Part shown: positions 1 through 64,000 of the stretch, piece after piece
How positions within the stretch are numbered: position 1 is the first letter of the stretch
How the letters are laid out: every line of letters starts with the position of its first letter
NCBI RefSeq assembly: GCF_058153355.1
Contig: NZ_CM177019.1
Reading direction: 5' to 3' (one strand)
DNA length: 64,000 nucleotides
Notes under the pieces: generated by a model
Databases searched by the model: none
Told to the model about the DNA's origin: nothing
The model's input: the letters and a program-made list of their open reading frames with translations, nothing else
Translations under genes and position numbers: made by a program

Positions 1-843
1 GGCAATTGGCGTACGCATATCCGGTTCCCCCAGCTGCGCCAGAACACTGCCGTCCTGATAGCGCACCATTGAGTGAATCACTGACTGCGGGTGAATCAGC
101 ACTTCCATCTGGCTGGCGCTGGCGTTAAACAGCCAACGCGCTTCAATGTATTCCAGACCTTTATTCATCATGGTAGCCGAATCGACAGAAATTTTACGCC
201 CCATCGACCAGTTCGGATGACGGCAGGCTTGATCCGGCGTCATTGTTGCCAAATCGCGCAATGGCGTCTCACGGAAAGGGCCACCAGACCCGGTAAGTAA
301 AATGGACACCACGCCATTTTGCTCAAGGTCAGCGTATCCCAGATTATGCTGGATAGGTTGCGGTAAACTCTGAAAAATGGCGTTATGTTCGCTATCGACC
401 GGTAACAATTGCGCTTTGCTCTGCTTTACGGCGTCCATAAACAGACGTCCGCAAGTGACCAGTGATTCTTTATTGGCCAGCAAAATGGTTTTACCCGCGC
501 GAATCGCAGCAAGCGTAGGTAACAGGCCAGCTGCGCCAACAATGGCTGCCATCACCTGATCAACATCCTCAAGCGCTGCCATATCGCAAGCGGCTTGTTG
601 CCCACTTAAGACTTCGGTGCGGCTACCCTGTTGCTGTAGCATCGTTTTAAGAAGTTTCGCACTCGCTTCATCGTCCATTACAGCATATCGGGGAGAGAAT
701 TCCAGGCACTGTTCTACCATGCGAGTGACATTTTTGCCTGCCACCAGCGCAACTACGCGGAAGTGTTCGGGATTATGGCGCACCACGTCCAGCGTGCTGC
801 AACCAATCGAGCCGGTCGAGCCCAGAATGGTGAGTTGCTTCAT
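1..843 (-). CDS. dxr: 1-deoxy-D-xylulose 5-phosphate reductoisomerase, 5' part only (3' end lies beyond window edge)
   Basis: Minus-strand frame open from window edge to ATG at 841-843; reverse complement reads [39 protein letters not shown]; absent from ORF track because no stop lies inside the window; synteny with frr. Confidence 0.9.
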
Positions 844-934
844 GAAACATCCAGAGTTGAGACAGAATAAAAAGCAAAACGCCGCCAGCCGATCCGCAAG
901 GATCTACTGAGCGGCGTTTTTGTCGTTCAAGAAA

Positions 935-1492
935 TCAGAACTGCATCAGTTCTGCTTCTTTGTCTGCCAGCGCCGCTTCAATTTTCTTGATTGCAGCATC
1001 AGTCAGTTTCTGTACATCGTCCTGAGAACGGCGATCGTCGTCTTCGCTGATCTCTTTATCTTTCAACAGTGCTTTCACTTTGTCGTTCGCGTCACGACGC
1101 ACGTTACGTACTGCAACACGCGCTTGTTCTGCTTCACCACGAACAATTTTGGTCAGATCTTTACGACGTTCTTCCGTCAGCGGCGGCAGCGGAACACGGA
1201 TGTCGCTACCCGCAGAGTTCGGGTTCAGGCCAAGATCGGACGCCATAATCGCTTTTTCAACGGCCGGAGACATTGAACGATCAAACACGTTGATTTTCAG
1301 AGTACGGGAATCTTCTACCGTTACGCTTGCCAGCTGACGCAGCGGCGTCGGCGTGCCGTAATATTCCACGACAATGCCATCCAGCAGGCTGGGAGAAGCA
1401 CGACCCGTGCGTATTTTGCTGATTTGGGTTTTGAACGCTTCTACGCATTTGTCCATGCGTACTTCAGCATCTTTTCTGATATCGCTAATCAC
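935..1492 (-). CDS. frr: ribosome recycling factor
   Basis: 185-aa [33 protein letters not shown]..., full-length match to Frr; synteny. Confidence 0.97.
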
Positions 1493-1783
1493 GTTACGAA
1501 TCCTTGAAAACTTGTCTCAGTCAGACCAGACAGTCACACACAGTGGAAGTGTGCTAAGTATAGCCCTGATTAAACATATTACGGGTAATCGTCTGGATTA
1601 TTAGGCTATTTTATTTGCCATTTTGGCCCCGGGCAGTGCTCGCCATCCTCGCGTACTTGTGTACGCTCCGGTTGCTGCGCGCTGGCCGTGACCAAACTGC
1701 CTGCAACAATAACGCCTTATAACCAGACTTACGCCCCCGCGATACTTACGCGGAATCTTACCCTTATTTATCCATCACGGGAA

Positions 1784-2509
1784 TTATTCCGTGATTAAAG
1801 TCCCTTCTTTTTCACCCATTACCACACGGCGCAGCGCACCCGGTTTGTTCATGTTGAAAACACGAATCGGTAATTTATGGTCACGAGCCAGCGTGAAGGC
1901 CGCCAGGTCCATGACTTTCAGCTCTTTTTCCAGCACTTCGCTGTAAGTCAGTTGCTCGTACATCGTTGCGGTTGGATCTTTCGCCGGATCAGCAGTAAAC
2001 ACGCCGTCAACTTTGGTTGCTTTCAGCACCACATCGGCTTCAATTTCGATACCACGCAGGCAAGCTGCAGAGTCGGTGGTAAAGAACGGGTTACCTGTAC
2101 CGGCGGAGAGGATCACCACACGATTGTTGCGCAACAGGCTAATCGCTTCTGCCCAGCTGTAGCTGTCGCACACGCCATTCAATGGAATAGCGGACATCAG
2201 ACGAGCGTTCACATAGGCGCGGTGCAGTGCATCACGCATTGCCAGGCCGTTCATTACGGTCGCCAGCATCCCCATGTGGTCGCCCACAACGCGGTTCATA
2301 CCCGCTTTCGCCAGACCAGCGCCACGGAACAGGTTACCCCCACCAATCACCACACCAACCTGAATACCCAGTTCAACCAGTTCTTTGATTTCCTGAGCCA
2401 TGCGATCCAGTATGCTTGCATCAATACCGAAGCCTTCCGTGCCCTGCAGAGCTTCGCCACTCAACTTAAGCAGAATGCGTTTATAGACGGGTTTTGCATT
2501 GGTAGCCAT
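1784..2509 (-). CDS. pyrH: UMP kinase
   Basis: 241-aa [24 protein letters not shown]..., amino-acid kinase family; synteny frr-pyrH-tsf. Confidence 0.97.
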
Positions 2510-2617
2510 GTTTCTTTCCTGAGACTGTCAACGATTGAAATGAATTAATACCGGCGACATTGTACGTCGCTTTTCAGCGCAGCCCCATAAGGGTTAGCTG
2601 AATTTACAAGATGGGCG

Positions 2618-2645
2618 CAAAAAGAAGCCGCCCTCAGGCGGCTCC
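2618..2645 (-). terminator. intrinsic terminator downstream of tsf
   Basis: On minus strand GC hairpin (agccgcc/ggcggct arms) followed by U-rich run, immediately after the tsf stop. Confidence 0.6.
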
Positions 2646-2655
2646 TTTTCGATAA

Positions 2656-3507
2656 TTAAGACTGCTTGGACATCGCAGCAACTTCTGCTGCAAAGTCAGT
2701 CTCAACTTTCTCGATGCCTTCACCTACTTCGAAGCGGATGAAGCCAGTCACTTCAGCGTTATGCTCTTTCAGCAGCTGACCAACAGTTTTGCTTGGTTCC
2801 ATAACGAACGGCTGACCGGTCAGAGAAACTTCGCCGGTGAATTTCTTCATGCGGCCTTCAACCATTTTCTCTGCGATTTCTTTCGGCTTACCAGACTGCA
2901 TCGCGATATCCAGCTGAACCTGGTATTCTTTCTCTACCACTTCAGCGGAAACGTCTTCCGGTTTGATGAATTCTGGTTTGCTTGCAGCAACGTGCATAGC
3001 GATGTGTTTAACCAGCTCTTCGTCAGCGCCTTTAGCAGCAACCAGAACGCCGATACGCGCACCGTGCTGATAAGAACCCAGAACGTCGCCTTCCAGCGCA
3101 GCAACGCGGCGAATGTTGATGTTTTCACCGATTTTCGCTACCAGCGCAACACGTTCTTCTTCGAACTGTGCTTTCAGAACTTCAACGTCAGTGATTTTGC
3201 CAGCAACAGCTGCGTCCAGAACTTTGTCTGCGAACGCCTGGAAACCAGCGTCTTTTGCAACGAAGTCAGTCTGGCAGTTAACTTCCAGAATGATGCCGTA
3301 GTTGCCGTCGATTTTGGTTTTGATCACGCCGTCAGCAGCAACGTTGCCTGCTTTTTTCGCTGCTTTGATAGCACCGGACTTACGCATGTTTTCGATTGCC
3401 AGCTCGATGTCGCCGTTAGCTTCAGTCAGTGCTTTTTTGCAATCCATCATGCCTGCGCCAGTACGCTCACGCAGCTCTTTTACCAGGGATGCGGTAATTT
3501 CAGCCAT
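2656..3507 (-). CDS. tsf: elongation factor Ts
   Basis: 283-aa [30 protein letters not shown]..., EF-Ts; synteny with rpsB. Confidence 0.97.
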
Positions 3508-3561
3508 TCTAAAATCCTCGGAGATGTGATCTGCCCGGCGTTAAACCGCACAGATATAAAA

Positions 3562-3590
3562 GTGAAAAAGGGGGCCATATGCAGGCCCCC
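3562..3590 (-). terminator. rpsB-tsf intercistronic attenuator/terminator hairpin
   Basis: Inverted repeat gggggcc-atatgca-ggccccc followed on the minus strand by a T-run; positioned between rpsB stop and tsf start. Confidence 0.55.
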
Positions 3591-3639
3591 TAACCAAACG
3601 TGTACTACCTGGTCTATAAGGGCTCTCCCCCTTCATATT

Positions 3640-3745
3640 TCGCGCCGCAGATGCGTTGTCTTCGCTCGCTCATCCCGGTCACTTACTGATGTAAGCTCCC
3701 GGGAATTCTCGAGCTTGCCGCCTTTCTGCAACTCGAACTAATTTG
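3640..3745 (-). repeat. degenerate ERIC-like intergenic repeat in rpsB-tsf spacer
   Basis: About 85 percent identity over ~70 nt to the reverse complement of the ERIC copy at 45371-45440 (core cacttactgatgtaagctcc vs cacttacttatgtaagctcc). Confidence 0.55.
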
Positions 3746-3764
3746 GGGGAGTTATCAAGCCTTA

Positions 3765-4712
<948 letters not shown>

Positions 4713-4857
4713 TCAGACGATGAATTTTCTATTATAGAAAACGTTCAGTGGCACGTTTGGCGAAATTCAGAATGATTCTCAATTTGCCCGGGTGTGATAC
4801 CATTGACGACACTTACATATATATTGTCGGTATCACCGACGCTGATGGACAGAATTA

Positions 4858-5652
4858 ATGGCTATCTCAATCAAGACCCCAGAAGATATCGAAAAAATGC
4901 GCGTCGCTGGCCGACTGGCTGCCGAAGTGCTGGAAATGATCGAACCGTATGTTAAACCGGGCGTCAGCACCGGCGAGCTGGATCGCATCTGTAATGATTA
5001 CATTGTTAATGAACAACACGCGGTTTCTGCCTGCCTCGGCTATCACGGCTATCCGAAATCCGTTTGCATCTCTATTAATGAAGTGGTGTGCCACGGTATC
5101 CCGGACGACGCCAAGCTGCTGAAAGATGGCGATATCGTTAACATTGATGTCACCGTAATCAAAGATGGTTTCCACGGCGACACCTCGAAAATGTTTATCG
5201 TCGGTAAGCCGACCATCATGGGCGAACGTCTGTGCCGCGTAACGCAAGAGAGTCTTTACCTGGCGCTACGCATGGTAAAACCGGGCATTAATCTGCGCGA
5301 AATCGGCGCGGCGATTCAGAAATTTGTCGAAGCAGAAGGCTTCTCCGTCGTTCGTGAATATTGCGGACACGGTATTGGTCGCGGCTTCCATGAAGAACCG
5401 CAGGTGCTGCATTATGACTCCCGTGAAACCAACGTCGTGCTGAAGCCGGGAATGACCTTCACCATCGAGCCAATGGTCAACGCGGGCAAAAAAGAGATCC
5501 GCACCATGAAAGATGGCTGGACGGTAAAAACCAAAGATCGCAGCTTGTCTGCACAATATGAGCATACTATTGTGGTGACCGATAACGGCTGCGAAATTCT
5601 GACGCTACGCAAGGATGACACCATCCCGGCGATAATCTCGCACGAAGAATAA
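4858..5652 (+). CDS. map: methionine aminopeptidase
   Basis: 264-aa ORF MAISIKTPEDIEKMRVAGRLAAEVLEMIEPYVKPG...; synteny. Confidence 0.97.
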   Translation: MAISIKTPEDIEKMRVAGRLAAEVLEMIEPYVKPGVSTGELDRICNDYIVNEQHAVSACLGYHGYPKSVCISINEVVCHGIPDDAKLLKDGDIVNIDVTVIKDGFHGDTSKMFIVGKPTIMGERLCRVTQESLYLALRMVKPGINLREIGAAIQKFVEAEGFSVVREYCGHGIGRGFHEEPQVLHYDSRETNVVLKPGMTFTIEPMVNAGKKEIRTMKDGWTVKTKDRSLSAQYEHTIVVTDNGCEILTLRKDDTIPAIISHEE

Positions 5653-5656
5653 GATG

Positions 5657-5682
5657 AAGCCGGCGAATGCCGGCTTTTTTAA
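5657..5682 (+). terminator. intrinsic terminator of map
   Basis: aagccggc-gaat-gccggctt hairpin followed by TTTTTT, 5 nt after the map stop. Confidence 0.65.
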
Positions 5683-5695
5683 TACGATAATTTAA

Positions 5696-8386
<2,691 letters not shown>

Positions 8387-8416
8387 TGTGTTTACTGATA
8401 TGAAAAGAGTTTAACA

Positions 8417-9241
8417 ATGCAGCAGTTACAGAACATTATTGAAACCGCTTTTGAACGCCGTGCCGAGATCACGCCAGCCAATGCAGACACCGTTACCCGC
8501 GAAGCGGTAAATCAGGTGATCGCCCTGCTGGATTCCGGCGCACTGCGTGTAGCGGAAAAAATTGACGGTCAGTGGGTGACGCATCAGTGGTTGAAAAAAG
8601 CGGTGCTGCTCTCTTTCCGTATTAATGATAATCAGGTGATCGAAGGGGCAGAAAGCCGCTACTTCGACAAAGTGCCGATGAAATTCGCTAACTACGATGA
8701 AGCACGTTTCCAGAAAGAAGGCTTCCGCGTCGTGCCACCAGCGGCAGTACGTCAAGGTGCGTTTATCGCCCGTAACACCGTGCTGATGCCGTCTTACGTC
8801 AACATCGGCGCATATGTTGATGAAGGCACCATGGTTGATACCTGGGCGACCGTCGGTTCCTGTGCGCAGATTGGTAAAAATGTCCACCTTTCCGGTGGCG
8901 TAGGTATCGGCGGCGTGCTGGAGCCGCTGCAGGCTAATCCGACCATCATTGAAGATAACTGCTTCATCGGCGCGCGCTCTGAAGTGGTTGAAGGCGTAAT
9001 TGTCGAAGAAGGTTCCGTCATCTCTATGGGCGTATACATTGGTCAAAGCACCCGTATTTACGACCGTGAAACCGGCGAAATCCACTACGGTCGCGTTCCG
9101 GCGGGGTCTGTGGTTGTTTCAGGTAATCTGCCGTCGAAAGATGGCAAATACAGCCTCTACTGTGCGGTGATCGTTAAGAAAGTTGACGCGAAAACTCGCG
9201 GCAAAGTCGGCATTAACGAACTGCTACGCACCATCGACTAA
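8417..9241 (+). CDS. dapD: 2,3,4,5-tetrahydropyridine-2,6-dicarboxylate N-succinyltransferase
   Basis: 274-aa [51 protein letters not shown]..., hexapeptide-repeat transferase. Confidence 0.97.
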
Positions 9242-9553
9242 AAGTATGCACACGGGCAGCACGACGCTGCCCGATTGCTTTCTGGTTCAGAATAATTCGT
9301 CCTACTCATTCTTCTTCCCCTTTTTTAAATACTTTTTCATCTTGTTTCGGACTGTCATGTAATTCGCAAAACAAAGATAAATGTGCTAATCCATCCCATG
9401 GAATATCGCCACAATAAAGCAGGTAATTTTTTGATTTTTACGCCATGATAGAAGTCTGGAAGAAAAAGGCTTTCTGCGATCACAGTCGAGCCGGGCGGGC
9501 CAGGCCAAATGCTAAAATAAGCACAATTTACTGACTCATTTTGAGGTAACGCT

Positions 9554-9940
9554 ATGTACGACAATCTGAAAAGTCTGGGTATTACCAATCCTGAAGAAAT
9601 TGATCGTTACAGCCTCCGGCAGGAAGCCAACAACGATATTCTGAAAATCTATTTCCAGAAAGACAAAGGCGAGTTTTTCGCCAAGAGCGTGAAATTTAAA
9701 TATCCACGTCAGCGCAAAACGATAGTCGCTGATGGTGTGGGTCAAGGTTATAAAGAAGTACAGGAAATCAGCCCGAACCTGCGGTATATCATTGATGAAC
9801 TTGATCAAATCTGCCAGCGTGACCGCAGCGAGGTCGATCTTAAGCGTAAGATCCTCGACGATTTACGTCACCTGGAATCAGTCGTCACTAACAAAATCAG
9901 CGAGATTGAAGCCGATCTGGAAAAACTGACACGTAAATAA
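9554..9940 (+). CDS. yaeH: DUF3461 family protein YaeH
   Basis: 128-aa [45 protein letters not shown]...; synteny next to cdaR. Confidence 0.9.
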
Positions 9941-9967
9941 TCCCTGACTGACGGTTAGCTCGGGTAG

Positions 9968-9994
9968 TCTCCTCTCCCCTTCGGGGTGAGGAGA
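9968..9994. terminator. bidirectional hairpin between convergent yaeH and cdaR
   Basis: Inverted repeat tctcctctcccc-ttc-ggggtgaggaga (one mismatch) in the 88-bp convergent spacer. Confidence 0.5.
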
Positions 9995-10028
9995 ACAAGC
10001 CTGCCCCGCCTCGACCTTAACGCATAAC

Positions 10029-11186
10029 CTACCGCTCTTCATCTAGTTGCAGCGCCACATACAGCAGCAACCTGTCATCAAAATTGCCCAAATCAAGCCC
10101 GGTCAGTTCCGATATACGATTAAGCCGATACTCAAGAGTATTACGATGAATAAACAACGCCTTTGACGTTGCCAGCGGTTGCACATTGTGGCGAAACCAC
10201 GCCGCCAGCGTTCGCCGCAGCAAGCCGTTATTGTCCATCGCTTTCAGCCGCGCCAGCGGTCGCGCCAGTTCGTTGGCCTGCCAGTCGCCACGCAAACTGT
10301 CGAGCAACACAGGCAACATCAAATCCTGATAAAAATAGCAGCGACTTTCGGGCATCCGCTGTTTACCCACCACCATCGTCGTTTTCGCCGTACGATAGGA
10401 TCGGGCAATACTGCCAGGACCGGTAAAATAGTTGCCCAGCGAAACGCGAAAACGCAGCTGGCCGTACTCTTTCATGCGGGTAATCAGTTGTTCAACTCGC
10501 TTACGATGATCTTCTGCATCCCAGCGCCCAAAAGAGTTCAACGCCGGTTTCAACACCACCATTTCGGTCAGCGAGACAATCGCCACCAGATTATTACGCT
10601 CGGGCGTAGTCAGCGCGTTTTGCAGTTGCTGTAACTCCGCCATTGCGCTATCCACGCCAAGTTGACCGCTATCGACCTCAACAATAGCCACCACTCGCGG
10701 TTGATTGAGATCGATCCCCAACCGTTGCGCCCATTCAGTGAGTGCGGGAGTATTCTCCTCCGCCTGAATCAGGTTCATCACCAACTCTTCCCGCAAACGG
10801 CTATCCTGCGCCAACAGATGCATCAACCGCGACTGTTCCAGCATCATTTCAGCCGTCATGCAGACCAGTTCGCCATATTTACGCAGATTCTCTGGTTCAC
10901 CAGTCAAGCCGATTACGCCGACAATTTCACCTTCCAGCCGTAATGGTAGATTAATCCCCTGCCGCACACCGTGCAGATGACGTGCCACCGCGTCATCGAT
11001 ATCGACGACTCGTCCCTGTGAAAGTACCAGCAATGCACCTTCGTGCAATTCACCAATACGCTCACGATCGCCGCTGCCGATAATACGCCCGCGGGCATCC
11101 ATTACGTTAATATTGGTATCAATGATGCGCATGGTGCGCGCCACGATATCCTGCGCCATTTTGGTATCAAGATGCCAGCCAGCCAT
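10029..11186 (-). CDS. cdaR: carbohydrate diacid regulator (sugar diacid utilization regulator)
   Basis: ORF track frame 10029..11204; native start taken at MAGWHLDTKMAQDIVARTMRIIDTNINVMD (385 aa), C-terminal HTH; start choice among in-frame Met codons is uncertain. Confidence 0.9.
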   Translation of the reverse strand: MAGWHLDTKMAQDIVARTMRIIDTNINVMDARGRIIGSGDRERIGELHEGALLVLSQGRVVDIDDAVARHLHGVRQGINLPLRLEGEIVGVIGLTGEPENLRKYGELVCMTAEMMLEQSRLMHLLAQDSRLREELVMNLIQAEENTPALTEWAQRLGIDLNQPRVVAIVEVDSGQLGVDSAMAELQQLQNALTTPERNNLVAIVSLTEMVVLKPALNSFGRWDAEDHRKRVEQLITRMKEYGQLRFRVSLGNYFTGPGSIARSYRTAKTTMVVGKQRMPESRCYFYQDLMLPVLLDSLRGDWQANELARPLARLKAMDNNGLLRRTLAAWFRHNVQPLATSKALFIHRNTLEYRLNRISELTGLDLGNFDDRLLLYVALQLDEER

Positions 11187-11304
11187 AAGTCCTCCGTTAT
11201 GCACGGCTTAGCATAAGGAAGTACGTAACGTACGGCATTGTGCAAATGCCCAAAGGATGAGGAAGATGTATGGAGTTGTGGTGAAGTTCACAGATTGTAA
11301 GGAG

Positions 11305-11332
11305 AACCCCTTCCCGTTTTCAGGAAGGGGTT
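11305..11332. repeat. perfect 10-bp-arm palindrome just downstream of degP
   Basis: aaccccttcc-cgttttca-ggaaggggtt; 9 bp after the degP stop and upstream of cdaR; no U-tract on the degP strand. Confidence 0.6.
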
Positions 11333-11340
11333 GAGGAAGA

Positions 11341-12765
11341 TTACTGCATTAACAGATAGATGGTGCTGTCGCCGCGCTGAATATTCAGTGCCAGCACAGA
11401 CGGTTTGCTGTCGAGAACTTTACGCAGTTCAGCGATGTTTTTCACTGCCTGCTGGTTCGCACCAATAATCACATCACCTTTCTTCAGGCCGATCTGCGCA
11501 GCCGGAGTGCCCGTTTTCACGTTGTTCACCACCACGCCCTGATCTTTGCCTTTGTTGCTCATCTCAGCGCCTTCAATGCCGTTGAAGATGGTGCTGGAAT
11601 CAACCTGATTCTGGCTGCTCTGCTGCAGTTCCAGGTTCACGTTAACCTGCTTCCCGTCGCGCAGTAAGCCCAGGGTCAGTTTGCTGCCTACCGGCATAGT
11701 GCCCACCTGAGCACGCAGTGCGGCAAAGCTGCTGATTGGCTTACCGTTCAGTGAGGTGATCACATCACCCGCTTTAATGCCCGCTTTCGCGGCGGAAGAG
11801 TTCGGCAGAACCTGGCTTACGAAAGCACCGCGCTGGGCGTCAACTTTCATCGCTTTCGCCAGATCGGAGTTCAGCTCAGTCCCCATAATACCCAGCTCAC
11901 CGCGTTTCACCTGGCCGTATTCCACCATCTGCGAGGTCAGGTTTTTCACCATGTTGCTCGGGATAGCAAAACCGATACCGATGTTTCCGCCGTCCGGTGC
12001 GAGGATCGCGGTGTTGATACCAATCAGTTCGCCGTTCAGGTTAACCAGCGCGCCACCAGAGTTACCCCGGTTGATCGCTGCATCGGTCTGGATGAAGTTT
12101 TCGTAGTTTTCAGCGTTCAGGCCGCTACGTCCCAGCGCAGAGACAATCCCGGAAGTTACTGTCTCGCCCAGGCCGAACGGGTTACCAATTGCTACGGTGT
12201 AATCACCCACGCGCAGTGCATCAGAATCCGCCATCTTAATTGCGGTCAGGTTTTTCGGATTCTGGATCTGGATCAGCGCGATATCAGAGCGCGGATCTTT
12301 GCCAACCATCTTCGCGTCGAACTTACGACCATCGCTCAGCTGGACTTTAATCACCGTCGCGTTATCAACAACGTGGTTGTTGGTGACGACATAGCCTTTA
12401 TCGGCATCAATGATGACGCCGGAACCCAGCGCCATGAATTTTTGTTGCTGGCCGCCGCCATTACCGCCCTGGCCCCCCTGGCAGAACGGAGAGCTCTGGA
12501 ACGGAGAACCTTCCTGGCAGAACGGAGAATCATCACCGAAGAACTGCTGGAAATTACGCGGCATACGCGGCGTATTAACGGTTGTGCTACCTTCTACGTT
12601 AATGCTGACCACTGAAGGCATCACCTTTTCGAGCATTGGTGCAAGGCTTGGTATCTGCTGGGCTGTCGTTGCTGAAGAAGTCTCAGCCGCCGTTGCAGAG
12701 AGCGGAGATAACGCCAAACCTAAACTCAGAGCCAGTGCACTCAGTGCTAATGTGGTTTTTTTCAT
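11341..12765 (-). CDS. degP: periplasmic serine endoprotease DegP (HtrA)
   Basis: 474-aa ORF MKKTTLALSALALSLGLALSPLSATAAETSS..., signal peptide, trypsin-like domain and two PDZ domains. Confidence 0.97.
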   Translation of the reverse strand: MKKTTLALSALALSLGLALSPLSATAAETSSATTAQQIPSLAPMLEKVMPSVVSINVEGSTTVNTPRMPRNFQQFFGDDSPFCQEGSPFQSSPFCQGGQGGNGGGQQQKFMALGSGVIIDADKGYVVTNNHVVDNATVIKVQLSDGRKFDAKMVGKDPRSDIALIQIQNPKNLTAIKMADSDALRVGDYTVAIGNPFGLGETVTSGIVSALGRSGLNAENYENFIQTDAAINRGNSGGALVNLNGELIGINTAILAPDGGNIGIGFAIPSNMVKNLTSQMVEYGQVKRGELGIMGTELNSDLAKAMKVDAQRGAFVSQVLPNSSAAKAGIKAGDVITSLNGKPISSFAALRAQVGTMPVGSKLTLGLLRDGKQVNVNLELQQSSQNQVDSSTIFNGIEGAEMSNKGKDQGVVVNNVKTGTPAAQIGLKKGDVIIGANQQAVKNIAELRKVLDSKPSVLALNIQRGDSTIYLLMQ

Positions 12766-12810
12766 GTATTTCAGTCTCGATTAACAGATAACGCAAAATT
12801 GCTGTGTTCT

Positions 12811-12838
12811 TCAGATTCGTTTTATAGCGCGAAGTTCC
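12811..12838 (-). promoter_or_regulatory. sigma-E (RpoE) dependent degP promoter
   Basis: On minus strand GGAACTT (-35, complement of 12832-12838), 16-nt spacer, TCTGA (-10, complement of 12811-12815), about 50 nt upstream of the degP ATG. Confidence 0.75.
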
Positions 12839-12854
12839 GAACTAAAGTTTCTGC

Positions 12855-12890
12855 AAAAAGTAAAAATTTATTGTCCGTCTTTACAAAAGC
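12855..12890 (-). promoter_or_regulatory. candidate CpxR binding region upstream of degP
   Basis: GTAAA pentamers (minus strand tgtaaagacggacaataaatttttac) directly upstream of the sigma-E -35; half-site spacing not canonical. Confidence 0.4.
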
Positions 12891-12894
12891 CTGG

Positions 12895-14412
12895 TTATTG
12901 TTCTACGGCCATCAGACGTCGGTATTCATCCCACGCATAGAGGTCGGTCATACCGCTGATATAATCCTGTAGCAGGCGGCAGCGGTAATAATATTCCCAT
13001 AGCGGAAACTCAGGAGAATCTGACGGTAATTTACTGACAGCCTCGACATAGGCCAGCCGATGGCGCGTCGAGAGTTTGTGGAATAAGCGCGATTCAATAG
13101 GGAAACGTTTCACCCGTTCTTTTTCTACCAATTCAGTAAAGTCTGATAACGACAGGCTTAATAAAGGGCGATAAATCTCTAATAATCCGCTAATGACCCG
13201 ATAGCCCTGCAATTCAAGCTGCTCGACATCTGGATGGCTAAACACATGTTTTACAGCGACATTTTTATATAGCTTTAGAAGATCGCTGCATTCGCTGGCA
13301 TCTTCCAATAATGCATGATTAAACGTTCCGGCGAAAATCGCAGGCAGATTATCAATAAATCGTTGTGCCGCGTAGGGTACCAGTTTATTTAGGGTGTTTA
13401 CCCGTAAATACATAAAAAACTGATCTTCCGTACTGCGGCTTAAACTATTTGAGCGTGATTTTTCCCAGGCATTTTCAACCACCAGCGAAAAGAGCGAACC
13501 TTTCTCATGCTGGCCCCACGCTTCGTGCAAATGATGATAAAGCTGCTCAACGCTGAATATTCTTTTCTCTACCGCATCTTCAAGATCTGCCACACAATAG
13601 GAGATGTCGTCGGCAGCTTCCATAATCCACGTTAATGGAAAACGACTGTAAAGCGCCAAATTAAGTTCTTTACGCAACCGGGCAATATAGGCTTCTTCAG
13701 AAAGATAATAACCCGGCTTTTTCATTAAATAGTGATGTGTCTCAGGCGTTTCACCACGCCACCACGCCGGACGAGTATATTTTAAAATACCGCCAACCTG
13801 TGCCCAGGTGAGATTCATCCGCATCAATGTATGCACCAGACGAATGCCTTGTGCATTCCCCTCAAAATGACATAAGTCCTGACGTATTTTGCGCCGCAGC
13901 TCGTTAAGCGGTTCTTCCCCTTCCCGTAAACGTAATGCCGCCACGCTGCAGCGATCGTCAGTCAGAGGCTGGCTTTCGGCATCAGCCGGAAACAAACGCT
14001 GGCGAAACCAGTCATTTATCGCCGCTTCACCAAAATGACCAAACGGCGGATTGCCGATATCGTGCATCAGGCATGACATCTCAACAATACTTTCAAAGGG
14101 GCCGGTCAGTTCATCCAGACCATAATCTTCCAGTAATTTAAGCTCTTTCAGACGGCTTAAAATTTCTTTGGCGATGTAGCGCCCCACCTGCTGGACTTCC
14201 ATTGAATGGGTTAGACGCGTGCGCACGGCGGCATTTCGCTCCAGCGGAAAAACCTGGGTCTTTTGTTGCAGACGACGAATTGCCGGAGAGTTGATAATAC
14301 GCCCACGATCGCTCTCAAAGATTCGCAGGATCTCATGTTCGGTTTTAACGCCCTGTGGTGAACGGTAACGACGATGCCAGTTTATTTTTTTTCGGAAATC
14401 AATCTGTGCCAT
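12895..14412 (-). CDS. dgt: deoxyguanosine triphosphate triphosphohydrolase
   Basis: 505-aa [58 protein letters not shown]..., HD-domain dGTPase. Confidence 0.96.
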
Positions 14413-14495
14413 GTCCTCTCCCGCGTGAGAAATACGCTTCCCCGTAAGCGCATGGTAAACTATGCCTTCAAATCGGGCTTATCGCGAGTAAATCT

Positions 14496-15194
14496 ATGAA
14501 AATCGGCATCATTGGTGCAATGGAAGAAGAAGTTACGCTGCTGCGTGACAAAATCGAAAACCGCCAAACTATCAGTCTGGGCGGTTGCGAAATCTATACC
14601 GGCCAACTGAATGGAACCGAAGTTGCGCTTCTGAAATCGGGCATCGGTAAAGTTGCTGCGGCACTGGGTGCAACTCTGCTGTTGGAACACTGCAAGCCAG
14701 ATGTGATTATTAACACCGGTTCTGCCGGTGGCCTGGCGCCAACGCTGAAAGTGGGCGATATCGTTGTCTCGGACGAAGCACGTTATCACGACGCGGATGT
14801 CACGGCATTTGGTTACGAATACGGTCAGTTACCTGGCTGCCCGGCTGGCTTCAAAGCTGACGATAAACTGATCGCTGCCGCTGAGGCCTGCATTGCCGAA
14901 CTGAATCTTAACGCTGTACGTGGCCTGATTGTCAGCGGCGACGCTTTCATCAACGGTTCTGTTGGCCTGGCGAAAATCCGCCACAACTTCCCGCAGGCCA
15001 TTGCTGTAGAGATGGAAGCGACGGCAATCGCTCATGTCTGCCACAATTTCAACGTCCCGTTTGTTGTCGTACGCGCCATCTCCGACGTGGCCGATCAACA
15101 GTCTCATCTTAGCTTCGATGAGTTCCTGGCTGTTGCTGCTAAACAGTCCAGCCTGATGGTTGAGTCACTGGTGCAGAAACTGGCACATGGCTAA
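14496..15194 (+). CDS. mtnN: 5'-methylthioadenosine/S-adenosylhomocysteine nucleosidase
   Basis: 232-aa [43 protein letters not shown]... Confidence 0.97.
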
Positions 15195-15987
15195 GTCACT
15201 GTTCAGGGCGCTGGTCGCCCTGTCTTTTCTCGCCCCTCTGTGGCTCAACGCCGCACCGCGCGTCATCACGCTTTCACCCGCCAACACTGAACTTGCTTTT
15301 GCCGCCGGGATCACGCCGGTTGGGGTCAGCAGTTATTCCGACTACCCTCCACAAGCGCAAAAGATTGAGCAGGTTTCAACCTGGCAGGGGATGAATCTCG
15401 AACGCATTGTGGCCCTTAAACCCGATCTGGTGATTGCCTGGCGTGGAGGTAATGCCGAGCGGCAGGTTGACCAGTTAGCTTCGCTGGGAATAAAAGTGAT
15501 GTGGGTCGATGCGACAAGCATTGAACAAATTGCCAATGCGTTACGTCAACTGGCCCCCTGGAGCCCACAACCGGACAAGGCTGAACAAGCCGCGCAATCC
15601 CTGCTGGACCAGTACGCACAATTGAAAGCGCAATATGCTGATAAACCTAAAAAACGTGTTTTTCTGCAATTCGGCATTAATCCGCCATTTACCAGTGGAA
15701 AAGAATCGATTCAAAACCAGGTACTCGAAGTTTGTGGCGGAGAAAACATCTTTAAAGATAGCCGGGTTCCCTGGCCGCAAGTTAGCCGCGAACAGGTGTT
15801 AGCACGCGCGCCACAGGCAATTGTCATTACCGGCGGACCGGACCAAATTCCTAAAATCAAACAATACTGGGGCGAACAGCTCAAAATTCCCGTTATTCCT
15901 CTCACGAGTGACTGGTTTGAACGTGCAAGCCCACGTATTATCCTCGCTGCACAACAGCTCTGTAATGCGCTTTCACAGGTAGATTAG
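15187..15987 (+). CDS. btuF: vitamin B12 ABC transporter periplasmic binding protein
   Basis: ORF track frame begins at TTG 15160; native ATG at 15187 gives 266 aa [35 protein letters not shown]... with signal peptide; overlaps mtnN 3' end by 8 nt. Confidence 0.93.
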
Positions 15988-16024
15988 CGCCTGACCTTTT
16001 CAGGTGCTCAGTGGGGATTGAACA

Positions 16025-16648
16025 ATGCTCGTCTATTGGCTGGATATAGTCGGCACAGCGGTATTTGCCATCTCCGGCGTTTTGTTAGCCGGAAAATTGC
16101 GTATGGACCCTTTTGGTGTTCTGGTACTGGGCGTGGTTACCGCAGTAGGCGGCGGAACAATTCGCGACATGGCGCTGGATCACGGCCCGGTATTTTGGGT
16201 GAAAGATCCCACCGATCTGGTCGTTGCAATGGTAACCAGCATGCTGACGATCGTGCTGGTGCGCCAGCCAAGACGCTTACCGAAATGGATGTTGCCGGTG
16301 CTGGATGCCGTTGGTCTGGCGGTGTTTGTCGGCATTGGCGTGAATAAAGCCTTTAATGCGGAAGCCGGTCCGTTGATCGCGGTTTGTATGGGCGTCATTA
16401 CTGGCGTTGGCGGCGGGATCATTCGTGATGTACTGGCCCGCGAAATCCCCATGATTTTACGCACAGAAATCTACGCAACGGCCTGTATTATCGGCGGTAT
16501 TGTCCACGCTACGGCTTATTACACATTTTCCGTGCCCCTGGAAACAGCCAGTATGATGGGCATGGTCGTGACGCTATTGATTCGACTGGCGGCTATTCGT
16601 TGGCATCTTAAGCTACCGACGTTTGCGCTGGATGAGAATGGGCGTTGA
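16025..16648 (+). CDS. yadS: UPF0126 family inner membrane protein
   Basis: 207-aa hydrophobic ORF MLVYWLDIVGTAVFAISGVLLAGKLRMDPFGVLVLGVVTAVGGGTIRD..., duplicated glycine-rich TM motif. Confidence 0.9.
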   Translation: MLVYWLDIVGTAVFAISGVLLAGKLRMDPFGVLVLGVVTAVGGGTIRDMALDHGPVFWVKDPTDLVVAMVTSMLTIVLVRQPRRLPKWMLPVLDAVGLAVFVGIGVNKAFNAEAGPLIAVCMGVITGVGGGIIRDVLAREIPMILRTEIYATACIIGGIVHATAYYTFSVPLETASMMGMVVTLLIRLAAIRWHLKLPTFALDENGR

Positions 16649-16659
16649 AGAGAGGAGAT

Positions 16660-16682
16660 GTGCCGGATAGCTTATCCGGCAC
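16660..16682. terminator. bidirectional hairpin between convergent yadS and erpA
   Basis: gtgccggata-gct-tatccggcac palindrome in the 46-bp convergent spacer. Confidence 0.5.
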
Positions 16683-16694
16683 ACGAATAAGAGA

Positions 16695-17039
16695 TTAGAT
16701 GCTGAAGGAAGAACCGCAACCGCAGGTGCTTTTCGCGTTCGGGTTGGTCACGATGAAACGAGAACCTTCCAGACCTTCGGTATAGTCAACGGAACCGCCG
16801 ACCAGATATTGCAGGCTCATCGGGTCAACCACTAGGCCTACGCCCTGTTTTTCGATGGTCATATCGCCTTCGTTCACCTGATCATCAAAGGTGAAACCAT
16901 ACTGGAAGCCGCTACAACCGCCACCGGTGATATACACGCGTAATTTCAGATTCGGGTTATCTTCGTCAGCGATCAGGCTTTTAACTTTGTTGGCTGCTGC
17001 GTCGGTAAACTCCAGCGGCAGTGCTACGTCATCACTCAT
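16695..17039 (-). CDS. erpA: iron-sulfur cluster insertion protein ErpA
   Basis: ORF track frame 16695..17072 trimmed to 114 aa [49 protein letters not shown]...[10 protein letters not shown]-type carrier. Confidence 0.95.
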
Positions 17040-17120
17040 ATTTTGCTCCAAACGACATCGGCAATTGGGCAAATTCTAACCCAATAATAATCGCCATTAT
17101 CTAATACCCTGGTATTTCGT

Positions 17121-18560
<1,440 letters not shown>

Positions 18561-18766
18561 TCATACAAATAAGATGACGGCATTTTACTCGCACGTTCCA
18601 TGAAAATCCTTTGCAAAGCGTAATGTTTCAAATGCACAAAACTTTTATACTCTAAGAAATCAGGATTGTACCAGTACAAGCAACCTGACGTTTGACGAGT
18701 ATTTAACTTGTTATGAATAACATAGAATAGCAGCCATTCACTTTTTCTACGAATCAGGAACCCTCC

Positions 18767-20047
18767 ATGAGTAAGTCTGAAAATCTATACAGCGCAGCGC
18801 GCGAGCTGATCCCTGGCGGTGTGAACTCCCCTGTTCGCGCCTTTACTGGCGTGGGCGGCACTCCACTGTTTATCGAAAAAGCGGACGGTGCTTATCTGTA
18901 CGATGTTGATGGCAAAGCCTATATCGATTATGTCGGTTCCTGGGGGCCGATGGTGCTGGGCCATAACCATCCGGCGATCCGCAATGCCGTGATTGAAGCC
19001 GCCGAGCGTGGTTTAAGCTTTGGGGCACCGACCGAAATGGAAGTGAAAATGGCGCAACTGGTGACCGAACTGGTCCCGACCATGGATATGGTGCGCATGG
19101 TGAACTCCGGCACTGAAGCGACAATGAGTGCCATCCGCCTGGCCCGCGGTTTTACCGGTCGCGACAAAATCATTAAATTTGAAGGTTGTTACCACGGTCA
19201 CGCTGACTGCCTGCTGGTAAAAGCCGGTTCTGGCGCACTCACGTTAGGCCAGCCAAACTCGCCGGGCGTTCCGGCAGATTTTGCCAAACATACCTTAACC
19301 TGTACTTATAACGATCTGGCTTCTGTACGCGCCGCGTTTGAGCAATACCCGCAAGAGATTGCCTGTATTATCGTCGAGCCGGTGGCAGGCAATATGAACT
19401 GTGTTCCGCCGCTGCCAGAGTTCCTGCCGGGTCTGCGTGCGCTGTGTGACGAATTTGGCGCGTTGCTGATCATCGATGAAGTGATGACCGGTTTCCGCGT
19501 GGCGCTGGCTGGCGCGCAGGATTATTACGACGTGGTGCCAGACCTCACCTGCCTGGGCAAAATCATCGGCGGTGGAATGCCGGTAGGCGCATTCGGTGGT
19601 CGTCGTGATGTGATGGATGCGCTGGCCCCAACCGGTCCGGTCTACCAGGCGGGTACGCTTTCCGGTAACCCGATTGCGATGGCAGCCGGTTTCGCCTGTC
19701 TGAATGAAGTCGCGCAGCCGGGCGTTCACGAGACGCTGGATGAGCTGACAACACGTCTGGCAGAAGGTCTGCTGGAAGCGGCAGAAGAAGCGGGAATTCC
19801 ATTGGTCGTTAACCACGTTGGCGGCATGTTCGGTATTTTCTTTACCGACGCCGAGTCCGTGACGTGCTATCAGGATGTGATGGCCTGCGACGTCGAGCGC
19901 TTTAAGCGTTTCTTCCATATGATGCTGGACGAAGGTGTTTACCTGGCACCGTCAGCGTTTGAAGCGGGCTTTATGTCTGTGGCGCACAGCATGGAAGATA
20001 TCAATAACACCATCGATGCTGCACGTCGGGTGTTTGCGAAGTTGTAA
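18767..20047 (+). CDS. hemL: glutamate-1-semialdehyde 2,1-aminomutase
   Basis: 426-aa [52 protein letters not shown]..., class III aminotransferase. Confidence 0.97.
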
Positions 20048-20054
20048 TGATTTT

Positions 20055-20081
20055 GCCTCGCCCACCGGGCGAGGCATTTTA
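20055..20081. terminator. hairpin terminator between convergent hemL and fhuB
   Basis: gcctcgccc-accg-ggcgaggc followed by ATTTTATT; fills almost the whole 34-bp spacer. Confidence 0.6.
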
Positions 20082-22064
20082 TTAACGGCTCTGCTTTCTC
20101 AACAAATAGATAAAATACGGCGCGCCGATAAAGGTCGACAGCAGCCCCGCTGGGATCTGGAATGGAAACAGCACCATCCGCCCACACCAGTCAGCGAACA
20201 CCAGCAACAATCCCCCCACCAGCGCCGAAATCACAATATGCGGCATCGTCCGTCGAAAGCCCATCATCCGCGCAATATGCGGTGCCATTAAACCAACAAA
20301 ACTCAACGGTCCAATGGTCATTGTCGCGGTCGCCGTCAGGCAAGCCGCTAACAGCAGCAGCGCAATTCGCGTCGGCGTCAGCGCCATTCCCACGGCTCGT
20401 GCGGTATCACCTCCCAGCGGTAAAATGGTCAGCCAGCGGCGGCACAGCGGGGTAATCGCCAGCAAAATCACCATCACAATTCCGGTGCGCCAGACCTGCG
20501 CATCGGTCGCGTTGTAGGTCGAACCGGAAATCCAGGTCAGAACTTGCGCCATTCGCGGGTCACCACTTGCCTGCAACATCATCAAAAGCATGGTGAACGC
20601 GGTACTTAAGGCCATCCCCGCCAGTAACATGCGGTGTGGGGAAAATCCACCGCGTCCGGCAGCGATCATAATGATCAACAGCGTCACCGCCGCGCCGAAA
20701 CTGCCCGCGGGTAACAGCCAGCCAAAGGCATTACCCGGCACCAAAAACAGCATCAACACCACACCAAACGCCGCGCCGGAACTAATCCCCAGCACTTCCG
20801 GGCTTGCCATCGGGTTGCCGGTCAGCCGCTGAATAATACAGCCCGCCACCGCCAGCATGACGCCCGCAAACAGCGCCGCCATAATTCGCGGCCAGCGCCA
20901 AGGCATCAAATCCTCGAGCAACGCCCCGCTCGCCCACGTCCAGCCGTGCGCATCACGACCAAACGACAGCGCCACCACCACAGCCATCAACAGCAGCACG
21001 CCGCCCGCGAGGGCAAACGCCAGCACATGTTGGCGTTCAGCAGCGACACGATCGTTCACCTTCATATCCGGCGCGCTAATGCAGCGTAAACGCGGCAGCA
21101 GCCACAGCAGCAGCGGCGCACCGATGAGCGCAGTGACCGAACCGGTAGAAACTTCCATCCACACGCGAGTCAGCCAGAGGATGATTTGATCGGAAAGCCA
21201 GAGGATCAGCGCACCAATCAGTGACGCCAGCAGCAGTCTTGGCAGCAGACGCCGCGCCCCCAGCATTTTTGCCAGCAGCGGCGCGAACAACCCGATAAAG
21301 CCGATAATCCCCACCGCGTTCACCAGCAGCGCACTGATGACTATCGCCAGCGACAGCGCCGCCAGACGCGCGAGCGACAAGGCCAGCCCGAGATTGCGCG
21401 CCACGCCATCATCAAGCCCCATCAGGGTTAACGGACGAAGTAGCAGTAACGTCAGCATCACGCCGCCCAGCAACTGCGGCCATAAACGCTCAACGCCACC
21501 CCAGTCGGTTTGCGTCAGCGTTCCGGTGCTCCACAGGAACATGCTTTGTAGCTGGTCGTGATGGAAGATAACCAGTAACTGATTGATTGCCCCGCAATAA
21601 AGGCTCACCACAAGCCCCGCGAGGATCAGCGTTACCGGAGAAAGCCGTTTCCCCCACGCGACGCCAAAGACAATTAAGCCAACCACACAAGCCCCTGCCA
21701 ATGCAGCAAACTGGCTCGCCATCGCACCAGGGATCGCCCAGAGTGTAGTGACAGTAATTCCCAGTTGCGCACCAGTTGCGACGCCCAACGTGGTCGGCTC
21801 CGCCAGCGGGTTACGCAGCACTTGCTGAAATAGCACGCCCACCAGCCCCAGACCCGCGCCCACCAGCAGCGAAATCGCCAGACGCGGCAGCAAGCTGTAG
21901 TGAAAAATCATCTGCTCGATGACGTCAATATCCGGCGACCAGGCAGCCTGCGCCCACTGGCTACGCGGCAGCGCCTGAGAGAAGTTCATCCAGGTGAGCA
22001 CCGCTGCGGCAACCACCAACAGCGCCAGCAATAATGCCGGGAAAAGCGCAATACGTTTACTCAC
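20082..22064 (-). CDS. fhuB: ferric hydroxamate ABC transporter permease
   Basis: 660-aa duplicated permease ORF MSKRIALFPALLLALLVVAAAVLTWMNF...; 4-nt overlap with fhuD. Confidence 0.96.
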   Translation of the reverse strand: MSKRIALFPALLLALLVVAAAVLTWMNFSQALPRSQWAQAAWSPDIDVIEQMIFHYSLLPRLAISLLVGAGLGLVGVLFQQVLRNPLAEPTTLGVATGAQLGITVTTLWAIPGAMASQFAALAGACVVGLIVFGVAWGKRLSPVTLILAGLVVSLYCGAINQLLVIFHHDQLQSMFLWSTGTLTQTDWGGVERLWPQLLGGVMLTLLLLRPLTLMGLDDGVARNLGLALSLARLAALSLAIVISALLVNAVGIIGFIGLFAPLLAKMLGARRLLPRLLLASLIGALILWLSDQIILWLTRVWMEVSTGSVTALIGAPLLLWLLPRLRCISAPDMKVNDRVAAERQHVLAFALAGGVLLLMAVVVALSFGRDAHGWTWASGALLEDLMPWRWPRIMAALFAGVMLAVAGCIIQRLTGNPMASPEVLGISSGAAFGVVLMLFLVPGNAFGWLLPAGSFGAAVTLLIIMIAAGRGGFSPHRMLLAGMALSTAFTMLLMMLQASGDPRMAQVLTWISGSTYNATDAQVWRTGIVMVILLAITPLCRRWLTILPLGGDTARAVGMALTPTRIALLLLAACLTATATMTIGPLSFVGLMAPHIARMMGFRRTMPHIVISALVGGLLLVFADWCGRMVLFPFQIPAGLLSTFIGAPYFIYLLRKQSR

Positions 22065-22951
22065 GCTTTACCTCCGATGGCGTTATCCAGAATACGCACA
22101 AAGTGCATTGCCGAGAGCGTCGCACCATAAAACCAGACTGCAGGTACGCGCTGAAAGCGTCCGGCACGGACAAACGGCATGGCCTGCCACAGCGGGGTTG
22201 CCATTAGTGCGTCCATGTCTTTGCTGTTGTCGTGATCAAAACAGAGCACATCAACGTCCTTATACGCTGCCAGACGATCGATACTGACGGCAGTACTGCC
22301 CCAGAAGTTGGTTTCCCCTTGCCAGGCATTTGGGATGCCGTACCCATCAAGAATTTCCTGGAACAAGCTGTTTGGACCGAAGACCAGCATATGGCGCGGA
22401 TCGATAAGTGTCGTCAGTAATAACGGACGCGCACCACGCTTCACAAAGCGGGGTTTCATGCTGCGGATAAAGTCTTCATAGTGCGCTAAATGCGTTTCTG
22501 CTGCGCTTTGCAGGTTAAGTAAATCTGCCATTTCCGTCAGCGATTTACGCGCCATCGCCAGCGGCTGTTTGCCGTCGCTGAAGTTAAATCCGCGCCCAGG
22601 CGCAATGCGTGCCAGCATTTCTGGTGAAGGGCCATACCCTGCCGACCAGACCATAAACGACGGCTTCATTTCGGTCAGCAGTTCAAGGTTAGGTTCTGTC
22701 CGCAAACCGACGTCAATCACCGATTCAGGTAATGGCGGTTCGCTGACCCACAGGCGATAGTTGATGGTATCCGCCACGCCGTAAGGTACGATGCCGAGCG
22801 CCAGCAGTAATTCCACCGGCAACCACTCCAGCGCCACAATACGATTGGGATCAATAGCCGCCGCGCGGGCGGTATTCATCTGCCATAACAACGGAGAAAG
22901 CGCCATCGCCGTTAACAGTCGACGGCGCGAAATAAGAGGTAAGCCGCTCAT
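22061..22951 (-). CDS. fhuD: ferric hydroxamate periplasmic binding protein
   Basis: 296 aa MSGLPLISRRRLLTAMALSPLLWQMNTARAAAIDPNRIVALEWLPVELLLALG... (second in-frame Met of the track ORF). Confidence 0.95.
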   Translation of the reverse strand: MSGLPLISRRRLLTAMALSPLLWQMNTARAAAIDPNRIVALEWLPVELLLALGIVPYGVADTINYRLWVSEPPLPESVIDVGLRTEPNLELLTEMKPSFMVWSAGYGPSPEMLARIAPGRGFNFSDGKQPLAMARKSLTEMADLLNLQSAAETHLAHYEDFIRSMKPRFVKRGARPLLLTTLIDPRHMLVFGPNSLFQEILDGYGIPNAWQGETNFWGSTAVSIDRLAAYKDVDVLCFDHDNSKDMDALMATPLWQAMPFVRAGRFQRVPAVWFYGATLSAMHFVRILDNAIGGKA

Positions 22952-23748
22952 CAATAAACAAAACTCACAGGTGCAGCACCCGCCGGATGCGGCAAAATAC
23001 CCATCGGGATGCCATAAATCATTTCGAGGGTTTCGCCGCGCATAATTTCCGCAGGCGTTCCCTGAGCAATCATTTCACCGCCGCGCAGGGCGACCAGATA
23101 ATCACAGTAACGCGCTGCCATATTGATATCGTGCAGTACGGCAATGACCGTCAGACCACGTTCCTGACTTAAACGGTGCACCAGCGCCAGCACATCAACC
23201 TGGTGGGCGATATCCAGCGCCGAGGTCGGTTCGTCCAGCAACAGACAACGGCTATCCTGCGCCACCAGCATGGCGATCCACGCCCGCTGACGTTCACCGC
23301 CTGAGAGGCTATCGACCAGCCGATGCGCCAGCGGTTTTAAGCCAACCAGCGAGATAGCCTCTTCGACCTTTTCGCGATCTGCCGCGCCAAAGCGCCCCAG
23401 CGCGCCATGCCACGGGTAACGACCAATCGCCACCAGTTCACGCACCGTCATCCCTTCTGCCGGAGGAAGCTGCTGCGGCAAATAAGCCACTTTGCGAGCA
23501 AACGCTTTGCTGCTCCAGCTTTCCAGTGGCTGGGCATCAAGAAGAATCTCCCCTTCCGACGGCGGTTGGTGACGGCCAAGCATTTTGAGCAGAGTGGATT
23601 TACCAGAACCGTTGTGACCAATCAGACCGGTCACTTTCCCGGCAGGAAAGGTTAACGACAGCGGATGCAAAAGCGTGCGCCCGGGCACACGAAAGGAGAT
23701 ATTACGCAGTGCAAAAGTGGTATCGGAATGATTCGTGTATTCCTGCAT
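22951..23748 (-). CDS. fhuC: ferric hydroxamate ABC transporter ATP-binding protein
   Basis: ORF track frame 22951..23790 trimmed to 265 aa MQEYTNHSDTTFALRNISFRVPGRTLLHPLSLTFPAGKVTGLIGHNGSGKST..., Walker A and LSGGERQR signature. Confidence 0.95.
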   Translation of the reverse strand: MQEYTNHSDTTFALRNISFRVPGRTLLHPLSLTFPAGKVTGLIGHNGSGKSTLLKMLGRHQPPSEGEILLDAQPLESWSSKAFARKVAYLPQQLPPAEGMTVRELVAIGRYPWHGALGRFGAADREKVEEAISLVGLKPLAHRLVDSLSGGERQRAWIAMLVAQDSRCLLLDEPTSALDIAHQVDVLALVHRLSQERGLTVIAVLHDINMAARYCDYLVALRGGEMIAQGTPAEIMRGETLEMIYGIPMGILPHPAGAAPVSFVY

Positions 23749-23798
23749 AACAGCCAACTTGTGAAACGGGCACGGAAATCCGTGCCCCAAAAGAGAAA

Positions 23799-26042
23799 TT
23801 AGAAACGGAAGGTTGCGGTTGCAACGACCTGACGTTCTGCGCCCCAGAAGCAGCCATAGGTATTAAAGCAGCTGGCGACGTATTCACGATCGAACAGGTT
23901 GTTGACATGCAGCGCCACGTTGGAGCCAGCCATGCCGACCCGCGCCAGATCATAACGCACTAACGCATCCACGACCGTATAACTTCCCACTTTAAAGGAG
24001 TTAGCCGGATCACCATAGCTGGAGCCAGTATAACGACCACCAGTACCCAGCGTCAGGCCAGAAAGCGGACCATCAAAGAAGGTGTAGTCAGCCCACAGCG
24101 AAGCCATATGTTTTGGCACCTGCGCAGGCGTATTGCCTTTGTAGGTAGTATCGGTGGTGTATTCCGCATCGGTGTAAGTATAAGAACCTACTACGTTAAC
24201 ACTCGCCGACAGCGCCGCTTTCGCTTCGATTTCTACGCCACGAGCGCGGATTTCACCACCTTCAACCGAGAAGAAGGAACCCTCAGGGTCCGCCATCAGG
24301 TTGTTGGTTTTAGTGAGATTATACACAGCACCAGTAACCACAATTGGGCGATCTTCCGGTACATATTTCACGCCGACCTCATACTGCTTACCTTTAGACG
24401 GCGCAAAAATATTACCATCCTTCCCAACTTGTGAAGAAGGTTCAAACGATTCGCTATAGCTGAAGTAAGGTGTTACACCATTATCAAACAGGTAGTTAAC
24501 ACCACCACGCCAGGTAAACTGTTTGTCATCACGTTTATCGGTCGTCCCTTCAACGCGGTTATGAGACTCTTGATCCGCCCAGTCATAACGACCGCCCAGG
24601 GTGACCAGCACTTTATCCCACTGCGCCTGATCCTGAACATAAACACCCGTTTGTTTCTGCTTATTCAAAATGCGGTAAGGACCGGAGTTTGCCGGATCTT
24701 TCGCATTGAAGTCGAAATCGGTATTCACCGGATTGTACAGATCGAGCAGCGGTACGGAGTCGTCGTAACCAAACCAGGCGTTGATGTCATTACGCATACG
24801 CATAAAGTCGACGCCGGTCAGCAGAGTGTGGTCGATATCGCCAGTGGCAAACTTGCTCTGCAACTGGGTATCAACGGAGAAGTTTTGCAGCTTCTCATCA
24901 TCAACGACGTATTTACGTGCCAGGTAGTGACCTTTATCGGCTGGCGCTAAAGCGGCACACTGTTTGCTGTAAGCATTCGCCGGATCGGAGCAGACGCCGT
25001 AACCATAAACGCTGTTTTGCGAGGTTTTGTTTTCAGCAAAGCGCAGGTTCTGACGCACAGTAAAGGTGTCGTTAAATTCGTGATCGAAGCTGTAGCCCAC
25101 CATCTTCTCATTACGAGAATAGGTGTTGTTCTTCGCCCCTTCGTTAAAATCTGTCGGCAGACGCTTACCGTTCGGCAGCGGCTCAACGGTTCCCTCTTTC
25201 GGCAGCCAGCCGTAATAACCGGTTTCCGGCTCGTTCTGGAAGTAAGAAAGGAAGGTGAAATTGGTTTTATCATCCGGACGCCAGGTAAACGCTGGCGCAA
25301 TGGCATAACGCTGCTCTTCCGCGCCCTTTTGCTGGGCATTGGCAGAGCGCGCAAGACCGGTCAGGCGATAAGAGTAAACACCGTCATCATCCAGCGCATC
25401 GCTAAAGTCAAAACCGGTCTGGAACAGGCTGTCAGTACCGGCTTTAAACTGAACTTCTTTCAGCGGTTCAGTAGTCGGACGCTTGCTGACCATATTCAAC
25501 AGGCCGCCAGGACTGCTTTTACCGTAAAGCACTGAAACCGGGCCACGCATAATTTCAGCGCGTTCCAGCATATACGGGTCAATGACCGCATCGTTATAGA
25601 AGTTGCCCTGCAACTTCAGGCCATTCAGATAGTTATTCTGGCTTTGGCCTTCTGCCGCAAAGCCGCGAATGATCAGGTGGTCATAGGTGTTGGATGCGCC
25701 ACGCGTACCAACAGAGACACCCGGCGTGTAGCTAAGCGCCTCTTTTACTGACTTCGGCTGATGCAGCGCCATCTCTTCGGCGGTCACAACAGAAATAGAC
25801 TGTGGCACTTTTTGAATCGGTGTATCGGTTTTGGTGCCGGTAGCGGACTGTCGCGCCGCAATAGTTGCAGCTGGCCCCCATGCGCTTTCTTGCGGCGCTG
25901 GTGCAGCGGTAACGGTGATAGTGTCTTCTTTCGGTTCAACCGCTGCCTGTGCATAAACAGACATGCCGCTAACCGCTGTGGCTACTACAACTGCAATTTT
26001 ACGCAGTGAGTGTTTTGGCTGAGCAGTTTTGGAACGCGCCAT
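23799..26042 (-). CDS. fhuA: TonB-dependent ferrichrome outer membrane transporter
   Basis: 747-aa ORF MARSKTAQPKHSLRKIAVVVATAVSGMSVYAQAAVEPKEDTITV... ending ATATFRF; differs from my recollection of K-12 FhuA at a few residues. Confidence 0.97.
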   Translation of the reverse strand: MARSKTAQPKHSLRKIAVVVATAVSGMSVYAQAAVEPKEDTITVTAAPAPQESAWGPAATIAARQSATGTKTDTPIQKVPQSISVVTAEEMALHQPKSVKEALSYTPGVSVGTRGASNTYDHLIIRGFAAEGQSQNNYLNGLKLQGNFYNDAVIDPYMLERAEIMRGPVSVLYGKSSPGGLLNMVSKRPTTEPLKEVQFKAGTDSLFQTGFDFSDALDDDGVYSYRLTGLARSANAQQKGAEEQRYAIAPAFTWRPDDKTNFTFLSYFQNEPETGYYGWLPKEGTVEPLPNGKRLPTDFNEGAKNNTYSRNEKMVGYSFDHEFNDTFTVRQNLRFAENKTSQNSVYGYGVCSDPANAYSKQCAALAPADKGHYLARKYVVDDEKLQNFSVDTQLQSKFATGDIDHTLLTGVDFMRMRNDINAWFGYDDSVPLLDLYNPVNTDFDFNAKDPANSGPYRILNKQKQTGVYVQDQAQWDKVLVTLGGRYDWADQESHNRVEGTTDKRDDKQFTWRGGVNYLFDNGVTPYFSYSESFEPSSQVGKDGNIFAPSKGKQYEVGVKYVPEDRPIVVTGAVYNLTKTNNLMADPEGSFFSVEGGEIRARGVEIEAKAALSASVNVVGSYTYTDAEYTTDTTYKGNTPAQVPKHMASLWADYTFFDGPLSGLTLGTGGRYTGSSYGDPANSFKVGSYTVVDALVRYDLARVGMAGSNVALHVNNLFDREYVASCFNTYGCFWGAERQVVATATFRF

Positions 26043-26062
26043 TGGTATATCTCTGATGTAAA

Positions 26063-26113
26063 GTGAATGATAACGTAAACGAGAATGATTATTATAAAGA
26101 TAAGATAATATTC
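26063..26113 (-). promoter_or_regulatory. Fur box cluster in fhuA promoter
   Basis: AT-rich region with overlapping GATAAT-type hexamers (gaatgataacg, gagaatgattattataaag, gataagataatattcg) 20-70 nt upstream of fhuA ATG. Confidence 0.55.
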
Positions 26114-26220
26114 GAAACGCTGGCGGGTTCGCAAGCGGTACGCAATCTGAGCATTCCTGAGGGGTTAATAAACAATCAGATGAAAAGAAAGGGTTAATAC
26201 TTTGGGTAGGATGTTATTTT

Positions 26221-26244
26221 ACCGGATGGCGACTCGCCATCCGG
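26221..26244. repeat. palindromic hairpin downstream of mrcB
   Basis: accggatggcg-ac-tcgccatccggt; no U-tract on the mrcB strand, so not called as a canonical terminator. Confidence 0.45.
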
Positions 26245-26261
26245 TATGTCACGCTTAGACG

Positions 26262-28796
26262 TTAATTACTACCAAACATATCCTTGATCCAACCTGCTAC
26301 GCCGTCACTGTCTTTCTGCTCTTGCTGAGCAGGTTGCTGTTGCGGTTGTTGCTGCGGCTGAGAAGACTGATCAAACGGATTGCCTGACGGTTGCTGCTGA
26401 ATCTCACTCTGCTGGCACAGCGATTGCGGATCGCTGGTCCAGACCGGCAAGACACGCATGCCACCGCTGCAAACAAAGTTGCCGTCGTAGTCCACGCCCA
26501 TATCTGCAATATCTTCTGGTGGAACAAGATTCAGCGGTGTTGGTGTCTGGTTAGCCAGATAACGCTGATAAATCGACATTGCCCCACTGGCACCATACAG
26601 TTTGGTCGGCTGGTTGTTATCACGGCCTACCCAGGTGATGGTCACCGTGCTGCCGTCAATGCCCGCAAACCAGGTATCCACGTTGTTGTTGGTAGTCCCG
26701 GTTTTGCCCGCCAGATGCAGGTTCGGGTATTTCGCCCCAAGCTGACGACCCGTACCGCGTTGTACCACCTGCTGCATGGTCCATAGTGTCAGATACGCCG
26801 CCTGCGCCGGAACCGCGCGTTCCGCCTGCGGGAAGCTCTGATACAACACCTTGCCATCTTCCGCGATTACCGAACGCAGCGCAGAAAGCGGTGCTCGGTT
26901 ACCACCGCTGGCGATGGTCTGGAACGCCTGCGCCACTTCAATTGGCGTTAAGTTCAACGCCCCCAGCAGCATTGCCGGAACCGGATGCAGCTGATCTTTC
27001 GGTACGCCCAGTTTAATCCAGGTATCCGTAACCGCAGGCAGCCCCAACGCCATCCCCAGATTTACCGTCGGCACGTTCATCGAACGAGTCAACGCATCCA
27101 CCAGCATCACTCTGCCACTTTCGCTATAACGACGATCATCGTTCTGCGGTGACCAGACCTGGCCATTCGGCTGACGCAGCGCGATTGGCGCATCGGCAAT
27201 CCACGTGTTCAGGCGATAGATTTTCGGCTGGCTTAAGGCCGTCAGATAAGTCGCTGGTTTTGCAAGGGAACCAATCGAACGACGCGCCTGCATCGCACGG
27301 TTGTAACCTGCAAACTGCGGCTCAGAACCACCAACCATCGCACGAACTTCACCACTAAAGCGGTCGACGACCACAATTGCCGTTTCCAGATCGCTTAACT
27401 TACGCTGTTTCTTCAGTGCCGGAATGCCTTCCACGGCGGCTTTTTCCGCCGCGTCCTGAGCCACCGAGTCAAAGGTAGTGAAGATCTTCACGCCGGAGAG
27501 ATCTTTTACCTTATCGCCTAATTTCGCCTGCAGCTCCTGACGCACCAGTTGCATAAAGGCTGGCTGTGGAGAGATTACCCCACCACGCGGCTGAACCCCC
27601 AGCGGACGTGCACTCAACATGTCATAGAGCTCTTGATCAATAATCTGCTGTTGTTGCAGCAGACGCAGCACCAGGTTACGTCGCTCCAGCGCCAGTTTCG
27701 GGTTACGCCACGGGTTGTAGATCGACGCCCCTTTCACCATACCAACCAACAGCGCCTGCTGGTCGAGACTCAGCTCTTCTACCGGGCGACCAAAGTAGTA
27801 CAGGCTCGCCAGCGGGAAACCGCGGATTTCGTTGTCGCCGCTCTGACCGAGATACACCTCGTTCATATACAGCTCAAGAATGCGGTCTTTGCTGTAACGC
27901 GCATCCATGATCAGCGCCATGTAGGCTTCGTTCGCTTTACGCCAGTAAGAGCGCTCGCTGGAGAGGAACAGGTTCTTCACCAACTGCTGGGTCAGCGTAC
28001 TGGCCCCCTGTACCGTACGACCTGCCATCAGGTTCGCCAGCACGGCACGGCCAATGGAATAGAGACTGATCCCATCATGCTCGTAGAAATGACGGTCTTC
28101 AGTCGCCAACAACGTATCCACCAGCAAGTCAGGGAACCCACTGCGCGGCACAAACAGACGCTGCTCACCGTTTGGTGAAGAGATCATGGTGATCAGGCGC
28201 GGATCAAGACGGAAGAAACCGAACTGACGGTTGTTCTCCATATTGACGATGGTCGCCAGATGATCACCATCAAAAGTCAGACGCGCACGTACCTGCCCTT
28301 CTTTACTGTCCGGGAAATCAAACGGACGGCGGATCATTTCAATGCTGTTGGCCTGCACGGTAAATTCGCCAGGGCGCGTCATTTTCGACACCTGACGATA
28401 CTGGGTCGCCTCCAGCAGCTTCACCATCTCGTTTTTGCTGATGGTCATGTCTGGCTCAAGGTTGACCATTCGGCCATAAACAGCCGCAGGCAATTGCCAG
28501 ACTTTGCCATCAATACGGCTACGAATTTTTTGATCGAGATAAACACCGTAAATGGCGATCAGCACGGCAAAAACGATAGCCAGTTTTAGCAGCAGCCATA
28601 GCCAGCCGCGTTTGCCACGAGGCTTACGCCCTTTGCCTTTGCCCTTACCTTTGCGCGGCATCGGTTCTTCATCCTCATAGTCATCATAATCGTCGTAATC
28701 ATCGTCATCTTCGTAACGACGACGGCTTACCTTTTGTTTGACCGGACGCGTCGGTTTCCCTTTGCGTCCAATTGGCTCGCGGTCATTCCCGGCCAT
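26262..28796 (-). CDS. mrcB: penicillin-binding protein 1B (bifunctional glycosyltransferase/transpeptidase)
   Basis: ORF track frame 26262..28811 trimmed to 844 aa [56 protein letters not shown]... Confidence 0.96.
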
Positions 28797-28889
28797 GCTT
28801 TTTCTCCGCAATATTCAGGCGCAAAAGCCCGATTTTCTGTTCTTCTGTAACAAGACAGAAGAAGATATCTCTCAAATTTACTTTGGTCT

Positions 28890-31184
28890 TCATGAATACT
28901 TTTTCGTCCGTCGCGTCGGTGCGGTATTTGCCGGATCATCCGGCCAGACGTGTTTGGGATAACGCCCTTTCATTTCTTTTTGCACCTCGCGATACGCTCC
29001 TTTCCAGAAGGCACTCAAATCTCGTGTGATTTGCAGCGGCCTTTGGGCAGGAGAAAGCAACTCCAGCACCAGCGGCACACGCCCCTGGGCGATCGTCGGA
29101 TTGGTGGCCTCGCCAAACATCTCCTGCATTCTCACCGCCAGCGCGGGCGGGTTATCTTCATGGTAACGAATGGCGATCCGGCTTCCCGTCGGCACAGTGT
29201 AATGCGCAGGCAATTCACTATCCAGACGTTGCTGCATCCCCCAATCAAGTAATCCGCGTAGCGCCTGATAAATATCGAGTGATTTCAGGCCGCGTAGCGA
29301 ATGTACGCCTGCCATATGCGGCAGTAGCCACGTTTCCAGCGTCGCCAACAAACTTTCATCATCAACCGCTGGCCAGTCATATTCTGGCAACCACCTGGCG
29401 GCGCATAACAAACGCAAGCGTAGCTGTTCCGCTTCCGGCGTCCAGTTAAGCACGCTTAAGCCTTTATCACGAACGCCGTTAAGCATCGCCTGATGCAGCT
29501 CGTCTTCTGAAGGCTTCGCCAGCGGCTGCACTTTTACCGTCAGTTGACCAATTTGCAACCGACGCCAGGCTTTCAGCGTACCTTGCGCATCATCCCACTC
29601 CACGGTGTCCGATTGCTGCACCAGCTGCGGACAGCGTTGCACTAATTCATCGATATCGACCGGTAGCGCCAGTAAAATCCGCGCATCCGGCGAGGCGCTA
29701 CCCTGCAATAATAACGGTGCGATAAGCGAACTGTCTGCCTCACCGCCGCGTACGTTTAAGCGCTTTAACAGTTGCTGGCTACGTTGCTGCCAGGCAGGTT
29801 GATTGCGCGAAAACGCCACGCCCAGATCGATATTGCCCATCCGTGGTGGCTCTTCGAGAATAGCGGCAATTTTTGCAGCGGTAGCAGCTTCGTCGTCGCT
29901 CTTTACGCTCACCAGCATTGCCGCTAAACGCGGATCGTTACCCAGCGTCGCCATTTTCTGCCCTTTCGTGCTTAGCCGTTCACCGTCCATCGCCCCCAGC
30001 ATCCGCAACAGGCGTTTCGCGGCCTGTAAATTCACGGCTGGCGGTTGATCCAGCCAGCTCATCTGCGCCGGATCGCTGCATCCCCATTGCAGTAATTCCA
30101 TCAGCAAACCGGAAAGATCGCTTTGTAAGATCTCCGGTTCACTTTGTGCGGCAGCGCGTTCTGCTTGTTCTTTGGCGATTAAATGCAGGCAGATACCCGG
30201 CTCCAGACGCCCGGCACGCCCGGCACGCTGCGTCATCGACGCCTGACTGATTCGCTGAGTAATCAACCGCGTAAGTCCTGTACGCGGATCAAAACGCGCC
30301 ACCCTTTCCTGGGCGCAATCCACCACCAGACGAATACCTTCGATGGTTAAACTGGTTTCAGCAATATTGGTTGCCAGCACCACTTTGCGCATCCCTTCTG
30401 GTGCCGGAAGGATCGCTTTTCGCTGATCGTTCAGCGACAACGCGCCATACAGCGGGCAGAGCAACACATCACTACCGATGCGCGAAGCCAGTTGTTCCTG
30501 AACGCGCTGAATTTCTCCGACACCAGGTAAAAATAACAGTAATGAGCCGCTTTCCTGATGCAGCAATTCGGCGGTGGCAACCGCCACGGCTTCATCAAAA
30601 CGCTGATGAGCGAGCAGCGGTAAATATCGGCGTTCAACCGGAAATGAGCGCCCTTCTGAGATGACGACGGGCGCTTCTGGCAGCATCTGCTGCAAGCGGT
30701 CATTGTCCAGCGTAGCCGACATAATCAGTAGTTTAAGGTCATCACGCAGACCTTGTTGCACATCGAGTAACAGCGCCAACGCCAGATCCGCCTGCAAGCT
30801 GCGCTCATGAAACTCATCGAGGATCACCAATCCAACGCCGCTCAGTTCAGGGTCACGCTGGATCATGCGCGTCAACACGCCTTCGGTAACTACTTCCAGG
30901 CGAGTATTTGGCCCGACACAGTTTTGCGCGCGCATCCGGTAGCCTACCGTATCACCTGTTTTTTCGTTAAGCAGTTCCGCCAGTCGTTGCGCAACGTTAC
31001 GCGCCGCCAGGCGACGCGGCTCCAGCAGGATAATTTTTCCGTTAATGCCGGGATGCGCCAGCAGTTGCAGCGGCAGCCAGGTTGATTTCCCGGCCCCGGT
31101 CGGCGCACTTAATAACACCTGCGGTGCACCATCGAGGGCAGCAAGTAACTCAGGTAAGACGACGGCAACGGGCAACGACGACAC
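28890..31184 (-). CDS. hrpB: ATP-dependent RNA helicase HrpB (DEAH-box), about 45 codons shorter than my recollection of the K-12 protein
   Basis: ORF track frame 28890..31229; start placed at GTG (complement of 31182-31184) with GGAG 9 nt upstream, giving 764 aa VSSLPVAVVLPELLAALDGAPQVLLSAPTGAGKST...; ends RRTKKYS. Confidence 0.9.
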   Translation of the reverse strand: MSSLPVAVVLPELLAALDGAPQVLLSAPTGAGKSTWLPLQLLAHPGINGKIILLEPRRLAARNVAQRLAELLNEKTGDTVGYRMRAQNCVGPNTRLEVVTEGVLTRMIQRDPELSGVGLVILDEFHERSLQADLALALLLDVQQGLRDDLKLLIMSATLDNDRLQQMLPEAPVVISEGRSFPVERRYLPLLAHQRFDEAVAVATAELLHQESGSLLLFLPGVGEIQRVQEQLASRIGSDVLLCPLYGALSLNDQRKAILPAPEGMRKVVLATNIAETSLTIEGIRLVVDCAQERVARFDPRTGLTRLITQRISQASMTQRAGRAGRLEPGICLHLIAKEQAERAAAQSEPEILQSDLSGLLMELLQWGCSDPAQMSWLDQPPAVNLQAAKRLLRMLGAMDGERLSTKGQKMATLGNDPRLAAMLVSVKSDDEAATAAKIAAILEEPPRMGNIDLGVAFSRNQPAWQQRSQQLLKRLNVRGGEADSSLIAPLLLQGSASPDARILLALPVDIDELVQRCPQLVQQSDTVEWDDAQGTLKAWRRLQIGQLTVKVQPLAKPSEDELHQAMLNGVRDKGLSVLNWTPEAEQLRLRLLCAARWLPEYDWPAVDDESLLATLETWLLPHMAGVHSLRGLKSLDIYQALRGLLDWGMQQRLDSELPAHYTVPTGSRIAIRYHEDNPPALAVRMQEMFGEATNPTIAQGRVPLVLELLSPAQRPLQITRDLSAFWKGAYREVQKEMKGRYPKHVWPDDPANTAPTRRTKKYS

Positions 31185-31257
31185 AAAACGCTCCAGAGGG
31201 TTAACATTCTTCGCGCCACATTGTAGCATCGCGGTAATGCATAACCGAGTACCTCAC

Positions 31258-32507
<1,250 letters not shown>

Positions 32508-32684
32508 TAGAGTAAGTAACTGGTTAATTTACATTCTGGTCGCGTGCGCAAATACGCTTTTCCTCACACAGTTGTCAAGTGTTACGTTTAGATAATTGCT
32601 ATCCGGAAAAGCTTCTGCTATTTATAGCGGCCTCATTTTTCCCCCGAACATGGGGATCGATAGTGCGTGTTAAGGAGAAGCAAC

Positions 32685-33140
32685 ATGCAAGAAGGGCAAA
32701 ACCGTAAAACATCGTCCCTGAGTATTCTCGCCATCGCTGGGGTGGAGCCATATCAGGAGAAGCCGGGCGAAGAGTATATGAACGAAGCCCAGCTGGCGCA
32801 CTTCCGTCGTATTCTGGAAGCATGGCGTAATCAACTCAGGGATGAAGTCGATCGCACCGTTACACATATGCAGGATGAAGCAGCCAACTTCCCGGATCCG
32901 GTAGACCGTGCAGCCCAGGAAGAAGAGTTCAGCCTCGAACTGCGTAACCGCGATCGCGAGCGTAAGCTGATCAAAAAGATCGAGAAGACGCTGAAAAAAG
33001 TGGAAGACGAAGATTTCGGCTACTGCGAGTCCTGCGGTGTTGAAATTGGTATTCGTCGTCTGGAAGCGCGCCCGACAGCCGATCTGTGCATCGACTGCAA
33101 AACGCTGGCTGAAATTCGCGAAAAACAAATGGCTGGCTAA
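32685..33140 (+). CDS. dksA: RNA polymerase-binding transcription factor DksA
   Basis: ORF track frame 32667..33140 trimmed to 151 aa [51 protein letters not shown]..., C4 zinc finger [25 protein letters not shown]. Confidence 0.96.
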
Positions 33141-33176
33141 TTACAGCCGTTCCATCACGTTTACCACAGGCGGGAA

Positions 33177-34103
33177 ATGCTCCCGCCTTATTTTTTGTTC
33201 AACGAGATGACAGACACACACTATATTGGCCGCTTTGCCCCCTCTCCTTCCGGCGAGCTTCATTTTGGCTCTCTGATTGCCGCGCTTGGAAGCTTTCTAC
33301 AGGCTCGCGCCCGGCAAGGTCGCTGGCTTGTTCGCATTGAAGATATCGATCCGCCTCGTGAAGTTCCCGGTGCCGCAGAGACCATCCTGCGCCAGCTGGA
33401 ACATTACGGTTTACACTGGGACGGCGATGTTCTCTGGCAATCGCAACGTCACAACGCCTATCGCGAAGCACTCGCATGGTTACATGAGCAAGGGTTAAGT
33501 TATTACTGCACCTGCACGCGCGCACGTATTCAAAGCATTGGCGGTATTTACGACGGTCATTGCCGGGAGTTGCATCATGGGCCAGAAAACGCTGCTGTAC
33601 GTATTCGCCAGCAGCATCCGGTCACCCAGTTTACTGACCAGCTGCGCGGCATTATTCATGCCGACCAAAAACTGGCGCGGGAAGATTTTATTATTCATCG
33701 TCGTGATGGTCTATTTGCCTATAACCTGGCGGTGGTCGTTGACGATCACTACCAGGGCGTGACAGAAATTGTTCGTGGCGCGGATTTGATCGAACCCACG
33801 GTGCGCCAAATCTCGCTGTACCAGCTTTTTGGCTGGCAGGTGCCAGATTACATTCATTTGCCACTGGCACTTAATCCACAAGGCGCTAAACTTTCCAAGC
33901 AGAATCATGCGCCTGCGTTGCCAAAAGGCGATCCTCGGCCGGTGTTAATCGCGGCACTTCAATTTCTGGGCCAGCAGGCAGAAACACACTGGCAGGATTT
34001 CAGCGTCGCGCAAATTCTCCAGTCAGCCGTCAAAAACTGGCGGCTCACCGCAGTGCCTGAGTCGGCAATTGTAAATTCAACATTCTCAAATGCGTCATGC
34101 TGA
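33177..34103 (+). CDS. gluQ: glutamyl-Q tRNA(Asp) synthetase
   Basis: 308-aa [53 protein letters not shown]..., truncated GluRS-like catalytic domain; 36 nt after dksA. Confidence 0.93.
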
Positions 34104-34162
34104 GCTATGATTAGCCGCTATTTTTTTGTCCTGAATGATGTTTGACACTACCGAGGTGTACT

Positions 34163-35560
34163 ATTTTTACCCGAGTCGCTAATTTTTGCCGCAAGGTGCT
34201 AAGCCGCGAGGAAAGCGAGGCTGAACAGGCAGTCGCCCGTCCACAGGTGACGGTGATCCCGCGTGAGCAGCATGCTATTTCCCGCAAAGATATCAGTGAA
34301 AATGCCCTGAAGGTAATGTACAGGCTCAATAAAGCGGGATACGAAGCCTGGCTGGTTGGCGGCGGCGTGCGCGACCTGTTACTTGGCAAAAAGCCGAAAG
34401 ATTTTGACGTGACTACTAACGCCACGCCAGAGCAAGTGCGCAAACTGTTCCGTAACTGCCGCCTGGTGGGTCGCCGTTTCCGTCTGGCTCATGTGATGTT
34501 TGGCCCGGAGATTATCGAAGTTGCGACCTTCCGGGGACATCACGAAGGTAACGTCAGCGACCGTACGACCTCCCAACGCGGGCAAAACGGCATGTTGCTG
34601 CGCGACAACATTTTCGGTTCCATCGAAGAAGACGCCCAGCGCCGCGATTTCACTATTAATAGTCTGTATTACAGCGTGGCGGATTTTACGGTCCGCGATT
34701 ACGTTGGTGGCATGAAGGATCTGAAAGACGGCGTTATCCGTCTGATTGGTAACCCGGAAACGCGCTACCGTGAAGATCCGGTACGTATGCTGCGCGCGGT
34801 TCGTTTTGCCGCCAAATTGGGCATGCGCATCAGCCCGGAAACCGCAGAACCGATCCCACGCCTGGCAACCCTGCTAAACGATATTCCTCCGGCGCGTTTG
34901 TTTGAAGAATCTCTGAAACTGTTGCAAGCGGGCTACGGTTACGAAACCTATAAACTGCTGTGTGAATACCATCTGTTCCAGCCGCTGTTCCCGACCATTA
35001 CCCGCTACTTTACGGAAAATGGTGACAGTCCAATGGAACGGATCATTGAGCTGGTGCTGAAGAATACTGACACGCGTATTCATAACGATATGCGCGTCAA
35101 CCCGGCGTTCCTGTTTGCCGCCATGTTCTGGTATCCCCTGCTGGAAACAGCACAGAAAATCGCGCAAGAGAGCGGCCTGACTTATCACGACGCTTTCGCG
35201 CTGGCAATGAACGATGTGTTAGACGAAGCCTGCCGTTCACTGGCTATCCCGAAACGGCTAACCACTTTAACCCGTGATATCTGGCAGTTACAGTTGCGCA
35301 TGTCCCGCCGTCAGGGTAAACGCGCATGGAAATTACTCGAACATCCGAAGTTCCGCGCAGCTTATGACCTGCTGGCACTGCGTGCTGAAGTAGAACGCAA
35401 CGCCGAGCTACAACGTCTGGCGAAATGGTGGGGTGAGTTCCAGGTTTCCGCGCCGCCAGACCAAAAAGGGATGCTTAACGAACTGGATGAAGAACCGTCA
35501 CCGCGTCGTCGTACTCGTCGCCCGCGCAGACGTGCGCCGCGCCGTGAGGGCACCGCATGA
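34163..35560 (+). CDS. pcnB: poly(A) polymerase I, with non-canonical AUU initiation codon
   Basis: ORF track frame starts at TTG 34142; the known PcnB N-terminus (M)[21 protein letters not shown] begins at the ATT codon 34163-34165, giving 465 aa; stop overlaps folK start. Confidence 0.9.
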
Positions 35561-36033
35561 CAGTGGCGTATATTGCTATCGGCAGCAATCTGGCCTCTCC
35601 GCTGGAGCAGGTCAATGCTGCCCTGAAGGCAATAGATGACATTCCTGAAAGCCGCATTCTTGCCGTTTCTTCGTTTTACCGCACCCCACCGCTGGGGCCG
35701 CAAGATCAACCCGATTACTTAAACGCAGCCGTGGCGCTGGAAACCTCTCTTACAGCTGAAGAACTCCTCAACCACACACAGCGTATTGAGTTGCAGCAAG
35801 GTCGCGTCCGCAAAGCTGAACGCTGGGGACCGCGCACGCTCGATCTTGATATCATGTTGTTTGGTAATCAGGTCATAAACACTGAGCGCCTGACCGTTCC
35901 GCACTATGATATGAAGAATCGTGGATTTATGTTGTGGCCGCTGTTTGAGATCGCGCCGGAACTGGTGTTTCCTGATGGTGAAACGCTGCAAGCAAGACTC
36001 ACTACTTTCCCTCCCTGCCCACAGCACTGGTAA
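35557..36033 (+). CDS. folK: 2-amino-4-hydroxy-6-hydroxymethyldihydropteridine pyrophosphokinase (HPPK)
   Basis: 158-aa [65 protein letters not shown]...; last ~17 residues ([17 protein letters not shown]) differ from the K-12 tail as I recall it. Confidence 0.93.
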
Positions 36034-36538
36034 ACCACATTTCTGGAAAAGCGTATTGGGTAATGCAATGTTGTATAATATTATTTTATAGTTTCAATGA
36101 ATTAATTCTCTCTCCCCCATCATAAAAATCACAAAAAAACAGCATTAAACATATAATTACGGCAAATATATTTTCATTACCTATATTATCTTTTCTCTTT
36201 ATAAGAGGTTTTTAATGATAATGAACCAATTTATTCTGGGTACTATGCCTCACTCCCGGTATTAGCACTGGATAGCGCTTAACTGGATTCTGTCAGGCTG
36301 GGACGGGGGCAACAAGTGCATACAACGACCAGTCCTTAACGCGTAATTATTAATTTCTACAGCGTATTATCATATTATTTAAACCTGCCCAACCTCACCA
36401 AATACATTCATAAAATGCATAATTATAATAAATCATAAAAATCCATTCACCGAAGATATTTTTCTTTAAAGAGCGTGGCATTTATAATAAGTATTGGTGA
36501 GAAAATTCACCCCCATTAATTTTTATAAGGATATTCCC
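36034..36538 (+). promoter_or_regulatory. AT-rich regulatory region upstream of the yad fimbrial operon (probable H-NS-silenced promoter)
   Basis: 505-bp non-coding stretch with very high AT content and no ORFs, directly upstream of the major fimbrial subunit gene; RBS aagga 8 nt before yadN ATG. Confidence 0.5.
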
Positions 36539-37108
36539 ATGTTAAAAAAAAGTGCTATTGCTACGGCATTAGTGATGTTCACCACTTCTGCCTTCGCGCT
36601 GGATGGCGGTCAATTAGATTTCGCGGGTTTGGTGAGTGACAACACTTGCGTCTTGCACGTCAACGGTGGCGCCCAGGACGGTCAGATTACCCTGCAAACC
36701 GCCACAACCACTGAAGTTAATCAGGCCGGTGTTGTCCAACTTGCCAGCCCTGGCGCAAAACCGGAAGCCTTCTCTATTACGATCGATTGCTCGGACGATC
36801 CACAGGGCGCCTCTGCCAATCTGAGCATGGGTTCCGTGTTCTTCAGCAACAGTCAGGGCACTCTGAACAACGATCTCTCCATTAGCCAGGCGGCTACCGG
36901 GGTCGCGATTGCCATTCACTACCTTACCGATGCCACTACCTACGAACAGATGAGAGTTAACGACAGCACTGATGTTAAAAACCTGCTGTTTACCAACGGC
37001 AAAGCGGTTTACAACTTTAAAGCGTCATATGTAAAACAGGCAGCAACAGTTAACGCAACGGCAGGTTATGTCAAAACCAACGCCGCTTATACAGTGACTT
37101 ACCAGTAA
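36539..37108 (+). CDS. yadN: fimbrial major subunit (Yad fimbriae)
   Basis: ORF track frame 36494..37108 trimmed to ATG 36539, 189 aa MLKKSAIATALVMFTTSAFALDGGQLDFAGLV... with signal peptide and C-terminal YTVTYQ donor strand; allele divergent from K-12. Confidence 0.8.
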   Translation: MLKKSAIATALVMFTTSAFALDGGQLDFAGLVSDNTCVLHVNGGAQDGQITLQTATTTEVNQAGVVQLASPGAKPEAFSITIDCSDDPQGASANLSMGSVFFSNSQGTLNNDLSISQAATGVAIAIHYLTDATTYEQMRVNDSTDVKNLLFTNGKAVYNFKASYVKQAATVNATAGYVKTNAAYTVTYQ

Positions 37109-37165
37109 ATATCTGCGTCACCCAACAGCCCAAGGGCTGTTGGGTCACTCAATAAGGATAGTGTT

Positions 37166-37909
37166 ATGACCAGGATGTGTCAGTTTATTGTTTCCACTGC
37201 TTTCGTCGCATCGACAGCCGTTTTCAGCCTCACCGCGCAAGCAGATATTGTGCTTTCCGGTACGCGCATTATTTATAATGCCGACCAGAAAGACGTCACA
37301 TTGCGCATGGAAAACAAAGGTGCCCGCCCATTATTAGTTCAGACCTGGATTGATACCGGCAGCGAGAATGCCGACCCCAGCACATTGAAAGTGCCTTTTA
37401 CCGTGACGCCGCCGGTTTCCCGCGTTGATGGTAAAAAAGGCCAAACGGTTAAAATTGCCTGGAACGCCAGCCAGACCCTTCCAGCCGATCGCGAAAGCGT
37501 TTATTGGTTCAATGCGCTGGAAGTTCCCCCCAAGATGAACGATGCCGATGCCAAGGGAAAAAACATTCTGCAATTGGCTTTCCGTACCCGTATCAAGCTG
37601 TTCTATCGCCCAACCGGCCTGGCGGGTAACCCGGCTGATGCACCAAAACAGTTAACCTGGCGTCTCCAGTCTTCAGCCGGAAAAGTGGTGCTGCAGGCAA
37701 CAAACCCAACGCCTTATCACGTCTCATTCAGCAGTATTACCCTTGCCTCAGGCGGTAATAAATATACCGTGGAAAGCAGTATGGTCGAGCCCAAAAGCAG
37801 TGCGGAAATGGTGGTAAAAGGCGCTCCCCGTTCTGTGTCTGGCGCAACAGTTGAGTACTCAGCCATTAATGATTTTGGCGGTGGCATTGACGGCAAAGTC
37901 AAACTTTGA
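37166..37909 (+). CDS. yadV: periplasmic fimbrial chaperone (PapD-like)
   Basis: 247-aa ORF with signal peptide and chaperone motifs (IVLSGTRIIYNADQKDVTLRMENKGARPLLVQTW, LAFRTRIKLFYRP). Confidence 0.85.
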   Translation: MTRMCQFIVSTAFVASTAVFSLTAQADIVLSGTRIIYNADQKDVTLRMENKGARPLLVQTWIDTGSENADPSTLKVPFTVTPPVSRVDGKKGQTVKIAWNASQTLPADRESVYWFNALEVPPKMNDADAKGKNILQLAFRTRIKLFYRPTGLAGNPADAPKQLTWRLQSSAGKVVLQATNPTPYHVSFSSITLASGGNKYTVESSMVEPKSSAEMVVKGAPRSVSGATVEYSAINDFGGGIDGKVKL

Positions 37910-37941
37910 TGCCCACAGACGAGATCGGCTGAGATCGTACA

Positions 37942-40548
37942 ATGAAGATCCCCCACGATGGCAAAAGAATTCAACGATCGCCGCTCGCTTGCCTGATTGC
38001 GTGTAGCCTGCTGCCCTGCACACAAAATGTGTGGGGGGCAAACGAGACCGTTGAGTTTGATAACACGTTCCTGATGGGCGCAGGCGCCAGGGATATTGAT
38101 GTCAATCGTTATAGCAAAGGTAACGCAACATTACCGGGGCGCTATGACGTTAGCGTGTTTATTAATAACCAGGCCAGCGCCAATCTGAAAATCGAGTTTA
38201 TTGAATTAGACCCTGAACACGCTGCTCAGCCCTGTATCTCCACCAACACATTATTACAACTGCATATTCGCCAGCCAGAAAAGTTAGCGGATAACGCAAT
38301 TTTGCAAAAACGCGAAAACGCTGTGCAGGATTGCCTGAACGTAGAGGTTGCTATTCCGCAATCGAGCGTCGCTTACAATAGCAACGATCAGCGGCTTGAT
38401 ATCAGCATGCCGCAAATCTGGCTGCAGAGAACCTATGCCAACTATGTCGATCCGTCGCTGTGGGATGAAGGCATCAATGCCGCAATGCTCTCTTACACCC
38501 TTAACGGCTGGCGCAGTGAATCCCCCAATCAAACCACAGAAACCAGCTACGCCGGACTGATGGGCGGTATCAATTTATGGGGATGGCATTTTCGCTCACA
38601 TGGTAACTATTCGTGGGACAAAGAAGACGGCGGCAGTTTTGAATTTCAGGATAAATATCTGCAACGCGATATCGCCGCGCTCCGCTCTCAGCTGGTAATG
38701 GGTGAAACCAATACCACAGGAGAAACCTTCGACTCGGTGCCTATTCGCGGGCTGCGACTCTATAGCGAAAGCCGCATGTTGCCCCCTACGCTGGCGTCGT
38801 ATGCGCCCGTTATCCGTGGCGTGGCAAACTCTAACGCGAAAGTCACGATCACCCAAAACGGTTATAAAATTTATGAAACGACCGTGCCGCCAGGGCCATT
38901 CGCGATTGACGATCTCACCCCGGCAGGGTTCGGCGCCGATCTCGAGGTGACCATCACCGAATCGGACGGTTCAAAGCGTACGTTTAGTCAGGCTTATTCA
39001 TCGGTGATCCAGATGATGCGTCCCGGCGTGGGCAAATGGGATATCAGCGCCGGTGAGGTCAATAAAGAGGAACTCCAGGATAAACCGAACCTGCTGCAAG
39101 GAACCTACTATTACGGGTTGAGCAACACCTTCACCGGCTACACCGGCCTGCAAATGACCGATAACGGCTACTGGGCCGGTTTATTAGGGTTGGGGGTGAA
39201 TACATCGCTGGGCGCTTTCTCCTTCGATGTTACTCAGTCTCATGCCGAAATTCCTGACGATAAAACCTATAGTGGACAGAGTTACCGTGTTTCATGGAAC
39301 AAATATTTCGCGCCTACCGAAACCTCACTCAACATTGCCGCCTATCGCTACTCCACTGAAAACTATCTGGGGCTGAACGACGCGTTGACGCTGATTAATT
39401 CTGCCAACCATCCTGATGAAGAGGGCTATTCGGGGATTGTCAGTTATGCACGCATGAAAAATCAGTTCAGCGTTAGCATTAATCAAACGTTAAAAAGTGA
39501 TGAACGTGACTATGGCTCTTTCTATGTGAATGGCACATGGACAGATTACTGGGTAACCAACTCATCACAGAGCAGTTTTGCCTTTGGCTACAGCAATGCC
39601 TTTAACTGGGCGAGCTACAGCGTCAGCCTGCAACGGACATACGATGAAGACAATAAGAAGGATGACTCGATTTATCTGAGTGTGACCATTCCGCTTGATA
39701 AACTGCTTGGCCGCGATAGCCATCAGGGCGGGTTCAAAACCCTGAATACCAGCGTTAACAGCGATATGAAAGGTAGCTCGCAATATAACACCAATGCCTC
39801 GGGCTACAGCCAGGATAATCGCTGGAGTTACAGCGTGAATACCGCCTATAACGTGCAGAAAAACAGCGACAGCCTGAAAAGTATCAGCGGTTATACCAGC
39901 TATGAGTCGCCGTGGGGAACATTTTCAGGCTCAGCCTCCACCAGCAGCGATCGCTCACGTCAGTATGGGCTCAGCACCGATGGCGGTTTTGTACTCCACC
40001 GCCACGGTCTGACCTTCAGTAACGACAGTTTTACCGACTCTGACACGTTGGCGCTGATCAACGCCCCGGGTGCAAAAGGCGCGCGCATTAACTTTGGTAA
40101 CAGCACCATCGACCGTTTTGGCTACGGCGTGACCAGTTCACTGTCACCGTACCGGGAAAATACCGTCGCGCTCGATGTTAACGATCTGGATAACGACGTG
40201 GAGCTCAAAAACACCAGTAGCGTCGCCATTCCGCGCCAGGGTTCCGTCATTTTCAGCCACTTTGACACCGATACCGGGCGCTCCGCCATTCTCAATTTAC
40301 TGCGTAGCAACAATCAGCCCGTGCCGTTTGCTTCCGATATTACCGACGAAAAAGGGACCTCTATCGGGACCGTTGGCCAGGGCAGTCAGGCATTTGTACG
40401 CGGCATTGCCGACAGCGGTGAACTGACGGTCACCTGGTATGAGAAAAATAGTCGCCAGCAGTGCCGTATTCATTATCAGATACCGTCATCACCCACCATG
40501 ACCGGTAAAACTATCGTACTCAACGCCGTGCCATGCACCCAGCAATAA
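37942..40548 (+). CDS. htrE: fimbrial outer membrane usher protein
   Basis: 868-aa ORF; usher hallmarks (FDNTFLMGAGARDIDVNRYSKGN, RGLRLYSESRMLPPTLASYAPVIRGVANSNAKVTITQNGYKIYETTVPPGPFAIDDL). Confidence 0.88.
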   Translation: MKIPHDGKRIQRSPLACLIACSLLPCTQNVWGANETVEFDNTFLMGAGARDIDVNRYSKGNATLPGRYDVSVFINNQASANLKIEFIELDPEHAAQPCISTNTLLQLHIRQPEKLADNAILQKRENAVQDCLNVEVAIPQSSVAYNSNDQRLDISMPQIWLQRTYANYVDPSLWDEGINAAMLSYTLNGWRSESPNQTTETSYAGLMGGINLWGWHFRSHGNYSWDKEDGGSFEFQDKYLQRDIAALRSQLVMGETNTTGETFDSVPIRGLRLYSESRMLPPTLASYAPVIRGVANSNAKVTITQNGYKIYETTVPPGPFAIDDLTPAGFGADLEVTITESDGSKRTFSQAYSSVIQMMRPGVGKWDISAGEVNKEELQDKPNLLQGTYYYGLSNTFTGYTGLQMTDNGYWAGLLGLGVNTSLGAFSFDVTQSHAEIPDDKTYSGQSYRVSWNKYFAPTETSLNIAAYRYSTENYLGLNDALTLINSANHPDEEGYSGIVSYARMKNQFSVSINQTLKSDERDYGSFYVNGTWTDYWVTNSSQSSFAFGYSNAFNWASYSVSLQRTYDEDNKKDDSIYLSVTIPLDKLLGRDSHQGGFKTLNTSVNSDMKGSSQYNTNASGYSQDNRWSYSVNTAYNVQKNSDSLKSISGYTSYESPWGTFSGSASTSSDRSRQYGLSTDGGFVLHRHGLTFSNDSFTDSDTLALINAPGAKGARINFGNSTIDRFGYGVTSSLSPYRENTVALDVNDLDNDVELKNTSSVAIPRQGSVIFSHFDTDTGRSAILNLLRSNNQPVPFASDITDEKGTSIGTVGQGSQAFVRGIADSGELTVTWYEKNSRQQCRIHYQIPSSPTMTGKTIVLNAVPCTQQ

Positions 40549-40564
40549 TGTTCCAGGAGAGGAA

Positions 40565-41134
40565 ATGAGAGCTTTTTTACTACCGCCCCTGCTGCTGACG
40601 TCGCTTTGTCTGCGCCCCGCACTGGCAACCGATCTTTCGGTGAACTTTACCGCGACCATCAAAGAGACGACCTGTGCCATGACGCTCAACGCATTGAATG
40701 GGGCCAGTATCAGCGGTGATACCGCAACGAATAGCTATTATCTGGATCTGCCTGATATGGGCGTTTCGGACATTGTGAATAAATCGTCAATGTCAGAGGC
40801 TAATTTTAAAATCCTTCCCAGCAATTGTAATAACTATATTTCCGGCCTGTCGATGACTCTCAATGGCGCAGTCAGCAGCTATACAGATTCGTTAATCGGT
40901 AATGACCAGACCGTTTCCGGACATACCAACTATGTTGGTCTTGGTATTAAACGTATGAACACTGATGAAAACCTCCGCTTTAAACTCAACGGTAGCCAGC
41001 GAATCACCTGGACGAATGATGAAATAAGTAATGGATTAGATCTCACAGCCATGCTTCGTCAGACCACCACCGGGAATACGATCACCACAGGCCAATTCCA
41101 GGCCAAAGTAACTTTCGTCTTTACCTACCAATAG
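40565..41134 (+). CDS. yadM: fimbrial minor subunit
   Basis: 189-aa ORF with signal peptide and C-terminal VTFVFTYQ. Confidence 0.8.
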   Translation: MRAFLLPPLLLTSLCLRPALATDLSVNFTATIKETTCAMTLNALNGASISGDTATNSYYLDLPDMGVSDIVNKSSMSEANFKILPSNCNNYISGLSMTLNGAVSSYTDSLIGNDQTVSGHTNYVGLGIKRMNTDENLRFKLNGSQRITWTNDEISNGLDLTAMLRQTTTGNTITTGQFQAKVTFVFTYQ

Positions 41135-41145
41135 CAGGTTTGTTT

Positions 41146-41742
41146 ATGAATTATCACAATATAACCTTTGTCTTGCTGCTGTGCTTTGGATATATCTCCA
41201 TCGGCCACGCCGCCAGTAGCTCTATGGACGTTACGGTACGCGCTAAGGTTACTGCCAGTACCTGCACGGCGGAATTACGCAATGCGCAGGATCAGCAAGC
41301 CACCACCATCGCTATTGGCGATGTCTATCTCAACGAGCTTTCCGCTAAATCGAAATACCAAAACTTCAGCCTGGTGTTTTCAAACTGCGAAGGGTTAGCA
41401 AAGGATCAGGCAAAAGTTGTGCTTTCTGCACAGACGGGCTGCGATGGTGCTTCCAGTACCGGTGGCGGATACCGTAATGCACTGACGACAGCGGACGATG
41501 ATGCGGCAACCGGTGTTGCAGTTGAAGTGTGGACGACCAACCAGCCAGAAGGTCAGGGCAGCATTCAGCTTAATTGTAAAACCAAACCAACCAGTATTGT
41601 CGATTTAGCCACGGCTACAGGCTCGAATATTGTCCACTGGCCGCTCAGTGCCCGAATTGTTGTCGCATCGGATAATACCATCGCGGATGTCCGTGCAGGT
41701 CAATTCTCCACCAATGCTATCTTTTCTGTAACCTATGAGTAG
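41146..41742 (+). CDS. yadL: fimbrial minor subunit
   Basis: ATG at 41146 (track frame begins at TTG 41140); signal peptide, C-terminal AIFSVTYE. Confidence 0.8.
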   Translation: MNYHNITFVLLLCFGYISIGHAASSSMDVTVRAKVTASTCTAELRNAQDQQATTIAIGDVYLNELSAKSKYQNFSLVFSNCEGLAKDQAKVVLSAQTGCDGASSTGGGYRNALTTADDDAATGVAVEVWTTNQPEGQGSIQLNCKTKPTSIVDLATATGSNIVHWPLSARIVVASDNTIADVRAGQFSTNAIFSVTYE

Positions 41743-42315
41743 ATGATGATGAAAACAGTTATCTACATGATTGCGTTTTGGTTTTCTTACAACGCCATTG
41801 CAGCCAGTACCAATATTAATATGACTGCCAATATCATCAGCACCAGTTGCCGGGTCACGCTCGACAATAATGGAAATATTGATTTAGGCACAGTGGATTA
41901 TAGCTATCTGAATAATAATACCTCTGTCGATCGCGTCTATTCTGGCGGGCACCCCTTTTATATTACCGTCAGCGACTGCGCGCAGGTAGCGGGGAAAAAT
42001 CCGGCCCACCTGACCGTCAGCTTTACGCCTTTGGCAGGCACCCTTGCGCCAACCAACCTCCAGGTATTCGCCAACCAGCAGGTCAACGGTGCAAAAAATG
42101 TCGGCGTGGTTATTTTATCGACCGAGGACGCTCAGCATATTTTCAATGTGCTCGACACGCGTGGTCAACCGCAAAGTATTTACCCCGTGACGCCCGAAAC
42201 GATCGCTAACGCGACATACCACTTTTACGCTCGGATGCAAAAAATTGACCCTACACAAGCGGTAACCAGCGGCGTGGTAAAAGCGAGCGTATTTGTTGGG
42301 GTTTATTATGAATAA
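41743..42315 (+). CDS. yadK: fimbrial minor subunit
   Basis: 190-aa ORF MMMKTVIYMIAFWFSYNAIAA..., C-terminal VFVGVYYE; three consecutive ATG codons make the exact start ambiguous. Confidence 0.8.
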   Translation: MMMKTVIYMIAFWFSYNAIAASTNINMTANIISTSCRVTLDNNGNIDLGTVDYSYLNNNTSVDRVYSGGHPFYITVSDCAQVAGKNPAHLTVSFTPLAGTLAPTNLQVFANQQVNGAKNVGVVILSTEDAQHIFNVLDTRGQPQSIYPVTPETIANATYHFYARMQKIDPTQAVTSGVVKASVFVGVYYE

Positions 42316-42341
42316 TCTATATCACTCTCAAGGATGAAGAG

Positions 42342-43574
42342 ATGAACACGCAATTTTTTTCCCGGTCTAAACGGTGGTGTCGAACACTGCTGGTTCTGTT
42401 GTCCTTCTATTCAGGCTGCCTGCACTCTGCCAACACAATTATCGTCGGCAACAAAACCTATTCAGGCTCGACGGAAAGTAATTCCGGTCCACAGGGGGAT
42501 GGCAGCGCAACGGCAACGTTCAGCACAGGAGCAAACCAGATAGTGATCCCAACCTCCGCGGGGCTACAAAGTAGCAACATCAGGCTCCAGTTGGGCTGGG
42601 TGGATACGGGTTCATTAGGCAATGCCCTGATTTACTGTGGAGCTGGTGGAATGGGAACGCCTTTAACCCTGGAGAGCCATTTCGTTGATGCTCTGGTGAG
42701 TGCAGATGGCCACAAGCTCTTTAAAACCAATGTGCAGGGTCTCTACTTCAGGATGCACATGTACAGTGTAAGCTCATTCAAAACAACATCCAGCAGCGAT
42801 ATCTATATCGGTGACCCCCCCCAACAAACACTGACCTTAACGCCCGAGAATTCCGTATGCGTCGCCGATCTGGGGAAATACACAGCCATAGGCGGTCTGG
42901 TCAGTAAAATTGATATTGAGTTTTATAATGATGGAACCTTCAATCCCAATACGACAGGTAGCATCGCTTTACTGAGCAACAAGGGATATCACTATTCAGT
43001 GACAAATGCAGCGCCTGGTGGTGCATTGACCTCGCACTATATTTATCAGACGTTCAATATGGGTAATGTGACGCTTAGCTCGCCTACCTGTACCTCAGCG
43101 GTCGTTTCGGGGAATACAGTTAAGGGAGATACCGTCAGTCTCGGTGAATATAACCCCAAAGATATCCTTGATGGCGTTGACGGCATCCCTTTTGGTATAG
43201 CACTAAAGAACTGTTACCGGGTCACCAATATCGAGGTCAAAATGACTACCGGCGCCCCTGCAATGTCGGCTGCGTTATTGGGTAATTCGTTAACCGCCGA
43301 GGCCAATGCCGCCAACGGCGTAGGCGTGGAGATAAAAGGAAAATCGAACTCACATTATGCCGAGGTTGTTCTTCACCCTAATGACACCCATTCTGTTTAT
43401 AAAGCCTATGTCGATACAGCTGACACGTCGAATGGCATTATTGGTTCAGGCACATCGGGAACCGCAGCAAATCAAACGCTAAATTTTGTTGCCACCCTCA
43501 AACAAGACAACAATCAACAAATCAGAGGCGGGGATTTCAAAGCGACCGCCGTTTTCTCTATCACCTACCCATGA
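42342..43574 (+). CDS. yadC: fimbrial tip adhesin-like protein
   Basis: 410-aa ORF, signal peptide, two-domain size typical of tip adhesins, C-terminal AVFSITYP pilin fold; last gene of operon. Confidence 0.8.
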   Translation: MNTQFFSRSKRWCRTLLVLLSFYSGCLHSANTIIVGNKTYSGSTESNSGPQGDGSATATFSTGANQIVIPTSAGLQSSNIRLQLGWVDTGSLGNALIYCGAGGMGTPLTLESHFVDALVSADGHKLFKTNVQGLYFRMHMYSVSSFKTTSSSDIYIGDPPQQTLTLTPENSVCVADLGKYTAIGGLVSKIDIEFYNDGTFNPNTTGSIALLSNKGYHYSVTNAAPGGALTSHYIYQTFNMGNVTLSSPTCTSAVVSGNTVKGDTVSLGEYNPKDILDGVDGIPFGIALKNCYRVTNIEVKMTTGAPAMSAALLGNSLTAEANAANGVGVEIKGKSNSHYAEVVLHPNDTHSVYKAYVDTADTSNGIIGSGTSGTAANQTLNFVATLKQDNNQQIRGGDFKATAVFSITYP

Positions 43575-43583
43575 GCCCCGCTA

Positions 43584-43608
43584 CCGGCAGGCCCCCCTGC
43601 CGGTTTTG
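43584..43608 (+). terminator. intrinsic terminator of the yad operon
   Basis: ccggcagg-cccc-cctgccgg hairpin followed by TTTTG, 10 nt after yadC stop. Confidence 0.75.
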
Positions 43609-43692
43609 ACCATAAAGGGCTAACACTCATCACTGACATCCCCTACAATGCGCCAATCCTATAGATAACACTTATGACTAACAGGGGTTATG

Positions 43693-44487
43693 ATGAAACC
43701 GACCACCATCTCCTTGCTGAACAAATACAAACAAGAAAAAAAACGCTTCGCCACTATTACCGCTTACGACTACAGCTTCGCCAAATTGTTTGCTGAAGAA
43801 GGACTTAACGTGATGTTGGTTGGCGATTCGCTGGGCATGACTGTTCAGGGGCACGACTCCACACTCCCGGTAACCGTTCAAGATATCGCCTACCACACTG
43901 CTGCCGTACGTCGTGGCGCACCGAATTGCCTGCTGCTGGCTGACCTGCCGTTTATGGCGTATTCCACCCCGGAACAGGCCTTTGAAAATGCCGCCACAGT
44001 AATGCGTGCCGGAGCCAATATGGTCAAAATTGAAGGCGGCGCATGGTTGGTTGAGACGGTACGAATGCTGACTGAACGTGCAGTTCCGGTGTGTGGTCAT
44101 TTAGGTTTAACCCCACAGTCAGTGAATATTTTTGGCGGCTACAAAGTACAAGGGCGTGGCGATGAAGCGGGCGATCAACTGCTCAGCGATGCGTTAGCCT
44201 TAGAAGCCGCTGGTGCACAGTTGCTGGTGCTGGAATGCGTGCCGGTTGAACTGGCGAAACGCATTACTGAAGCGCTGGCGATTCCGGTAATCGGTATTGG
44301 CGCGGGCAACGTCACCGACGGGCAAATCCTCGTGATGCACGACGCGTTCGGTATTACCGGCGGCCATATCCCTAAATTTGCAAAAAATTTCCTTGCTGAA
44401 ACGGGCGACATCCGCGCAGCAGTGCGTCAGTATATAGCTGAAGTGGAGTCCGGGGTTTATCCGGGCGAAGAACACAGTTTCCATTAA
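43693..44487 (+). CDS. panB: 3-methyl-2-oxobutanoate hydroxymethyltransferase
   Basis: 264 aa [55 protein letters not shown]... (second ATG of track ORF). Confidence 0.96.
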
Positions 44488-44498
44488 GGAGTCACGTT

Positions 44499-45350
44499 GT
44501 GTTAATTATCGAAACCCTGCCGTTGCTGCGTCAGCAAATTCGCCGCCTGCGAATGGAAGGCAAACGCGTGGCGCTGGTGCCTACTATGGGTAACCTGCAC
44601 GATGGTCATATGAAGCTGGTCGACGAAGCCAAAGCCCGCGCCGATGTGGTCGTCGTCAGTATTTTCGTTAACCCAATGCAGTTTGACCGCCCGGAAGATC
44701 TGGCTCGCTACCCACGCACCTTGCAGGAAGACTGCGAGAAGCTAAACAAACGTAAAGTGGATCTGGTTTTCGCTCCCTCGGTAAAAGAGATCTATCCGAA
44801 CGGTACAGAAACCCACACCTATGTCGATGTTCCAGGCCTTTCCACCATGCTGGAAGGTGCCAGCCGTCCAGGACATTTTCGCGGCGTATCGACCATCGTC
44901 AGCAAACTGTTCAACCTGGTCCAGCCGGACATCGCCTGCTTCGGTGAAAAGGATTTTCAGCAACTGGCGCTGATCCGCAAAATGGTTGCCGACATGGGCT
45001 TTGATATTGAGATTGTCGGAGTGCCGATTATGCGCGCTAAAGACGGTCTGGCGCTCAGTTCCCGTAACGGCTATCTGACGGCGGAACAACGTAAAATTGC
45101 GCCGGGTCTGTACAAGGTCTTAAGTTCAATTGCCGACAAATTGCAGGCTGGCGAACGGGATCTCGATGAAATTATTGCTATTGCCGGGCAAGAACTGAAT
45201 GAAAAAGGTTTCCGTTCCGATGATATTCAGATTCGCGATGCCGACACCTTGCTGGAAATCGCTGAAAACAGCAAACGAGCTGTGATTCTGGTAGCCGCCT
45301 GGCTTGGCGATGCTCGCCTGATCGACAACAAAATGGTCGAACTGGCGTAA
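44499..45350 (+). CDS. panC: pantothenate synthetase
   Basis: 283-aa ORF (GTG start at 44499) [41 protein letters not shown]... Confidence 0.96.
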
Positions 45351-45355
45351 TACTT

Positions 45356-45482
45356 ATACTCTAAATAATTCAAGTTGCAGGAAGGCGGCAAGCGAGTGAA
45401 TCCCCAGGAGCTTACATAAGTAAGTGACTGGGGTGAGCGAACGCAGACGCAGCACATGCAACTTGAAGTATGACGAGTATAA
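45356..45482 (+). repeat. ERIC (enterobacterial repetitive intergenic consensus) element
   Basis: Contains gtgaatccccaggagcttacataagtaagtgactggggtgagcgaacgcagacgcagcacatgcaacttgaagtatgacgagtata, matching the ERIC core inverted repeat; lies in the panC-rpnC spacer. Confidence 0.8.
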
Positions 45483-45570
45483 CTGGCGCTACGGCTGATG
45501 GCGCCAATTATTAATTTGCCCCACGTCATGACGATGACGTCTGTAAGCGGTTATTCATACCGCAGACAAC

Positions 45571-46515
45571 TTAGTTAATTAGCTTATCAATCTCAGCAAG
45601 AGGTAAATTTGCCATCTCTGCAACGTCTTCCCGAGACATTCCTTTACTCAGAAGACGCAGGGCGAATTCTTGCCTTTCCTCCTGTCTTCCCAGCTGAATC
45701 CCCTTCTCAATCCCCTTCTCAATCCCCTTCTCAATCCCCTTCTCAATTCCCTTCTCAATTCCCTTCTCTTCAAACCACTGCGCCAACGTCATCATAGACT
45801 CCCCTCCCGTTTCCCTGTCTCTCACCACACCATAAAACAAATCCGCTTGTTCAGTATGACCGCGTTGCAGCATATAGTTTTGCATGGCAACTAACTGACT
45901 TCCGCTAGTGTACCCTTCGTCAATCAGCGTGACCAGTTGCTCCAGCAATAACATTAAGTCGCGCTGGCGAATATGTTTTTGCAACAGTTCGAGAATCGCA
46001 ATCCGCCGATGTTGCATGATTTCGTCATCCGGTGTGATAGTGATATCCACCAGCGGGAAAGGACTGTTATAGACGCGTCGCGCCAGCTCCGGCGAGTAAA
46101 ACATATCAAACCAGCACATTGAGAGTGGATAAGGCGTGGCCTCGCCCTGATAAAACAAAATCGGCACCACCAGCGGCAGCTTATCGTGGTCAGCCTCCAG
46201 ATGCCGGTGCATGGCGGCAATAGAATAACGCATCATACGAAACGCCATTTTTTTGTCCGGCTTGCTTTGGTGTTCAATCACAACATGTAGATAGCCCGTA
46301 TTACCCTGCATTTGCACGGAATAGAGCACGTCAGTGCTGTGCCCTTTCAGGCTTTCTTCAATAAAACTCCCCGACTCAAGATGCAGCGTGTCGAGGTCAC
46401 ACAGTTCGCGTAGCTCCGCTGGCAAATGGATATCCAGAAAGTCGCGAGCCGTTTCCACGTGCATTAAAAATTGTTTAAACACCGCATCATGCGGTGTGGT
46501 ACTCGGTGCATCCAT
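45571..46515 (-). CDS. rpnC: recombination-promoting nuclease Rpn family (YhgA-like, PD-(D/E)XK transposase_31)
   Basis: 314-aa ORF MDAPSTTPHDAVFKQFLMHVETARDFLDIHLPAELRELCDLDTLHLESGSFIEESLKGHSTDVLYSVQMQ...; position between panC and panD as for yadD/rpnC; carries an (EKGI)6 repeat. Confidence 0.88.
   Translation of the reverse strand: MDAPSTTPHDAVFKQFLMHVETARDFLDIHLPAELRELCDLDTLHLESGSFIEESLKGHSTDVLYSVQMQGNTGYLHVVIEHQSKPDKKMAFRMMRYSIAAMHRHLEADHDKLPLVVPILFYQGEATPYPLSMCWFDMFYSPELARRVYNSPFPLVDITITPDDEIMQHRRIAILELLQKHIRQRDLMLLLEQLVTLIDEGYTSGSQLVAMQNYMLQRGHTEQADLFYGVVRDRETGGESMMTLAQWFEEKGIEKGIEKGIEKGIEKGIEKGIQLGRQEERQEFALRLLSKGMSREDVAEMANLPLAEIDKLIN
45697..45768 (-). repeat. in-frame 12-bp tandem repeat (6 copies) inside rpnC
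   Basis: aatccccttctc x4 then aattcccttctc x2 on plus strand, encoding EKGIEKGIEKGIEKGIEKGIEKGI on the minus strand. Confidence 0.95.
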
Positions 46516-46788
46516 CTTCCCTGCCTTCCGTGTTGTCTTGCGTGAAGGCAGTATCCAGTCAAGGCGCGCCGTCGTCAGCCGCCTCTTTAGTGTTTACCGA
46601 GCAGCGTTCAGAGAAATTTCAATTGGTTACAGGTGTTACATGGCTCGCTTCGGCACGGTACGCAAACTGCTGATGCAAATGCCGTCAGATGAGTAGACAC
46701 TAAACAAAAATCGGGCAATACTGCGTGAGAATTTCCTCAAAGCAGGCACCGCCTGCTTCGTTAACGACAGGGTAGAAAGGTAGAAGTT

Positions 46789-47169
46789 ATGATTCGCACG
46801 ATGCTGCAGGGCAAACTCCACCGCGTGAAAGTGACTCATGCGGACCTGCACTATGAAGGTTCTTGCGCCATTGACCAGGATTTTCTTGACGCAGCCGGTA
46901 TTCTCGAAAACGAAGCCATTGATATCTGGAATGTCACCAACGGCAAGCGTTTTTCCACCTATGCCATCGCAGCAGAACGCGGTTCGAGAATTATTTCTGT
47001 TAACGGTGCGGCAGCCCACTGCGCCAGCGTCGGCGATATTGTCATCATCGCCAGCTTCGTCACCATGCCGGATGAAGAAGCTCGCACCTGGCGGCCCAAC
47101 GTTGCCTACTTTGAAGGCGACAACGAAATGAAACGTACCGCGAAAGCGATTCCAGTTCAGGTGGCCTGA
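46789..47169 (+). CDS. panD: aspartate 1-decarboxylase
   Basis: 126-aa [63 protein letters not shown]..., Gly24-Ser25 self-cleavage site present. Confidence 0.97.
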
Positions 47170-47172
47170 TAA

Positions 47173-48402
47173 TCACCCCTGCGGCTGGTTACTCACCAGC
47201 CGCGACATCGTCTCCAGCGAATCCGTTCTTAAGATATAAAGCCGTTTTAGTAACAACGGATTATCCCCCGGTTTTACTTTGCCTTTCATGGTGGTCACTG
47301 CCAGATGAAATCCGGCTTCACGTGCCGCCTTCACCGCTTTGTCATTAAAACCGCCAAACGGATAAGAAAGATACAAGACATGTGGATTAAACTGCGCCAG
47401 CGCCCGACGCGATCGCGCAAAATCAAACAGAATATTGTGCTCACTACGGCTCAGTAATATGGGGCGGCGATAGCCATCTACCCGATGCAAAAAATGAGTA
47501 TGTGACTGGAAATCAAATACATCACGAATTTCGTTAAGCTCAGAAATGCTCATAAATTGCAGCGATTTTGGATCCCATTTCTGCGGGTGACGTTTGATGC
47601 GCGAGGTAACAATAAATGCCGTCGCCTTCATACCATAGTGTTTCAACACAGGATACGCATAGCGGCTAACCGACTTGAGACCATCATCAAAGGTAATCAC
47701 CACGGCACGTGCCGGGAGATTAATTTTATTCTGCACGTAACCTTCCAACTGTGTCATGCTCAGTGTCGCGTACCCCCTGTCGCGCAGCCAGGCCATCTGG
47801 TTATTGAAGGCACGTACCGAGGTGGTCGTCGAAGTATGGCGAAAACGGGTGTTTTCTTCGTCGCGCAGAATATGATGATAGGTTAGCACCGGCAGGCCAT
47901 TGTCGGGTTGGGCATCCAGCGCGCTGATATAGGCCAGTCGATCGCCAATACGGATCTGATACCAGATTTGGTTTAACCTGTCTTTCAGTTTATGCAAAAT
48001 CGGATAACGCAAATTGTCCGCCAGTACCCCAAATGGCGCACTGCCCACACTCGGCGCGTTATAAACCGGCGTATCTTTCCAGGTTATTAAGTTCTGATTA
48101 CTCAGCGGCTTGTTGAGGTCACCCAAACCGTCTTCAACCTTTTGTCGCCCCTGAACCGGCTCGAGATGACCTTTATCGATAAACCCTTTGCCAAAACCAA
48201 AATTAAATGCGTAATAACTTGCGGCAGTCGGCTCCACGGCAATGATTTGTCCGGCCCGAATATTCCCTACCGTCACCATTTTGTCGCCAATTTGCGCCCA
48301 GACCGCGGCATTTTCGATGGTTTGCATATAACGGGCAGGCAATGCGGCACTGACGCTTGTGGTAAACAGCATCAGCAGGAGAATAACAGCTTGTTTATAC
48401 AT
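47173..48402 (-). CDS. yadE: polysaccharide deacetylase family protein (NodB-like)
   Basis: 409-aa ORF with signal peptide [20 protein letters not shown]... and deacetylase motifs (VITFDDG, HTH); ends 3 nt from panD stop. Confidence 0.88.
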
Positions 48403-48465
48403 GAAAAAATAACCAGGGATGAAACAACGCTTTTATTGTAGCAAAAGCGTCATCAGGATCGCGGG

Positions 48466-59114: not shown

Positions 59115-61712
59115 TTAAACCGCAGTCTGGAAAATCACCCCATCCGCTTTTTCGGTGTACTGAGAAAGCTGGTTGAAGTTCAGATAACGGTAAGTATCAA
59201 CGGCTGTTTTATCTACCTGCGCCACGTAGGTCTGGTACTCTTCCGGCGTCGGCAGTTTGCCAATCAGCGCCGCAACAGCAGCCAGTTCCGCAGAAGCCAG
59301 GAAGACGTTCGCGCCAGTCCCCAGACGGTTCGGGAAGTTACGGGTAGAGGTGGAAACCACCGTCGCACCGTCTGCTACACGCGCCTGGTTACCCATACAC
59401 AGGGAACAGCCAGGGATCTCGATACGCGCACCACTCTTACCGAAGACGCTATAGTAGCCTTCTTCGGTCAACTGTGCGGCGTCCATACGCGTTGGCGGAG
59501 CCACCCACAGACGGGTCGGCAGCTGACCTTTATGCGCATCCAGCAGTTTACCGGCGGCACGGAAGTGACCGATGTTGGTCATGCAAGAACCGATAAACAC
59601 TTCGTCGATCTTCTCGCCCTGTACCGCAGACAACGGACGTGCGTCGTCCGGGTCGTTCGGTGCACAGAGGATTGGCTCTTTGATATCAGCCAGATCGATG
59701 TCGATTACTGCTGCGTATTCTGCATCAGCATCGGCTTCCAGCAGCTCAGGATTCGCCAACCATTTTTCCATACCCTGAATACGACGTTCCAGGGTACGAC
59801 GATCGCCATAACCTTCCGCAATCATCCACTTCAGCAGGACGATGTTAGAGTTCAGGTATTCAATGATCGGCTCTTTGTTCAGCTTGATGGTACAACCGGC
59901 AGCAGAACGCTCGGCGGACGCATCGGTCAGCTCAAAGGCCTGCTCAACTTTCAGATCCGGCAGACCTTCAATTTCCAGAATGCGACCAGAGAAGATGTTT
60001 TTCTTGCCTTTCTTCTCAACGGTCAGCAGACCTTGTTTGATCGCATACAGCGGAATGGCGTGTACCAGATCGCGCAGGGTGATGCCCGGCTGCATTTTGC
60101 CTTTGAAGCGAACCAGAACGGATTCCGGCATATCCAGCGGCATTACGCCTGTTGCAGCTGCAAATGCCACCAGACCAGAGCCCGCCGGGAAAGAGATACC
60201 GATCGGGAAACGGGTATGGGAGTCACCGCCAGTACCGACGGTATCCGGCAGCAGCATACGGTTCAGCCAGGAGTGGATTACGCCATCACCCGGACGCAGC
60301 GACACACCGCCACGGTTCATGATGAAGTCCGGCAGCGTGTGGTGCGTGTTCACGTCAACTGGTTTCGGATACGCCGCGGTGTGGCAGAAAGACTGCATCA
60401 CCAGATCAGCCGAGAAGCCCAGGCACGCCAGGTCTTTCAGTTCATCACGGGTCATCGGGCCGGTGGTGTCCTGAGAACCGACAGAGGTCATTTTCGGTTC
60501 GCAGTACGCACCCGGACGAATGCCTTTCACGCCGCAGGCACGACCGACCATTTTCTGCGCCAGCGAGAAGCCGCGATCGCTCTCAGCGACATCTTTCGCC
60601 TGACGGAACACATCGCTCTGCGGCAGGCCGAGTGCTTCACGCGCTTTTGTGGTCAGGCCACGCCCGATAATCAGCGGAATACGACCGCCAGCACGCACTT
60701 CATCAATCAGCACGTCGGTTTTCAGTTCGAAGGTTGCCAGCAGTTCGCCGGTTTCGTGGTTACGCACTTCACCTTTGTACGGGTAAACGTCAATCACGTC
60801 GCCCATGTTCAGGTTAGAGACGTCGACTTCGATTGGCAATGCACCCGCGTCTTCCATCGTGTTAAAGAAGATTGGTGCAATTTTACCACCGAGGCACAAA
60901 CCACCGCCGCGTTTGTTCGGTACATGAGGAATATCTTCACCCATAAACCACAGCACGGAGTTAGTCGCAGATTTACGCGAGGAACCGGTACCCACAACGT
61001 CACCCACATAGGCCAGCGGGAAACCTTTCTGTTGCAGAGCTTCGATTTGCTTGATCGGACCAACAACACCCGGCTGGTCTGGCTCAATACCTTCACGCGC
61101 GTTTTTCAGCATCGCCAACGCGTGCAGTGGGATATCCGGGCGTGACCACGCATCCGGTGCCGGAGAAAGGTCATCGGTGTTGGTTTCGCCAGTTACTTTG
61201 AAGACGGTAACGGTCAGTTTTTCAGCCAGCGCCGGGCGATTCAGGAACCATTCGGCATCTGCCCAGGACTGCATTACCTGCTTCGCATATTCGTTGCCTG
61301 CTTTGGCTTTCTCTTCTACGTCATAGAAGTTATCGAACATCAACAGCGTGTGGGACAGTGCTTTGGCAGCAATCGGTGCCAGTTTGGCATCGTCCAGCGC
61401 GTCGATCAGCGGATGAATGTTGTAACCACCCTGCATAGTGCCCAGCAGTTCGATAGCTTTTTCCGGAGTCAGCAGCGGGGATTTAGCTTCGCCTTTGGCG
61501 ACAGCAGCCAGGAAGCCTGCTTTTACATAGGCGGCTTCATCGACGCCAGGGGGAACACGGTTGGTTAACAGATCTAACAGGAATTCTTCTTCGCCCGCGG
61601 GCGGGTTTTTCAGCAGCTCTACAAGTGCGGCCATTTGGTTTGCATCCAGGGGTTTGGGCGCAATCCCCTCAGCGGCACGCTCAGCTACGTGCTTACGGTA
61701 TTCTTCTAGCAC
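59115..61712 (-). CDS. acnB: aconitate hydratase B / 2-methylisocitrate dehydratase
   Basis: ORF track frame 59115..61865; native start is GTG (complement of 61710-61712) giving 865 aa [46 protein letters not shown]..., ends VIFQTAV. Confidence 0.96.
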
Positions 61713-62066
61713 GACGGTTCTCCTCGCTCTCATTGTCATAGTGCGGCAGGCGATTCTCTTCACGCTCCTGTGAGACAGCAGTTTGTAGGGTAAATGCCCA
61801 GTACCGCAACGGGCAGAATAGCAGGATTTTGACGATGTGTTAATCTGTTTACAAAAAAGCAACATAAAAAAGTGGCTGAATCGTTAAGGATAGTCTAGAG
61901 ATTGTTTCCCTCCGTAAAAACCTCGTTAATTCGCATGGTGATAATCACCTTTCTCAACAAAACCCAAGATTAGTCAAAATTTAAACTACCGCCTCTTTAT
62001 ACTCGGATTCACAGCACCTGCGGGTGGCAGTTCGCCGACCATTGCGATTTCCTTGAGATCCGAATT

Positions 62067-63917
62067 ATGAAAATGACTTTGCCGTTTAAACCCCATGTGC
62101 TGGCACTAATTTGCAGTGCCGGGCTTTGTGCCGCCTCTGCCGGGCTATATATAAAAAGCCGCACACATGAAGCGCCTGTGGAACCGCAATCGACACAACT
62201 GGCTGCGCCTGACATCACCGCAGTTACGCTTCCTGCAACGGTTTCCGCACCGCCCGTAACGCCCGCCGTCGTTAAAACCGCATTCAGCACTGCGCAAATA
62301 GATCAATGGGTTGCACCTGTCGCGCTGTACCCCGACTCTCTGCTTTCACAAGTGTTAATGGCATCAACCTATCCGACAAACGTTGCGCAAGCAGTGCAAT
62401 GGTCGCACGATAATCCACTTAAACAAGGCAATGCTACTATTCAGGCGGTATCTGACCAGCCGTGGGACGCCAGCGTCAAATCGCTGGTGGCTTTTCCGCA
62501 ATTGATGGCGTTAATGGGCGAAAACCCGCAGTGGGTGCAAAATCTTGGCGACGCATTTCTGGCGCAACCACAGGACGTAATGGACTCAGTACAGCGTTTA
62601 CGACAACTGGCGCAACAAACGGGGTCGCTGAAGTCATCAACCGAACAAAAGGTCATCACGACAACGAAAAAAGTCGTACCGGCAAATCAGCCCGCTAGCG
62701 CCTCCGCAATACAATCAAATCCCATTTCTACGTCCAGCCCCGTCGTCGCAGGACCTGCACCGACCGTAATAACCATCGAACCCGCCAATCCGGATATGGT
62801 TTATATTCCCAACTACAACCCGACCGTGGTTTACGGGAACTGGGCCAATACTGCGTATCCGCCAGTTTATCTGCCGCCGCCAGCCGGAGAACCGTTTGTT
62901 GACAGCTTTGTGCGCGGATTCGGCTACAGCATGGGCGTTGCTACTACATACGCACTATTCAGCAGCATCGACTGGGATGACGACGATCATGACCATCATC
63001 ATGACGATGATGATTATCATCACCACGATGGCGGTCATCGTGACGGTAATGGCTGGCAACACAACGGCGACAACATCAATATCAACGTCAACAATTTCAA
63101 CCGTATCACCGGTGAGCATCTTACTGATAAGAATATGGCATGGCGGCACAATCCAAACTACCGTAATGGTGTGCCCTATCATGATCAGGATATGGCAAAG
63201 CGGTTTCACCAAACCGATGTCAACGGCGGCATGAGCGCCACGCAGTTACCTGCTCCAACACGCGACAGCCAGCGTCAGGCGGCAGCAAGTCAGTTTCAGC
63301 AACGAACACACGCCACACCCGTCATTACGCGAGATACCCAACGTCAGGCAGCGGCACAGCGGTTTAATGAAGCTGAACACTATGGGAGCTATGACGACTT
63401 CCGCGACTTCAGCCGTCGCCAACCACTGACCCAGCAACAAAAGGACGCCGCTCGTCAGCGTTATCAGTCGGCCTCTCCTGAGCAGCGCCAGGCAGTCCGC
63501 GAGAGAATGCAGACTAACCCGCAGAACCAGCAGAGAAGAGAAGCGGCACGTGAGCGTATTCAGTCAGCCTCGCCTGAGCAGCGCCAGGCGGTTCGCGAGA
63601 AAATGCAGACTAACCCACAGAACCAGCAGCGAAGAGAGGCAGCGCGTGAGCGTATTCAATCTGCCTCGCCTGAGCAGCGCCAGGTGTTTAGGGAAAAAGT
63701 ACAGCAGCACCCACTGAACCAACAGCAACGTGATAACGCCCGCCAGCGTATACAATCGGCATCACCTGAACAACGTCAGGTTTTTCGGGAGAAAGTTCAG
63801 GAGAGCCGCCCACAACGTCTAAACGACAGTAACCATACTGCCAGGCTGAATAACGAGCAACGGTCAGCAGTACGCGAACGTCTCTCTGAGCACGGAGCAA
63901 GGCGACTGGAAAGGTAA
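62067..63917 (+). CDS. yacH: DUF3300 family protein YacH with C-terminal 32-aa tandem repeats
   Basis: 616-aa ORF with signal peptide MKMTLPFKPHVLALICSAGLCAASA, Asp/His-rich tract and repeated ARERIQSASPEQRQAVRE units; position between acnB and lpd. Confidence 0.85.
   Translation: MKMTLPFKPHVLALICSAGLCAASAGLYIKSRTHEAPVEPQSTQLAAPDITAVTLPATVSAPPVTPAVVKTAFSTAQIDQWVAPVALYPDSLLSQVLMASTYPTNVAQAVQWSHDNPLKQGNATIQAVSDQPWDASVKSLVAFPQLMALMGENPQWVQNLGDAFLAQPQDVMDSVQRLRQLAQQTGSLKSSTEQKVITTTKKVVPANQPASASAIQSNPISTSSPVVAGPAPTVITIEPANPDMVYIPNYNPTVVYGNWANTAYPPVYLPPPAGEPFVDSFVRGFGYSMGVATTYALFSSIDWDDDDHDHHHDDDDYHHHDGGHRDGNGWQHNGDNININVNNFNRITGEHLTDKNMAWRHNPNYRNGVPYHDQDMAKRFHQTDVNGGMSATQLPAPTRDSQRQAAASQFQQRTHATPVITRDTQRQAAAQRFNEAEHYGSYDDFRDFSRRQPLTQQQKDAARQRYQSASPEQRQAVRERMQTNPQNQQRREAARERIQSASPEQRQAVREKMQTNPQNQQRREAARERIQSASPEQRQVFREKVQQHPLNQQQRDNARQRIQSASPEQRQVFREKVQESRPQRLNDSNHTARLNNEQRSAVRERLSEHGARRLER
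63450..63815 (+). repeat. 96-bp in-frame tandem repeat (about 3.8 copies) within yacH
   Basis: Units starting 63450, 63546, 63642, 63738; each encodes ~32 aa AR(Q/E)R(Y/I)QSASPEQRQ(AV/VF)RE(R/K)(M/V)Q... Confidence 0.85.
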
Positions 63918-63929
63918 ATTACAGACGTA

Positions 63930-63958
63930 AAAAAAGCGGCGTGGTTAGCCGCTTTTTT
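63930..63958. terminator. bidirectional intrinsic terminator between yacH and lpd
   Basis: aaaaaagcggc-gtggtta-gccgctttttt: hairpin flanked by A-run and T-run, 13 nt after yacH stop. Confidence 0.75.
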
Positions 63959-63987
63959 AATTACCGGATGTCCCGGCACTCGAAGAA

Positions 63988-64000
63988 TTACTTCTTCTTC
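63988..64000 (-). CDS. lpd: dihydrolipoyl dehydrogenase, last 3 codons + stop only (gene continues beyond window)
   Basis: Complement of ttacttcttcttc reads ...K K K stop, matching the Lpd C-terminus as I recall it, plus expected synteny; only 13 nt, so weak. Confidence 0.3.

Follow-up and report, generated by a model that had tools for sequence, protein, structure and literature searches.

Does a diverged repeat element lodged between the genes for ribosomal protein S2 and elongation factor EF-Ts help to set the ratio at which the two proteins are made, or is it carried along in their mRNA as a passenger? The question was raised by a sequence-only reading of a 64,000-nucleotide stretch of DNA (NCBI RefSeq assembly GCF_058153355.1, contig NZ_CM177019.1; hereafter the window), which had noticed an ERIC-like sequence in the rpsB-tsf spacer and proposed that an old, ERIC-derived structure may form part of the regulatory RNA governing the S2:EF-Ts ratio. 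ERIC repeats, or IRUs, are MITE-like imperfect palindromes of ~127 bp that owe their prominence mainly to PCR typing, and what they do biologically is still poorly defined. In the window, rpsB (3765..4490, minus strand; S2, 241 aa) was identified from the ORF list, its translation and the RefSeq annotation of identical E. coli records, and ends with a TAA stop codon at 3765-3767 that is directly followed by a second in-frame TAA. The tsf gene (2656..3507, minus strand; EF-Ts, 283 aa) starts with the ATG at 3505-3507, ~10 nt 5' of which lies the Shine-Dalgarno sequence GAGGA. Because both genes are on the minus strand, coordinates fall in the 5' to 3' direction of their mRNA; between them lies a spacer of 257 nt (3508..3764). 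The rpsB-tsf region was matched at an identity of at least 99% in 5424 of 5426 complete E. coli genomes, which identifies the window as E. coli DNA, and K-12 MG1655 carries a spacer of identical length at 190600..190856, where the annotation of NC_000913.3 records no repeat. Control of the operon is attributed to S2 autoregulation at the 5' leader, t44/tff (reviewed in PMC10931766), and stepwise termination along tff-rpsB-tsf has been reported in long-read work (PMC8848933). This leader RNA was also recovered in the window, at 4518..4604 on the minus strand, where the Rfam t44/tff model reaches 83.5 bits in cmscan (gathering score 44); the K-12 annotation also includes tff.

The spacer segment is a genuine, full-length, diverged ERIC (IRU) miniature inverted-repeat element. 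In a blastn search within the window, its core (3658-3743) matched a canonical ERIC copy (45362-45448) over 86 nt at 83.7% identity (E=6.6e-22), the next-best match having an E value of 5e-4, and local alignment of the spacer's reverse complement with this copy, which lies downstream of panC, was ungapped over the same 86 nt. The resemblance first noticed, ~70 nt at ~85% identity to 45371-45440, was thus real and slightly too short: it reaches past the 3640-3745 originally noted, and the whole element occupies ~3625-3758. Aligned end to end, the spacer ERIC and the canonical copy agree in 98 of 133 columns (73.7%). In practice, V_AS5 from Rfam works as a model of ERIC and is matched over its full length by both copies, with 49.8 bits by the canonical one and with 24.7 bits, at 3752..3629, by the one in the spacer. 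The ERIC1R and ERIC2 primer sequences, validated by exact matches at both sites in the panC copy (45355-45479), are found with three mismatches each (19/22) in the spacer copy. Searched with the spacer ERIC, E. coli genomes show related places at a median of 11 each, which marks the spacer copy as a member of a dispersed repeat family and not a chance palindrome. That the similarity is a coincidence of short palindromes has next to no probability, being ruled out by the length and significance of the blastn match, the full-length match to V_AS5 and the number of related places.

Two nested segments can be delimited. The ERIC proper, in mRNA sense, is placed at 3629..3752 (minus strand) by blastn, V_AS5, the primer sites and the dispersed copies, and it is contained in a 134-nt segment at 3625..3758 (minus strand) that, in alignments of long and short E. 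coli alleles, takes the place of 10 nt, ACGCTCGTAC. With its 124-134 nt, the element forms one long irregular hairpin in MFE and consensus folds. It resembles the known ERICs in its length, its long imperfect hairpin, its conserved core (19/22 at each primer site) and its membership of a dispersed family, as well as in being intergenic and co-transcribed and in adjoining a stop codon, here inside the rpsB-tsf operon. It differs from them in matching the canonical copy at no more than the end-to-end identity given above, in extra CCCC/GGGG in the outer arms and in having no recognisable TA duplication. At the left end, TA-ACTC resembles the canonical TA-TACTC; at the right end, GAGAG stands without a TA, which an old, decayed junction would fit. 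The junctions are not those of a clean insertion, because 10 ancestral nucleotides were replaced. A small ORF of 19 codons on the mRNA strand of the ERIC (ATGAGCGAG...TAG) was also considered and dismissed as non-coding, since GAGTGA in Salmonella leaves just 3 codons of it.

How is the element embedded in the spacer RNA? The predicted order on the mRNA is a ~150-nt hairpin consisting of the ERIC on a basal stem (hairpin 1), a second hairpin, a terminator, a tsf-proximal hairpin and the tsf Shine-Dalgarno sequence, and the whole spacer folds with -108.9 kcal/mol (z-score -6.2). The basal stem of hairpin 1 is formed by a 5' arm at 3758..3765 (AUAAGGCU), which takes in the final base of the rpsB stop codon, and a 3' arm at 3616..3624 (AGCCCUUAU), both on the minus strand and both present in MFE and consensus folds; alignments show the 5' arm to be kept in ERIC-less species. 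Hairpin 2 (3592..3614, minus strand; GACCAGGUAGUACACGUUUGGUU) is supported by folds and alignments and conserved from Escherichia to Photorhabdus. It is followed by the intrinsic terminator that is taken to act as the rpsB-tsf attenuator (3557..3591, minus strand; tail UUUUUCACUUUU), the only site that the terminator scan found on the minus strand, with an 8-bp stem at 3591..3569, seven of whose eight pairs are G-C, a 7-nt loop and a scan-reported tail of TTTTCACTTT. This G+C-rich hairpin with its T-rich tail is conserved across Enterobacterales and keeps its position from Escherichia to Photorhabdus. The stepwise termination reported for the operon is indirect evidence that transcription partly stops here in vivo. 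The scan thereby recovered the hairpin and T-run that had been noted at 3562-3590, and the ERIC does lie, as the sequence-only reading had placed it, between the rpsB stop codon and this terminator. Between the terminator and the tsf ribosome-binding site, folds place a further, tsf-proximal hairpin (3529..3555, minus strand; AUCUGUGCGG...CCGGGCAGAU). The 3' arm of the ERIC contains an A/U-rich internal loop, AAAUAUGAA.

Part of this RNA already has an Rfam entry. RF02798, the Shigella sRNA CssrA, matches 3570..3679 on the minus strand over the entire model (1-111/111), and its 136.6 bits in cmscan are well over the gathering score of 93 (E=4.9e-29). The match takes in the 3' half of the ERIC, the 3' arm of hairpin 1 and hairpin 2, and it extends through the terminator stem, where it stops exactly. 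In large part, CssrA is thus made up of an ERIC arm and the rpsB-tsf attenuator; its family description mentions neither that the 5' half is an ERIC arm nor that the 3' end is the attenuator. Could the ERIC then be the 5' module of a functional sRNA, released by an RNase or started from a promoter within the ERIC, and ending at the attenuator? Such an RNA would end in a terminator hairpin and a U-tail, as is typical of sRNAs derived from 3' UTRs. A ~110-nt band was detected by Northern blot in S. flexneri, and the authors predict that the RNA has its own start site (PMC3071730). However, in that work the 3' end is taken from terminator prediction and the 5' end, computed from the band size, is unmapped; Table 1 of the same paper labels the locus map/rpsB (arrows <- -> ->), and the Rfam model matches the rpsB-tsf spacer instead. 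Our search of 3400-3900 found no sigma-70-like promoter, and we rejected a promoter in the ERIC as the start of either CssrA or a tsf transcript. Furthermore, the ERIC part of the RNA is absent from a quarter of the E. coli genomes, and CssrA is without a known target or phenotype. We therefore consider a functional sRNA built on the ERIC quite unlikely, even with the strong model match and the reported band in its favour.

The proposal we set out from gives the ERIC hairpin a different role, as an integral part of the intercistronic regulatory RNA that tunes attenuation or tsf translation and hence the S2:EF-Ts ratio. It draws on the proximity of the two structures, since the ERIC lies ~30 nt upstream of the terminator on one and the same transcript, and on the retention of the element since before the split of Escherichia and Salmonella, with changes that preserve its structure. 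We compared partition-function folds of the long, ERIC-containing allele and of a short, ERIC-less E. coli allele, each including the last 30 nt of rpsB and the first 40 nt of tsf. The pair probability of the terminator stem was 0.999-1.0 in both alleles, and the pairing profiles of hairpin 2 and of the stretch from the Shine-Dalgarno sequence to the AUG agreed to two decimals, with a single exception (0.82 vs 0.81). In neither MFE nor centroid structures did the ERIC pair with the terminator or with the ribosome-binding site of tsf, the probabilities being equal between the alleles, and no mutually exclusive structures of the riboswitch or antiterminator type were predicted to link the ERIC to either of them. 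As far as thermodynamics tells, the ERIC is predicted to be structurally insulated from the rest of the spacer, and its presence is predicted to leave the fold of the attenuator unaffected. Thermodynamic folding is silent on co-transcriptional kinetics, RNA polymerase pausing and RNase access, and this counts as a point against regarding the ERIC as a passenger.

The short allele itself came to light because only 4094 E. coli genomes covered at least 80% of the query. The long allele, defined by an ERIC match of at least 95%, is present in 4094 of the 5426 complete genomes, and the short one in 1327 (24.5%). The short spacer is 134 nt long, carries its 10 nt where the long allele has the 134 nt of 3625..3758 and reads ...AAUAAGGC ACGCUCGUAC GAGCCCUUAU...; both basal arms are kept in the long allele. 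In the short allele, the hairpin is AUAAGGC-AC-GCUC-GUAC-GAGC-CCUUAU, and outside this apex the spacer is identical to that of K-12. Strains with the short allele include CFT073, IAI39 and O145:H28 (RM13514), the spacers of CFT073 and O145:H28 being identical; K-12, C600, DH10B, O157:H7, O111:H8 and 042 carry the long one. CFT073 belongs to phylogroup B2, IAI39 to F, 042 to D, K-12 to A and O157:H7 to E, and the short allele therefore looks typical of the B2/F branch, with O145:H28 as at least one exception.

Where does the short allele come from? It is not a deletion derivative of the long one, as homologues of its 10-nt apex and of its GCUC/GAGC stem are present in the hairpin of Enterobacter, Klebsiella, C. 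koseri, Yersinia and Photorhabdus. Nor was it copied from another locus of the same genome: the 37-mer across its junction occurs once per genome, at rpsB-tsf only, and the 1327 genomes with the short allele are the only ones to have it. Candidate origins are a small allelic replacement from another species, an old intergeneric transfer of the spacer and a long-lived polymorphism. On one further reading, the ERIC would be a working module, an RNase entry or processing site that alters the stability of the rpsB part of the message and releases CssrA, and the B2/F lineages would have swapped in the ancestral short hairpin from another species in its place. We give this only a slim chance; if it were true, the S2:EF-Ts stoichiometry, or one small RNA, would distinguish major lineages of E. 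coli. The window's own long allele departs from those of K-12 and the other sampled Escherichia by an A-to-T change at 3741 (AAATTAG vs AAAATAG), which breaks an A-U pair in the outer stem of the ERIC, and by a T-to-C change at 3540, where the tsf-proximal hairpin has its loop. Among the complete E. coli genomes, the best match to its ERIC is 99.2%.

To what extent is the element conserved in related species? At least six Enterobacterales loci from an EF-Ts search of contigs, together with cluster members and GlnD homologues, provided the relatives; P0123 was left out, as its contig ends before rpsB. An ERIC with the same junctions is present in K-12, O157:H7, E. albertii (two loci) and two more Escherichia loci, and also in three Salmonella enterica loci (L084, L085 and L098) and the Salmonella-like L095. 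Every sampled Enterobacterales genome outside Escherichia and Salmonella lacks an ERIC at rpsB-tsf: spacers of 116-149 nt are found in C. koseri and related Citrobacter (134 nt), K. pneumoniae, two lineages within Enterobacteriaceae (L090-L092 and L103), Enterobacter sp. Ag1 and Bisph1, Klebsiella sp. BIGb0407, Superficieibacter, Yersinia and Photorhabdus. Conservation of the element across the family thus holds for Escherichia and Salmonella, and fails in the other sampled genera as well as in 24.5% of E. coli. The ERIC-less relatives align with E. coli at the basal stem behind the double stop codon, hairpin 2, the terminator and the tsf-proximal hairpin, while the top of hairpin 1 varies in length from genus to genus, from nothing (Superficieibacter) to 4 bp. 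These shared elements and the varying top indicate that the short form is ancestral and that the ERIC was inserted at the apex of hairpin 1, where the variability between genera points to a tolerant landing site. In one of the Escherichia loci ('Shigella sp. FC2125' and related contigs; L087:1201-1935), rpsB has lost 1 nt close to its end, and the resulting frameshift gives an S2 of 244 aa and a new stop codon deeper in a spacer that, with its ERIC, is otherwise K-12-like.

The identical insertion and junctions in Escherichia and Salmonella also show that the ERIC is old, as had been supposed. Its differences track the species order, with 5/134 between E. coli and E. albertii, 10/134 between E. 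coli and Salmonella and 13/134 between E. albertii and Salmonella, which would fit vertical inheritance from a time when Escherichia and Salmonella had not yet split. The 7.5% divergence of the ERIC between E. coli and Salmonella is lower than that of the fourfold sites of rpsB (12.2%) and tsf (28.3%). Within Escherichia, the comparison of E. coli with E. albertii yields 5 differences in the ERIC vs 0 in the other ~115 nt of the spacer, a sign that constraint is weaker on the ERIC than on the attenuator core.

The short E. coli allele keeps an apex of the ancestral type though E. albertii, the other Escherichia and Salmonella carry the ERIC. For the history of the two alleles, the loci L001, L104 and L106 were compared with the window, L093 (E. 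albertii), L084 (S. enterica) and L096. A single-locus neighbour-joining tree of rpsB+tsf, which is poorly resolved, groups Escherichia with C. koseri in 127 of 200 bootstraps and with Salmonella in 1 of 200, so that C. koseri, with its short spacer, falls with Escherichia and not with the outgroups. In the remainder of the spacer, by contrast, E. coli differs from Salmonella at 6 of 117 positions vs 14 of 117 for C. koseri. Taken with the ancestral apex, this disagreement between the grouping of the flanking genes and the spacer distances suggests an allelic replacement or a transfer of the spacer.

Has selection maintained the ERIC hairpin as an RNA structure? A consensus fold of 10 long alleles (8 distinct) retains it. 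The fixed differences between Escherichia and Salmonella comprise a double change at columns 50/124 that turns A-U into G-C, the joint loss of one C and one G in the outer stem (CUCCCCC/GGGGGAG to CUCCCU/GGGGAG), two wobble-preserving changes, one pair-creating change (column 132) and three in loops; none of the fixed Escherichia/Salmonella differences in the ERIC hairpin breaks a pair. Statistically, covariation support is weak: a single pair is changed on both sides, and the observed score was reached by 25 of 500 shuffles; with 8 distinct sequences, divergence is too small for the test to be decisive.

Template switching within a quasi-palindrome can also yield paired changes. The element might accordingly be strictly neutral, its structure-preserving differences arising at the DNA level and not from selection on the RNA. 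The only double change and the only paired indel could each have arisen in a single template-switch event, the ERIC evolves faster than the remaining spacer (the 5 vs 0 differences to E. albertii), and single strains do carry pair-breaking changes, namely the A-to-T at 3741 in the window and a G-to-A in one E. albertii. Against this, the E. coli/Salmonella divergence of the ERIC stays below that of the fourfold sites of both flanking, highly expressed genes, and the element has been retained for long. Strict neutrality thus appears very unlikely to us. The weak covariation also bears on the ERIC as an integral part of the attenuator: together with the unchanged attenuator module in the 24.5% of E. 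coli and in all other sampled genera that lack the ERIC, and with the absence of predicted cross-pairing and the matching pairing probabilities of the two alleles, it leaves the proposed contribution to the S2:EF-Ts ratio unsupported, and we rate such a role as rather unlikely.

In our view, these observations are best explained by an ERIC that the 3' region of rpsB tolerates as a structural passenger, stacked on an older stem-loop and unneeded for attenuation, and on the strength of the folds and comparisons we hold this to be probably correct. Given its lack in a quarter of E. coli and in most related genera, it is probably an addition that the attenuator can do without. In the sequence of events that we propose, the ERIC would have inserted long ago into the top of the conserved stem-loop that starts at the rpsB stop codon. 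Co-transcribed in sense with the rpsB-tsf mRNA, it is predicted to form a ~135-nt self-contained imperfect hairpin on the ancestral stem AUAAGG/CCUUAU. The functional core of the spacer would lie downstream and be older than the ERIC, comprising hairpin 2, the attenuating terminator and the tsf-proximal hairpin, which are predicted to fold the same either way. At most, the ERIC may modulate the processing or the 3'-end stability of the rpsB part of the message, by way of RNase access or the blocking of exonucleases; any such effect on RNA stability or processing is put forward by analogy. The ERIC would also supply the 5' part of the ~110-nt CssrA RNA that ends at the attenuator. Two observations speak against a mere passenger: the hairpin-compatible differences, combined with a divergence of the ERIC below the synonymous one, hint at some constraint, and a stable RNA with a computed 5' end inside the ERIC has been reported in Shigella.

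Finally, we would like to place the rpsB-tsf ERIC into the context of other repeats found in bacterial operons. REP elements reportedly act as intercistronic mRNA stabilisers, as Higgins et al. are said to have proposed in 1982. The likeness consists in a repeated palindrome between differentially expressed cistrons that forms a stable hairpin 3' of the upstream cistron. However, the ERIC belongs to a separate repeat family, and the differential expression of rpsB and tsf would already be explained by the true intrinsic terminator that adjoins the repeat. Another parallel may be offered by Yersinia, where co-transcribed ERICs alter upstream mRNA levels via an RNase E site, according to the account of De Gregorio et al. 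2005 given in PMC3184786. The rpsB-tsf copy shares with these the closeness to an upstream stop codon, the position within an operon transcript and an A/U-rich loop in the 3' arm.

Among the papers available in full text, a literature search for ERIC together with rpsB and tsf returned nothing relevant. In kind, the finding is ordinary: the repeat family is a known one, K-12 has the copy at this position, and Rfam already holds a family that covers part of it. What lends it weight is that the ERIC sits inside an essential, much-studied translation operon and appears to have survived there since before the split of Escherichia and Salmonella. The natural long/short polymorphism is a useful by-product, as the absence of the ERIC in about a quarter of E. 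coli genomes, including CFT073, provides a ready natural experiment: comparing the two spacer alleles would directly test what a co-transcribed ERIC does to attenuation, mRNA decay and the S2:EF-Ts balance.

Two further members of the family were observed in the window. The canonical ERIC at 45355-45479 lies between panC (44499..45350, plus strand) and an rpnC-like ORF (45571..46515, minus strand) and is absent from K-12 MG1655. Compared with K-12, it is a clean 125-nt segment with a duplicated TA, the window reading ACT-TA-[TACTC...GAGTA]-TA-ACTGG where K-12 reads ACT-TA-ACTGG, and it looks like a textbook polymorphism of E. coli in which a MITE was inserted or excised. A mini-ERIC of ~52 nt (18646-18697; TATACTCTAAGAAATCAGG...TTTGACGAGTAT) retains both ERIC termini without the central core and lies in an intergenic position upstream of a hemL-like ORF (18767..20047).

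Follow-up and report, generated by a model that had tools for sequence, protein, structure and literature searches.

The dapD–yaeH spacer of the window (the whole 64-kb stretch of DNA that was analyzed) lacks yaeI, and this absence is the ordinary majority state of E. coli, part of an accessory-gene variation that is already known. We propose that, very probably, dapD–yaeH is the site of an old polymorphism with three states in Escherichia, of which the window has the common yaeI-negative haplotype, and that the spacer of the window is the deletion scar of an island composed of yaeI and a second gene, orf236. K-12 does not represent the reference state here: in E. coli, yaeI is an accessory gene carried by about 38% of complete genomes, and its absence is the norm, with no event to flag, and matters little in itself. 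As a modest addition, we reconstruct a fuller ancestral island that held yaeI and orf236, with a probable independent decay to the two common E. coli alleles; this is a reminder that the "intergenic" spacers of core regions can be gene graveyards.

The spacer spans positions 9242 to 9553, exactly 312 bp (Table 1). Its GC content is 41.7% and falls to 35.4% in the central 127 bp, versus 51.9% for the whole window. Neither the ORF list nor the sequence itself revealed a YaeI-like or phosphoesterase ORF in any frame of the spacer, and tblastn searches of the whole 64-kb window with the YaeI proteins of K-12 and E. coli GF43 gave a best E value of 0.39, with no yaeI elsewhere in the window. The original prediction, that yaeI is absent between dapD and yaeH and that only 312 bp without a phosphoesterase ORF separates the two genes, is thus borne out. 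Its account of the K-12 map was also correct, as yaeI occupies 813 bp between dapD and yaeH in K-12 (locus L001), and so was its description of a gene-content difference from K-12 in an otherwise colinear region, since the flanks are colinear. The yaeI-less spacer is genuine sequence and not an assembly artifact, because two independent public contigs (L094 and L100, from runs SRR8656992 and SRR31441161) are 100% identical to the window over positions 7054 to 12440 and because 3338 complete genomes are arranged alike. Over that same interval, typical E. coli loci are ∼96% identical to the window, and the best match to window positions 1 to 20000 among 5426 complete E. coli genomes is only 98.4 to 98.6% identical over 20 kb; judging from these identities, the source of the window seems to be a divergent lineage of Escherichia that is poorly sampled.

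Table 1. Features of the dapD–yaeH junction, with positions in the window unless another locus is named
Feature	Position	Strand	Details
dapD CDS, left core flank	8417..9241	+	274-aa ORF; 99.6% identical to annotated K-12 DapD
dapD intrinsic-terminator hairpin	9253..9273	+	CGGGCAGC-ACGAC-GCTGCCCG; from terminator scan
Orphan segment (filler), ∼82 bp	9287..9368	.	AT-rich and pyrimidine-rich; C/T homopolymer tract of variable length at 9310-9326; sequence from the segment, CATCTTGTTTCGGACTGTCATGTAATTCGC
orf236 remnant, last 21 codons and stop	9369..9434	+	KQR*MC*SIPWNIATIKQVIF*; two in-frame stops
orf236–yaeH intergenic region of the island, which is the yaeH upstream region	9435..9553	+	Assigned from homology and near-invariance
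Candidate extended -10	9510-9518		TGCTAAAAT; picked by eye, putative
Candidate Shine-Dalgarno	9543-9546		GAGG; picked by eye, putative
yaeH CDS, right core flank	9554..9940	+	128-aa ORF; DUF3461, Pfam PF11944, E = 2e-55
orf236 at other loci	L083 3015-3725; L015 3172-3882; L085 3001-3708; L088 3001-3735; L089 3001-3738		

We compared the window with K-12, in which the gene order is dapD–yaeI–yaeH (b0166–b0164–b0163). The genes on either side, the terminator hairpin of dapD, and the 150 bp before yaeH are common to both, at 98 to 99% identity. Homology to K-12 stops at position 9276, just past the hairpin, and starts again at position 9404, from which the right flank (9404 to 9553, 150 bp) is 98.7% identical to K-12 and 99% identical over a longer alignment. 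The 127 bp in between (9277 to 9403) do not exist in K-12, where that place is occupied by 842 bp containing the 813-bp yaeI, which encodes a protein with a Metallophos domain (PF00149) and a Tat signal. The expectation that a BLASTN comparison with K-12 would define deletion endpoints inside K-12-like sequence fails for this reason: the spacer is not a subset of the K-12 sequence and holds, besides the 127 bp, orf236 sequence that K-12 is missing. The difference between the two is a replacement polymorphism and not the clean loss of K-12 sequence. An origin of the 127-bp segment from decayed yaeI was considered and rejected, local alignment on both strands against the 842 bp of K-12 giving a score of 24 (shuffled sequences, mean of 17.8 and maximum of 28).

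Evaluation of the 5426 complete E. coli genomes revealed the yaeI segment in 2084 (38.4%) and the 127-bp allele of the window in 3338 (61.5%). Together, the two alleles account for 5422 genomes, almost always at one place per genome. The yaeI-less genomes were counted with window positions 9262 to 9418 (157 bp) as the query, and 3337 of the 3338 cover at least 80% of this query at 90% identity or more. Strains of O157:H7 and O25b:H4-ST131 are yaeI-less, and K-12 derivatives, NCTC86, and one O145:H28 strain carry yaeI. An alignment of 11 distinct yaeI-less spacers showed identical left and right junctions, and the window belongs to this common yaeI-negative haplotype, with the same junctions and the same ∼127-bp segment. 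Compared with the O157:H7 strains, O25b:H4-ST131, and EC42405, it has the junctions, the filler, and the spacer length (309 to 314 bp) in common and differs merely by point differences and by the length of the C/T tract; the EC42405 spacer is 99.4% identical to that of the window, and the 157-bp query is 100% identical in CFSAN061763 and Nord1. In the annotations of EC42405 and BS-04, dapD is followed by yaeH with no gene between them, and the matching genomes list "none" under the segment. The accessory status of yaeI is already in the literature, since Leimbach et al. (2017, PMC5422975) list yaeI with the orthologous groups that are significantly enriched in phylogroup A. Presence/absence polymorphisms of accessory genes in the E. 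coli pangenome are the same phenomenon, a nonmobile single-gene difference inside a core region; the paper gives the enrichment only, without the junction anatomy or the orf236 remnant.

We then looked into the dapD–yaeH locus across the family, using one genome per species and YaeH as the query, and considered the best 80 of 470 loci, a set that does not include E. fergusonii, E. marmotae, E. ruysiae, or Salmonella. Among these 80 loci, more than 60 species of other genera, including Citrobacter, Klebsiella, Enterobacter, Kluyvera, Raoultella, and Cedecea, have dapD and yaeH 106 to 123 bp apart, with no yaeI. This ∼110-bp spacer consists of a terminator and the yaeH upstream sequence and is unrelated to the Escherichia spacer. 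The original prediction implied an unusual loss from a reference state, and this does not hold, the yaeI-less form being the majority in E. coli and widespread in other genera. It had also considered that the yaeI-less arrangement might be both common and ancestral: the arrangement is indeed common, but it is ancestral only at the level of the family and within Escherichia would be derived by deletion.

The full island, dapD–yaeI–orf236–yaeH, was found in E. coli GF43, Escherichia sp. MOD1-EC7003 (a 1.7-kb spacer with yaeI followed by a 236-aa ORF), some E. albertii strains, and Pseudocitrobacter cyperus. Partial forms also exist: Enterobacter sp. kpr-6 has orf236 without yaeI; E. albertii NBRC 107761, E. 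whittamii, and the GTDB E. coli representative have yaeI only; and Escherichia sp. E1V33 has the yaeI-less form of the window, with 91.6% identity overall. A Superficieibacter species (L079, 3223-3760) carries, at the same dapD–yaeH site, a yaeI pseudogene that covers residues 1 to 125, followed by an internal deletion and a frameshift, with the C-terminal ∼40 residues in another frame. The orf236 product has ∼235 to 245 aa, contains no Pfam domain, and is rare, with 21 relatives among 5.8 billion proteins. Wherever enough flanking sequence was retrieved (relatives from five genomes), orf236 lies between dapD and yaeH, usually immediately downstream of yaeI, and its product may be a functional partner of YaeI. 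Neither direct nor inverted repeats flank the island in GF43, K-12, or the window, and the island genes are yaeI and orf236 only, with no transposase or integrase gene among them; signatures of a mobile element (IS, transposon, or integron cassette) are thus missing.

The window shares with the full island its site, the left terminator, the 3′ end of orf236, and the downstream intergenic region, and differs from it by the lack of yaeI and of codons 1 to ∼215 of orf236, a total of about 1.5 kb, in place of which it has the ∼82 bp of orphan sequence. Island sequence is therefore present on both sides of the orphan segment. On the left, positions 9242 to 9286 match the island edge (nhmmer island profile, E = 2.7e-7), with a match that is weak out to 9286, and on the right, 170 bp match the same profile (E = 9e-58). 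The orf236 remnant matches positions 215 to 235 of 236 in a profile of the 21-member orf236 family (hmmsearch, E = 7.7e-5), and 12 of 16 residues are identical to the C terminus of the GF43 orf236 protein (tblastn). At the DNA level, homology to loci L015, L083, and L085 begins at 9384 to 9388. Downstream of the remnant, positions 9435 to 9553 are homologous to the orf236–yaeH spacers of Enterobacter sp. kpr-6 (72%) and P. cyperus (64%) and are nearly invariant across 16 haplotypes. K-12-type alleles also retain a remnant, but they keep the last 10 codons of orf236, ∼11 fewer than the ∼21 of the window; the orf236 match starts at query position 695 in K-12-type alleles versus 675 to 679 in yaeI-less alleles, i.e., 20 bp later in the K-12 type.

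Since the window retains more of orf236 than K-12 does, its allele cannot be derived from the K-12 allele, and the different remnants argue that both E. coli alleles are independent deletion derivatives of the island. We infer the following order of events. The island of yaeI and orf236 would first have displaced the ∼110-bp spacer before the sampled Escherichia lineages diverged, because all examined Escherichia alleles have island-derived flanks and none has the short spacer. A deletion of orf236 except its last 10 codons would then have produced the K-12 type, dapD–yaeI–yaeH, and a separate event would have removed yaeI and most of orf236, sparing the final ∼21 codons of the latter and leaving ∼82 bp of unrelated AT-rich filler, which produced the type seen in the window. 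The yaeI-less allele occurs in ∼61% of complete E. coli genomes and in at least one other Escherichia species, and the 16 distinct yaeI-less haplotypes that we compared over a 1.2-kb region, Escherichia sp. E1V33 among them, have the same junctions and the same filler. Sharing of junctions and filler by every yaeI-less allele examined points to a single origin, after which the allele would have spread, with homologous recombination between the highly conserved flanks in dapD and yaeH as the presumed route; the single origin and the recombinational spread are read from the shared junctions and the patchy distribution over named strains. The consequence would be limited to the loss of an apparently dispensable periplasmic phosphodiesterase, with the yaeH upstream region intact.

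The yaeI-less state could instead be ancestral in Escherichia, with yaeI (with or without orf236) inserted later and the 127-bp segment displaced by it. The absence of yaeI at this position in most other Enterobacteriaceae among the best 80 of 470 loci agrees with such a scenario, and so does the distribution of YaeI itself: beyond Escherichia and a few enterobacterial genera (Superficieibacter, 65%), the closest named relatives are only ∼45 to 58% identical, as would be consistent with horizontal acquisition, and the few distant relatives with a taxon name come from Verrucomicrobiota and other environmental metagenome-assembled genomes. The occupation of the same site by other cargo in other genera also fits a later insertion at a hotspot. 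However, the spacer of the window differs from the family-typical spacer and already holds island sequence, namely a decayed orf236 3′ end and the region between orf236 and yaeH. Because a gene remnant cannot predate the arrival of the gene, the allele of the window must be younger than the island, and we consider the later insertion of yaeI improbable.

The other cargo of the dapD–yaeH gap (L049, 1414-4000; L041, 51-2832; L058, 3355-4000) is a 761-aa ORF on the minus strand in both Enterobacter wuhouensis and Enterobacteriaceae bacterium RIT714, and in Enterobacter sp. BIGb0383 it is a 57-aa ORF whose N terminus resembles that of a lipoprotein. Since different cargo is found there in other genera, the site looks like a recurrent insertion hotspot.

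We next consider yaeI where it is present. One IS1 insertion and truncated copies of yaeI were found in E. coli, and the dN/dS of yaeI is 0.10 to 0.16 versus about 0.00 to 0.02 for dapD and yaeH; on these grounds, yaeI looks dispensable in the strains that carry it. The gene is also more divergent than its neighbors. Between K-12 and E. coli GF43, dS is 0.74 for yaeI, 0.15 for dapD, and 0.18 for yaeH, and within E. coli the dS of yaeI is 2 to 5 times that of the flanking genes (L001 1896-2708 compared with L083, L004, L007, L005, and L015). In 336 E. coli genomes, yaeI is only 80 to 95% identical to K-12 yaeI, and such divergent alleles may belong to deep lineages of yaeI or have come in from other Escherichia species. 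A more elaborate proposal would have yaeI and orf236 form a functional two-gene module, maintained as a long-lived trans-species presence/absence polymorphism by balancing selection, with the orphan segment and a weakened dapD terminator also altering the expression of yaeH. If this were true, the two common alleles would differ in regulation in addition to gene content, but we regard it as quite improbable.

The terminator invoked in this proposal lies at the left edge of the spacer. Its hairpin is common to all Escherichia alleles, and the T tract that follows it (window 9253 to 9283) is interrupted in the yaeI-less allele (ATTGCTTTCT) versus uninterrupted in the yaeI-positive alleles (ATTTTTTTG). 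The interruption could weaken termination and so allow read-through toward yaeH.

Returning to the deletion scar that we favor, the segment of the spacer that has no counterpart in the island is the filler. No similarity was found between this segment and yaeI, orf236, or the island of any species at the level of DNA, DNA profiles, or protein profiles. A decayed piece of orf236 or of the island was rejected, as a permissive blastn search, the nhmmer island profile, and a six-frame protein-profile search matched only positions 9369 to 9434, which is the remnant itself. When the filler was aligned semi-globally with the 130 bp that precede the remnant in each of five variants, z scores ranged from -0.3 to -1.0, and an apparent match to the E. 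albertii variant, noticed by eye, was not supported. Within E. coli, the segment occurs once per genome and at the dapD–yaeH locus only. A plasmid source was discarded because the matches in the plasmid collection were E. coli records of 0.4 to 4.9 Mb with the same locus, and a phage source was discarded because the matches there were 27-nt low-complexity sequences with an E value of about 0.009. As none of these comparisons supplied a source for the filler, the event that removed yaeI would not have been a clean deletion, and the segment could be filler DNA, the remnant of a third cargo, or the product of extreme decay.

The possibility that positions 9277 to 9403 form a functional element kept by selection, such as a small RNA, a small protein, or a site that alters dapD read-through or yaeH expression, draws on several observations. 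The segment is kept in thousands of genomes, both allele classes are old and present in more than one species, and the T tract of the dapD terminator is interrupted specifically in the yaeI-less allele. In addition, a core of ∼25 nt within the filler (9332 to 9356) varies less than its surroundings across the 16 haplotypes. The variation of the segment as a whole speaks against such an element, since no stretch of the locus varies more than the one in which it sits: among the 16 haplotypes, the pairwise difference is 0.08 to 0.14 in most 30-nt bins, versus 0.01 to 0.07 in all but one bin of dapD, and indels are not multiples of three. The allele of BS-04 has a 28-bp deletion and a 13-bp insertion of its own. 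The only small coding candidate, a minus-strand mini-ORF of 18 codons (MTVRNKMKKYLKKGKKNE), is broken by nontriplet changes in the length of the C/T tract. Searches for RNA structure gave no signal (fold z scores of +1.25 and -0.41), and the sole Rfam match, to sroE, falls on the terminator hairpin but on the wrong strand and scores 21 bits, below the gathering score of 51. A two-hexamer scan found no promoter-like site in the segment. Given this fast evolution, the frame-breaking length variation, and the lack of a sign of RNA structure, the orphan segment is most likely a nonfunctional scar or filler. Maintenance of the whole segment by selection is very improbable in our opinion, while a small functional element restricted to positions 9332 to 9356 is possible.

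The reading implied by the original prediction, in which a K-12-like dapD–yaeI–yaeH locus lost yaeI by a simple deletion that was recent and lineage specific, would explain the missing gene and the colinear flanks, 98 to 99% identical to K-12 up to the junctions, but it is almost certainly wrong, being contradicted by the 127 bp that K-12 is missing, by the ∼11 additional codons of orf236, and by the allele itself, which is found in 61.5% of complete genomes and also in another Escherichia species and has diverged into at least 16 haplotypes.

We also made observations on yaeH and its surroundings. In K-12, the RpoD holoenzyme was reported to bind in the spacer between yaeI and yaeH (PMC3946193), and the two-hexamer scan found no promoter in the yaeH upstream region of the window. 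Variation is strongly reduced around the start of yaeH: in a block of ∼270 bp (window 9417 to 9686, the yaeH upstream region and codons 1 to 44), pairwise difference is 0 to 0.012 in the 16 haplotypes, which differ by 4 to 8% elsewhere. Across 16 distinct Escherichia yaeH sequences, including those of E. albertii and E. whittamii, variation at third positions is 0 to 0.04 in codons 1 to 36 versus 0.11 to 0.24 downstream, and 70 yaeH sequences from other genera showed a weaker gradient of the same kind. This pattern suggests either a constraint at the nucleotide level, from an RNA or a regulatory element, or homogenization by recombination. Finally, the yaeH–cdaR spacer of the window (9941 to 10028) is 88 bp long, as in K-12, while EC42405 and several further E. 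coli loci have 53 bp, a 35-bp indel polymorphism; the spacer of the window holds a GC-rich hairpin-like sequence, CTCCTCTCCCCTTCGGGGTGAGGAG, noticed by eye.

Follow-up and report, generated by a model that had tools for sequence, protein, structure and literature searches.

The window, a stretch of 64,000 nucleotides from RefSeq assembly GCF_058153355.1 (contig NZ_CM177019.1), carries degP and cdaR one after the other, both on the minus strand (Table 1). Between them, at window positions 11305-11332, lies the palindrome AACCCCTTCC-N8-GGAAGGGGTT, whose arms (11305-11314 and 11323-11332) are 10 nt each, 100% complementary and 8 nt apart, as the original prediction described them. Eight bases (tcttcctc) separate the degP TAA from the palindrome, which thus begins at the ninth base past the stop, just where it had been placed, and the distance to the cdaR ATG (11186) is 118 nt, close to the estimate of about 120 bp. 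The open reading frame that we take as degP carries that annotation in the 5,420 E. coli genomes in which it was matched by BLAST. The window is E. coli DNA, and over the region searched its identity is 100% with strain 2013C-4282 and about 98% with K-12; in an alignment with K-12 MG1655, the hairpin and its tail are the same.

The perfection of the palindrome had been singled out as worthy of attention, and the counts bear this out. With a minimum arm length of 10 bp, perfect palindromes give 13 matches at 7 loci in the 64-kb window, compared with 0.77 +/- 1.07 in dinucleotide shuffles. Perfect hairpins are therefore a truly enriched class in the window, and the degP palindrome is one of the seven loci. 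A chance origin of the degP palindrome is untenable because of its position and its conservation across species, which we describe below. The six further perfect palindromes with arms of this length lie at 16659-16683, 20054-20076, 26220-26246, 37120-37145, 58545-58572 and 63930-63958, and at least the last of these (AAAAAAGCGGC...GCCGCTTTTTT) resembles a bidirectional intrinsic terminator.

Table 1. Features between and including degP and cdaR, in window coordinates
Feature	Position	Strand	Basis
degP coding sequence, 474 aa, TAA at 11343-11341	11341..12765	-	ORF list; RefSeq annotation under BLAST matches
degP 3' stem-loop	11305..11332	-	Fold energy and z; covariation, 53 Enterobacteriaceae sequences
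5' arm of stem-loop, AACCCCUUCCUG	11332-11321	-	
Loop of stem-loop, AAAA	11320-11317	-	
3' arm of stem-loop, CGGGAAGGGGUU	11316-11305	-	
Degraded U-tract with tail, made up of the UU at the base of the stem and CUCCUUACAAUCUGU	11290..11306	-	T counts compared with other species
Equivalent of the degP RNA 3' end, ...GGGGUUCUC-3'	11302	-	Term-seq and SMRT-Cappable-seq, transferred via K-12 alignment
Untranslated C-rich, G-poor spacer from hairpin to cdaR ATG; candidate rut	11187..11304	-	C/G = 2.0; Rho score 4.57
CRP-type site TGTGAACTTCACCACA, assigned to cdaR regulation, not to the hairpin	11277..11292	-	Conserved in 69/81 species
Conserved palindrome TTGGGCATTTGCACAA, candidate CdaR autoregulatory operator, outside the hairpin	11238..11253	-	Sequence conservation
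cdaR coding sequence, 385 aa	10029..11186	-	ORF list and RefSeq annotation under BLAST matches

Fold and strand of the hairpin

In degP-sense RNA, the palindrome forms a 12-bp stem closed by an AAAA tetraloop, a U-G and a G-C pair being added to the 10-bp arms. In a 66-nt context, the sense fold reaches -24.2 kcal/mol (z = -5.38), and no shuffled sequence folds as well, as against a stem of only 10 bp, -19.4 kcal/mol and z = -1.74 for the antisense strand. The same bias runs through the 53 distinct orthologous sequences: stability is greater for the sense fold in 32 and for the antisense fold in 20 (Wilcoxon p = 0.006, without phylogeny correction), and G-U pairs occur in 28 of the 53 sense folds versus 8 of the 53 antisense folds. 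The gene is thus directly followed by a GC-rich stem-loop on its own sense strand, as is expected of an intrinsic terminator. A scan with Rfam covariance models returned chance-level matches only (E > 2, with scores far under the gathering thresholds).

Within E. coli, the 61-nt hairpin region was matched in 5,382 of 5,426 genomes and at most once in each. In three other strains that we aligned, the stem is kept apart from a change in one terminal A-U pair; this is a T-to-G substitution in an O157:H7 strain, and another of the aligned strains carries AAUA in place of AAAA in the loop. A REP/BIME repeat was considered and ruled out, since the 5,382 E. coli genomes with a match have the sequence at a single place each; as with REP elements, a GC-rich palindrome lies between genes, 3' of a coding sequence, but the degP hairpin is single-copy and lacks the REP consensus. 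In one assembly of CFT073 (NZ_CP158446.1), a 711-bp IS200C element (L085 1346-2056) has entered 6 nt past the degP stem, between CTCCTT and ACAATC. The element has a GC hairpin of its own at its degP-proximal end, and it parts the degP hairpin from the cdaR control region.

Conservation across Enterobacteriaceae

We read the DNA 3' of the degP stop in 80 degP loci, one per Enterobacteriaceae species, and scored a hairpin where a stem of -12 kcal/mol or better started within 40 nt of the stop. Stems were required to be GC-closed; choice by minimum energy over-extends some hairpins, in which the T-run pairs with upstream A's. Of 81 Enterobacteriaceae, 73 have a GC-closed hairpin after the degP stop, starting 5-12 nt past it in most genera, and the conservation that had been proposed as a check on the palindrome is thus borne out, with pairing maintained by compensatory change. 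The arms themselves read CCCCUUCC / GGAAGGGG in Escherichia, Citrobacter and Salmonella; GCCCCUG... / ...CAGGGGC in Enterobacter, Lelliottia, Leclercia and Silvania; CCCUUUCCCC / GGGGAAAGGG in Kluyvera and Pseudocitrobacter; CCCUCUUCCC / GGGAAGAGGG in Kosakonia; and GGCCGC / GCGGCC in Buttiauxella, Mangrovibacter and Franconibacter. The loop varies from about 3 to 9 nt between genera.

When 53 sequences were aligned with MAFFT and scored against the 12-bp stem of E. coli, 87.7% of the cells were paired and 9 of the 12 stem pairs showed changes on both sides. Compensatory cells numbered 78, compared with 33 +/- 4.5 in shuffles, a count that none of 500 shuffles attained. Sliding the 3' partners by 1-3 columns as a control lowered pairing to 50-71%, and RNAalifold, run without a supplied structure, found compensatory changes in 7 of 8 pairs. 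Pairing is kept while sequence and spacing vary, a pattern that points to an RNA helix rather than a protein-binding dyad.

The neighborhood of the hairpin varies as well. The next gene after degP is cdaR in 71 of the 80 loci; among the nine others, one (L005) ends too near degP to be judged, and most of the remaining eight, with no cdaR in the downstream flank, have a GC hairpin after degP. As judged from these flanks, the hairpin appears to travel with degP and not with cdaR.

A U-tract that differs between lineages

After the full 12-bp stem, the E. coli tail reads CUCCUUACAAUCUGU, with 3 T in 10 nt. If the two terminal A-U pairs are opened, the tract past the last G-C pair becomes UUCUCCUU, with 5 U in 8. 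The earlier observation that no U-run follows the palindrome on the degP strand stands for runs of at least three U. Across species, the 8 nt past that pair contain at least 6 U in 37 cases, 5 in 16 and at most 4 in 20. The tail is GGGG-TTTCTTTTT in Citrobacter, TTTTTTAT in Klebsiella, TTTTTT in Buttiauxella, TTCTCTTTTCAATTT in E. whittamii and Escherichia sp. E1V33 and TTCTCCTTACAATCT in E. coli, with even fewer U than in E. coli in Salmonella arizonae, Kosakonia and Pseudescherichia.

A T-rich tail follows the stem in most genera, and for this reason the ancestral form looks like a canonical intrinsic terminator, of which the U-tract would have decayed in several lineages and the hairpin would have been kept. 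An intrinsic terminator is expected to carry a U-rich tract of about 7-9 nt directly 3' of its stem. A simple terminator scan passed over the degP site of E. coli. The value of a d'Aubenton-Carafa-type score for this site is borderline, at -2.9, and lies between +20 and +50 for many orthologues.

Published 3' ends in K-12

Term-seq in LB at OD 0.4 places a degP 3' end of class 'primary' at K-12 position 182347 (+), with an average read count of 1319 and the flanking sequence ...GGGAAGGGGTTCTC|CTTACAATCT (Adams et al. 2021, eLife, PMC7815308). The stem ends at K-12 182344 by coordinate transfer through the K-12 alignment, so that the RNA 3' end falls 3 nt beyond it. The same position closes a full-length primary transcript in SMRT-Cappable-seq, from a TSS at 180843 to a TTS at 182347 (Yan et al. 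2018, Nat Commun, PMC6131387). Of the reads in this dataset, 42 begin at the TSS; the TTS is the end point of 16, a further 3 stop no more than 50 bp beyond it and 4 continue past it, reading through by a median of 253 nt (PMC6131387); these read numbers (16, 3 and 4) are small, those of the other dataset being tens to hundreds. In the same study, the TTS is typed 'novelTTS', which we take to mean that it matched no previously known terminator, and degP is a single-gene operon, with no degP-cdaR unit given (PMC6131387). A degP entry is absent from the TERMITe tables, the Cappable-seq TSS tables gave no match at the coordinates tried, and our literature search found no named degP terminator or degP 3'-UTR RNA.

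Inhibition of Rho changes the picture downstream. In DirectRNA-seq, coverage over 800 nt upstream and downstream of the 3' end is 123/41 without bicyclomycin and 185/282 with it, and the end is given a Rho score of 4.57 with the flag 'significant Rho termination region' (PMC7815308). It also receives an intrinsic-terminator score of 5.38, on a scale where 3.0 or more suggests intrinsic termination (PMC7815308). The downstream rise with bicyclomycin could come partly from induction of the cdaR promoter and not from read-through. An intrinsic terminator should have the RNA 3' end at or just past its hairpin, as both maps have it at 182347, and should be independent of Rho, which the Rho score of 4.57, resting on 800-nt windows, indirectly indicates that the degP end is not. 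Mapped 3' ends might have lain elsewhere and spoken against a terminator; the two published maps instead put the end of degP RNA at the hairpin and favor the terminator reading.

Sequence elements in front of cdaR

The spacer between the hairpin and cdaR holds sequence motifs that are themselves conserved. A CRP-type site starts 12 nt past the hairpin, and 69 of the 81 Enterobacteriaceae share its pattern, TGTGA-N6-[CT][CA]ACA. The terminator T-run leads straight into the TGTGA half-site in many genera. CRP has been found to bind upstream of cdaR by EMSA (PMC6390033) and by Footprint-seq (PMC12871828), and we infer that the published site is TGTGAACTTCACCACA at 11277-11292. Farther downstream, the conserved palindrome at 11238-11253 reads TTGTGCAnnTGCACAA in most genera. 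Two related palindromes, TTGTGCAAATGCTAAT and TTGAGCATATGCACAT, lie 42 bp apart in the K-12 garP-garD intergenic region (L082 5035-5050 and 5077-5092), and the sequence upstream of gudP has the GGCATTTGCC core only. Because of the two related copies in garP-garD, the 11238-11253 palindrome is a candidate CdaR operator; our literature search found no paper that gives a CdaR site. From sequence comparison, then, the plausible regulatory dyads of cdaR are the CRP-type site and this palindrome and not the degP hairpin.

Three further observations come from the same region. A -10-like TACAAT lies at 11294-11299, in the former T-tract, and a promoter scan pairs it with a weak -35, CTGAAA (11318-11323), in the hairpin loop; E. 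coli shares TACAAT with a single close Escherichia species, the sister lineages have TTCAAT, and a start from this putative element would land inside the CRP-type site. Looking for a cdaR promoter relative to the CRP-type site, we saw no convincing -10 at the standard class I or class II spacing. The scan also marked as terminator-like a small stem-loop on the minus strand at 11221-11233, in the spacer some 35 nt short of the cdaR start codon; it reads GTACGTTACGTAC, with TTCCTTATGC after it, and shows no conservation outside Escherichia among the orthologous downstream sequences.

Discussion

We conclude, with a probability of roughly 85%, that the palindrome encodes the 3'-terminal stem-loop of a monocistronic degP mRNA, serving both as a weak intrinsic terminator and as protection of the 3' end, with Rho as a backup. 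In this model, polymerase would pass the degP stop and the nascent RNA would fold into the 12-bp GC-rich hairpin. The U-tract being reduced in E. coli to UUCUCCUU, some polymerases would stop there, as at a weak intrinsic terminator. The remaining polymerases would enter the untranslated C-rich, G-poor spacer of 118 nt, where Rho could load and stop them within a few hundred nucleotides, which is consistent with the median read-through of 253 nt. Exonucleases acting in the 3'-5' direction would then trim the read-through RNAs to the hairpin, and both routes would converge on one stable 3' end, located 3 nt beyond the stem. The hairpin would in this way set the degP 3' end and shield the degP mRNA from exonucleases. 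The composition of the spacer makes it a candidate rut: its C/G of 2.0 over 118 nt ranks within the top 1% when 118-nt windows are taken across the 64-kb window, its first 78 nt have about 31% C and 13% G, and the C/G downstream of the hairpin has a median of 2.2 across species.

The proposed arrangement shares features with two known kinds of 3' end. Like canonical intrinsic terminators, the degP site has a GC-rich hairpin right past the stop and an RNA 3' end a few nucleotides on, and T-runs are clear at the orthologous positions in Citrobacter, Enterobacter and Klebsiella; it differs from them in that its U-tract in E. coli is interrupted (UUCUCCUUACAAUCU), in its published Rho-dependent read-through and in being missed by a simple scan. 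The other kind was described in E. coli by Dar & Sorek (2018, NAR, PMC6061677), who found that Rho-dependent transcripts have precise 3' ends directly past stable stem-loops without U-rich tails, that such stem-loops guard against PNPase and RNase II and that C-over-G (rut) sequence lies directly downstream of them.

The degP site resembles this class in most respects. Its stem-loop is stable, without a strong U-tract behind it or an A-tract upstream, and its steady-state 3' end is precise and immediately follows the stem; untranslated C-over-G sequence comes directly downstream; and read-through goes up when Rho is inhibited (123/41 to 185/282, published). The difference is that 5 of 8 tail positions in degP are still U and that the Chen-type model of Adams et al. 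rates the site as intrinsic, with 5.38; for these reasons the degP 3' end is a hybrid and not a pure member of the class. Among the possibilities that the original prediction had listed, that of a non-canonical terminator agrees with the data: in two maps the RNA ends 3 nt beyond the stem, the tail has a weak U-tract and read-through depends on Rho. A hairpin recognized by a protein or RNase, another of those possibilities, may apply in the limited sense that a stable 3' stem-loop would, by analogy with the class of Dar & Sorek, block exonucleases, and does not apply beyond it.

The third possibility on that list, a regulatory operator for cdaR, is not supported. Here, the palindrome would be a DNA dyad through which a dimeric regulator, such as CdaR or CRP, controls cdaR; in its favor are a perfect dyad 118 bp upstream of that gene and weak single half-site likenesses, with 1-2 mismatches, upstream of gar and gud. 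However, the half-site sequence differs across genera while base pairing is kept, the spacing between the arms varies from about 3 to 9 nt, the G-U pairs are sensible only in degP-strand RNA and the hairpin is retained where cdaR is missing. The motifs conserved as sequence occupy other parts of the spacer, at 12-66 nt past the hairpin. Comparison with regulator dyads, a check that had been suggested, is also unfavorable: searches with the hairpin arms upstream of garD/garP and gudP, promoter regions of the CdaR regulon, gave no full dyad, and the isolated 10-mer matches found there, with 1-2 mismatches, are near chance expectation. We regard an operator at this position as extremely improbable.

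Two other explanations were weighed. The hairpin could be an attenuator, a premature terminator in a long cdaR leader with its TSS inside the 3' end of degP, so that the end at 182347 would regulate cdaR rather than end degP. Adams et al. list 182347 among their candidate 5'-UTR 3' ends and give it a Rho score of 4.57, and their rule implies a primary TSS from Thomason 2015 lying 21-200 nt upstream (PMC7815308). The interval implied by this filter is K-12 182147-182327, or about 11322-11502 in the window, on the minus strand and inside the degP coding sequence. Against an attenuator, our promoter scan found no sigma-70-like promoter in the last 200 nt of degP on the minus strand, the hairpin sits 5-12 nt past the degP stop in most genera and persists without cdaR, and the likely promoter elements of cdaR (the CRP-type site and the conserved palindrome) are downstream of the hairpin. 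Alternatively, the hairpin could be the terminator of a short, stable sRNA derived from the 3' UTR of degP, or mark a specific RNase processing site, for which the TSS implied within 200 nt upstream and a stable stem-loop with a precisely mapped 3' end would speak. Hfq-dependent sRNAs need a long U-run, which the degP tail lacks; nor is there an Rfam family or a mention of such an RNA in the literature searched, and conservation is confined to the stem pairing, the bases from stop to stem varying with no conserved seed visible there. Capped full-length reads that run from the degP promoter (180843) to the hairpin at 182347 weigh against both explanations, and we hold the attenuator and the small RNA or processing site to be very improbable.

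The degP hairpin is real but not new: it falls among known kinds, and two public datasets already map the 3' end. Its importance beyond annotation is small. For annotation, degP is confirmed as a single-gene transcription unit with a defined hairpin end, and the cdaR control elements (CRP-type site and conserved palindrome) stand apart from the degP hairpin. At this one gene end the U-tract ranges between genera from strong to nearly absent, with the hairpin kept throughout, which indicates that intrinsic and Rho-dependent 3'-end formation intergrade and illustrates an already accepted view.

A more far-reaching reading of this variation, which we consider very unlikely, is that decay of the U-tract in E. 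coli, Salmonella, Kosakonia and others turned a tight intrinsic terminator into a leaky one policed by Rho, with degP transcription spilling into cdaR. If so, strong transcription of degP driven by sigma-E or Cpx could reach cdaR when Rho is limiting. In variants of the U-tract-decay reading, a T-to-A change that gave the -10-like TACAAT may have created a new start point, or the hairpin may end a short RNA from a start site inside degP.

Atlantibacter shows another arrangement. In the three loci from this genus (L028, L030 and L037), there is no hairpin directly after degP; about 45-80 nt past the degP stop, an operator-like palindrome, TTGTGCAATTGCCCAA, lies inside a GC hairpin of 13-15 bp that is followed by T7-8, so that a terminator-like structure coincides with a sequence resembling a protein site.

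Follow-up and report, generated by a model that had tools for sequence, protein, structure and literature searches.

degP is among the founding members of the sigma-E and Cpx regulons, and the question raised by its upstream DNA in this E. coli chromosome is whether both inputs are intact and how far each can be read from the letters themselves. The window, which is the whole 64-kb stretch of DNA analysed, carries degP on the minus strand. An earlier note, made from the sequence without database searches, had placed an intact sigma-E (RpoE) promoter and GTAAA pentamers of the CpxR type between 12811 and 12890, and had concluded that envelope-stress control of degP is legible directly from sequence. 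The DNA in and next to 12811..12890 can be regarded with high confidence as the canonical E. coli degP regulatory region, with a sigma-E promoter, an upstream CpxR site and a leader thermometer, all of them intact. Every one of these degP control elements is already described, in E. coli K-12 or in Salmonella. The present analysis establishes which elements are there, how they are spaced, that they equal characterised alleles and how well they are conserved; sigma-E dependence, binding by CpxR and the function of the thermometer are known from published work, and the part given below to the alpha subunit and to the inverted pentamer is inferred.

The degP locus and its sigma-E promoter

In the open reading frame list, the minus-strand genes follow one another in the order dgt (12895..14412), degP (11341..12765) and cdaR (10029..11204). 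The dgt-degP intergenic region is 129 nt long and AT-rich. The product of degP was scored against the DegP equivalog model NF008189 of NCBIfam and reached 934.5 bits, the cut-off being 720. The genes and the promoter elements are as follows.

11341..12765, minus strand: degP (htrA) coding sequence, intact, 474 aa (open reading frame list; NCBIfam NF008189; RefSeq annotation of identical DNA)
12895..14412, minus strand: dgt (dGTPase) coding sequence (open reading frame list; NF003429, 894 bits)
12832..12838, minus strand: sigma-E -35 element GGAACTT, at -33..-27 (7/7 match to consensus; ortholog conservation)
12811..12815, minus strand: sigma-E -10 element TCTGA, at -10..-6 (motif match; ortholog conservation)
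12805, minus strand: predicted sigma-E start, an A, giving a 40-nt leader (modal geometry; position 1 of RF02700; homology to Salmonella)

A 301-nt query around the degP promoter was run against complete E. coli genomes and was matched in 5,424 of 5,426, with flanks annotated as dgt and degP every time; in strain 2017-02-2CC it was 100% identical. Among 5,422 complete E. coli genomes, 4,024 carry exactly the same 61-nt core (12790..12850). Three of about 5,420 E. coli matches to the dgt-degP intergenic region sit on plasmid-labelled records, which probably reflects a mislabelled replicon or a chromosomal segment carried by a large plasmid.

The motif GGAACTT-N16-TCTGA that had been reported on the minus strand was found at 12838..12811, upstream of the degP ATG at 12765. 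The -10 element begins 50 nt before the ATG, with 45 nt in between, which agrees with the distance of about 50 nt given earlier. The motif is the sole match in the 64-kb window even with up to one mismatch, for which shuffling gave an expectation of 0.18, and the exact 12-base motif has a chance expectation of 0.008 in 64 kb with both strands counted. Chance alone would produce the looser pattern GAACTT-N16-TCNNA 0.41 times per window, so the strength of the match comes from the full motif and its position, not from the loose consensus.

The match had been called excellent, and this is deserved by the -35 element (7/7) and by the spacer of the preferred 16 nt; the -10 element falls short of it, as TCTGA agrees with TCAAA at three of five positions (TC..A). 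The same TCTGA stands in the K-12 degP promoter. Compared with rpoH P3 and other sigma-E promoters, for which the consensus is GGAACTTTT-N-YGGTCAAAA, the degP promoter shares the perfect GGAACTT, the 16-nt spacer, the 5-nt discriminator and the start at A, and differs in having TCTGA where the consensus has TCAAA. The -10 of rpoH P3 also reads TCTGA.

Mapped sigma-E promoters carry the motifs GGAACTTTT and (T/C)GGTCAAAA, with a strongly preferred spacer of 16 nt, a discriminator of 5 or 6 nt, 26 or 27 nt from the -35 to +1, and a start at A or G (PMC1312014). The criteria applied here were a spacer of 15-19 nt and a start 5-6 nt past the -10 and 25-28 nt past the -35. If A12805 is the start, the degP promoter has a spacer of 16 nt, a discriminator of 5 nt and an A at +1, which lies 26 nt past the -35; this geometry equals the modal values of the mapped promoters (PMC1312014).

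The position of the start was checked against the Rfam family RF02700, whose model spans 46 nt (the 40-nt leader plus the first two codons), so that model position 1 corresponds to the start site. A12805 aligns with this position, which is the 'standard' Salmonella start. Salmonella enterica htrA (L051) shares the promoter-to-ATG geometry of the window: 45 nt separate the -10 and the ATG, and the leader is 40 nt long. The earlier note had named a mapped start incompatible with this -10 as evidence that would speak against the promoter; placed by homology, the mapped Salmonella start with the 40-nt leader fits TCTGA, and no such incompatibility was found.

In K-12 (DH5a), degP has an identical -35, -10, discriminator, leader, GTAAA and TTTAC, and the same gene order dgt-degP-cdaR. 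The K-12 degP promoter was part of a library of 60 promoters and was active at basal sigma-E levels (PMC3326320). A search of the literature for the degP promoter sequence as a string gave no match. Taken together, the motif, its geometry and its relatives support a sigma-E-dependent degP promoter in the window. RNA polymerase carrying sigma-E (RpoE) would bind GGAACTT (12838..12832) and TCTGA (12815..12811) across the 16-nt spacer, and transcription would begin at A12805 and produce the 40-nt leader.

For comparison across Enterobacterales, a collection with one genome per species was searched with a degenerate pattern of the DNA that encodes the DegP signal peptide. This gave 120 loci, all encoding DegP orthologs, from Escherichia, Salmonella, Citrobacter, Klebsiella, Enterobacter, Yersinia, Erwinia, Pantoea, Tatumella, Rouxiella and others, and 119 of the 120 had enough upstream DNA for the promoter comparison. 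The pattern [G/T]GAACT[T/A]-N16(17)-TCT[G/C/T][A/T] was present upstream of degP in 118 of 119 loci at the first pass and in 119 of 119 with the Cedecea locus (L033) included. This locus had been a candidate for a promoter-less exception, which was rejected on inspection, as GGAACTA-N17-TCTAT and a TGTAAAG block are present.

When 117 unique orthologous upstream regions were aligned with MAFFT without an anchor, conservation peaked at the -35, the -10, TGTAAAGA, CAATA, TTTTTAC and the Shine-Dalgarno GAGA. The 16 nt that connect the T-tract to the -35 were poorly conserved, as were the bases directly after the -10. Within the -35, GAACT is about 0.9 conserved, and the first position may be T in place of G and the last A in place of T; within the -10, the T, C, T and final A are at about 0.9 and the G at about 0.6, varying to C or T.

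These data bear on the possibility that the motif is a chance resemblance and that degP is transcribed by read-through from dgt. Read-through would be helped by the dgt/degP junction, since the scan of 12600..13200 found no terminator-like site between the two genes, and Salmonella has long htrA leaders that begin inside dgt; the expectation of 0.41 per window for the loose pattern also leaves room for coincidence. The exact motif, however, is expected only 0.008 times per window, its -35 and -10 are identical to those of the validated K-12 degP promoter, and it is kept at the same place in 119 of 119 species while neighbouring bases vary. The conservation data effectively refute chance resemblance with read-through, and we regard it as scarcely credible.

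The proximal CpxR site and the T-rich block

Two conserved elements lie between the end of dgt and the -35 of the sigma-E promoter.

12870..12884, minus strand: proximal CpxR site 'degP1', GTAAA-GACGG-ACAAT, centred at -72 (published site; conservation)
12855..12866, minus strand: T-rich block TTTTTACTTTTT, at -61..-50, containing an inverted TTTAC at 12864..12860 (conservation; putative function)

GTAAA pentamers had been reported upstream of the promoter, and two are indeed present in the interval; they lie in opposite orientations and make no tandem repeat. The gene strand carries one at 12884..12880; the other is on the opposite strand at 12860..12864, where the gene strand reads TTTAC. 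For AT-rich intergenic DNA of 129 bp, a count of two GTAAA is only marginally unusual (P about 0.04-0.08). The criterion for a tandem CpxR box was GTAAA-N5-GTAAA, the literature allowing N4-8, and with up to two mismatches no such box was found in the intergenic region. Across the window the same search gave 68 matches where 47 were expected, among them a distal site in dgt.

A CpxR box had also been expected at this place, and this was borne out, as the GTAAA at 12884 opens a published site. Table S1 of PMC9600279 has 41 published CpxR sites, two of which belong to degP, namely degP1 GTAAAGACGAACAAT (De Wulf 2002) and degP2 GTAAATTACCGTCAG. The degP1 site of the window has 14 of the 15 bases of GTAAAGACGAACAAT, the single change, at 12875 within the N5 gap, replacing A by G, and the box stands 10 nt downstream of the dgt stop codon. 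In E. coli, degP is induced about 27-32-fold by cpxA24 or by NlpE overexpression (PMC9600279, Table 1).

A CpxR log-odds matrix was built from the 41 published sites, and also with the degP sites left out. The score of degP1 was 8.5 bits (7.0 with the degP sites left out), known sites ranging from 2.5 to 19.7 with a median of 13.7, and it ranked 75-130 among 128,000 window positions, or about 1-2 such matches per kb. Because this score is at chance level, CpxR control is not legible from sequence alone. The earlier conclusion that envelope-stress control can be read from the sequence therefore holds for the sigma-E promoter and fails for the CpxR site, whose score is that of the background. 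The proximal CpxR site is supported by the literature and by deep conservation, not by its motif score. As a calibration, the locus offers a sigma-E promoter that is readable from sequence beside a CpxR site that is convincing only through literature and phylogenetic footprinting.

In the 117 unique orthologous sequences, the conservation of TGTAAAGA..CAATA..TTTTTACTTT is 90% or higher, and its spacing to the -35 is fixed. TTTTTAC(T)TT is likewise about 0.9 identical, and its distance to the -35 is essentially fixed. In the footprint of about 120 species, the inverted TTTAC with its T-tract is as constrained as GTAAA, which provides a small lead for work on the activation of ECF-sigma promoters by a response regulator.

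The window differs from K-12 at four single bases of the intergenic region (12830, 12829, 12875 and 12859), with no recognised contact base among them. Two of the four, 12830 and 12829, fall in the 5' portion of the spacer; there the window agrees with most E. coli genomes, and K-12 has the rarer allele. Of the other two, 12875 falls in the 5-nt gap of the CpxR site and 12859 directly follows TTTAC; the CpxR matrix score goes from 8.06 bits in K-12 to 8.50 bits in the window. The 50 nt that hold the CpxR block (12851..12900) have a single identical counterpart among 5,424 complete E. coli genomes, in strain 2017-02-2CC from Viet Nam; the rarity is due to G12875 and T12859. Both bases are the commonest state in other Enterobacterales genera, which have GACGGACAAT and TTTACT, and judged by this comparison G12875 and T12859 are not lesions. 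The word intact in the earlier note is a fair one, as the rare bases are common in other genera and the CpxR score is essentially unchanged.

The canonical CpxR boxes, of the form GTAAA-N5-GTAAA (cpxP, ppiA, psd, yccA), and degP1 share a perfect first GTAAA, a 5-nt gap and 10-bp phasing. At degP1, however, the second half-site is ACAAT (2/5), and an inverted TTTAC follows after 5 more nt; against the median of 13.7 bits for known CpxR sites, degP1 scores 7-8.5 bits. The resulting arrangement GTAAA-N5-ACAAT-N5-TTTAC has a 10-bp phasing, with its parts at -79..-75, -69..-65 and -59..-55 relative to A12805. Yersinia nurmii (L021) has GTAAAGACGGTAAACAAT, which is GTAAA-N4-GTAAA and the sole full second pentamer among the sequences inspected by eye.

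A centre at -72 is typical of upstream (class I-type) activators. Phosphorylated CpxR would bind the upstream block that starts with GTAAA-N5-ACAAT (12884..12870) and raise transcription. From -72 it would probably help the alpha subunit of RNA polymerase to dock on the T-rich DNA at -61..-50. The T-rich block is a candidate inverted CpxR half-site, a candidate UP-element or alpha-CTD docking site, or both. The C of TTTAC is conserved base-specifically, so that the inverted pentamer is possibly a CpxR contact itself. In sigma-E promoters, UP-like elements rich in A/T occur at about -48/-49 and -57/-58 (PMC1312014), and the T-rich stretch of degP falls in this zone.

A tentative extension of this, which we think unlikely to hold, is that CpxR recognises here a tripartite, 10-bp-phased GTAAA-N5-ACAAT-N5-TTTAC in place of the standard box, with an inverted third pentamer and a deliberately weak middle half-site that are both near-invariant in at least 119 Enterobacterales species. 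If true, CpxR would be arranged here in a non-canonical way, as a head-to-head assembly or as two dimers with the central half-site in common. Another form of the idea is an obligatory CpxR/alpha-CTD composite site specific to a sigma-E promoter.

The block 12855..12885 could instead be mainly an UP element, or the site of another protein, with GTAAA incidental to AT-rich DNA. The low and non-significant CpxR matrix score and the marginal P value for two GTAAA in the intergenic region would fit this, as would the T-tracts at -61..-50 when set beside the UP-like positions of sigma-E promoters. The conservation, however, goes beyond A/T richness and is base-specific at the G of GTAAA, the C of TTTAC and CAAT, and the block reaches -80, past a normal UP element. 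Moreover, degP1 is among the published CpxR sites and degP is strongly induced by Cpx (PMC9600279). We consider a site that is mainly an UP element very unlikely, and degP1 is read below as a CpxR site.

Possible further starts and the distal CpxR site

Salmonella htrA has three mapped starts, with leaders of 40 nt, 47 nt and 215/449 nt (PMC5602114). The transcript with the 40-nt leader was at first detected under stress only, and the start with the 47-nt leader is expressed without stress (PMC5602114). Given the starts of the 47-nt and 215/449-nt leaders, RNA polymerase with sigma-E is maybe not the sole form that acts at degP. Three features of the window are relevant here.

12821..12826, minus strand: TATAAA inside the sigma-E spacer, a candidate sigma-70-type -10 suggested by conservation of 0.7-0.9
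12988..12993, minus strand: TATTAT inside dgt, a speculative candidate -10 of a far-upstream degP start near 12980 (computed from the Salmonella 215-nt leader, PMC5602114)
13020..13034, minus strand: distal CpxR site 'degP2' GTAAATTACCGTCAG, inside dgt and beyond the interval of the earlier note (15/15 match, Table S1 of PMC9600279)

Conservation of the TATAAA at 12826..12821 is 0.7-0.9 across species, an unusually high level in spacer DNA. The hexamer may serve as the -10 for a second start near G12812, which would be homologous to the Salmonella start with the 47-nt leader. Such a promoter would open another explanation of the Cpx response, in which CpxR activates, solely or also, an overlapping sigma-70-type promoter (-10 TATAAA/TAAAAC, start near G12812), the sigma-E promoter being CpxR-independent. 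There are parallels for this: the 47-nt-leader start of Salmonella htrA is active without stress (PMC5602114), Salmonella (L051) has TAAAAT at the homologous position, and at psd, which is under dual sigma-E and CpxR control, CpxR acts on a separate promoter and not on the sigma-E one (PMC8138132). The conserved TATAAA in the spacer points the same way; the spacers of sigma-E promoters, however, are also weakly conserved in connection with the -10 (PMC1312014), and this could account for it. Scanning the degP strand for sigma-70 promoters gave no complete promoter, and an acceptable -35 is missing; the E. coli hexamers TAAAAC and TATAAA lack the final T, and the 47-nt start was mapped in Salmonella, not in E. 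coli. An overlapping sigma-70-type promoter as the target of CpxR is in our judgement rather unlikely, and activation of the sigma-E promoter from degP1 is the preferred reading.

The earlier note contained neither the distal CpxR site nor the leader RNA thermometer. With the matrix, degP2 scored 12.2-12.9 bits and ranked 6-8 in the window; its full form is conserved within Escherichia only, and this conservation is confounded by the coding constraint of dgt. The sequence GGGAATATTATTA, which contains TATTAT, is invariant in Escherichia, Salmonella and Citrobacter, synonymous sites included. The position that corresponds by homology to the start of the Salmonella 215-nt leader follows 7-8 nt after TATTAT, and relative to that start degP2 would be centred at about -47. 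Speculatively, degP2 may drive a separate Cpx-dependent promoter (TATTAT at 12993..12988, start near 12980) in Escherichia only.

E. coli 2017-19-1CC (L004, NZ_AP027854.1) has an IS1 at 2248..2945, between the dgt stop and the CpxR block. This IS1 ends 13 nt upstream of GTAAA, leaving the proximal block and the promoter intact and shifting degP2 by about 0.8 kb. The insertion is a natural test of whether the distal CpxR site matters.

The leader RNA thermometer

12760..12805, minus strand: fourU RNA thermometer, made of the 40-nt degP leader and the first two codons (Rfam RF02700)

The degP leader was scored against RF02700, the thermometer of the HtrA 5' UTR, and reached 77 bits (gathering threshold 52) over model positions 1-46 of 46. 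UUUU at 12798..12795 pairs with the Shine-Dalgarno GAGA at 12778..12775, with C12793 bulged, and the same helix is present in the minimum-energy fold. The consensus of RF02700 has an A-U pair at positions 7 and 32, where the window leader has an A·C mismatch.

The fold of the leader is weak, with a minimum free energy of -3 kcal/mol and a z-score of +0.9, no more stable than shuffles. Covariation among 87 unique orthologous leaders is also weak, 68% of the cells being canonical with few double changes. Membership of the family is therefore taken from the Rfam score; low stability is expected for a thermometer, but neither it nor the weak covariation counts as independent support. Function of the Salmonella element as a thermometer was established by SHAPE and reporter assays, with temperature-dependent translation (PMC5602114). 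In the window, the weak fourU hairpin would mask the ribosome-binding site at low temperature and open on heat.

Between the promoter and the ATG, structured leader insertions of 60-120 nt were seen in Yersinia (L014, L020, L082), Pluralibacter (L121) and Pantoea (L032). Their predicted folds have energies of -24 to -47 kcal/mol, and the sequence is partly common to the Yersinia species. These insertions may be small repeat elements placed between the sigma-E promoter and the thermometer. Elsewhere in the window, two matches to sRNA families at the Rfam gathering level were found on the minus strand, CssrA with 136.6 bits at 3570..3679 and t44 with 83.5 bits at 4518..4604.

Follow-up and report, generated by a model that had tools for sequence, protein, structure and literature searches.

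The short spacers that separate hemL from fhuB, gcd from cueO and hrpB from mrcB in the analysed stretch of DNA (64,000 nucleotides, referred to as the window) are very probably an instance of the ordinary presence/absence polymorphism of small intergenic repeats in E. coli, a kind of variation that had been described as early as the 1990s. The spacers measure 34 bp (hemL-fhuB, 20048-20081), 46 bp (gcd-cueO, 54649-54694) and 93 bp (hrpB-mrcB, 28797-28889) in the window, against 157 bp (fhuB 173444 / hemL 173602), 201 bp (cueO 138633 / gcd 138835) and 195 bp (hrpB 164534 / mrcB 164730) in E. coli K-12 MG1655, and a fourth spacer, panC-rpnC, is the longer one in the window (220 bp, 45351-45570, against 73 bp in K-12). 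The lengths were taken from the open reading frames of the window and the K-12 MG1655 coordinates, and an independent anchor-based extraction agrees with them; the initial annotation had given the three short lengths exactly, and the K-12 values that it gave (157, about 200 and 195 bp) are correct. It had also attributed the K-12 excess to REP/ERIC-type elements, and small dispersed repeats were indeed found, but none of them is an ERIC: they are two BIMEs and one pair of Box C elements. As was proposed, the loci do differ in their repeat content, with K-12 carrying three elements that the window lacks and the window carrying one ERIC that K-12 lacks.

The short spacers had been read as a trait of this particular strain, and that reading did not survive the comparison with other genomes, in which all three are common alleles. 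Counted at a coverage of ≥ 80% in 5426 complete E. coli genomes, with numbers that depend on the design of the queries, the short form of hemL-fhuB was recovered from 3703 genomes (68%) and the K-12 form from 1701 (31%), the 46-bp form of gcd-cueO from 2376 (44%) and the 201-bp form from at least 2742 (51%; the remainder includes a 77-bp form), and the 93-bp form of hrpB-mrcB from 1884 (35%) and the 195-bp form from 3234 (60%). K-12 is the carrier of the minority allele at hemL-fhuB. It is no neutral yardstick for intergenic lengths, and repeats that seem to be missing from a new strain often represent the commoner state.

The window corresponds, in reverse complement, to K-12 MG1655 at about 129.3-194.4 kb, with the gene order dxr...hemL-fhuBDCA-mrcB-hrpB...panBC-rpnC...gcd-cueO...acnB-yacH. 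In a gapped alignment against 70 kb of K-12 the identity, gaps excluded, was 94.8-97.8%, and the identity per 4-kb segment (yad operon left out) to the reference strains K-12 (phylogroup A), IAI1 (B1), CFT073 (B2), O157:H7 Sakai (E) and IAI39 (F) was mostly 94-97%, with a range of 90-99%. None of the 5426 complete E. coli genomes was more than 97.6% identical over 24 kb, and the nearest ones, EC42405 and Z0117EC0005, were 95.5-99.5% identical by segment, except for the fhuA segment of Z0117EC0005 (86.6%); because of these values the source is taken to be a divergent lineage of the E. coli group, one that may be clade-I-like. Inside the aligned blocks, intergenic indels of ≥ 5 bp with respect to K-12 were found at hemL-fhuB, gcd-cueO, hrpB-mrcB and panC-rpnC only, and the further large differences, a gap at yaeI and a divergent yad operon, lie outside these blocks.

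A motif scan recovered no REP and no Box C from the whole 64-kb window, the best REP hits having two mismatches and being located in coding DNA, while the same scan recovered two BIMEs and one Box C pair from the K-12 counterpart. REP units of the Y and Z types with CTTATCnGGCCTAC were confined to K-12 (138.7 kb and 173.5 kb; REP tails, perfect or with one mismatch, at 138714, 138763, 173526 and 173555), and so were the Box C motifs (164.5-164.6 kb). The element identities are based on motif scans and copy number; the K-12 record annotates only CDS and ncRNA there. An Rfam scan of the whole window returned no family within the three short spacers. The classical repeat families of E. coli are listed in one source as PU-BIME, ERIC (127 bp) and BoxC (56 bp, 32 copies) (PMC2267715), and BIMEs are described as showing 'exceptional length polymorphism' (Bachellier et al. 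1997, Genetics 145:551, as cited in PMC2817692) and as binding IHF, gyrase and Pol I (PMC3184786). According to a preprint (bioRxiv 10.64898/2026.03.23.713779), REP clusters located in 3' UTRs terminate transcription and stabilise the mRNA, are found at ~30% of the convergent gene pairs and differ in their positions from strain to strain.

The hemL-fhuB spacer

In the window hemL (18767-20047, plus strand), identified as the gene for glutamate-1-semialdehyde aminomutase from its open reading frame and the annotation of matching regions, converges with the open reading frame of fhuB (20082-22064, minus strand), encoding a ferric hydroxamate ABC permease. The 34-bp spacer in between, TGATTTTGCCTCGCCCACCGGGCGAGGCATTTTA, consists for nearly its full length of one stem-loop (20054-20076) that starts 6 nt past the hemL stop codon and has a 10-bp stem with eight G-C pairs and a 3-nt loop (GCCTCGCCC-ACC-GGGCGAGGC). 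On the plus strand, which is the hemL side, it is followed by the T-rich tail TTTTATTAAC, with the ≥ 5 T in 8 positions asked for by the terminator scan, which accordingly reported an intrinsic-terminator-like hairpin plus tail at 20054-20083 on that strand. The surrounding 51 nt (20040-20090) fold on the plus strand into this hairpin plus an outer helix at -26.9 kcal/mol (z = -5.8; none of 200 shuffled sequences folded as well), and on the minus strand into the hairpin alone, at -20.6 kcal/mol. The spacer does not match the REP consensus and its hairpin is unlike a REP, which would read ..GATGCG..CTTATCnGGCCTAC with a GTAG/CTAC-tagged stem.

With its G+C-rich 10-bp stem, 3-nt loop and T-rich tail directly behind the hemL stop codon, the structure resembles the Rho-independent terminators that are found between convergent genes, and most likely the 34-bp spacer serves as a Rho-independent terminator and 3'-end stabiliser of hemL. 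On the fhuB side the hairpin is followed by AAAAUCA; because there is no U-tract on this strand, and the U-rich criterion of the scan therefore does not hold for fhuB, the hairpin is not a canonical bidirectional terminator, from which it differs by being asymmetric, lacking the A-tract upstream. For the convergent fhuB transcript it probably acts as a weaker barrier or as a 3'-end hairpin. The run on the hemL side comprises only four T's, after which an A follows, and many E. coli tails read ATTCAA or ATCCTA, so that the strength of the terminator may be modest and variable.

The stem of the hairpin is invariant among the compared E. coli and the tail varies: the positions past the hairpin (20077-20081 in the window) read ATTTTA in the window and Sakai, ATTCAA in CFT073 and IAI1, and ATCCTA in IAI39. 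The U-tract therefore differs between strains, and presumably the terminator strength does too. The 34-bp allele as such is shared by CFT073, Sakai, IAI1 and IAI39.

The 157-bp spacer of K-12 is a BIME with three REPs: a unit of the Y type, an inverted unit of the Z2 type and a degenerate third unit. Its sequence is found at a median of nine places per genome, making it a multi-copy segment. The initial annotation had described the short spacer as filled by a terminator hairpin, which it is, but of this hairpin the K-12 allele holds no trace: in the alignment the two alleles share no homology between the stop codons, and the hemL stop codon itself differs (TAA versus TGA). Because homology ends at the stop codons, the spacer must be regarded as having been replaced wholesale, and not as having received an insertion next to a shared hairpin. 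In being a strain-variable REP cluster at a 3' end, a location that is favoured in particular where genes converge, the locus belongs, like gcd-cueO, to the known BIME/REP (PU) length polymorphism of E. coli; it differs from that polymorphism in that the REP-free allele is a non-homologous hairpin spacer and no empty site.

Both alleles extend beyond the E. coli reference strains. The BIME allele of K-12 has orthologs in E. albertii (118 bp), E. whittamii (expanded to 440 bp), Escherichia sp. MOD1-EC7003 (157 bp), 'E. coli' SCPM-O-B-8794 (162 bp), EC42405 and Z0117EC0005; the K-12 and EC42405 copies agree in 145 of their 157 positions. Outside the genus there is a counterpart of the hairpin allele: a hairpin with the same stem (GCCTCGCC/GGCGAGGC, 8-9 bp) fills spacers of 35-36 bp in Intestinirhabdus and three species of Citrobacter. 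Since the BIME occurs in four other Escherichia species and the hairpin in Citrobacter and Intestinirhabdus, neither a simple gain of the BIME by K-12 nor a simple loss of it by the window strain fits, and for this spacer both halves of the earlier wording, 'lost or never present', fall short. The two non-homologous alleles look old.

REP clusters in 3' UTRs are involved in termination, protection against exonucleases and the binding of gyrase and IHF. Most likely the two hemL-fhuB alleles do the same job, which would be to end and to protect both convergent transcripts. It is conceivable, although we put this forward tentatively, that the locus represents an ancient dimorphism in which a plain terminator hairpin and a REP cluster of the BIME-2 type fulfil the same role. 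The pair of alleles would lend itself well to testing, in nature, what REPs do, and if both have outlasted the speciation of Escherichia, or are swapped as very short conversion tracts reaching to the conserved gene termini, they would constitute a natural allele-swap experiment on the role of REPs at 3' ends.

Across 77 species of Enterobacteriaceae the spacer between fhuB and hemL ranged from 33 to 1840 bp (median 95), and the occupants were REP-like in 36 cases, Box C-like in 29 and neither in 20; the spacer is a recurrent landing pad, or hot spot, for small repeats within the family. The E. whittamii spacer (L005:11985-12424, 440 bp) contains about nine alternating REPs, versus three in K-12. 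An apparent compensatory change from G:C to T:A in the hairpin was noted by eye only, in an alignment where the hairpins of Enterobacter and Kosakonia are one MAFFT column out of register; these hairpins may be related to Box C and not be orthologous to the hemL hairpin. Box C-like copies were found in both the fhuB-hemL and the hrpB-mrcB spacers of other Enterobacteriaceae.

The gcd-cueO and hrpB-mrcB spacers

The initial annotation had called all three short spacers convergent, and this applies to hemL-fhuB and to gcd-cueO (gcd ends at 54648 on the plus strand, cueO at 54695 on the minus strand); hrpB and mrcB form a tandem, co-directional pair on the minus strand (hrpB stop at 28890, mrcB ATG at 28796).

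At gcd-cueO the K-12 excess amounts to 155 bp, running from the gcd stop codon to a hairpin that is common to all alleles. This hairpin, ATGCCCGGA-GAGA-TCCGGGCAT, was recovered by folding at 54654-54675 of the window and is kept in K-12, CFT073, Sakai, IAI1, EC42405 and IAI39. The K-12 insert contains a Y REP, an IHF-like motif and an inverted REP of the Z1 type, and is highly multi-copy, with matches at 39 or more places per genome; AATCAATGGATTG, located between the REPs, fits the IHF consensus WATCAANNNNTTR by eye and is a candidate site. In having two inverted REPs around an IHF-like motif the insert resembles the BIME-1 / RIP / RIB type (Y REP, IHF-binding L motif, Z1 REP), and we class it as BIME-1-like from the published consensus sequences and not from a curated annotation. 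The window differs from that type in that the element is absent altogether.

The alleles at this locus bear directly on the possibility that the repeats were once present in the window lineage and were later deleted, which would make the short spacers secondary losses. TAATGCCCGG, located at the right junction of the 201-bp form, also occurs in the 46-bp form. The 77-bp form of CFT073 looks like the product of a deletion between ATGCC repeats, since one such repeat lies at its junction and the left flank of the 201-bp form (38 bp) is retained. Judged from the sequences of the three E. coli alleles, two distinct deletions that each removed the BIME would be somewhat more parsimonious. EC42405 and Z0117EC0005 moreover have the 201-bp BIME between flanks that are nearly identical to those of the window, and the EC42405 copy visibly differs from the K-12 copy at many positions, as judged by eye, which suggests that it is old there. 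The 46-bp spacer of the window, however, is identical base for base to that of IAI39, including a CCAT start that is missing from the 201-bp allele, and this fits the transfer of an already existing allele better than a deletion of recent date.

At hrpB-mrcB the K-12 excess consists of 102 bp directly after the hrpB stop codon, in which an inverted pair of Box C elements is located (164547-164631; each unit a CCCTCTCCC..GGGAGAGGG palindrome with a GGGTGAGGG tail). Similar copies, one example being near ilvC, were located by megablast in other parts of E. coli genomes, at up to five places per genome. E. whittamii and Escherichia sp. MOD1-EC7003 have the 93-bp form at full length, and a core of about 80 bp is kept in Citrobacter, Lelliottia, Yokenella, Atlantibacter and Trabulsiella; because these outgroups carry the short form or its core, the 93-bp form is ancestral and the Box C pair an insertion. 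Of the two possibilities that had been left side by side for the short spacers, lost or never present, the second is thus the one that applies here. The K-12 locus, with its two inverted copies, is like the described Box C of E. coli (56 bp, ~32 copies; PMC2267715), and the window differs from it in lacking the element, its spacer being in the ancestral state.

The hrpB-mrcB spacer also contains a stem-loop, TTCTTCTGTC..GACAGAAGAA (28840-28863, minus strand), whose fold is no better than that of shuffled sequences (z = -0.66). Together with about 80 bp upstream of the mrcB start it is conserved across genera, with apparently compensating changes in the stem (Citrobacter, Trabulsiella and Lelliottia), and it may be a terminator of hrpB or a leader element of mrcB.

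Probable reassortment of alleles and alternative explanations

The repeats themselves may have spread by way of the TnpA-REP/RAYT enzyme or by gene conversion in the case of REP/BIME, and an ERIC would have arrived by transposition into a TA site. The alleles are old and very probably have been reassorted among lineages by homologous recombination, so that they do not track the clonal background. The combinations of alleles, given in the order hemL-fhuB / hrpB-mrcB / gcd-cueO, are: 34 / 93 / 46 in the window and likewise in IAI39 (phylogroup F), 34 / 93 / 77 in CFT073 (B2), 34 / 195 / 201 in Sakai (E) and IAI1 (B1), 157 / 195 / 201 in K-12 (A) and 157 / 93 / 201 in EC42405 and Z0117EC0005. The gcd-cueO flanks of the window are EC42405-like on both sides, mostly with 0-3 mismatches per 100 bp, and enclose the spacer allele of IAI39. 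At hemL-fhuB K-12 and IAI1 have different alleles, although their flanks are nearly identical for some hundred bp to either side of the spacer, and for ~1 kb in the direction of fhuB. Because near-identical flanks carry different spacer alleles, the alleles appear to have been reassorted by recombination over short tracts.

The import of a long foreign tract was considered for each case. As the source of the hemL-fhuB BIME of K-12 it was rejected, K-12 and IAI1 being near-identical right up to the spacer, and as the source of the short gcd-cueO allele of the window it was rejected because of the EC42405-like flanks on both sides. For the hemL-fhuB spacer of the window itself such a tract is possible: the flank on the hemL side is EC42405-like, and the flank on the fhuB side is equally distant from all references and matches none of them well.

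Among the alternative explanations, the secondary losses introduced above are a doubtful though possible explanation of the short spacers. To the evidence from gcd-cueO can be added that the hemL-fhuB BIME is present in four other Escherichia species and in the nearest relatives of the window. The other two loci do not follow, however: at hrpB-mrcB the short form is the ancestral one (E. whittamii and MOD1-EC7003, with the core in Citrobacter, Lelliottia, Yokenella and Atlantibacter), and the hemL-fhuB alleles have no sequence in common, so that a deletion cannot convert one into the other.

A second alternative, that the lineage of the window is generally poor in REP/BIME, for example for want of an active TnpA-REP/RAYT, and that the absences therefore extend over the whole genome, is improbable. 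It would agree with the count of zero REPs and zero Box C elements in the 64-kb window versus two BIMEs and a Box C pair in K-12, and with the divergence of the lineage (~94-97% identity of the window to the main phylogroup references). A stretch of 64 kb in which the counts differ by just two BIMEs is, however, too small a sample for a claim about a genome, and each of the short alleles is frequent in ordinary E. coli, with all three occurring together in IAI39, a normal member of phylogroup F. In the closest complete genomes (97-99.5% identical), furthermore, two of the three sites are occupied by BIMEs, and since these nearest relatives have them at hemL-fhuB and gcd-cueO, the data point to a shuffling of alleles and not to a lineage-wide lack of repeats. 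An assembly artefact, in which repeats were collapsed or dropped, is hardly credible: draft genomes can mis-assemble repeats, and nothing more specific speaks for it, but the same junctions recur in complete genomes, in 1884 to 3703 of them depending on the locus and with up to 100% identity across the junction, as well as in curated references.

The presence or absence of REP, Box C and ERIC elements can alter 3'-UTR termination and mRNA stability, in this case for hemL, fhuB, gcd, cueO and hrpB and in the region upstream of mrcB, and it underlies the differences between strains in REP- and ERIC-PCR typing.

The ERIC of the panC-rpnC spacer and other differences in the window

The spacer between panC and rpnC contains an ERIC element (45357-45481, plus strand; 125 bp that are present in the window and not in K-12), as the initial annotation had stated. 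TA adjoins the element at either end, and its core (45396-45439) matches at 44 of 44 bases a query that we assembled from what we take to be the two ERIC-PCR primer sites. The empty site is intact in K-12 and IAI1 (TACTTA|ACTGG), and 'gained', the word used initially, is the natural reading. The element was found at this site in 427 of the 5426 genomes (8%) and has a median of six places per genome. ERIC, also known as IRU, is reportedly the subject of work by Hulton (1991) and by Wilson & Sharp (2006). With its core, TA flanks, multiple copies and intact empty site the element is like other members of this 127-bp MITE family and shows nothing unusual; ERIC-type elements are described in one source as TA-flanked MITEs (PMC3184786).

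The same ERIC insertion is present in the panC-yadD spacer of Sakai (~152238-152535, 298 bp), where it is broken by a further insert of 78 bp, and CFT073 (347 bp) and IAI39 (359 bp) have a transposase-like fragment at the site instead. A second ERIC-like core (3667-3710), common to the window and K-12, lies in the rpsB-tsf spacer (3570-3710) and is overlapped by an Rfam match to the CssrA sRNA (3570-3679, minus strand, 136.6 bits). The neighbouring rpnC gene (45571-46515, minus strand) has an extra in-frame segment of 48 bp with respect to K-12 (45721-45768); its length varies from 897 to 945 bp among the reference strains.

Within hrpB (28890-31229, minus strand) 135 bp, or 45 codons, are missing in frame at 29700-29725 (K-12 163571-163705). 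Every reference strain retains the segment, as do the nearest relatives, E. whittamii, Salmonella arizonae and Intestinirhabdus, and the 12-bp direct repeat (TAACGGTGCGAT) that borders it in the intact alleles points to slippage. The deletion junction was found in none of the 5426 genomes and could be either a private mutation or an error of sequencing or assembly.

The gene yaeI (K-12 b0164, a phosphodiesterase) is absent from the window, ~840 bp of K-12 being replaced by an AT-rich stretch of 127 bp (9277-9403); EC42405 has the same 312 bp in the dapD-yaeH spacer (9242-9553), and Z0117EC0005 retains yaeI. The yad chaperone-usher fimbrial operon (~36000-43700) is divergent, with about 65% of it aligning, in patches, to yadN-yadC of K-12, and the part of the window that includes it (20000-44000) is covered for ≥ 80% in only 22 of the 5426 genomes.

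Follow-up and report, generated by a model that had tools for sequence, protein, structure and literature searches.

The locus between mrcB and fhuA raises the question of whether the AT-rich hexamers upstream of the ferrichrome transporter gene form a Fur operator, and, if they do, where this operator lies relative to the promoter. Besides importing ferrichrome, FhuA is the receptor for phages T1, T5 and phi80, for colicin M and for albomycin. In the 64,000-nt stretch of DNA analysed here (the window), the first-pass annotation had taken two GATAAT-like strings located 39-72 nt before the fhuA ATG, gagaatgattattataaag (26081-26099) and gataagataatattcg (26099-26114; both given as + strand), for a cluster of Fur boxes subjecting the fhuACDB operon to repression by iron. 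The analysis here presented indicates, with a probability of about 0.93, that positions 26078-26096 constitute the Fur operator of fhuACDB, consisting of one high-affinity 19-bp dimer site and, in 6-bp phase with it, one or two weak ones. Sequence match, rank within the window, position relative to the published transcription start and conservation are contributed by this analysis, and Fur binding in vitro and in vivo, together with Fur-dependent repression, by the literature on the identical sequence of E. coli K-12.

The fhu Locus and Its Relation to E. coli K-12

The mrcB-fhuA intergenic region comprises 219 nt (26043-26261), with both flanking genes on the minus strand. The features of the locus are collected in Table 1; the true start of fhuC is probably placed 14 codons inside the listed ORF. 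Alignment with K-12 MG1655 showed no difference in the fhuA start codon and the ~135 nt that precede it. All 10 differences lie in the half of the intergenic region distal to fhuA, and a window position x could be converted into K-12 numbering as 167484 + (26042 - x). A segment of 501 nt around the intergenic region matched 5424 of 5426 complete E. coli genomes, in which the flanking genes are annotated as mrcB and fhuA, and an 81-nt core was found in 5421 of the 5426, with at least 99% identity in 3808 of them. The Shine-Dalgarno-like AGAG is kept in 15 of 16 representative orthologous sequences, the outlier (L061) having AGGG.

Table 1. Features of the mrcB-fhuA intergenic region and flanking genes, in window coordinates.
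Feature	Position	Strand	Basis and remarks
mrcB	26262-28811	minus	upstream neighbour of fhuA
-35 hexamer TTGCGA	26129-26134	minus	promoter consensus scan; 18-nt spacer to -10
-10 hexamer TATTAT	26105-26110	minus	promoter consensus scan; inside gataagataatattcg
fhuACDB transcription start	26098-26099	minus	Cappable-seq via identical K-12 sequence; 5' UTR of 56-57 nt
Primary Fur site, 9-1-9 inverted repeat, TATAATAATCATTCTCGTT on gene strand	26078-26096, centre 26087	minus	matrix, K-12 identity, conservation
Weak second Fur walker, 6 nt upstream of the main one	26084-26102, centre 26093	minus	matrix, 4.1 bits
Invariant block TTACGTTATCATTCA (+21 to +35)	26064-26078	minus	identical to proximal Salmonella HypT footprint
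Candidate distal HypT-like site AACCCTTTCTTTTCA	26181-26195	minus	one mismatch to distal Salmonella HypT footprint AACCCTTCCTTTTCA; sequence comparison only
Shine-Dalgarno-like AGAG	26051-26054	minus	read from sequence; 8 nt before fhuA ATG
fhuA (ferrichrome outer-membrane transporter), 747 aa	23799-26042	minus	NF007465 equivalog, 1472.6 bits; ATG at 26042
fhuC, fhuD, fhuB	20082-23790 (listed ORFs 22951-23790, 22061-22954, 20082-22064)	minus	NCBIfam equivalogs NF007863, NF007864, NF007865

Regarding the origin of the window, its 501-nt promoter region reaches at least 99% identity in only 15 of the 5424 matching E. coli genomes, and its FhuA shares 99% identity with the protein of Escherichia whittamii Sa2BVA5 (L014), both observations pointing to a minority Escherichia lineage or a minority fhuA allele. 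At the other end of the intergenic region, 16 nt past the mrcB stop codon, a hairpin with a 12-bp stem is predicted (26220-26246, minus strand; -24.3 kcal/mol, z = -5.3), which is also present in K-12 with a G-U change. As AAAAUAAC comes next, and no U-tract, the hairpin does not qualify as a canonical intrinsic terminator for transcription in the mrcB direction.

A Single Strong Fur Site Upstream of fhuA

Fur sites were scored with a symmetric log-odds matrix of 22 bits of information, built from 15 K-12 sites with fhuA left out. These training sites are those marked as footprinted or gel-shifted in Chen et al. 2007 (PMC2189734, Table 4); each was placed from the annotated gene start and the published offset, and the 9-1-9 repeat is visible in all 15. 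The site centred at 26087 scored 20.9 bits, within the training range of 19.9-29.6, and ranked first among the ~64,000 positions of the window; chance alone would give 0.003 hits of this quality in 64 kb of sequence and 1e-4 in the intergenic region with its high AT content. Thus, the Fur matrix scan that had been proposed as a check on the first-pass annotation returned a high score, the top one of the window, rather than a low one.

The second-best match in the window, ATTCAGAATGATTCTCAAT at 4765-4783 (centre 4774, 18.1 bits), lies in the map-rpsB intergenic region, 84 nt ahead of the map start codon (ATG at 4858, + strand), and corresponds to ~K-12 189590. This position falls within an independent published Fur ChIP-exo peak, K-12 189588-189600, assigned to map/glnD/dapD (Gao 2023, PMC10164565 supplement), which validates the matrix.

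Around the main site, the hexamer arrangement is likewise exceptional within the window. When read as a phased array of seven GATAAT units, positions 26063-26104 (GTGAAT GATAAC GTAAAC GAGAAT GATTAT TATAAA GATAAG) give 31 of 42 matches, the maximum for both strands of the window (mean 10.2, sd 3.2). In matrix terms, the walkers in 6-nt phase amount to a strong one, a weak one at +6 (centre 26093) and one near zero at -6 (centre 26081, -2.1 bits), and no other Fur site was detected between 26055 and 26125, all remaining scores being clearly negative. Other genera have a weakened walker at 26093, or none, and show one at -6, on the downstream side, instead. In the K-12 fhuA cluster, three walkers above 0 bits were described over 31 bp (Chen et al. 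2007, PMC2189734).

The classical consensus GATAATGATAATCATTATC was tried and discarded as evidence: it is matched at 14 of 19 positions by the site but also by 11 other 19-mers of the window. A run of GATGAT-type triplets at 62976-63030 reaches up to 16 of 19 matches to this consensus and 13.9 bits at 63012; its period of three points to a repeat within a coding sequence more than to an operator. Additionally, a weak Fur-like 19-mer of 5.5 bits (26258-26276) overlaps the mrcB stop codon, is kept in other Escherichia loci (L014, L015, L022), and adjoins another of the K-12 Fur ChIP-exo peaks, 167218-167254 (window 26272-26308).

Fur Binding and Repression at the Identical K-12 Sequence

Window position 26087 corresponds to K-12 167439, which is exactly the centre reported for the K-12 fhuA cluster, at -45 from the ATG and with 19.5 bits, by Chen et al. 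2007 (PMC2189734). In that study an fhuA oligonucleotide was gel-shifted with 150 nM Fur, evidence coded as G and not as F (footprint). The comparison with a footprinted K-12 operator, also envisaged by the first-pass annotation, hence holds as far as the site itself is concerned, this being identical, but the term footprinted does not: Chen et al. 2007 provides a gel shift only (the sole code that its Table 4 gives for fhuA), the accessible literature contained no DNase footprint of Fur at fhuA, and the in vivo mapping is by ChIP-exo.

Fur ChIP-exo peaks were reported at 167456-167466 in MG1655 and at 167456-167468 in W3110, those at fhuA being observed under iron-replete conditions only (Gao 2023, PMC10164565 and supplement), and two more Fur peaks are given for MG1655, at 167218-167254 and 167641-167672. 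The MG1655 peak at 167456-167466 is situated 17-27 nt downstream of the matrix centre, and the exact extent of Fur occupancy is thus not fixed. As for function, deletion of fur raises fhuA expression in 8 of 9 E. coli strains, by log2 1.07-5.0 (2- to 32-fold), the derepression in MG1655 being modest (log2 1.09) under the conditions of that study (Gao 2023, PMC10164565), and a PfhuA-lacZ fusion is repressed by Fur (Beauchene 2015, PMC4676285).

Promoter, Transcription Start and the Second String

Two Cappable-seq data sets locate the start of fhuACDB transcription. A + strand start at K-12 167428, with a relative read score of 31.4, is listed by Ettwiller et al. 2016, and fhuA transcripts starting at 167427 (506 reads) were obtained by SMRT-Cappable-seq (Yan et al. 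2018); both refer to MG1655 grown without strong iron limitation, in rich medium or M9. In the window, the start is situated 7 nt downstream of TATTAT, and TTGCGA, the 18-nt spacer, TATTAT and this distance to the start all conform to a sigma-70 promoter. The same organization is displayed by the 73 unique orthologous promoters, with a TTGCNA -35 in 67, an 18-nt spacer in all of them and a TATTAT -10 in 62. Relative to the Cappable-seq start, the main Fur site occupies +3 to +21, beginning 2 nt past 26098 and 9 nt past the -10 hexamer.

Consequently, the two strings proposed as a Fur box cluster have different fates. Both are present, and the first one holds the Fur site of matrix-level quality; the second one spans the promoter from the -10 hexamer through the discriminator to the transcription start, and is not part of the Fur cluster. 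Considered as a Fur box, the string at 26099-26114 was rejected, as 19-mers centred within it score -3.3 bits at best and its GATAAG is not conserved: outside Escherichia, positions 26104-26097 (GATAAG on the other strand) are GC-rich and GCTGCGGT-like.

A different promoter has been placed at this locus, in which Fur would cover the -10 element. This arrangement, with TATAAT at 26096-26091 and a start at 26084, is implied by the numbering of the Salmonella HypT paper (PMC6397515), and it has in its favour that the TATAAT is perfect and that such a promoter would be hidden under bound Fur, in which case it could escape the available data sets. Nonetheless, (i) the 26084 start traces to Huerta and Collado-Vides 2003, a computational prediction and not a mapping, (ii) no start is listed by Ettwiller et al. 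2016 in K-12 167430-167459, (iii) no acceptable -35 hexamer is found 15-18 nt upstream of this TATAAT, and (iv) its first T is a C in 53 of the 73 orthologous promoters. This makes the alternative arrangement improbable, and the start at 26098/26099 is the one used here.

The pentamer TTTCG of the minus strand (26113-26117) hardly varies among more than 20 genera, which is unexpected for a position within the 18-nt spacer. An RNA element in the fhuA 5' UTR was considered and dismissed, the leader being predicted as unstructured (MFE -2.4 kcal/mol, z = +1.3) and giving no Rfam match at E ≤ 1.

Conservation across Enterobacteria

A scan of one genome per species yielded 78 fhuA loci, 77 of them usable, from more than 20 enterobacterial genera, including Escherichia, Salmonella, Citrobacter, Enterobacter, Klebsiella, Kosakonia, Leclercia, Buttiauxella, Hafnia and Ewingella. 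In every one of the 77, the orthologous site is the best Fur match in the 300 nt preceding fhuA, with scores of 12.3-22.6 bits; for the 72 loci in which the match starts at the ATG, it is situated 43-49 nt upstream (12.3-21.0 bits). The conserved core reads [C/T]ATAATAAT[A/C]ATT[C/A]TCGTT. Over the 73 unique upstream regions, column identity is 89% across the Fur 19-mer vs. 60-68% in the flanking intergenic DNA, and positions 26095-26064 are nearly invariant in their alignment.

These data also bear on another account of the AT-rich hexamers, namely that they are only sigma-70 promoter elements, -10-like TATAAT or TATTAT, with no regulator site among them. The second string does contain a real -10 hexamer and the start site, and a perfect TATAAT (26096-26091) lies within the Fur 19-mer. 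However, the 19-mer reaches the score level of proven Fur sites and comes first in the window, the invariant block reaches 30 nt past the start, far beyond what a promoter needs, and the identical K-12 sequence displays a gel shift, ChIP-exo peaks and derepression in Δfur strains, so that an account of the hexamers without a regulator is hardly credible. The proposal of a Fur operator in the fhuA promoter through which iron represses fhuACDB is, on the contrary, borne out by the equivalog assignment of the genes, the identity with K-12, the 77 loci and the published work.

A Conserved Block Downstream of the Fur Site

The block at 26064-26078 shows 97% column identity over the 73 sequences, being as conserved as the Fur site, and the Fur matrix gives it only -8 to -13 bits. 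In the fhuA promoter of Salmonella Typhimurium, HypT sites have been footprinted with DNase (Jo et al. 2019 PNAS, PMC6397515), and the window contains counterparts of both, with identities of 15/15 and 14/15 and 102 nt between them, in line with a spacing of ~100 bp. The MG1655 Fur ChIP-exo peak at 167456-167466 (window 26060-26070) also overlaps this block. The block may represent a HypT site or an extended stretch of Fur occupancy, and possibly the two at once.

A composite operator is accordingly conceivable, in which HypT, a LysR-type regulator whose gene is located outside the window, would bind 26064-26078 and 26181-26195 and repress under hypochlorite stress via promoter looping, with 26063-26080 being a HypT site and not a Fur box. 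The identity of TTACGTTATCATTCA with a footprinted site, the single nucleotide by which the distal site differs, and the strong conservation of a block that stays below -8 bits for Fur are all consistent with it. On the other side, HypT binding has been demonstrated in Salmonella only, the block is also invariant in genera that may lack HypT, and the Fur peak over it may reflect extended Fur occupancy. Such a composite operator is therefore quite possible without being probable, and it would supplement the Fur explanation rather than replace it.

A broader formulation can also be considered, in which the operator is larger than the Fur box, 26064-26080 (17 nt, +19 to +35; over more than 20 genera no less invariant than the Fur site) being a separate conserved element that integrates a second signal, and in which the start and promoter annotation copied for fhuA is perhaps misplaced by 14 nt. 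Candidates for the element are a non-canonical Fur half-site, a HypT site and, within the leader, the target of some unknown factor. We consider this formulation rather unlikely as a whole, and the 19-bp Fur site at 26078-26096 with its weak neighbours is retained as the operator.

Proposed Mechanism and Significance

When iron is sufficient, Fe2+-Fur would occupy 26078-26096, possibly spreading a few turns, and the bound repressor would stop RNA polymerase from forming the open complex or from clearing the promoter, with fhuACDB being repressed as a result. When iron is scarce, Fur would depart and the sigma-70 promoter TTGCGA-N18-TATTAT would fire. Since the Fur site is found at +3 to +21, Fur probably blocks RNA polymerase at the start or just after it, a steric mechanism deduced solely from position.

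The fhuA Fur operator was already known; it is real, strongly conserved and ordinary. The genome under study carries canonical, intact Fur control of ferrichrome uptake, which matters little beyond annotation. Two corrections are nonetheless useful: the main Fur site is found just downstream of the mapped start instead of covering the -10 hexamer of the promoter that had been predicted, and the AT-rich string upstream of it is a conserved -10 element, and not a second Fur box.

Comparison with Known Systems

The site in the window shares its centre and its score class (20.9 vs. 19.5 bits) with the K-12 fhuA Fur cluster described by Chen et al. 2007, and no difference of substance separates them. 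In the Fur operators regarded as classical for siderophore genes (fepA-fes, entC, fhuF, cirA and fecA), the same 9-1-9 repeat, AATGATAATNATTATCATT, is located, as at fhuA, by the sigma-70 promoter of an iron-uptake gene, and its weaker neighbours in 6-bp phase have a possible parallel in the weak walkers of fhuA. By contrast, fhuA has a single strong dimer site, the left arm of which (TATAATAAT) is devoid of the G of the TGATAAT half-site consensus, and the site is placed just past the mapped start rather than over the -35 and -10 hexamers. The fhuA promoter of Salmonella Typhimurium (Jo et al. 2019) has the same architecture as that of the window, with an identical proximal HypT 15-mer and a single mismatch in the distal site; the start used in that study (PMC6397515) was predicted computationally and falls 14 nt downstream of the one mapped by Cappable-seq, with the TATAAT at 26096-26091 taken as the -10 hexamer.

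Follow-up and report, generated by a model that had tools for sequence, protein, structure and literature searches.

The window analysed here is a 64,000-nucleotide stretch of contig NZ_CM177019.1 (NCBI RefSeq assembly GCF_058153355.1), which is collinear with E. coli K-12 from dxr to yacH at 91–98% DNA identity. On its minus strand, between thpR and mrcB as in K-12, lies a deletion allele of hrpB (28890..31184), with a GTG start at 31184, a stop at 28890 and 764 codons plus the stop. The surrounding open reading frame (28890..31229, minus strand; its translation includes ...GGEADSSLIAPLLLQGSASPDARILL...) offers an alternative upstream ATG at 31229, which would give a 779-aa protein; this start was rejected, its sequence being absent from the protein collection. 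The initial annotation had fixed the GTG by the spacer to thpR. In the window, the thpR ATG (31258) and the hrpB GTG (31184) enclose a divergent intergenic spacer of 73 bp (31185..31257, no strand assigned) that aligns ungapped to undeleted alleles by blastn, and the K-12 MG1655 starts (thpR 162031, hrpB 162105) agree in giving the same 73 bp. Downstream, the hrpB-mrcB intergenic region (28797–28889) is 93 bp both here and in the closest alleles, as against 195 bp in K-12, where the ~100 extra bases are possibly a REP-type element.

The exact 764-aa protein is in GenBank (EGO8350420.1 / HFG3507804.1), annotated as 'ATP-dependent helicase HrpB [Escherichia coli]'. In K-12, hrpB is 2430 bp or 809 codons, and crystallised HrpB (PDB 6HEG chain A, 6heg_A) is likewise 809 aa, so the lengths of 764 and 809 aa in the initial annotation were right. 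An N-terminal cause of the difference was ruled out, as the GTG start agrees with both K-12 and the GenBank protein.

Judged by NCBIfam cut-offs, motifs, C-terminal domains and synteny, the window protein is HrpB, the one exception being the lack of a complete OB fold. It scores 1390.2 bits against the HrpB equivalog NF008662 (curated cut-off 1053) and 1169.2 bits against the equivalog TIGR01970 (curated cut-off 546), each profile matching as two stretches with a break after profile position ~495–499. The RecA1/RecA2 NTPase core (residues ~1–360; 30105..31184, minus strand; Pfam DEAD 17–164, Helicase_C 206–327) is intact, its translation carries motif I (GAGKS), motif II (DEFH) and motif VI (QRAGRAGR), and its pLDDT is mostly above 90 in an AlphaFold2 model of the variant. 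Also intact is the HrpB-specific C-terminal extension (28932..29624, minus strand), with CON_HrpB at variant residues 521–555 (PF24473, E = 4.5e-14) and HrpB_C at 619–751 (PF08482, E = 4.6e-54), both with full model coverage and scores as for K-12 HrpB. The deletion described below leaves the NTPase core, the WH/HB domains, the connector and the C-terminal domain unaffected.

A 135-bp in-frame deletion in hrpB

Deterministic alignment confirmed that the length difference is an internal, in-frame loss of 45 codons. A phmmer comparison with 6HEG gave a two-part match (query 1–497 to chain 1–497, query 486–764 to chain 531–809), and tblastn of K-12 HrpB against the window gave 45 gaps and zero stop codons. 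The MAFFT DNA alignment of the window, K-12 and NZ_CP169399 has one gap only, exactly 135 bp long (gene columns 1462–1596), with no further hrpB indels relative to K-12 and NZ_CP169399. The residues missing from the window HrpB are K-12 487–531 (equivalently 493–537). The initial annotation had placed an in-frame deletion of ~135 bp (45 codons) here, relative to K-12, and had described the missing segment as flanked by a duplicated LIAPLL motif. Both points hold: the loss is exactly 135 bp by protein and by DNA alignment, and LIAPLL occurs twice in K-12 HrpB, at 487–492 and 532–537. Pairwise alignment with K-12 hrpB showed neither a 764-aa reference nor a difference at the N-terminus.

The junction (29712..29723, minus strand; codons I488-A-P-L491 in the MAFFT alignment) is the sole retained copy of a 12-bp repeat, ATCGCACCGTTA. 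In NZ_CP169399, the segment deleted from the window is bounded by two exact ATCGCACCGTTA copies that lie 135 bp apart, with 123 bp of unique DNA between them. The short direct repeats proposed earlier thus exist, as 12 exact bp in the nearest alleles that encode the LIAPLL duplicate. The repeat is exact in 6/9 full-length hrpB alleles examined; in K-12, EC42405 and R32_14_1F it is interrupted by two synonymous differences, leaving a longest exact run of 5 bp. As a 46-nt probe from the undeleted allele found a perfect first copy in only 16/5,426 complete E. coli genomes, the allele class of this lineage is the predisposed one.

Slipped mispairing or microhomology-mediated recombination between short direct repeats is an established mechanism of deletion, and deletions of this kind form a classical class, described for E. 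coli lacI. The hrpB junction has the anatomy of a microhomology deletion, with a repeat at both ends, one copy left and a deletion as long as the spacing of the repeats. From this anatomy alone, we infer that slippage probably gave rise to the deletion: the 12-bp repeats, 135 bp apart, would have recombined by a slipped-strand or microhomology-mediated route of the RecA-independent type, the repeats being perfect only in the rare allele class that this lineage carries. The deleted DNA and its flanks, folded as a single strand, had no special hairpin potential (-30.1 kcal/mol, z = +0.97) and gave no sign of hairpin-promoted slippage. The locus would be an example of synonymous drift creating a perfect 12-bp microhomology and exposing an allele to deletion.

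Occurrence of the allele and its genomic background

The exact 764-aa protein was found on five contigs, three from Logan (SRR8656992, SRR28786219, SRR31441161) and two from GenBank (GCA_043012465.1, GCA_015332025.1), which were built by at least two assembly pipelines. Over hrpB ±50 bp, all five carrier contigs are identical to the window. Across 22,295 bp, 3 SNPs (at window 23674, 20699 and 19024) separate the SRR8656992 locus from the window; the locus therefore does not stem from the same assembly and constitutes independent data from a near-identical isolate. The initial annotation had left three options, namely a natural allele, a functional variant or an assembly collapse, of which the natural allele stands and the collapse all but falls, since the identical allele recurs in three SRA runs and two GenBank assemblies. 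A junction that falls on a repeated 12-mer is what a collapse between repeats would produce, but an assembly or sequencing artefact is nevertheless extremely improbable, given that five contigs share the identical junction, that one of them carries 3 SNPs elsewhere relative to the window and so represents independent data, and that a 12-bp repeat, its copies kept apart by 123 unique bp, is too short to collapse an assembly. To our knowledge, 12 bp is shorter than any commonly used assembler k-mer. Recovery of the allele in three separate sequencing runs also indicates that it is not strongly deleterious.

Outside these carriers, a 46-nt junction probe had 0 matches in 5,426 complete E. coli genomes; the control 46-nt probe for the undeleted allele found its 16 target genomes at E = 6e-15. 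An exact scan for the 29-mer junction TCGCTTATCGCACCGTTATTATTGCAGGG found it absent from all 100,044 GTDB species-representative genomes, which therefore do not include the genome of the window. A search with the full gene gave an hrpB match covering 80% or more of the query in 5,424/5,426 complete E. coli genomes, and among the matches listed every one spans 2475 bp in two pieces. When a 75-aa junction peptide was used for a homologue search, all hits were short fragments (130 aa or less) and even the 764-aa protein itself was missed, so that the search is uninformative on recurrence. We also reconstructed five ancestors (the window protein plus the 45-aa segment, in five allele types), none of which occurs in a collection of 15 billion proteins; no otherwise identical undeleted sibling was thus found against which to date the deletion. 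Most likely, the allele is confined to one near-identical, rarely sampled clone and reflects a recent, lineage-specific deletion. A full-text literature search returned no paper whose title or abstract concerned such an hrpB allele. The window protein is a structural variant of a known protein that was not previously described, its sequence being already deposited in GenBank, and deletion within the OB fold of hrpB is a real but ordinary kind of lesion.

The direction of the change was read from an HrpB family alignment of 84 sequences, 82 of them from outside E. coli and 40–53% identical to K-12 HrpB. The deleted segment is retained, almost gap-free, in 82/82 of these diverse homologues, and the 809-aa state is therefore ancestral. 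All 82 homologues share G515 within the segment, and A495, R499 and R504 are each at least 90% conserved across them; mean conservation is 0.55, as against 0.40–0.47 in the neighbouring accessory regions. The duplicated LIAPLL of the 809-aa form superficially hints at a duplication, and hence at an ancestral 764-aa form that was extended to 809 aa in other E. coli, through an insertion or a duplication. We give this history practically no credence: all 82 homologues, at 40–54% identity, contain the segment essentially ungapped and with its conserved residues, the segment forms β1–β3 of a canonical OB fold, and among the 5,426 complete E. coli genomes 5,424 match hrpB over at least 80% while the junction occurs in none.

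For two separate parts of the window, the closest complete genomes were 2020CK-00188, N96, WL297, 2013C-4282, 2017-02-2CC, EC42405 and the MFDS strains, at 97.6–98.7% identity. Since the same few genomes are closest at only this level, the window represents a divergent, rarely sampled E. coli lineage. Even with the deletion set aside, few backbone stretches of the window have diverged from K-12 as far as hrpB (92.6% DNA identity, dS ~0.30), the flanking stretches that include mrcB, fhuA and thpR/sfsA being 94–96% identical. Only 18/5,424 complete genomes fall in the band of 95–99% identity to the window hrpB, pointing to two deeply separated classes of hrpB allele in E. coli.

By tblastn, the majority of the other K-12 genes in the window have their full length and show neither indels nor stops. 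General gene decay was rejected on this basis, the hrpB lesion being isolated. The exceptions to the intact K-12 gene set are yaeI, the yad fimbrial operon, rpnC and folK. The gene yaeI (b0164, 813 bp in K-12) is missing, with ~315 bp of AT-rich intergenic DNA between dapD and yaeH in its place (9239–9553), and tblastn with K-12 YaeI found no match anywhere in the window. The yadN-yadV-htrE-yadMLKC chaperone-usher fimbrial operon (36551–43568) is present and intact, its proteins being 37–60% identical to K-12 with no megablast match; it is a deeply divergent allele set inside a backbone that is otherwise 94–98% identical. For rpnC (yadD; 45574–46515), the product is 91% identical to K-12 RpnC with 16 gap positions and an open frame. 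FolK (35557–36006) aligns to K-12 residues 1–150 of 159 only and differs at the C-terminus; the folK gene called on a sister contig (L003) encodes 158 aa.

Loss of most of the OB fold and probable consequences for HrpB

Domain limits were taken from Pfam and from an AlphaFold2 model of K-12 HrpB (mean pLDDT 94.7). Pfam has no model over the deleted part, with CON_HrpB beginning at K-12 residue 566 and HrpB_C at 664. The wild-type and variant AlphaFold2 models both match PDB 6EUD and 6HEG. The K-12 model contains a helix at 485–495, β1 at 500–503, β2 at 509–512, β3 at 517–519, a helix at 525–528, β4 at 531–539 and β5 at 546–553, with pLDDT 93–97 over the helix 485–495, β1–β3 and β4–β5. The deletion removes β1–β3 together with the helix on either side, the one that precedes the OB fold and the short one after β3. 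What is left is the β4–β5 hairpin, which constitutes an OB-fold remnant at variant residues 486–508 (29661..29729, minus strand; limits from the AlphaFold2 models). The initial annotation's view that part of the OB-fold region had been removed agrees with the wild-type model, whose elements at 485–528 lie inside or straddle the deleted span.

The variant model has a mean pLDDT of 92.6 and a pTM of 0.79, vs 0.84 for the wild type. It is confident except at residues 481–520, where successive 10-residue pLDDT means are 66, 63, 77 and 81 and the β4–β5 remnant falls to 63–77, and its OB region contains only two three-residue strands (492–494 and 501–503). With β1–β3 deleted, the window protein lacks the complete five-stranded OB fold that follows the helical bundle in DEAH/RHA proteins.

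In DEAH/RHA proteins, the OB fold is a platform for RNA and for G-patch and other cofactors, with loops L1-2 and L4-5 binding nucleic acid, and Pfa1 fails to activate OB-less Prp43 (PMC4322301). In P. aeruginosa HrpB, the OB peptide 559–578 responds specifically to structured MS2 RNA; truncations that end inside the accessory domains (1–390, 1–500, 1–539 and 1–589) are insoluble, and the bare RecA core (HrpB1-365) is soluble and ATPase-active and gains stimulation by poly(U) (PMC7237152). HrpB of E. coli hydrolyses NTPs in an RNA-dependent manner but, in isolation, has no helicase activity (PMC8325345). Knockouts of hrpB in E. coli and P. aeruginosa have no growth, stress, motility, biofilm or virulence phenotype (PMC7237152).

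Without β1–β3, the five-stranded OB barrel, which shuts the RNA tunnel and to which RNA and cofactors bind, could not form. The 764-aa HrpB would then misfold, be unstable, or remain an NTPase whose handling of RNA is crippled or changed, and the allele would be a hypomorph or null that still resembles an intact gene. Such a lesion would be near-neutral and carried clonally, being tolerated because E. coli can dispense with hrpB in every condition tested. By analogy and from the models, the 764-aa HrpB is most likely destabilised or defective in RNA handling. Overall, we consider it likely that the window carries a genuine, recent, microhomology-mediated 135-bp in-frame deletion that leaves HrpB impaired or inactive and is tolerated since hrpB is dispensable. 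Annotation pipelines call the protein a normal HrpB though most of its OB fold is gone and it is probably impaired.

Pointing against a loss of function, the frame, start codon, NTPase motifs and C-terminal domain are all intact. There is no stop or frameshift that would mark a pseudogene, and the five carriers are identical in hrpB and hence show no post-deletion divergence. The dN/dS relative to the nearest allele is low (0.12), nearly all of that divergence predating the deletion. An OB-less HrpB could accordingly be a stable, RNA-dependent NTPase with altered RNA preference that is maintained or even selected in the clone, as might be argued from the intact frame, start, motifs, CON_HrpB and HrpB_C, from the confident model outside residues 481–520, from the solubility and activity of P. 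aeruginosa HrpB1-365 with all accessory domains gone (PMC7237152), and from the presence of the allele in three different SRA runs. We regard such a protein as unlikely, however, considering that partial accessory-domain truncations of P. aeruginosa HrpB are insoluble (PMC7237152), that an invariant glycine and three near-invariant residues are lost and 0/82 homologues are without the segment, that the allele is restricted to one near-identical clone, and that no selective advantage is known for any E. coli hrpB change. Compared with an impaired HrpB, a functional variant is the less likely reading.

The stronger form, in which a naturally inherited HrpB works without a complete OB fold and has been selected in this clone, is quite improbable. 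If it were true, a modified RNA-dependent NTPase function would need no more than the β4–β5 hairpin together with the HrpB-specific connector and C-terminal domain, and nature would have carried out a domain dissection of a helicase. If the protein is stable, it would also provide a natural OB-deletion construct for the study of HrpB.

Comparison with known systems

As a DNA lesion, the hrpB deletion shares its end repeats, its retained copy and a length equal to the repeat spacing with classical short-direct-repeat deletions. It has no unusual trait among them, a 12-bp repeat and a 135-bp span being typical.

The closest full-length allele is that of NZ_CP169399 (strain MFDS1022581, WP_001363864.1), at 98.3% DNA identity and 10 amino-acid differences. 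It has the perfect 12-bp repeat at both ends with the 135 bp still in place, and so corresponds to the pre-deletion state. The orthologue in E. coli K-12 (b0148, NP_414690.4; PDB 6HEG / 6EUD), a DEAH/RHA-type RNA-dependent NTPase, occupies the same thpR-hrpB-mrcB position and is 96% identical over the 764 shared residues, with the core, WH/HB, CON_HrpB and HrpB_C alike. Relative to it, the window protein is without the pre-OB helix, OB β1–β3 and the short helix, and the two genes, 92.6% identical in DNA, belong to divergent allele classes.

The best experimental proxies are the P. aeruginosa HrpB truncations (Hausmann et al. 2020, PMC7237152) and OB-less Prp43 (PMC4322301), in which the OB fold is likewise lost or disrupted. 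Those engineered proteins, however, are C-terminal truncations from which everything downstream is gone too, whereas in the window allele the loss is limited to the N-terminal three-fifths of the OB fold, with connector and C-terminal domain still present.

What the first reader, a model, noticed from the sequence alone, without database searches (positions are those of the whole stretch)
34142..34166. pcnB retains the non-canonical AUU start codon
The only in-frame ATG/GTG/TTG near the 5' end is a TTG at 34142, but the conserved PcnB N-terminus ([10 protein letters not shown]...) begins at the ATT codon 34163-34165. This is the rare AUU initiation described for E. coli pcnB, which limits poly(A) polymerase levels. 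Automated callers will mis-start this gene.
Basis: partly seen in the sequence, partly recalled or inferred. Interest (0 to 1): 0.3.

Follow-up and report, generated by a model that had tools for sequence, protein, structure and literature searches.

The report
pcnB's known AUU start codon

Summary
An in-frame ATT lies at 34163-34165, immediately before the invariant peptide [10 protein letters not shown]. It sits 6 nt after the GAGG core (4 nt after the full GAGGTG hexamer), the only good Shine-Dalgarno near the 5' end. An in-frame TGA lies at 34136-34138 and a TTG at 34142.

In 80 species-level Enterobacteriaceae genomes the ATT, the GAGGTG and the peptide [12 protein letters not shown] never vary. 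Variation in codons 2-12 is third-position only, while the 7 codons upstream vary at all three positions and carry stops in some species. In 43 of 80 species there is no upstream in-frame ATG/GTG/TTG at all. Window 34059-34410 is identical to K-12, where AUU initiation was reported experimentally (Binns & Masters 2002, read here only through citing papers).

Two details need correction. A GTG at 34196 (codon 12) is also in frame, and ab initio callers usually pick it. RefSeq/PGAP already starts pcnB at the ATT. No experiment covers this strain.

Novelty: already known. Interest is low.

One side observation is unexplained: nucleotide-level conservation around the start is unusually strong.

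The parts
33207..34103 (+). gluQRS (tRNA glutamyl-Q34 synthetase), the upstream neighbour. Its 3' end overlaps the pcnB promoter region.
   Evidence: The RefSeq CDS in the 99.1%-identical genome EC42405 maps to these window coordinates. ORF.
34083..34111 (+). Sigma-70-like promoter match, TTCTCA-17 nt-TATGAT. It is probably the published major promoter pB (inferred, not verified).
   Evidence: It is the only promoter-like match in 33800-34400 (shuffles give a mean of 0.5). The sequence is identical in K-12. PMC2939334 describes pB upstream of the ATT, but its figure was not readable.
34136..34138 (+). In-frame TGA that closes the pcnB reading frame upstream.
   Evidence: Sequence read. 'open_up_codons 8'.
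34142..34144 (+). In-frame TTG, 7 codons upstream of the ATT. It is a decoy start with no SD and is not conserved.
   Evidence: Anti-SD duplex is +0.4 kcal/mol. A TTG at -7 is present in only 26 of 80 species. 43 of 80 have no upstream canonical start. The seven upstream codons vary at all three codon positions (5,5,5) and carry stops in some species.
34153..34158 (+). Shine-Dalgarno GAGGTG. The GAGG core ends 6 nt before the ATT.
   Evidence: Invariant in 79/79 genomes. Duplex with the 16S 3' end is -7.2 kcal/mol, in the top 1.7% of window 20-mers.
34163..34165 (+). ATT (AUU) initiation codon of pcnB.
   Evidence: ATT in all 84 sequences compared (the window, three E. coli genomes and 80 species loci). 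It is the only fixed codon among the 14 invariant Ile positions. The RefSeq CDS start maps here. NF008634 profile position 1 aligns here. Literature support.
34163..35560 (+). pcnB coding sequence, 465 codons plus TGA (poly(A) polymerase I).
   Evidence: It is nearly identical, with 2 substitutions over residues 28-442, to the E. coli PAP I crystal constructs 3AQK/3AQL/3AQM.
34196..34198 (+). In-frame GTG (Val12). It is the start chosen by many ab initio annotations (454-aa form) and has no SD.
   Evidence: Codons 2-11 upstream of it show only synonymous variation, so they are translated.
34316..34318 (+). ATG for Met52, inferred here to be the AUG proposed as the start by Liu & Parkinson in 1989. 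It is a possible minor internal start downstream of the sigma-S promoter pS1.
   Evidence: PMC2939334 discussion. The paper's figure was not readable; the assignment to Met52 rests on my recollection of the size of the protein predicted in 1989. The SD is weak (-3.9 kcal/mol) with zero spacing. Codons 41-43 just upstream are codon-invariant.
35557..36033 (+). folK. Its ATG overlaps the pcnB stop (ATGA at 35557-35560).

Best explanation
pcnB in this Escherichia genome is translated from the AUU codon at 34163-34165, positioned by the GAGGUG Shine-Dalgarno at 34153-34158. It gives the 465-residue poly(A) polymerase I that begins fMet-Phe-Thr-Arg-Val.

AUU pairs imperfectly with initiator tRNA and is discriminated against by IF3, so initiation is inefficient. 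This keeps PAP I, which is toxic when overproduced, at a few tens of molecules per cell.

Shown here:
- The sequence anatomy.
- Identity of the start region to K-12.
- Invariance of the ATT and SD across 80 Enterobacteriaceae species.
- A coding signature that starts exactly at the ATT.

Taken from the literature on K-12: AUU is the start used, and it limits expression.

Inferred: the same holds in this strain, and IF3 is the discriminating factor for pcnB.
For: Anatomy:
- ATT is in frame directly before [10 protein letters not shown], and GAGGTG lies upstream.
- Anti-SD binding is -7.2 kcal/mol for ATT, against +0.4 for TTG and +0.5 for GTG.

Comparative evidence:
- ATT in all 84 sequences compared, i.e. 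the window, three E. coli genomes and 80 species loci.
- GAGGTG in 79/79 genomes.
- [12 protein letters not shown] in 80/80 species.
- Variable sites by codon position are 0,0,5 in codons 2-12 and 5,5,5 in codons -7 to -1.
- 43 of 80 species lack any upstream in-frame canonical start, and in some the nearest in-frame stop is only 5 codons upstream.
- Only 13 of 272 amino-acid-invariant degenerate codons are nucleotide-invariant, and 7 of those lie in codons 1-12, including the ATT.

Population: the 63 nt at 34136-34198 are 100% identical in 5416 of 5424 complete E. coli genomes. The one variant examined changes position -2, not the ATT.

Transfer from K-12: there are no mismatches over 34059-34410.

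Curation:
- The RefSeq CDS starts at the ATT.
- NF008634 profile position 1 aligns to the ATT codon.

Literature:
- PMC2939334, PMC3561954, PMC5499595 and bioRxiv 10.1101/063800 all attribute AUU initiation and limited PAP I synthesis to Binns & Masters 2002.
- PMC3561954 also gives about 30-50 PAP I molecules per cell, citing Mohanty et al. 2004.
Against: - There is no direct evidence for this strain: no N-terminal sequence and no ribosome profiling.
- The primary paper (Binns & Masters 2002) is not held in the library, so its experiments are known only through its title and citing papers.
- Nucleotide conservation of codons 1-12 is so high that protein-level and RNA-level constraint are hard to separate. 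Only 5 variable sites carry the coding signal.
- PMC2939334 raises the possibility of a second, shorter PAP I form made from an internal AUG. That would make AUU the main start rather than the only one.
Confidence: 0.93

Rival explanations
1. Translation starts at the upstream UUG (34142), giving a 472-residue protein, [12 protein letters not shown]... The ATT would then be an ordinary internal isoleucine codon.
For: - TTG is the first canonical start in the open frame.
- It lies on any transcript from the predicted promoter.
- The 472-aa form of this exact protein is in NCBI records.
- 18 of 134 retrieved database entries use this position.
- Salmonella arizonae and diarizonae even have ATG there.
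Against: - There is no SD (+0.4 kcal/mol).
- A TTG or ATG at -7 is present in only 28 of 80 species, and 43 of 80 have no upstream canonical start.
- The seven codons vary at all three codon positions and contain stops in some species.
- The curated NF008634 profile and RefSeq both start at the ATT.
- The K-12 literature places the start at AUU.
Confidence: 0.03
2. Translation starts mainly, or in addition, at a downstream canonical codon. The candidates are GUG 34196 (454 aa) and AUG 34316 (Met52, 414 aa, from the internal sigma-S promoter pS1).
For: - GTG 34196 is invariant in all 84 sequences compared, i.e. the window, three E. coli genomes and 80 species loci, and is the commonest ab initio call.
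- PMC2939334 reports that pS1 is active under special conditions, and that two anti-PAP I bands on western blots could be AUU- and AUG-initiated forms.
- Codons 41-50 show raised third-position conservation (0.91).
Against: - GTG 34196 has no SD (+0.5 kcal/mol).
- Codons 2-11 are amino-acid-invariant in 80 species with only synonymous changes, so they are translated.
- ATG 34316 has a weak SD at zero spacing.
- According to PMC2939334, pS1 is active only in stationary phase without ppGpp, and the authors themselves call the short form unproven.
Confidence: 0.04

Closest known systems
E. coli K-12 pcnB (b0143; protein WP_010723084.1, 465 aa), AUU-initiated (Binns & Masters 2002, Mol Microbiol 44:1287)
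   Same: - Orthologous gene in the same gluQRS-pcnB-folK context.
- Identical DNA over 34059-34410, covering the candidate promoter, 5' UTR, SD, ATT and the first 82 codons.
- Same CDS start in RefSeq.
   Different: The rest of the gene is about 8% divergent at the DNA level. There are a few amino-acid substitutions, for example Q to L and V to A in the stretch aligned to the crystal construct. Nothing differs in the start region.
infC (IF3) AUU start codon, the first chromosomal AUU start found in E. coli
   Same: It uses a non-canonical AUU read by initiator tRNA to hold expression down.
   Different: infC is autoregulated, because IF3 itself discriminates against AUU. For pcnB a feedback loop is not known. 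According to PMC5499595, infC uses AUU or AUC in different bacteria, whereas pcnB showed only ATT in the 80 species examined here.

Membership tests
PcnB / poly(A) polymerase I (NCBIfam NF008634 equivalog) | Full-length match above the curated cut-off. | tested here: met
   995.4 bits against a cut-off of 702. Residues 8-471 of the TTG-form align to profile positions 1-468 of 469. The protein is nearly identical to E. coli PAP I crystal constructs 3AQK/3AQL/3AQM over residues 28-442.
PcnB / poly(A) polymerase I (NCBIfam NF008634 equivalog) | Conserved enterobacterial synteny gluQRS-pcnB-folK. | tested here: met
AUU-initiated pcnB (as described for E. coli K-12) | ATT at the codon homologous to the K-12 start, with the same SD and spacing. 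| tested here: met
   The start region is identical to K-12 DH1. The RefSeq start maps to 34163.
AUU-initiated pcnB (as described for E. coli K-12) | The coding signature (synonymous-only variation, no stops) begins at the ATT and not upstream of it. | tested here: met
   Variable sites by codon position are 0,0,5 against 5,5,5. Some species have upstream stops. 43 of 80 species have no upstream canonical start.
AUU-initiated pcnB (as described for E. coli K-12) | A protein N-terminus or initiating ribosome mapped to the AUU in this organism. | not testable with these tools
   This needs N-terminal proteomics or initiation-arrest ribosome profiling. The primary K-12 paper is not held in the library.
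AUU-initiated pcnB (as described for E. coli K-12) | AUU limits expression (an AUU-to-AUG change raises PAP I and causes toxicity). | not testable with these tools
   Reported for K-12 by citing papers. Not testable in silico.
IF3-discriminated non-canonical start (infC type) | Initiation efficiency at the AUU depends on the IF3 level. | not tested
   This is an inference from general knowledge of IF3 discrimination. No pcnB-specific data were retrieved.

The most novel reading that the evidence does not exclude
The block around the start is conserved far beyond what an SD plus an AUU needs. The -10 to +36 stretch is almost invariant across 80 species, and 352 nt are identical to K-12 in a background that is 7.6% divergent. 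This could reflect an uncharacterised cis-acting RNA or DNA element that tunes initiation at the AUU or pcnB transcription. Candidates include a binding site for a protein or sRNA, or a requirement for an unstructured U-rich landing pad. If so, PAP I control would not rest on start-codon weakness alone.
Probability: 0.2. Interest if true: 0.35.

Novelty: already known. Interest (0 to 1): 0.08.

Why it matters
The value is practical. PAP I dosage affects RNA decay, plasmid copy number and, in Shigella, virulence-plasmid maintenance (PMC12779154). A correct start therefore matters for expression constructs, proteomics databases and comparative work.

About 60% of the PcnB entries sampled from public databases carry a wrong N-terminus, most often truncated at Val12. 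Current RefSeq annotation is right.

Biologically nothing new is learned. The AUU start of pcnB has been textbook knowledge since 2002, and conservation in other Proteobacteria was already noted in that work, according to PMC3561954.

Tried and rejected
1. An SD-sequestering hairpin (CG-GGUG pairing with UACC-CG, AUU in the loop) was proposed by the consensus fold.
- 0 of 9 pairs show covariation.
- Energies of -4 to -5.5 kcal/mol are no better than shuffles, with z from about -0.55 to +0.62.
- The wider leader folds less well than shuffles, with z of +0.8 to +1.5.
- Rejected as unsupported.

2. An antisense ORF at 34111-34443 (110 aa) nearly coincides with the conserved block. It carries 1-5 in-frame stops in 74 of 80 species. 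It is not a gene.

3. A known RNA family at the locus: no Rfam match at E <= 1 in 33600-34900.

4. Recent recombination as the cause of the 352-nt identity. E. albertii, E. whittamii and two other Escherichia species show the same local drop in divergence, so it is not a single recent transfer. The cause remains open.

5. The window as E. albertii. The tblastn 'best segment' figure was 100%, but DNA identity is only 91%. The nearest genome is E. coli EC42405 at 99.1%.

6. I tried to read Binns & Masters 2002 directly, but it is not held.

7. I searched for genome-wide start-site mapping papers that mention pcnB and found none useful.

8. I did not extend the comparison beyond Enterobacteriaceae. 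The single genome-contig scan returned only the 80 best loci, all from that family.

Full report
**What is in the sequence**

On the + strand the reading frame of the large ORF 34142..35560 opens after an in-frame TGA at 34136-38. Its first canonical start codon is TTG at 34142-44. Seven codons later comes ATT at 34163-65, followed by TTT ACC CGA GTC GCT AAT TTT TGC CGC AAG, which encodes [10 protein letters not shown]. The hexamer GAGGTG lies at 34153-58, and its GAGG core ends 6 nt before the ATT.

One statement is not correct. TTG 34142 is not the only in-frame ATG/GTG/TTG near the 5' end, because GTG at 34196-98 (Val12) is also in frame.

**What the gene is**

- The product matches the NCBIfam equivalog NF008634 (PcnB) at 995 bits against a cut-off of 702.
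- Over residues 28-442 it is nearly identical to the E. coli poly(A) polymerase I crystal constructs 3AQK/3AQL/3AQM.
- Its neighbours are sfsA, dksA and gluQRS upstream and folK downstream, which is the E. coli arrangement.
- The folK ATG overlaps the pcnB stop (ATGA at 35557-60).

**Which organism**

The pcnB region is about 93% identical to most of 5424 complete E. coli genomes and 99.1% identical to E. coli EC42405. It is only 91% identical at the DNA level to E. albertii. The left 24 kb of the window is about 97% identical to typical E. coli and the right 24 kb about 94.5%. The source is a divergent E. coli-labelled lineage.

**Is the ATT the start? Evidence within the sequence**

Pairing of the 16S 3' end to the 20 nt upstream of each candidate start gives the following.

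| Candidate | Anti-SD duplex (kcal/mol) | Note |
|---|---|---|
| ATT 34163 | -7.2 | top 1.7% of all 20-mers in the window |
| TTG 34142 | +0.4 | no SD |
| GTG 34196 | +0.5 | no SD |
| ATG 34316 (Met52) | -3.9 | zero spacing |

Only the ATT has a ribosome-binding site.

**Comparative evidence**

A scan of one genome per species returned 80 Enterobacteriaceae loci. Anchoring each on the conserved N-terminal peptide gives these results.

- The start codon is ATT in all 80 species loci, and also in the window and in three E. coli genomes.
- GAGGTG at -10 to -5 is invariant in 79/79 genomes.
- The peptide [12 protein letters not shown] is invariant in 80/80 species.
- In codons 2-12 the variable sites fall 0, 0 and 5 at codon positions 1, 2 and 3, which is purely synonymous variation.
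- In the seven codons upstream of the ATT they fall 5, 5 and 5. These codons give 26 different 'translations', several containing stop codons.
- A TTG at -7 exists in only 26 species and an ATG in two Salmonella subspecies.
- 43 of 80 species have no in-frame ATG/GTG/TTG between the nearest upstream stop and the ATT, and in some that stop is only five codons away.

The 5' edge of the coding signature therefore falls exactly on the ATT. This excludes the TTG as a conserved start. It also shows that codons 2-11 are translated, which excludes GTG 34196 as the main start.

The fixation of ATT is itself unusual. Of 272 amino-acid-invariant degenerate codons, only 13 are nucleotide-invariant. Of 14 invariant isoleucine positions, only codon 1 is fixed, and the other 13 switch between ATT and ATC.

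Within E. coli, the 63 nt at 34136-34198 are 100% identical in 5416 of 5424 complete genomes. The one variant inspected changes position -2 and keeps the ATT.

**Link to experiment**

The window is identical to K-12 (DH1) over 34059-34410. This covers the candidate promoter, the leader, the SD, the ATT and 82 codons. The K-12 literature therefore transfers at the sequence level.

- Four papers read here state that pcnB translation starts at a non-canonical AUU and that this limits PAP I synthesis. All cite Binns & Masters 2002: PMC2939334, PMC3561954, PMC5499595 and bioRxiv 10.1101/063800.
- The last of these states that infC and pcnB are the only two confirmed non-canonical starts in E. coli.
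- PMC3561954 adds that PAP I is present at about 30-50 molecules per cell, that its overproduction is lethal, and that Binns & Masters already noted probable AUU starts in PAP I homologues of many Proteobacteria.
- The primary paper itself is not in the library, so its experiments are known here only second-hand.

**Mechanism**

The SD places the 30S subunit so that AUU sits in the P site. AUU mismatches the initiator anticodon at the third position and is discriminated against by IF3, so initiation is infrequent and PAP I stays scarce.

- Shown here: the anatomy and its evolutionary fixation.
- Taken from the literature: the use of AUU and its limiting effect in K-12.
- Inferred: the same holds in this strain, and IF3 has this role at this particular gene.

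**Annotation claim**

This is half right.

- The exact protein of this window exists in public collections in three lengths. The 472-aa form (TTG) is in NCBI submissions, the 465-aa form (ATT) is in NCBI, and the 454-aa form (GTG) comes from Logan assemblies. Cluster relatives of the 454-aa form carry Prokka-style names.
- Among 134 PcnB entries retrieved, 54 start at the ATT, 18 at -7, about 36 at the Val12 GTG and about 22 further downstream.
- The usual error is thus truncation, not the upstream TTG.
- RefSeq/PGAP places the start on the ATT in every genome inspected. The curated NF008634 profile begins at that residue.

**Rivals**

- TTG start: about 3%, for the reasons given above.
- A downstream start, either instead of or in addition to the AUU: about 4%. 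PMC2939334 shows that the internal sigma-S promoter pS1 is active only in stationary phase without ppGpp. It speculates that a shorter PAP I could be made from the internal AUG proposed by Liu & Parkinson, which I infer to be Met52 (34316 here). The authors call this unproven.

**Side observations**

Nucleotide-level conservation around the start is striking.

- Third-position identity across 79 genomes is 0.95 in codons 1-10 and 0.91 in codons 41-50, against roughly 0.70 elsewhere in the gene.
- The 352-nt mismatch-free run against K-12 lies in sequence that is 7.6% divergent, where the median run is 5 nt and the next longest is 74 nt.
- In the K-12, H22 and four other Escherichia genomes compared, the first 83 codons differ from the window at 0-7 of 249 sites, against 84-148 per 1000 in the rest of the gene. 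The effect fades in Citrobacter and Salmonella and is absent in Enterobacter and Raoultella.

I tested three explanations, and none holds:

- An SD-sequestering hairpin: no covariation, and energy no better than shuffles.
- An antisense ORF at 34111-34443: broken by stops in 74 of 80 species.
- A known RNA family: no Rfam match.

The leader is, if anything, selected to be unstructured (z of +0.8 to +1.5). The published cluster of promoters (p1, pB, p2, pS1, pS2; PMC2939334) may account for part of the conservation. The rest is unexplained.

**Verdict**

The phenomenon is already known and already encoded in reference annotation. Interest is low (0.08). The only residual lead is the unexplained depth of nucleotide conservation around the start.

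Noticed in passing
window 34059-34410: A 352-nt run has no mismatch to E. coli K-12 DH1, in a region that is otherwise 7.6% divergent (median identical run 5 nt, next longest 74). In the K-12, H22 and four other Escherichia genomes compared, pcnB codons 1-83 differ from the window at 0-7 of 249 sites, against 84-148 per 1000 in the rest of the gene. The effect is weaker in Citrobacter and Salmonella and absent in Enterobacter and Raoultella. The cause is unknown.
   Followed up: partly
window 34283-34318 (pcnB codons 41-52): There is a second island of synonymous-site conservation. Third-position identity is 0.91 across 79 genomes, and codons 41-43 are nucleotide-invariant. It lies just upstream of the Met52 ATG, in the area where PMC2939334 places the internal sigma-S promoter pS1 and the AUG proposed in 1989.
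   Followed up: partly
L023:1480-1503 and L024:1480-1503 (Salmonella enterica subsp. diarizonae and arizonae): These genomes have ATG instead of TTG seven codons upstream of the conserved ATT, with no SD. The commonest Salmonella database form is 472 aa (P0027, cluster of 2921 members). The start used in Salmonella may deserve its own check.
   Followed up: no
window 35557-35560: The pcnB stop and the folK start overlap as ATGA, which suggests translational coupling of folK to the weakly translated pcnB.
   Followed up: no
window 1-24000, 33900-35700 and 40000-64000: Divergence from typical E. coli is mosaic: about 97%, 93% and 94.5% identity respectively. The first ~3.7 kb of the third stretch (about 40000-43690, fimbrial genes) is missing from most of the genomes listed. 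The nearest complete genome is E. coli EC42405 (bovine, France) at 98-99% throughout.
   Followed up: partly
window 34111-34443, minus strand: A 110-codon antisense ORF almost coincides with the conserved block. It is interrupted by 1-5 stops in 74 of 80 related species, so it is a chance ORF.
   Followed up: yes
public protein databases (P0001-P0134): Only 54 of 134 retrieved PcnB entries begin at the ATT. About 58 are truncated, starting at the Val12 GTG or later, and about 22 are extended upstream (18 of them from the TTG/ATG at -7). This is a systematic annotation inconsistency outside RefSeq/PGAP.
   Followed up: yes
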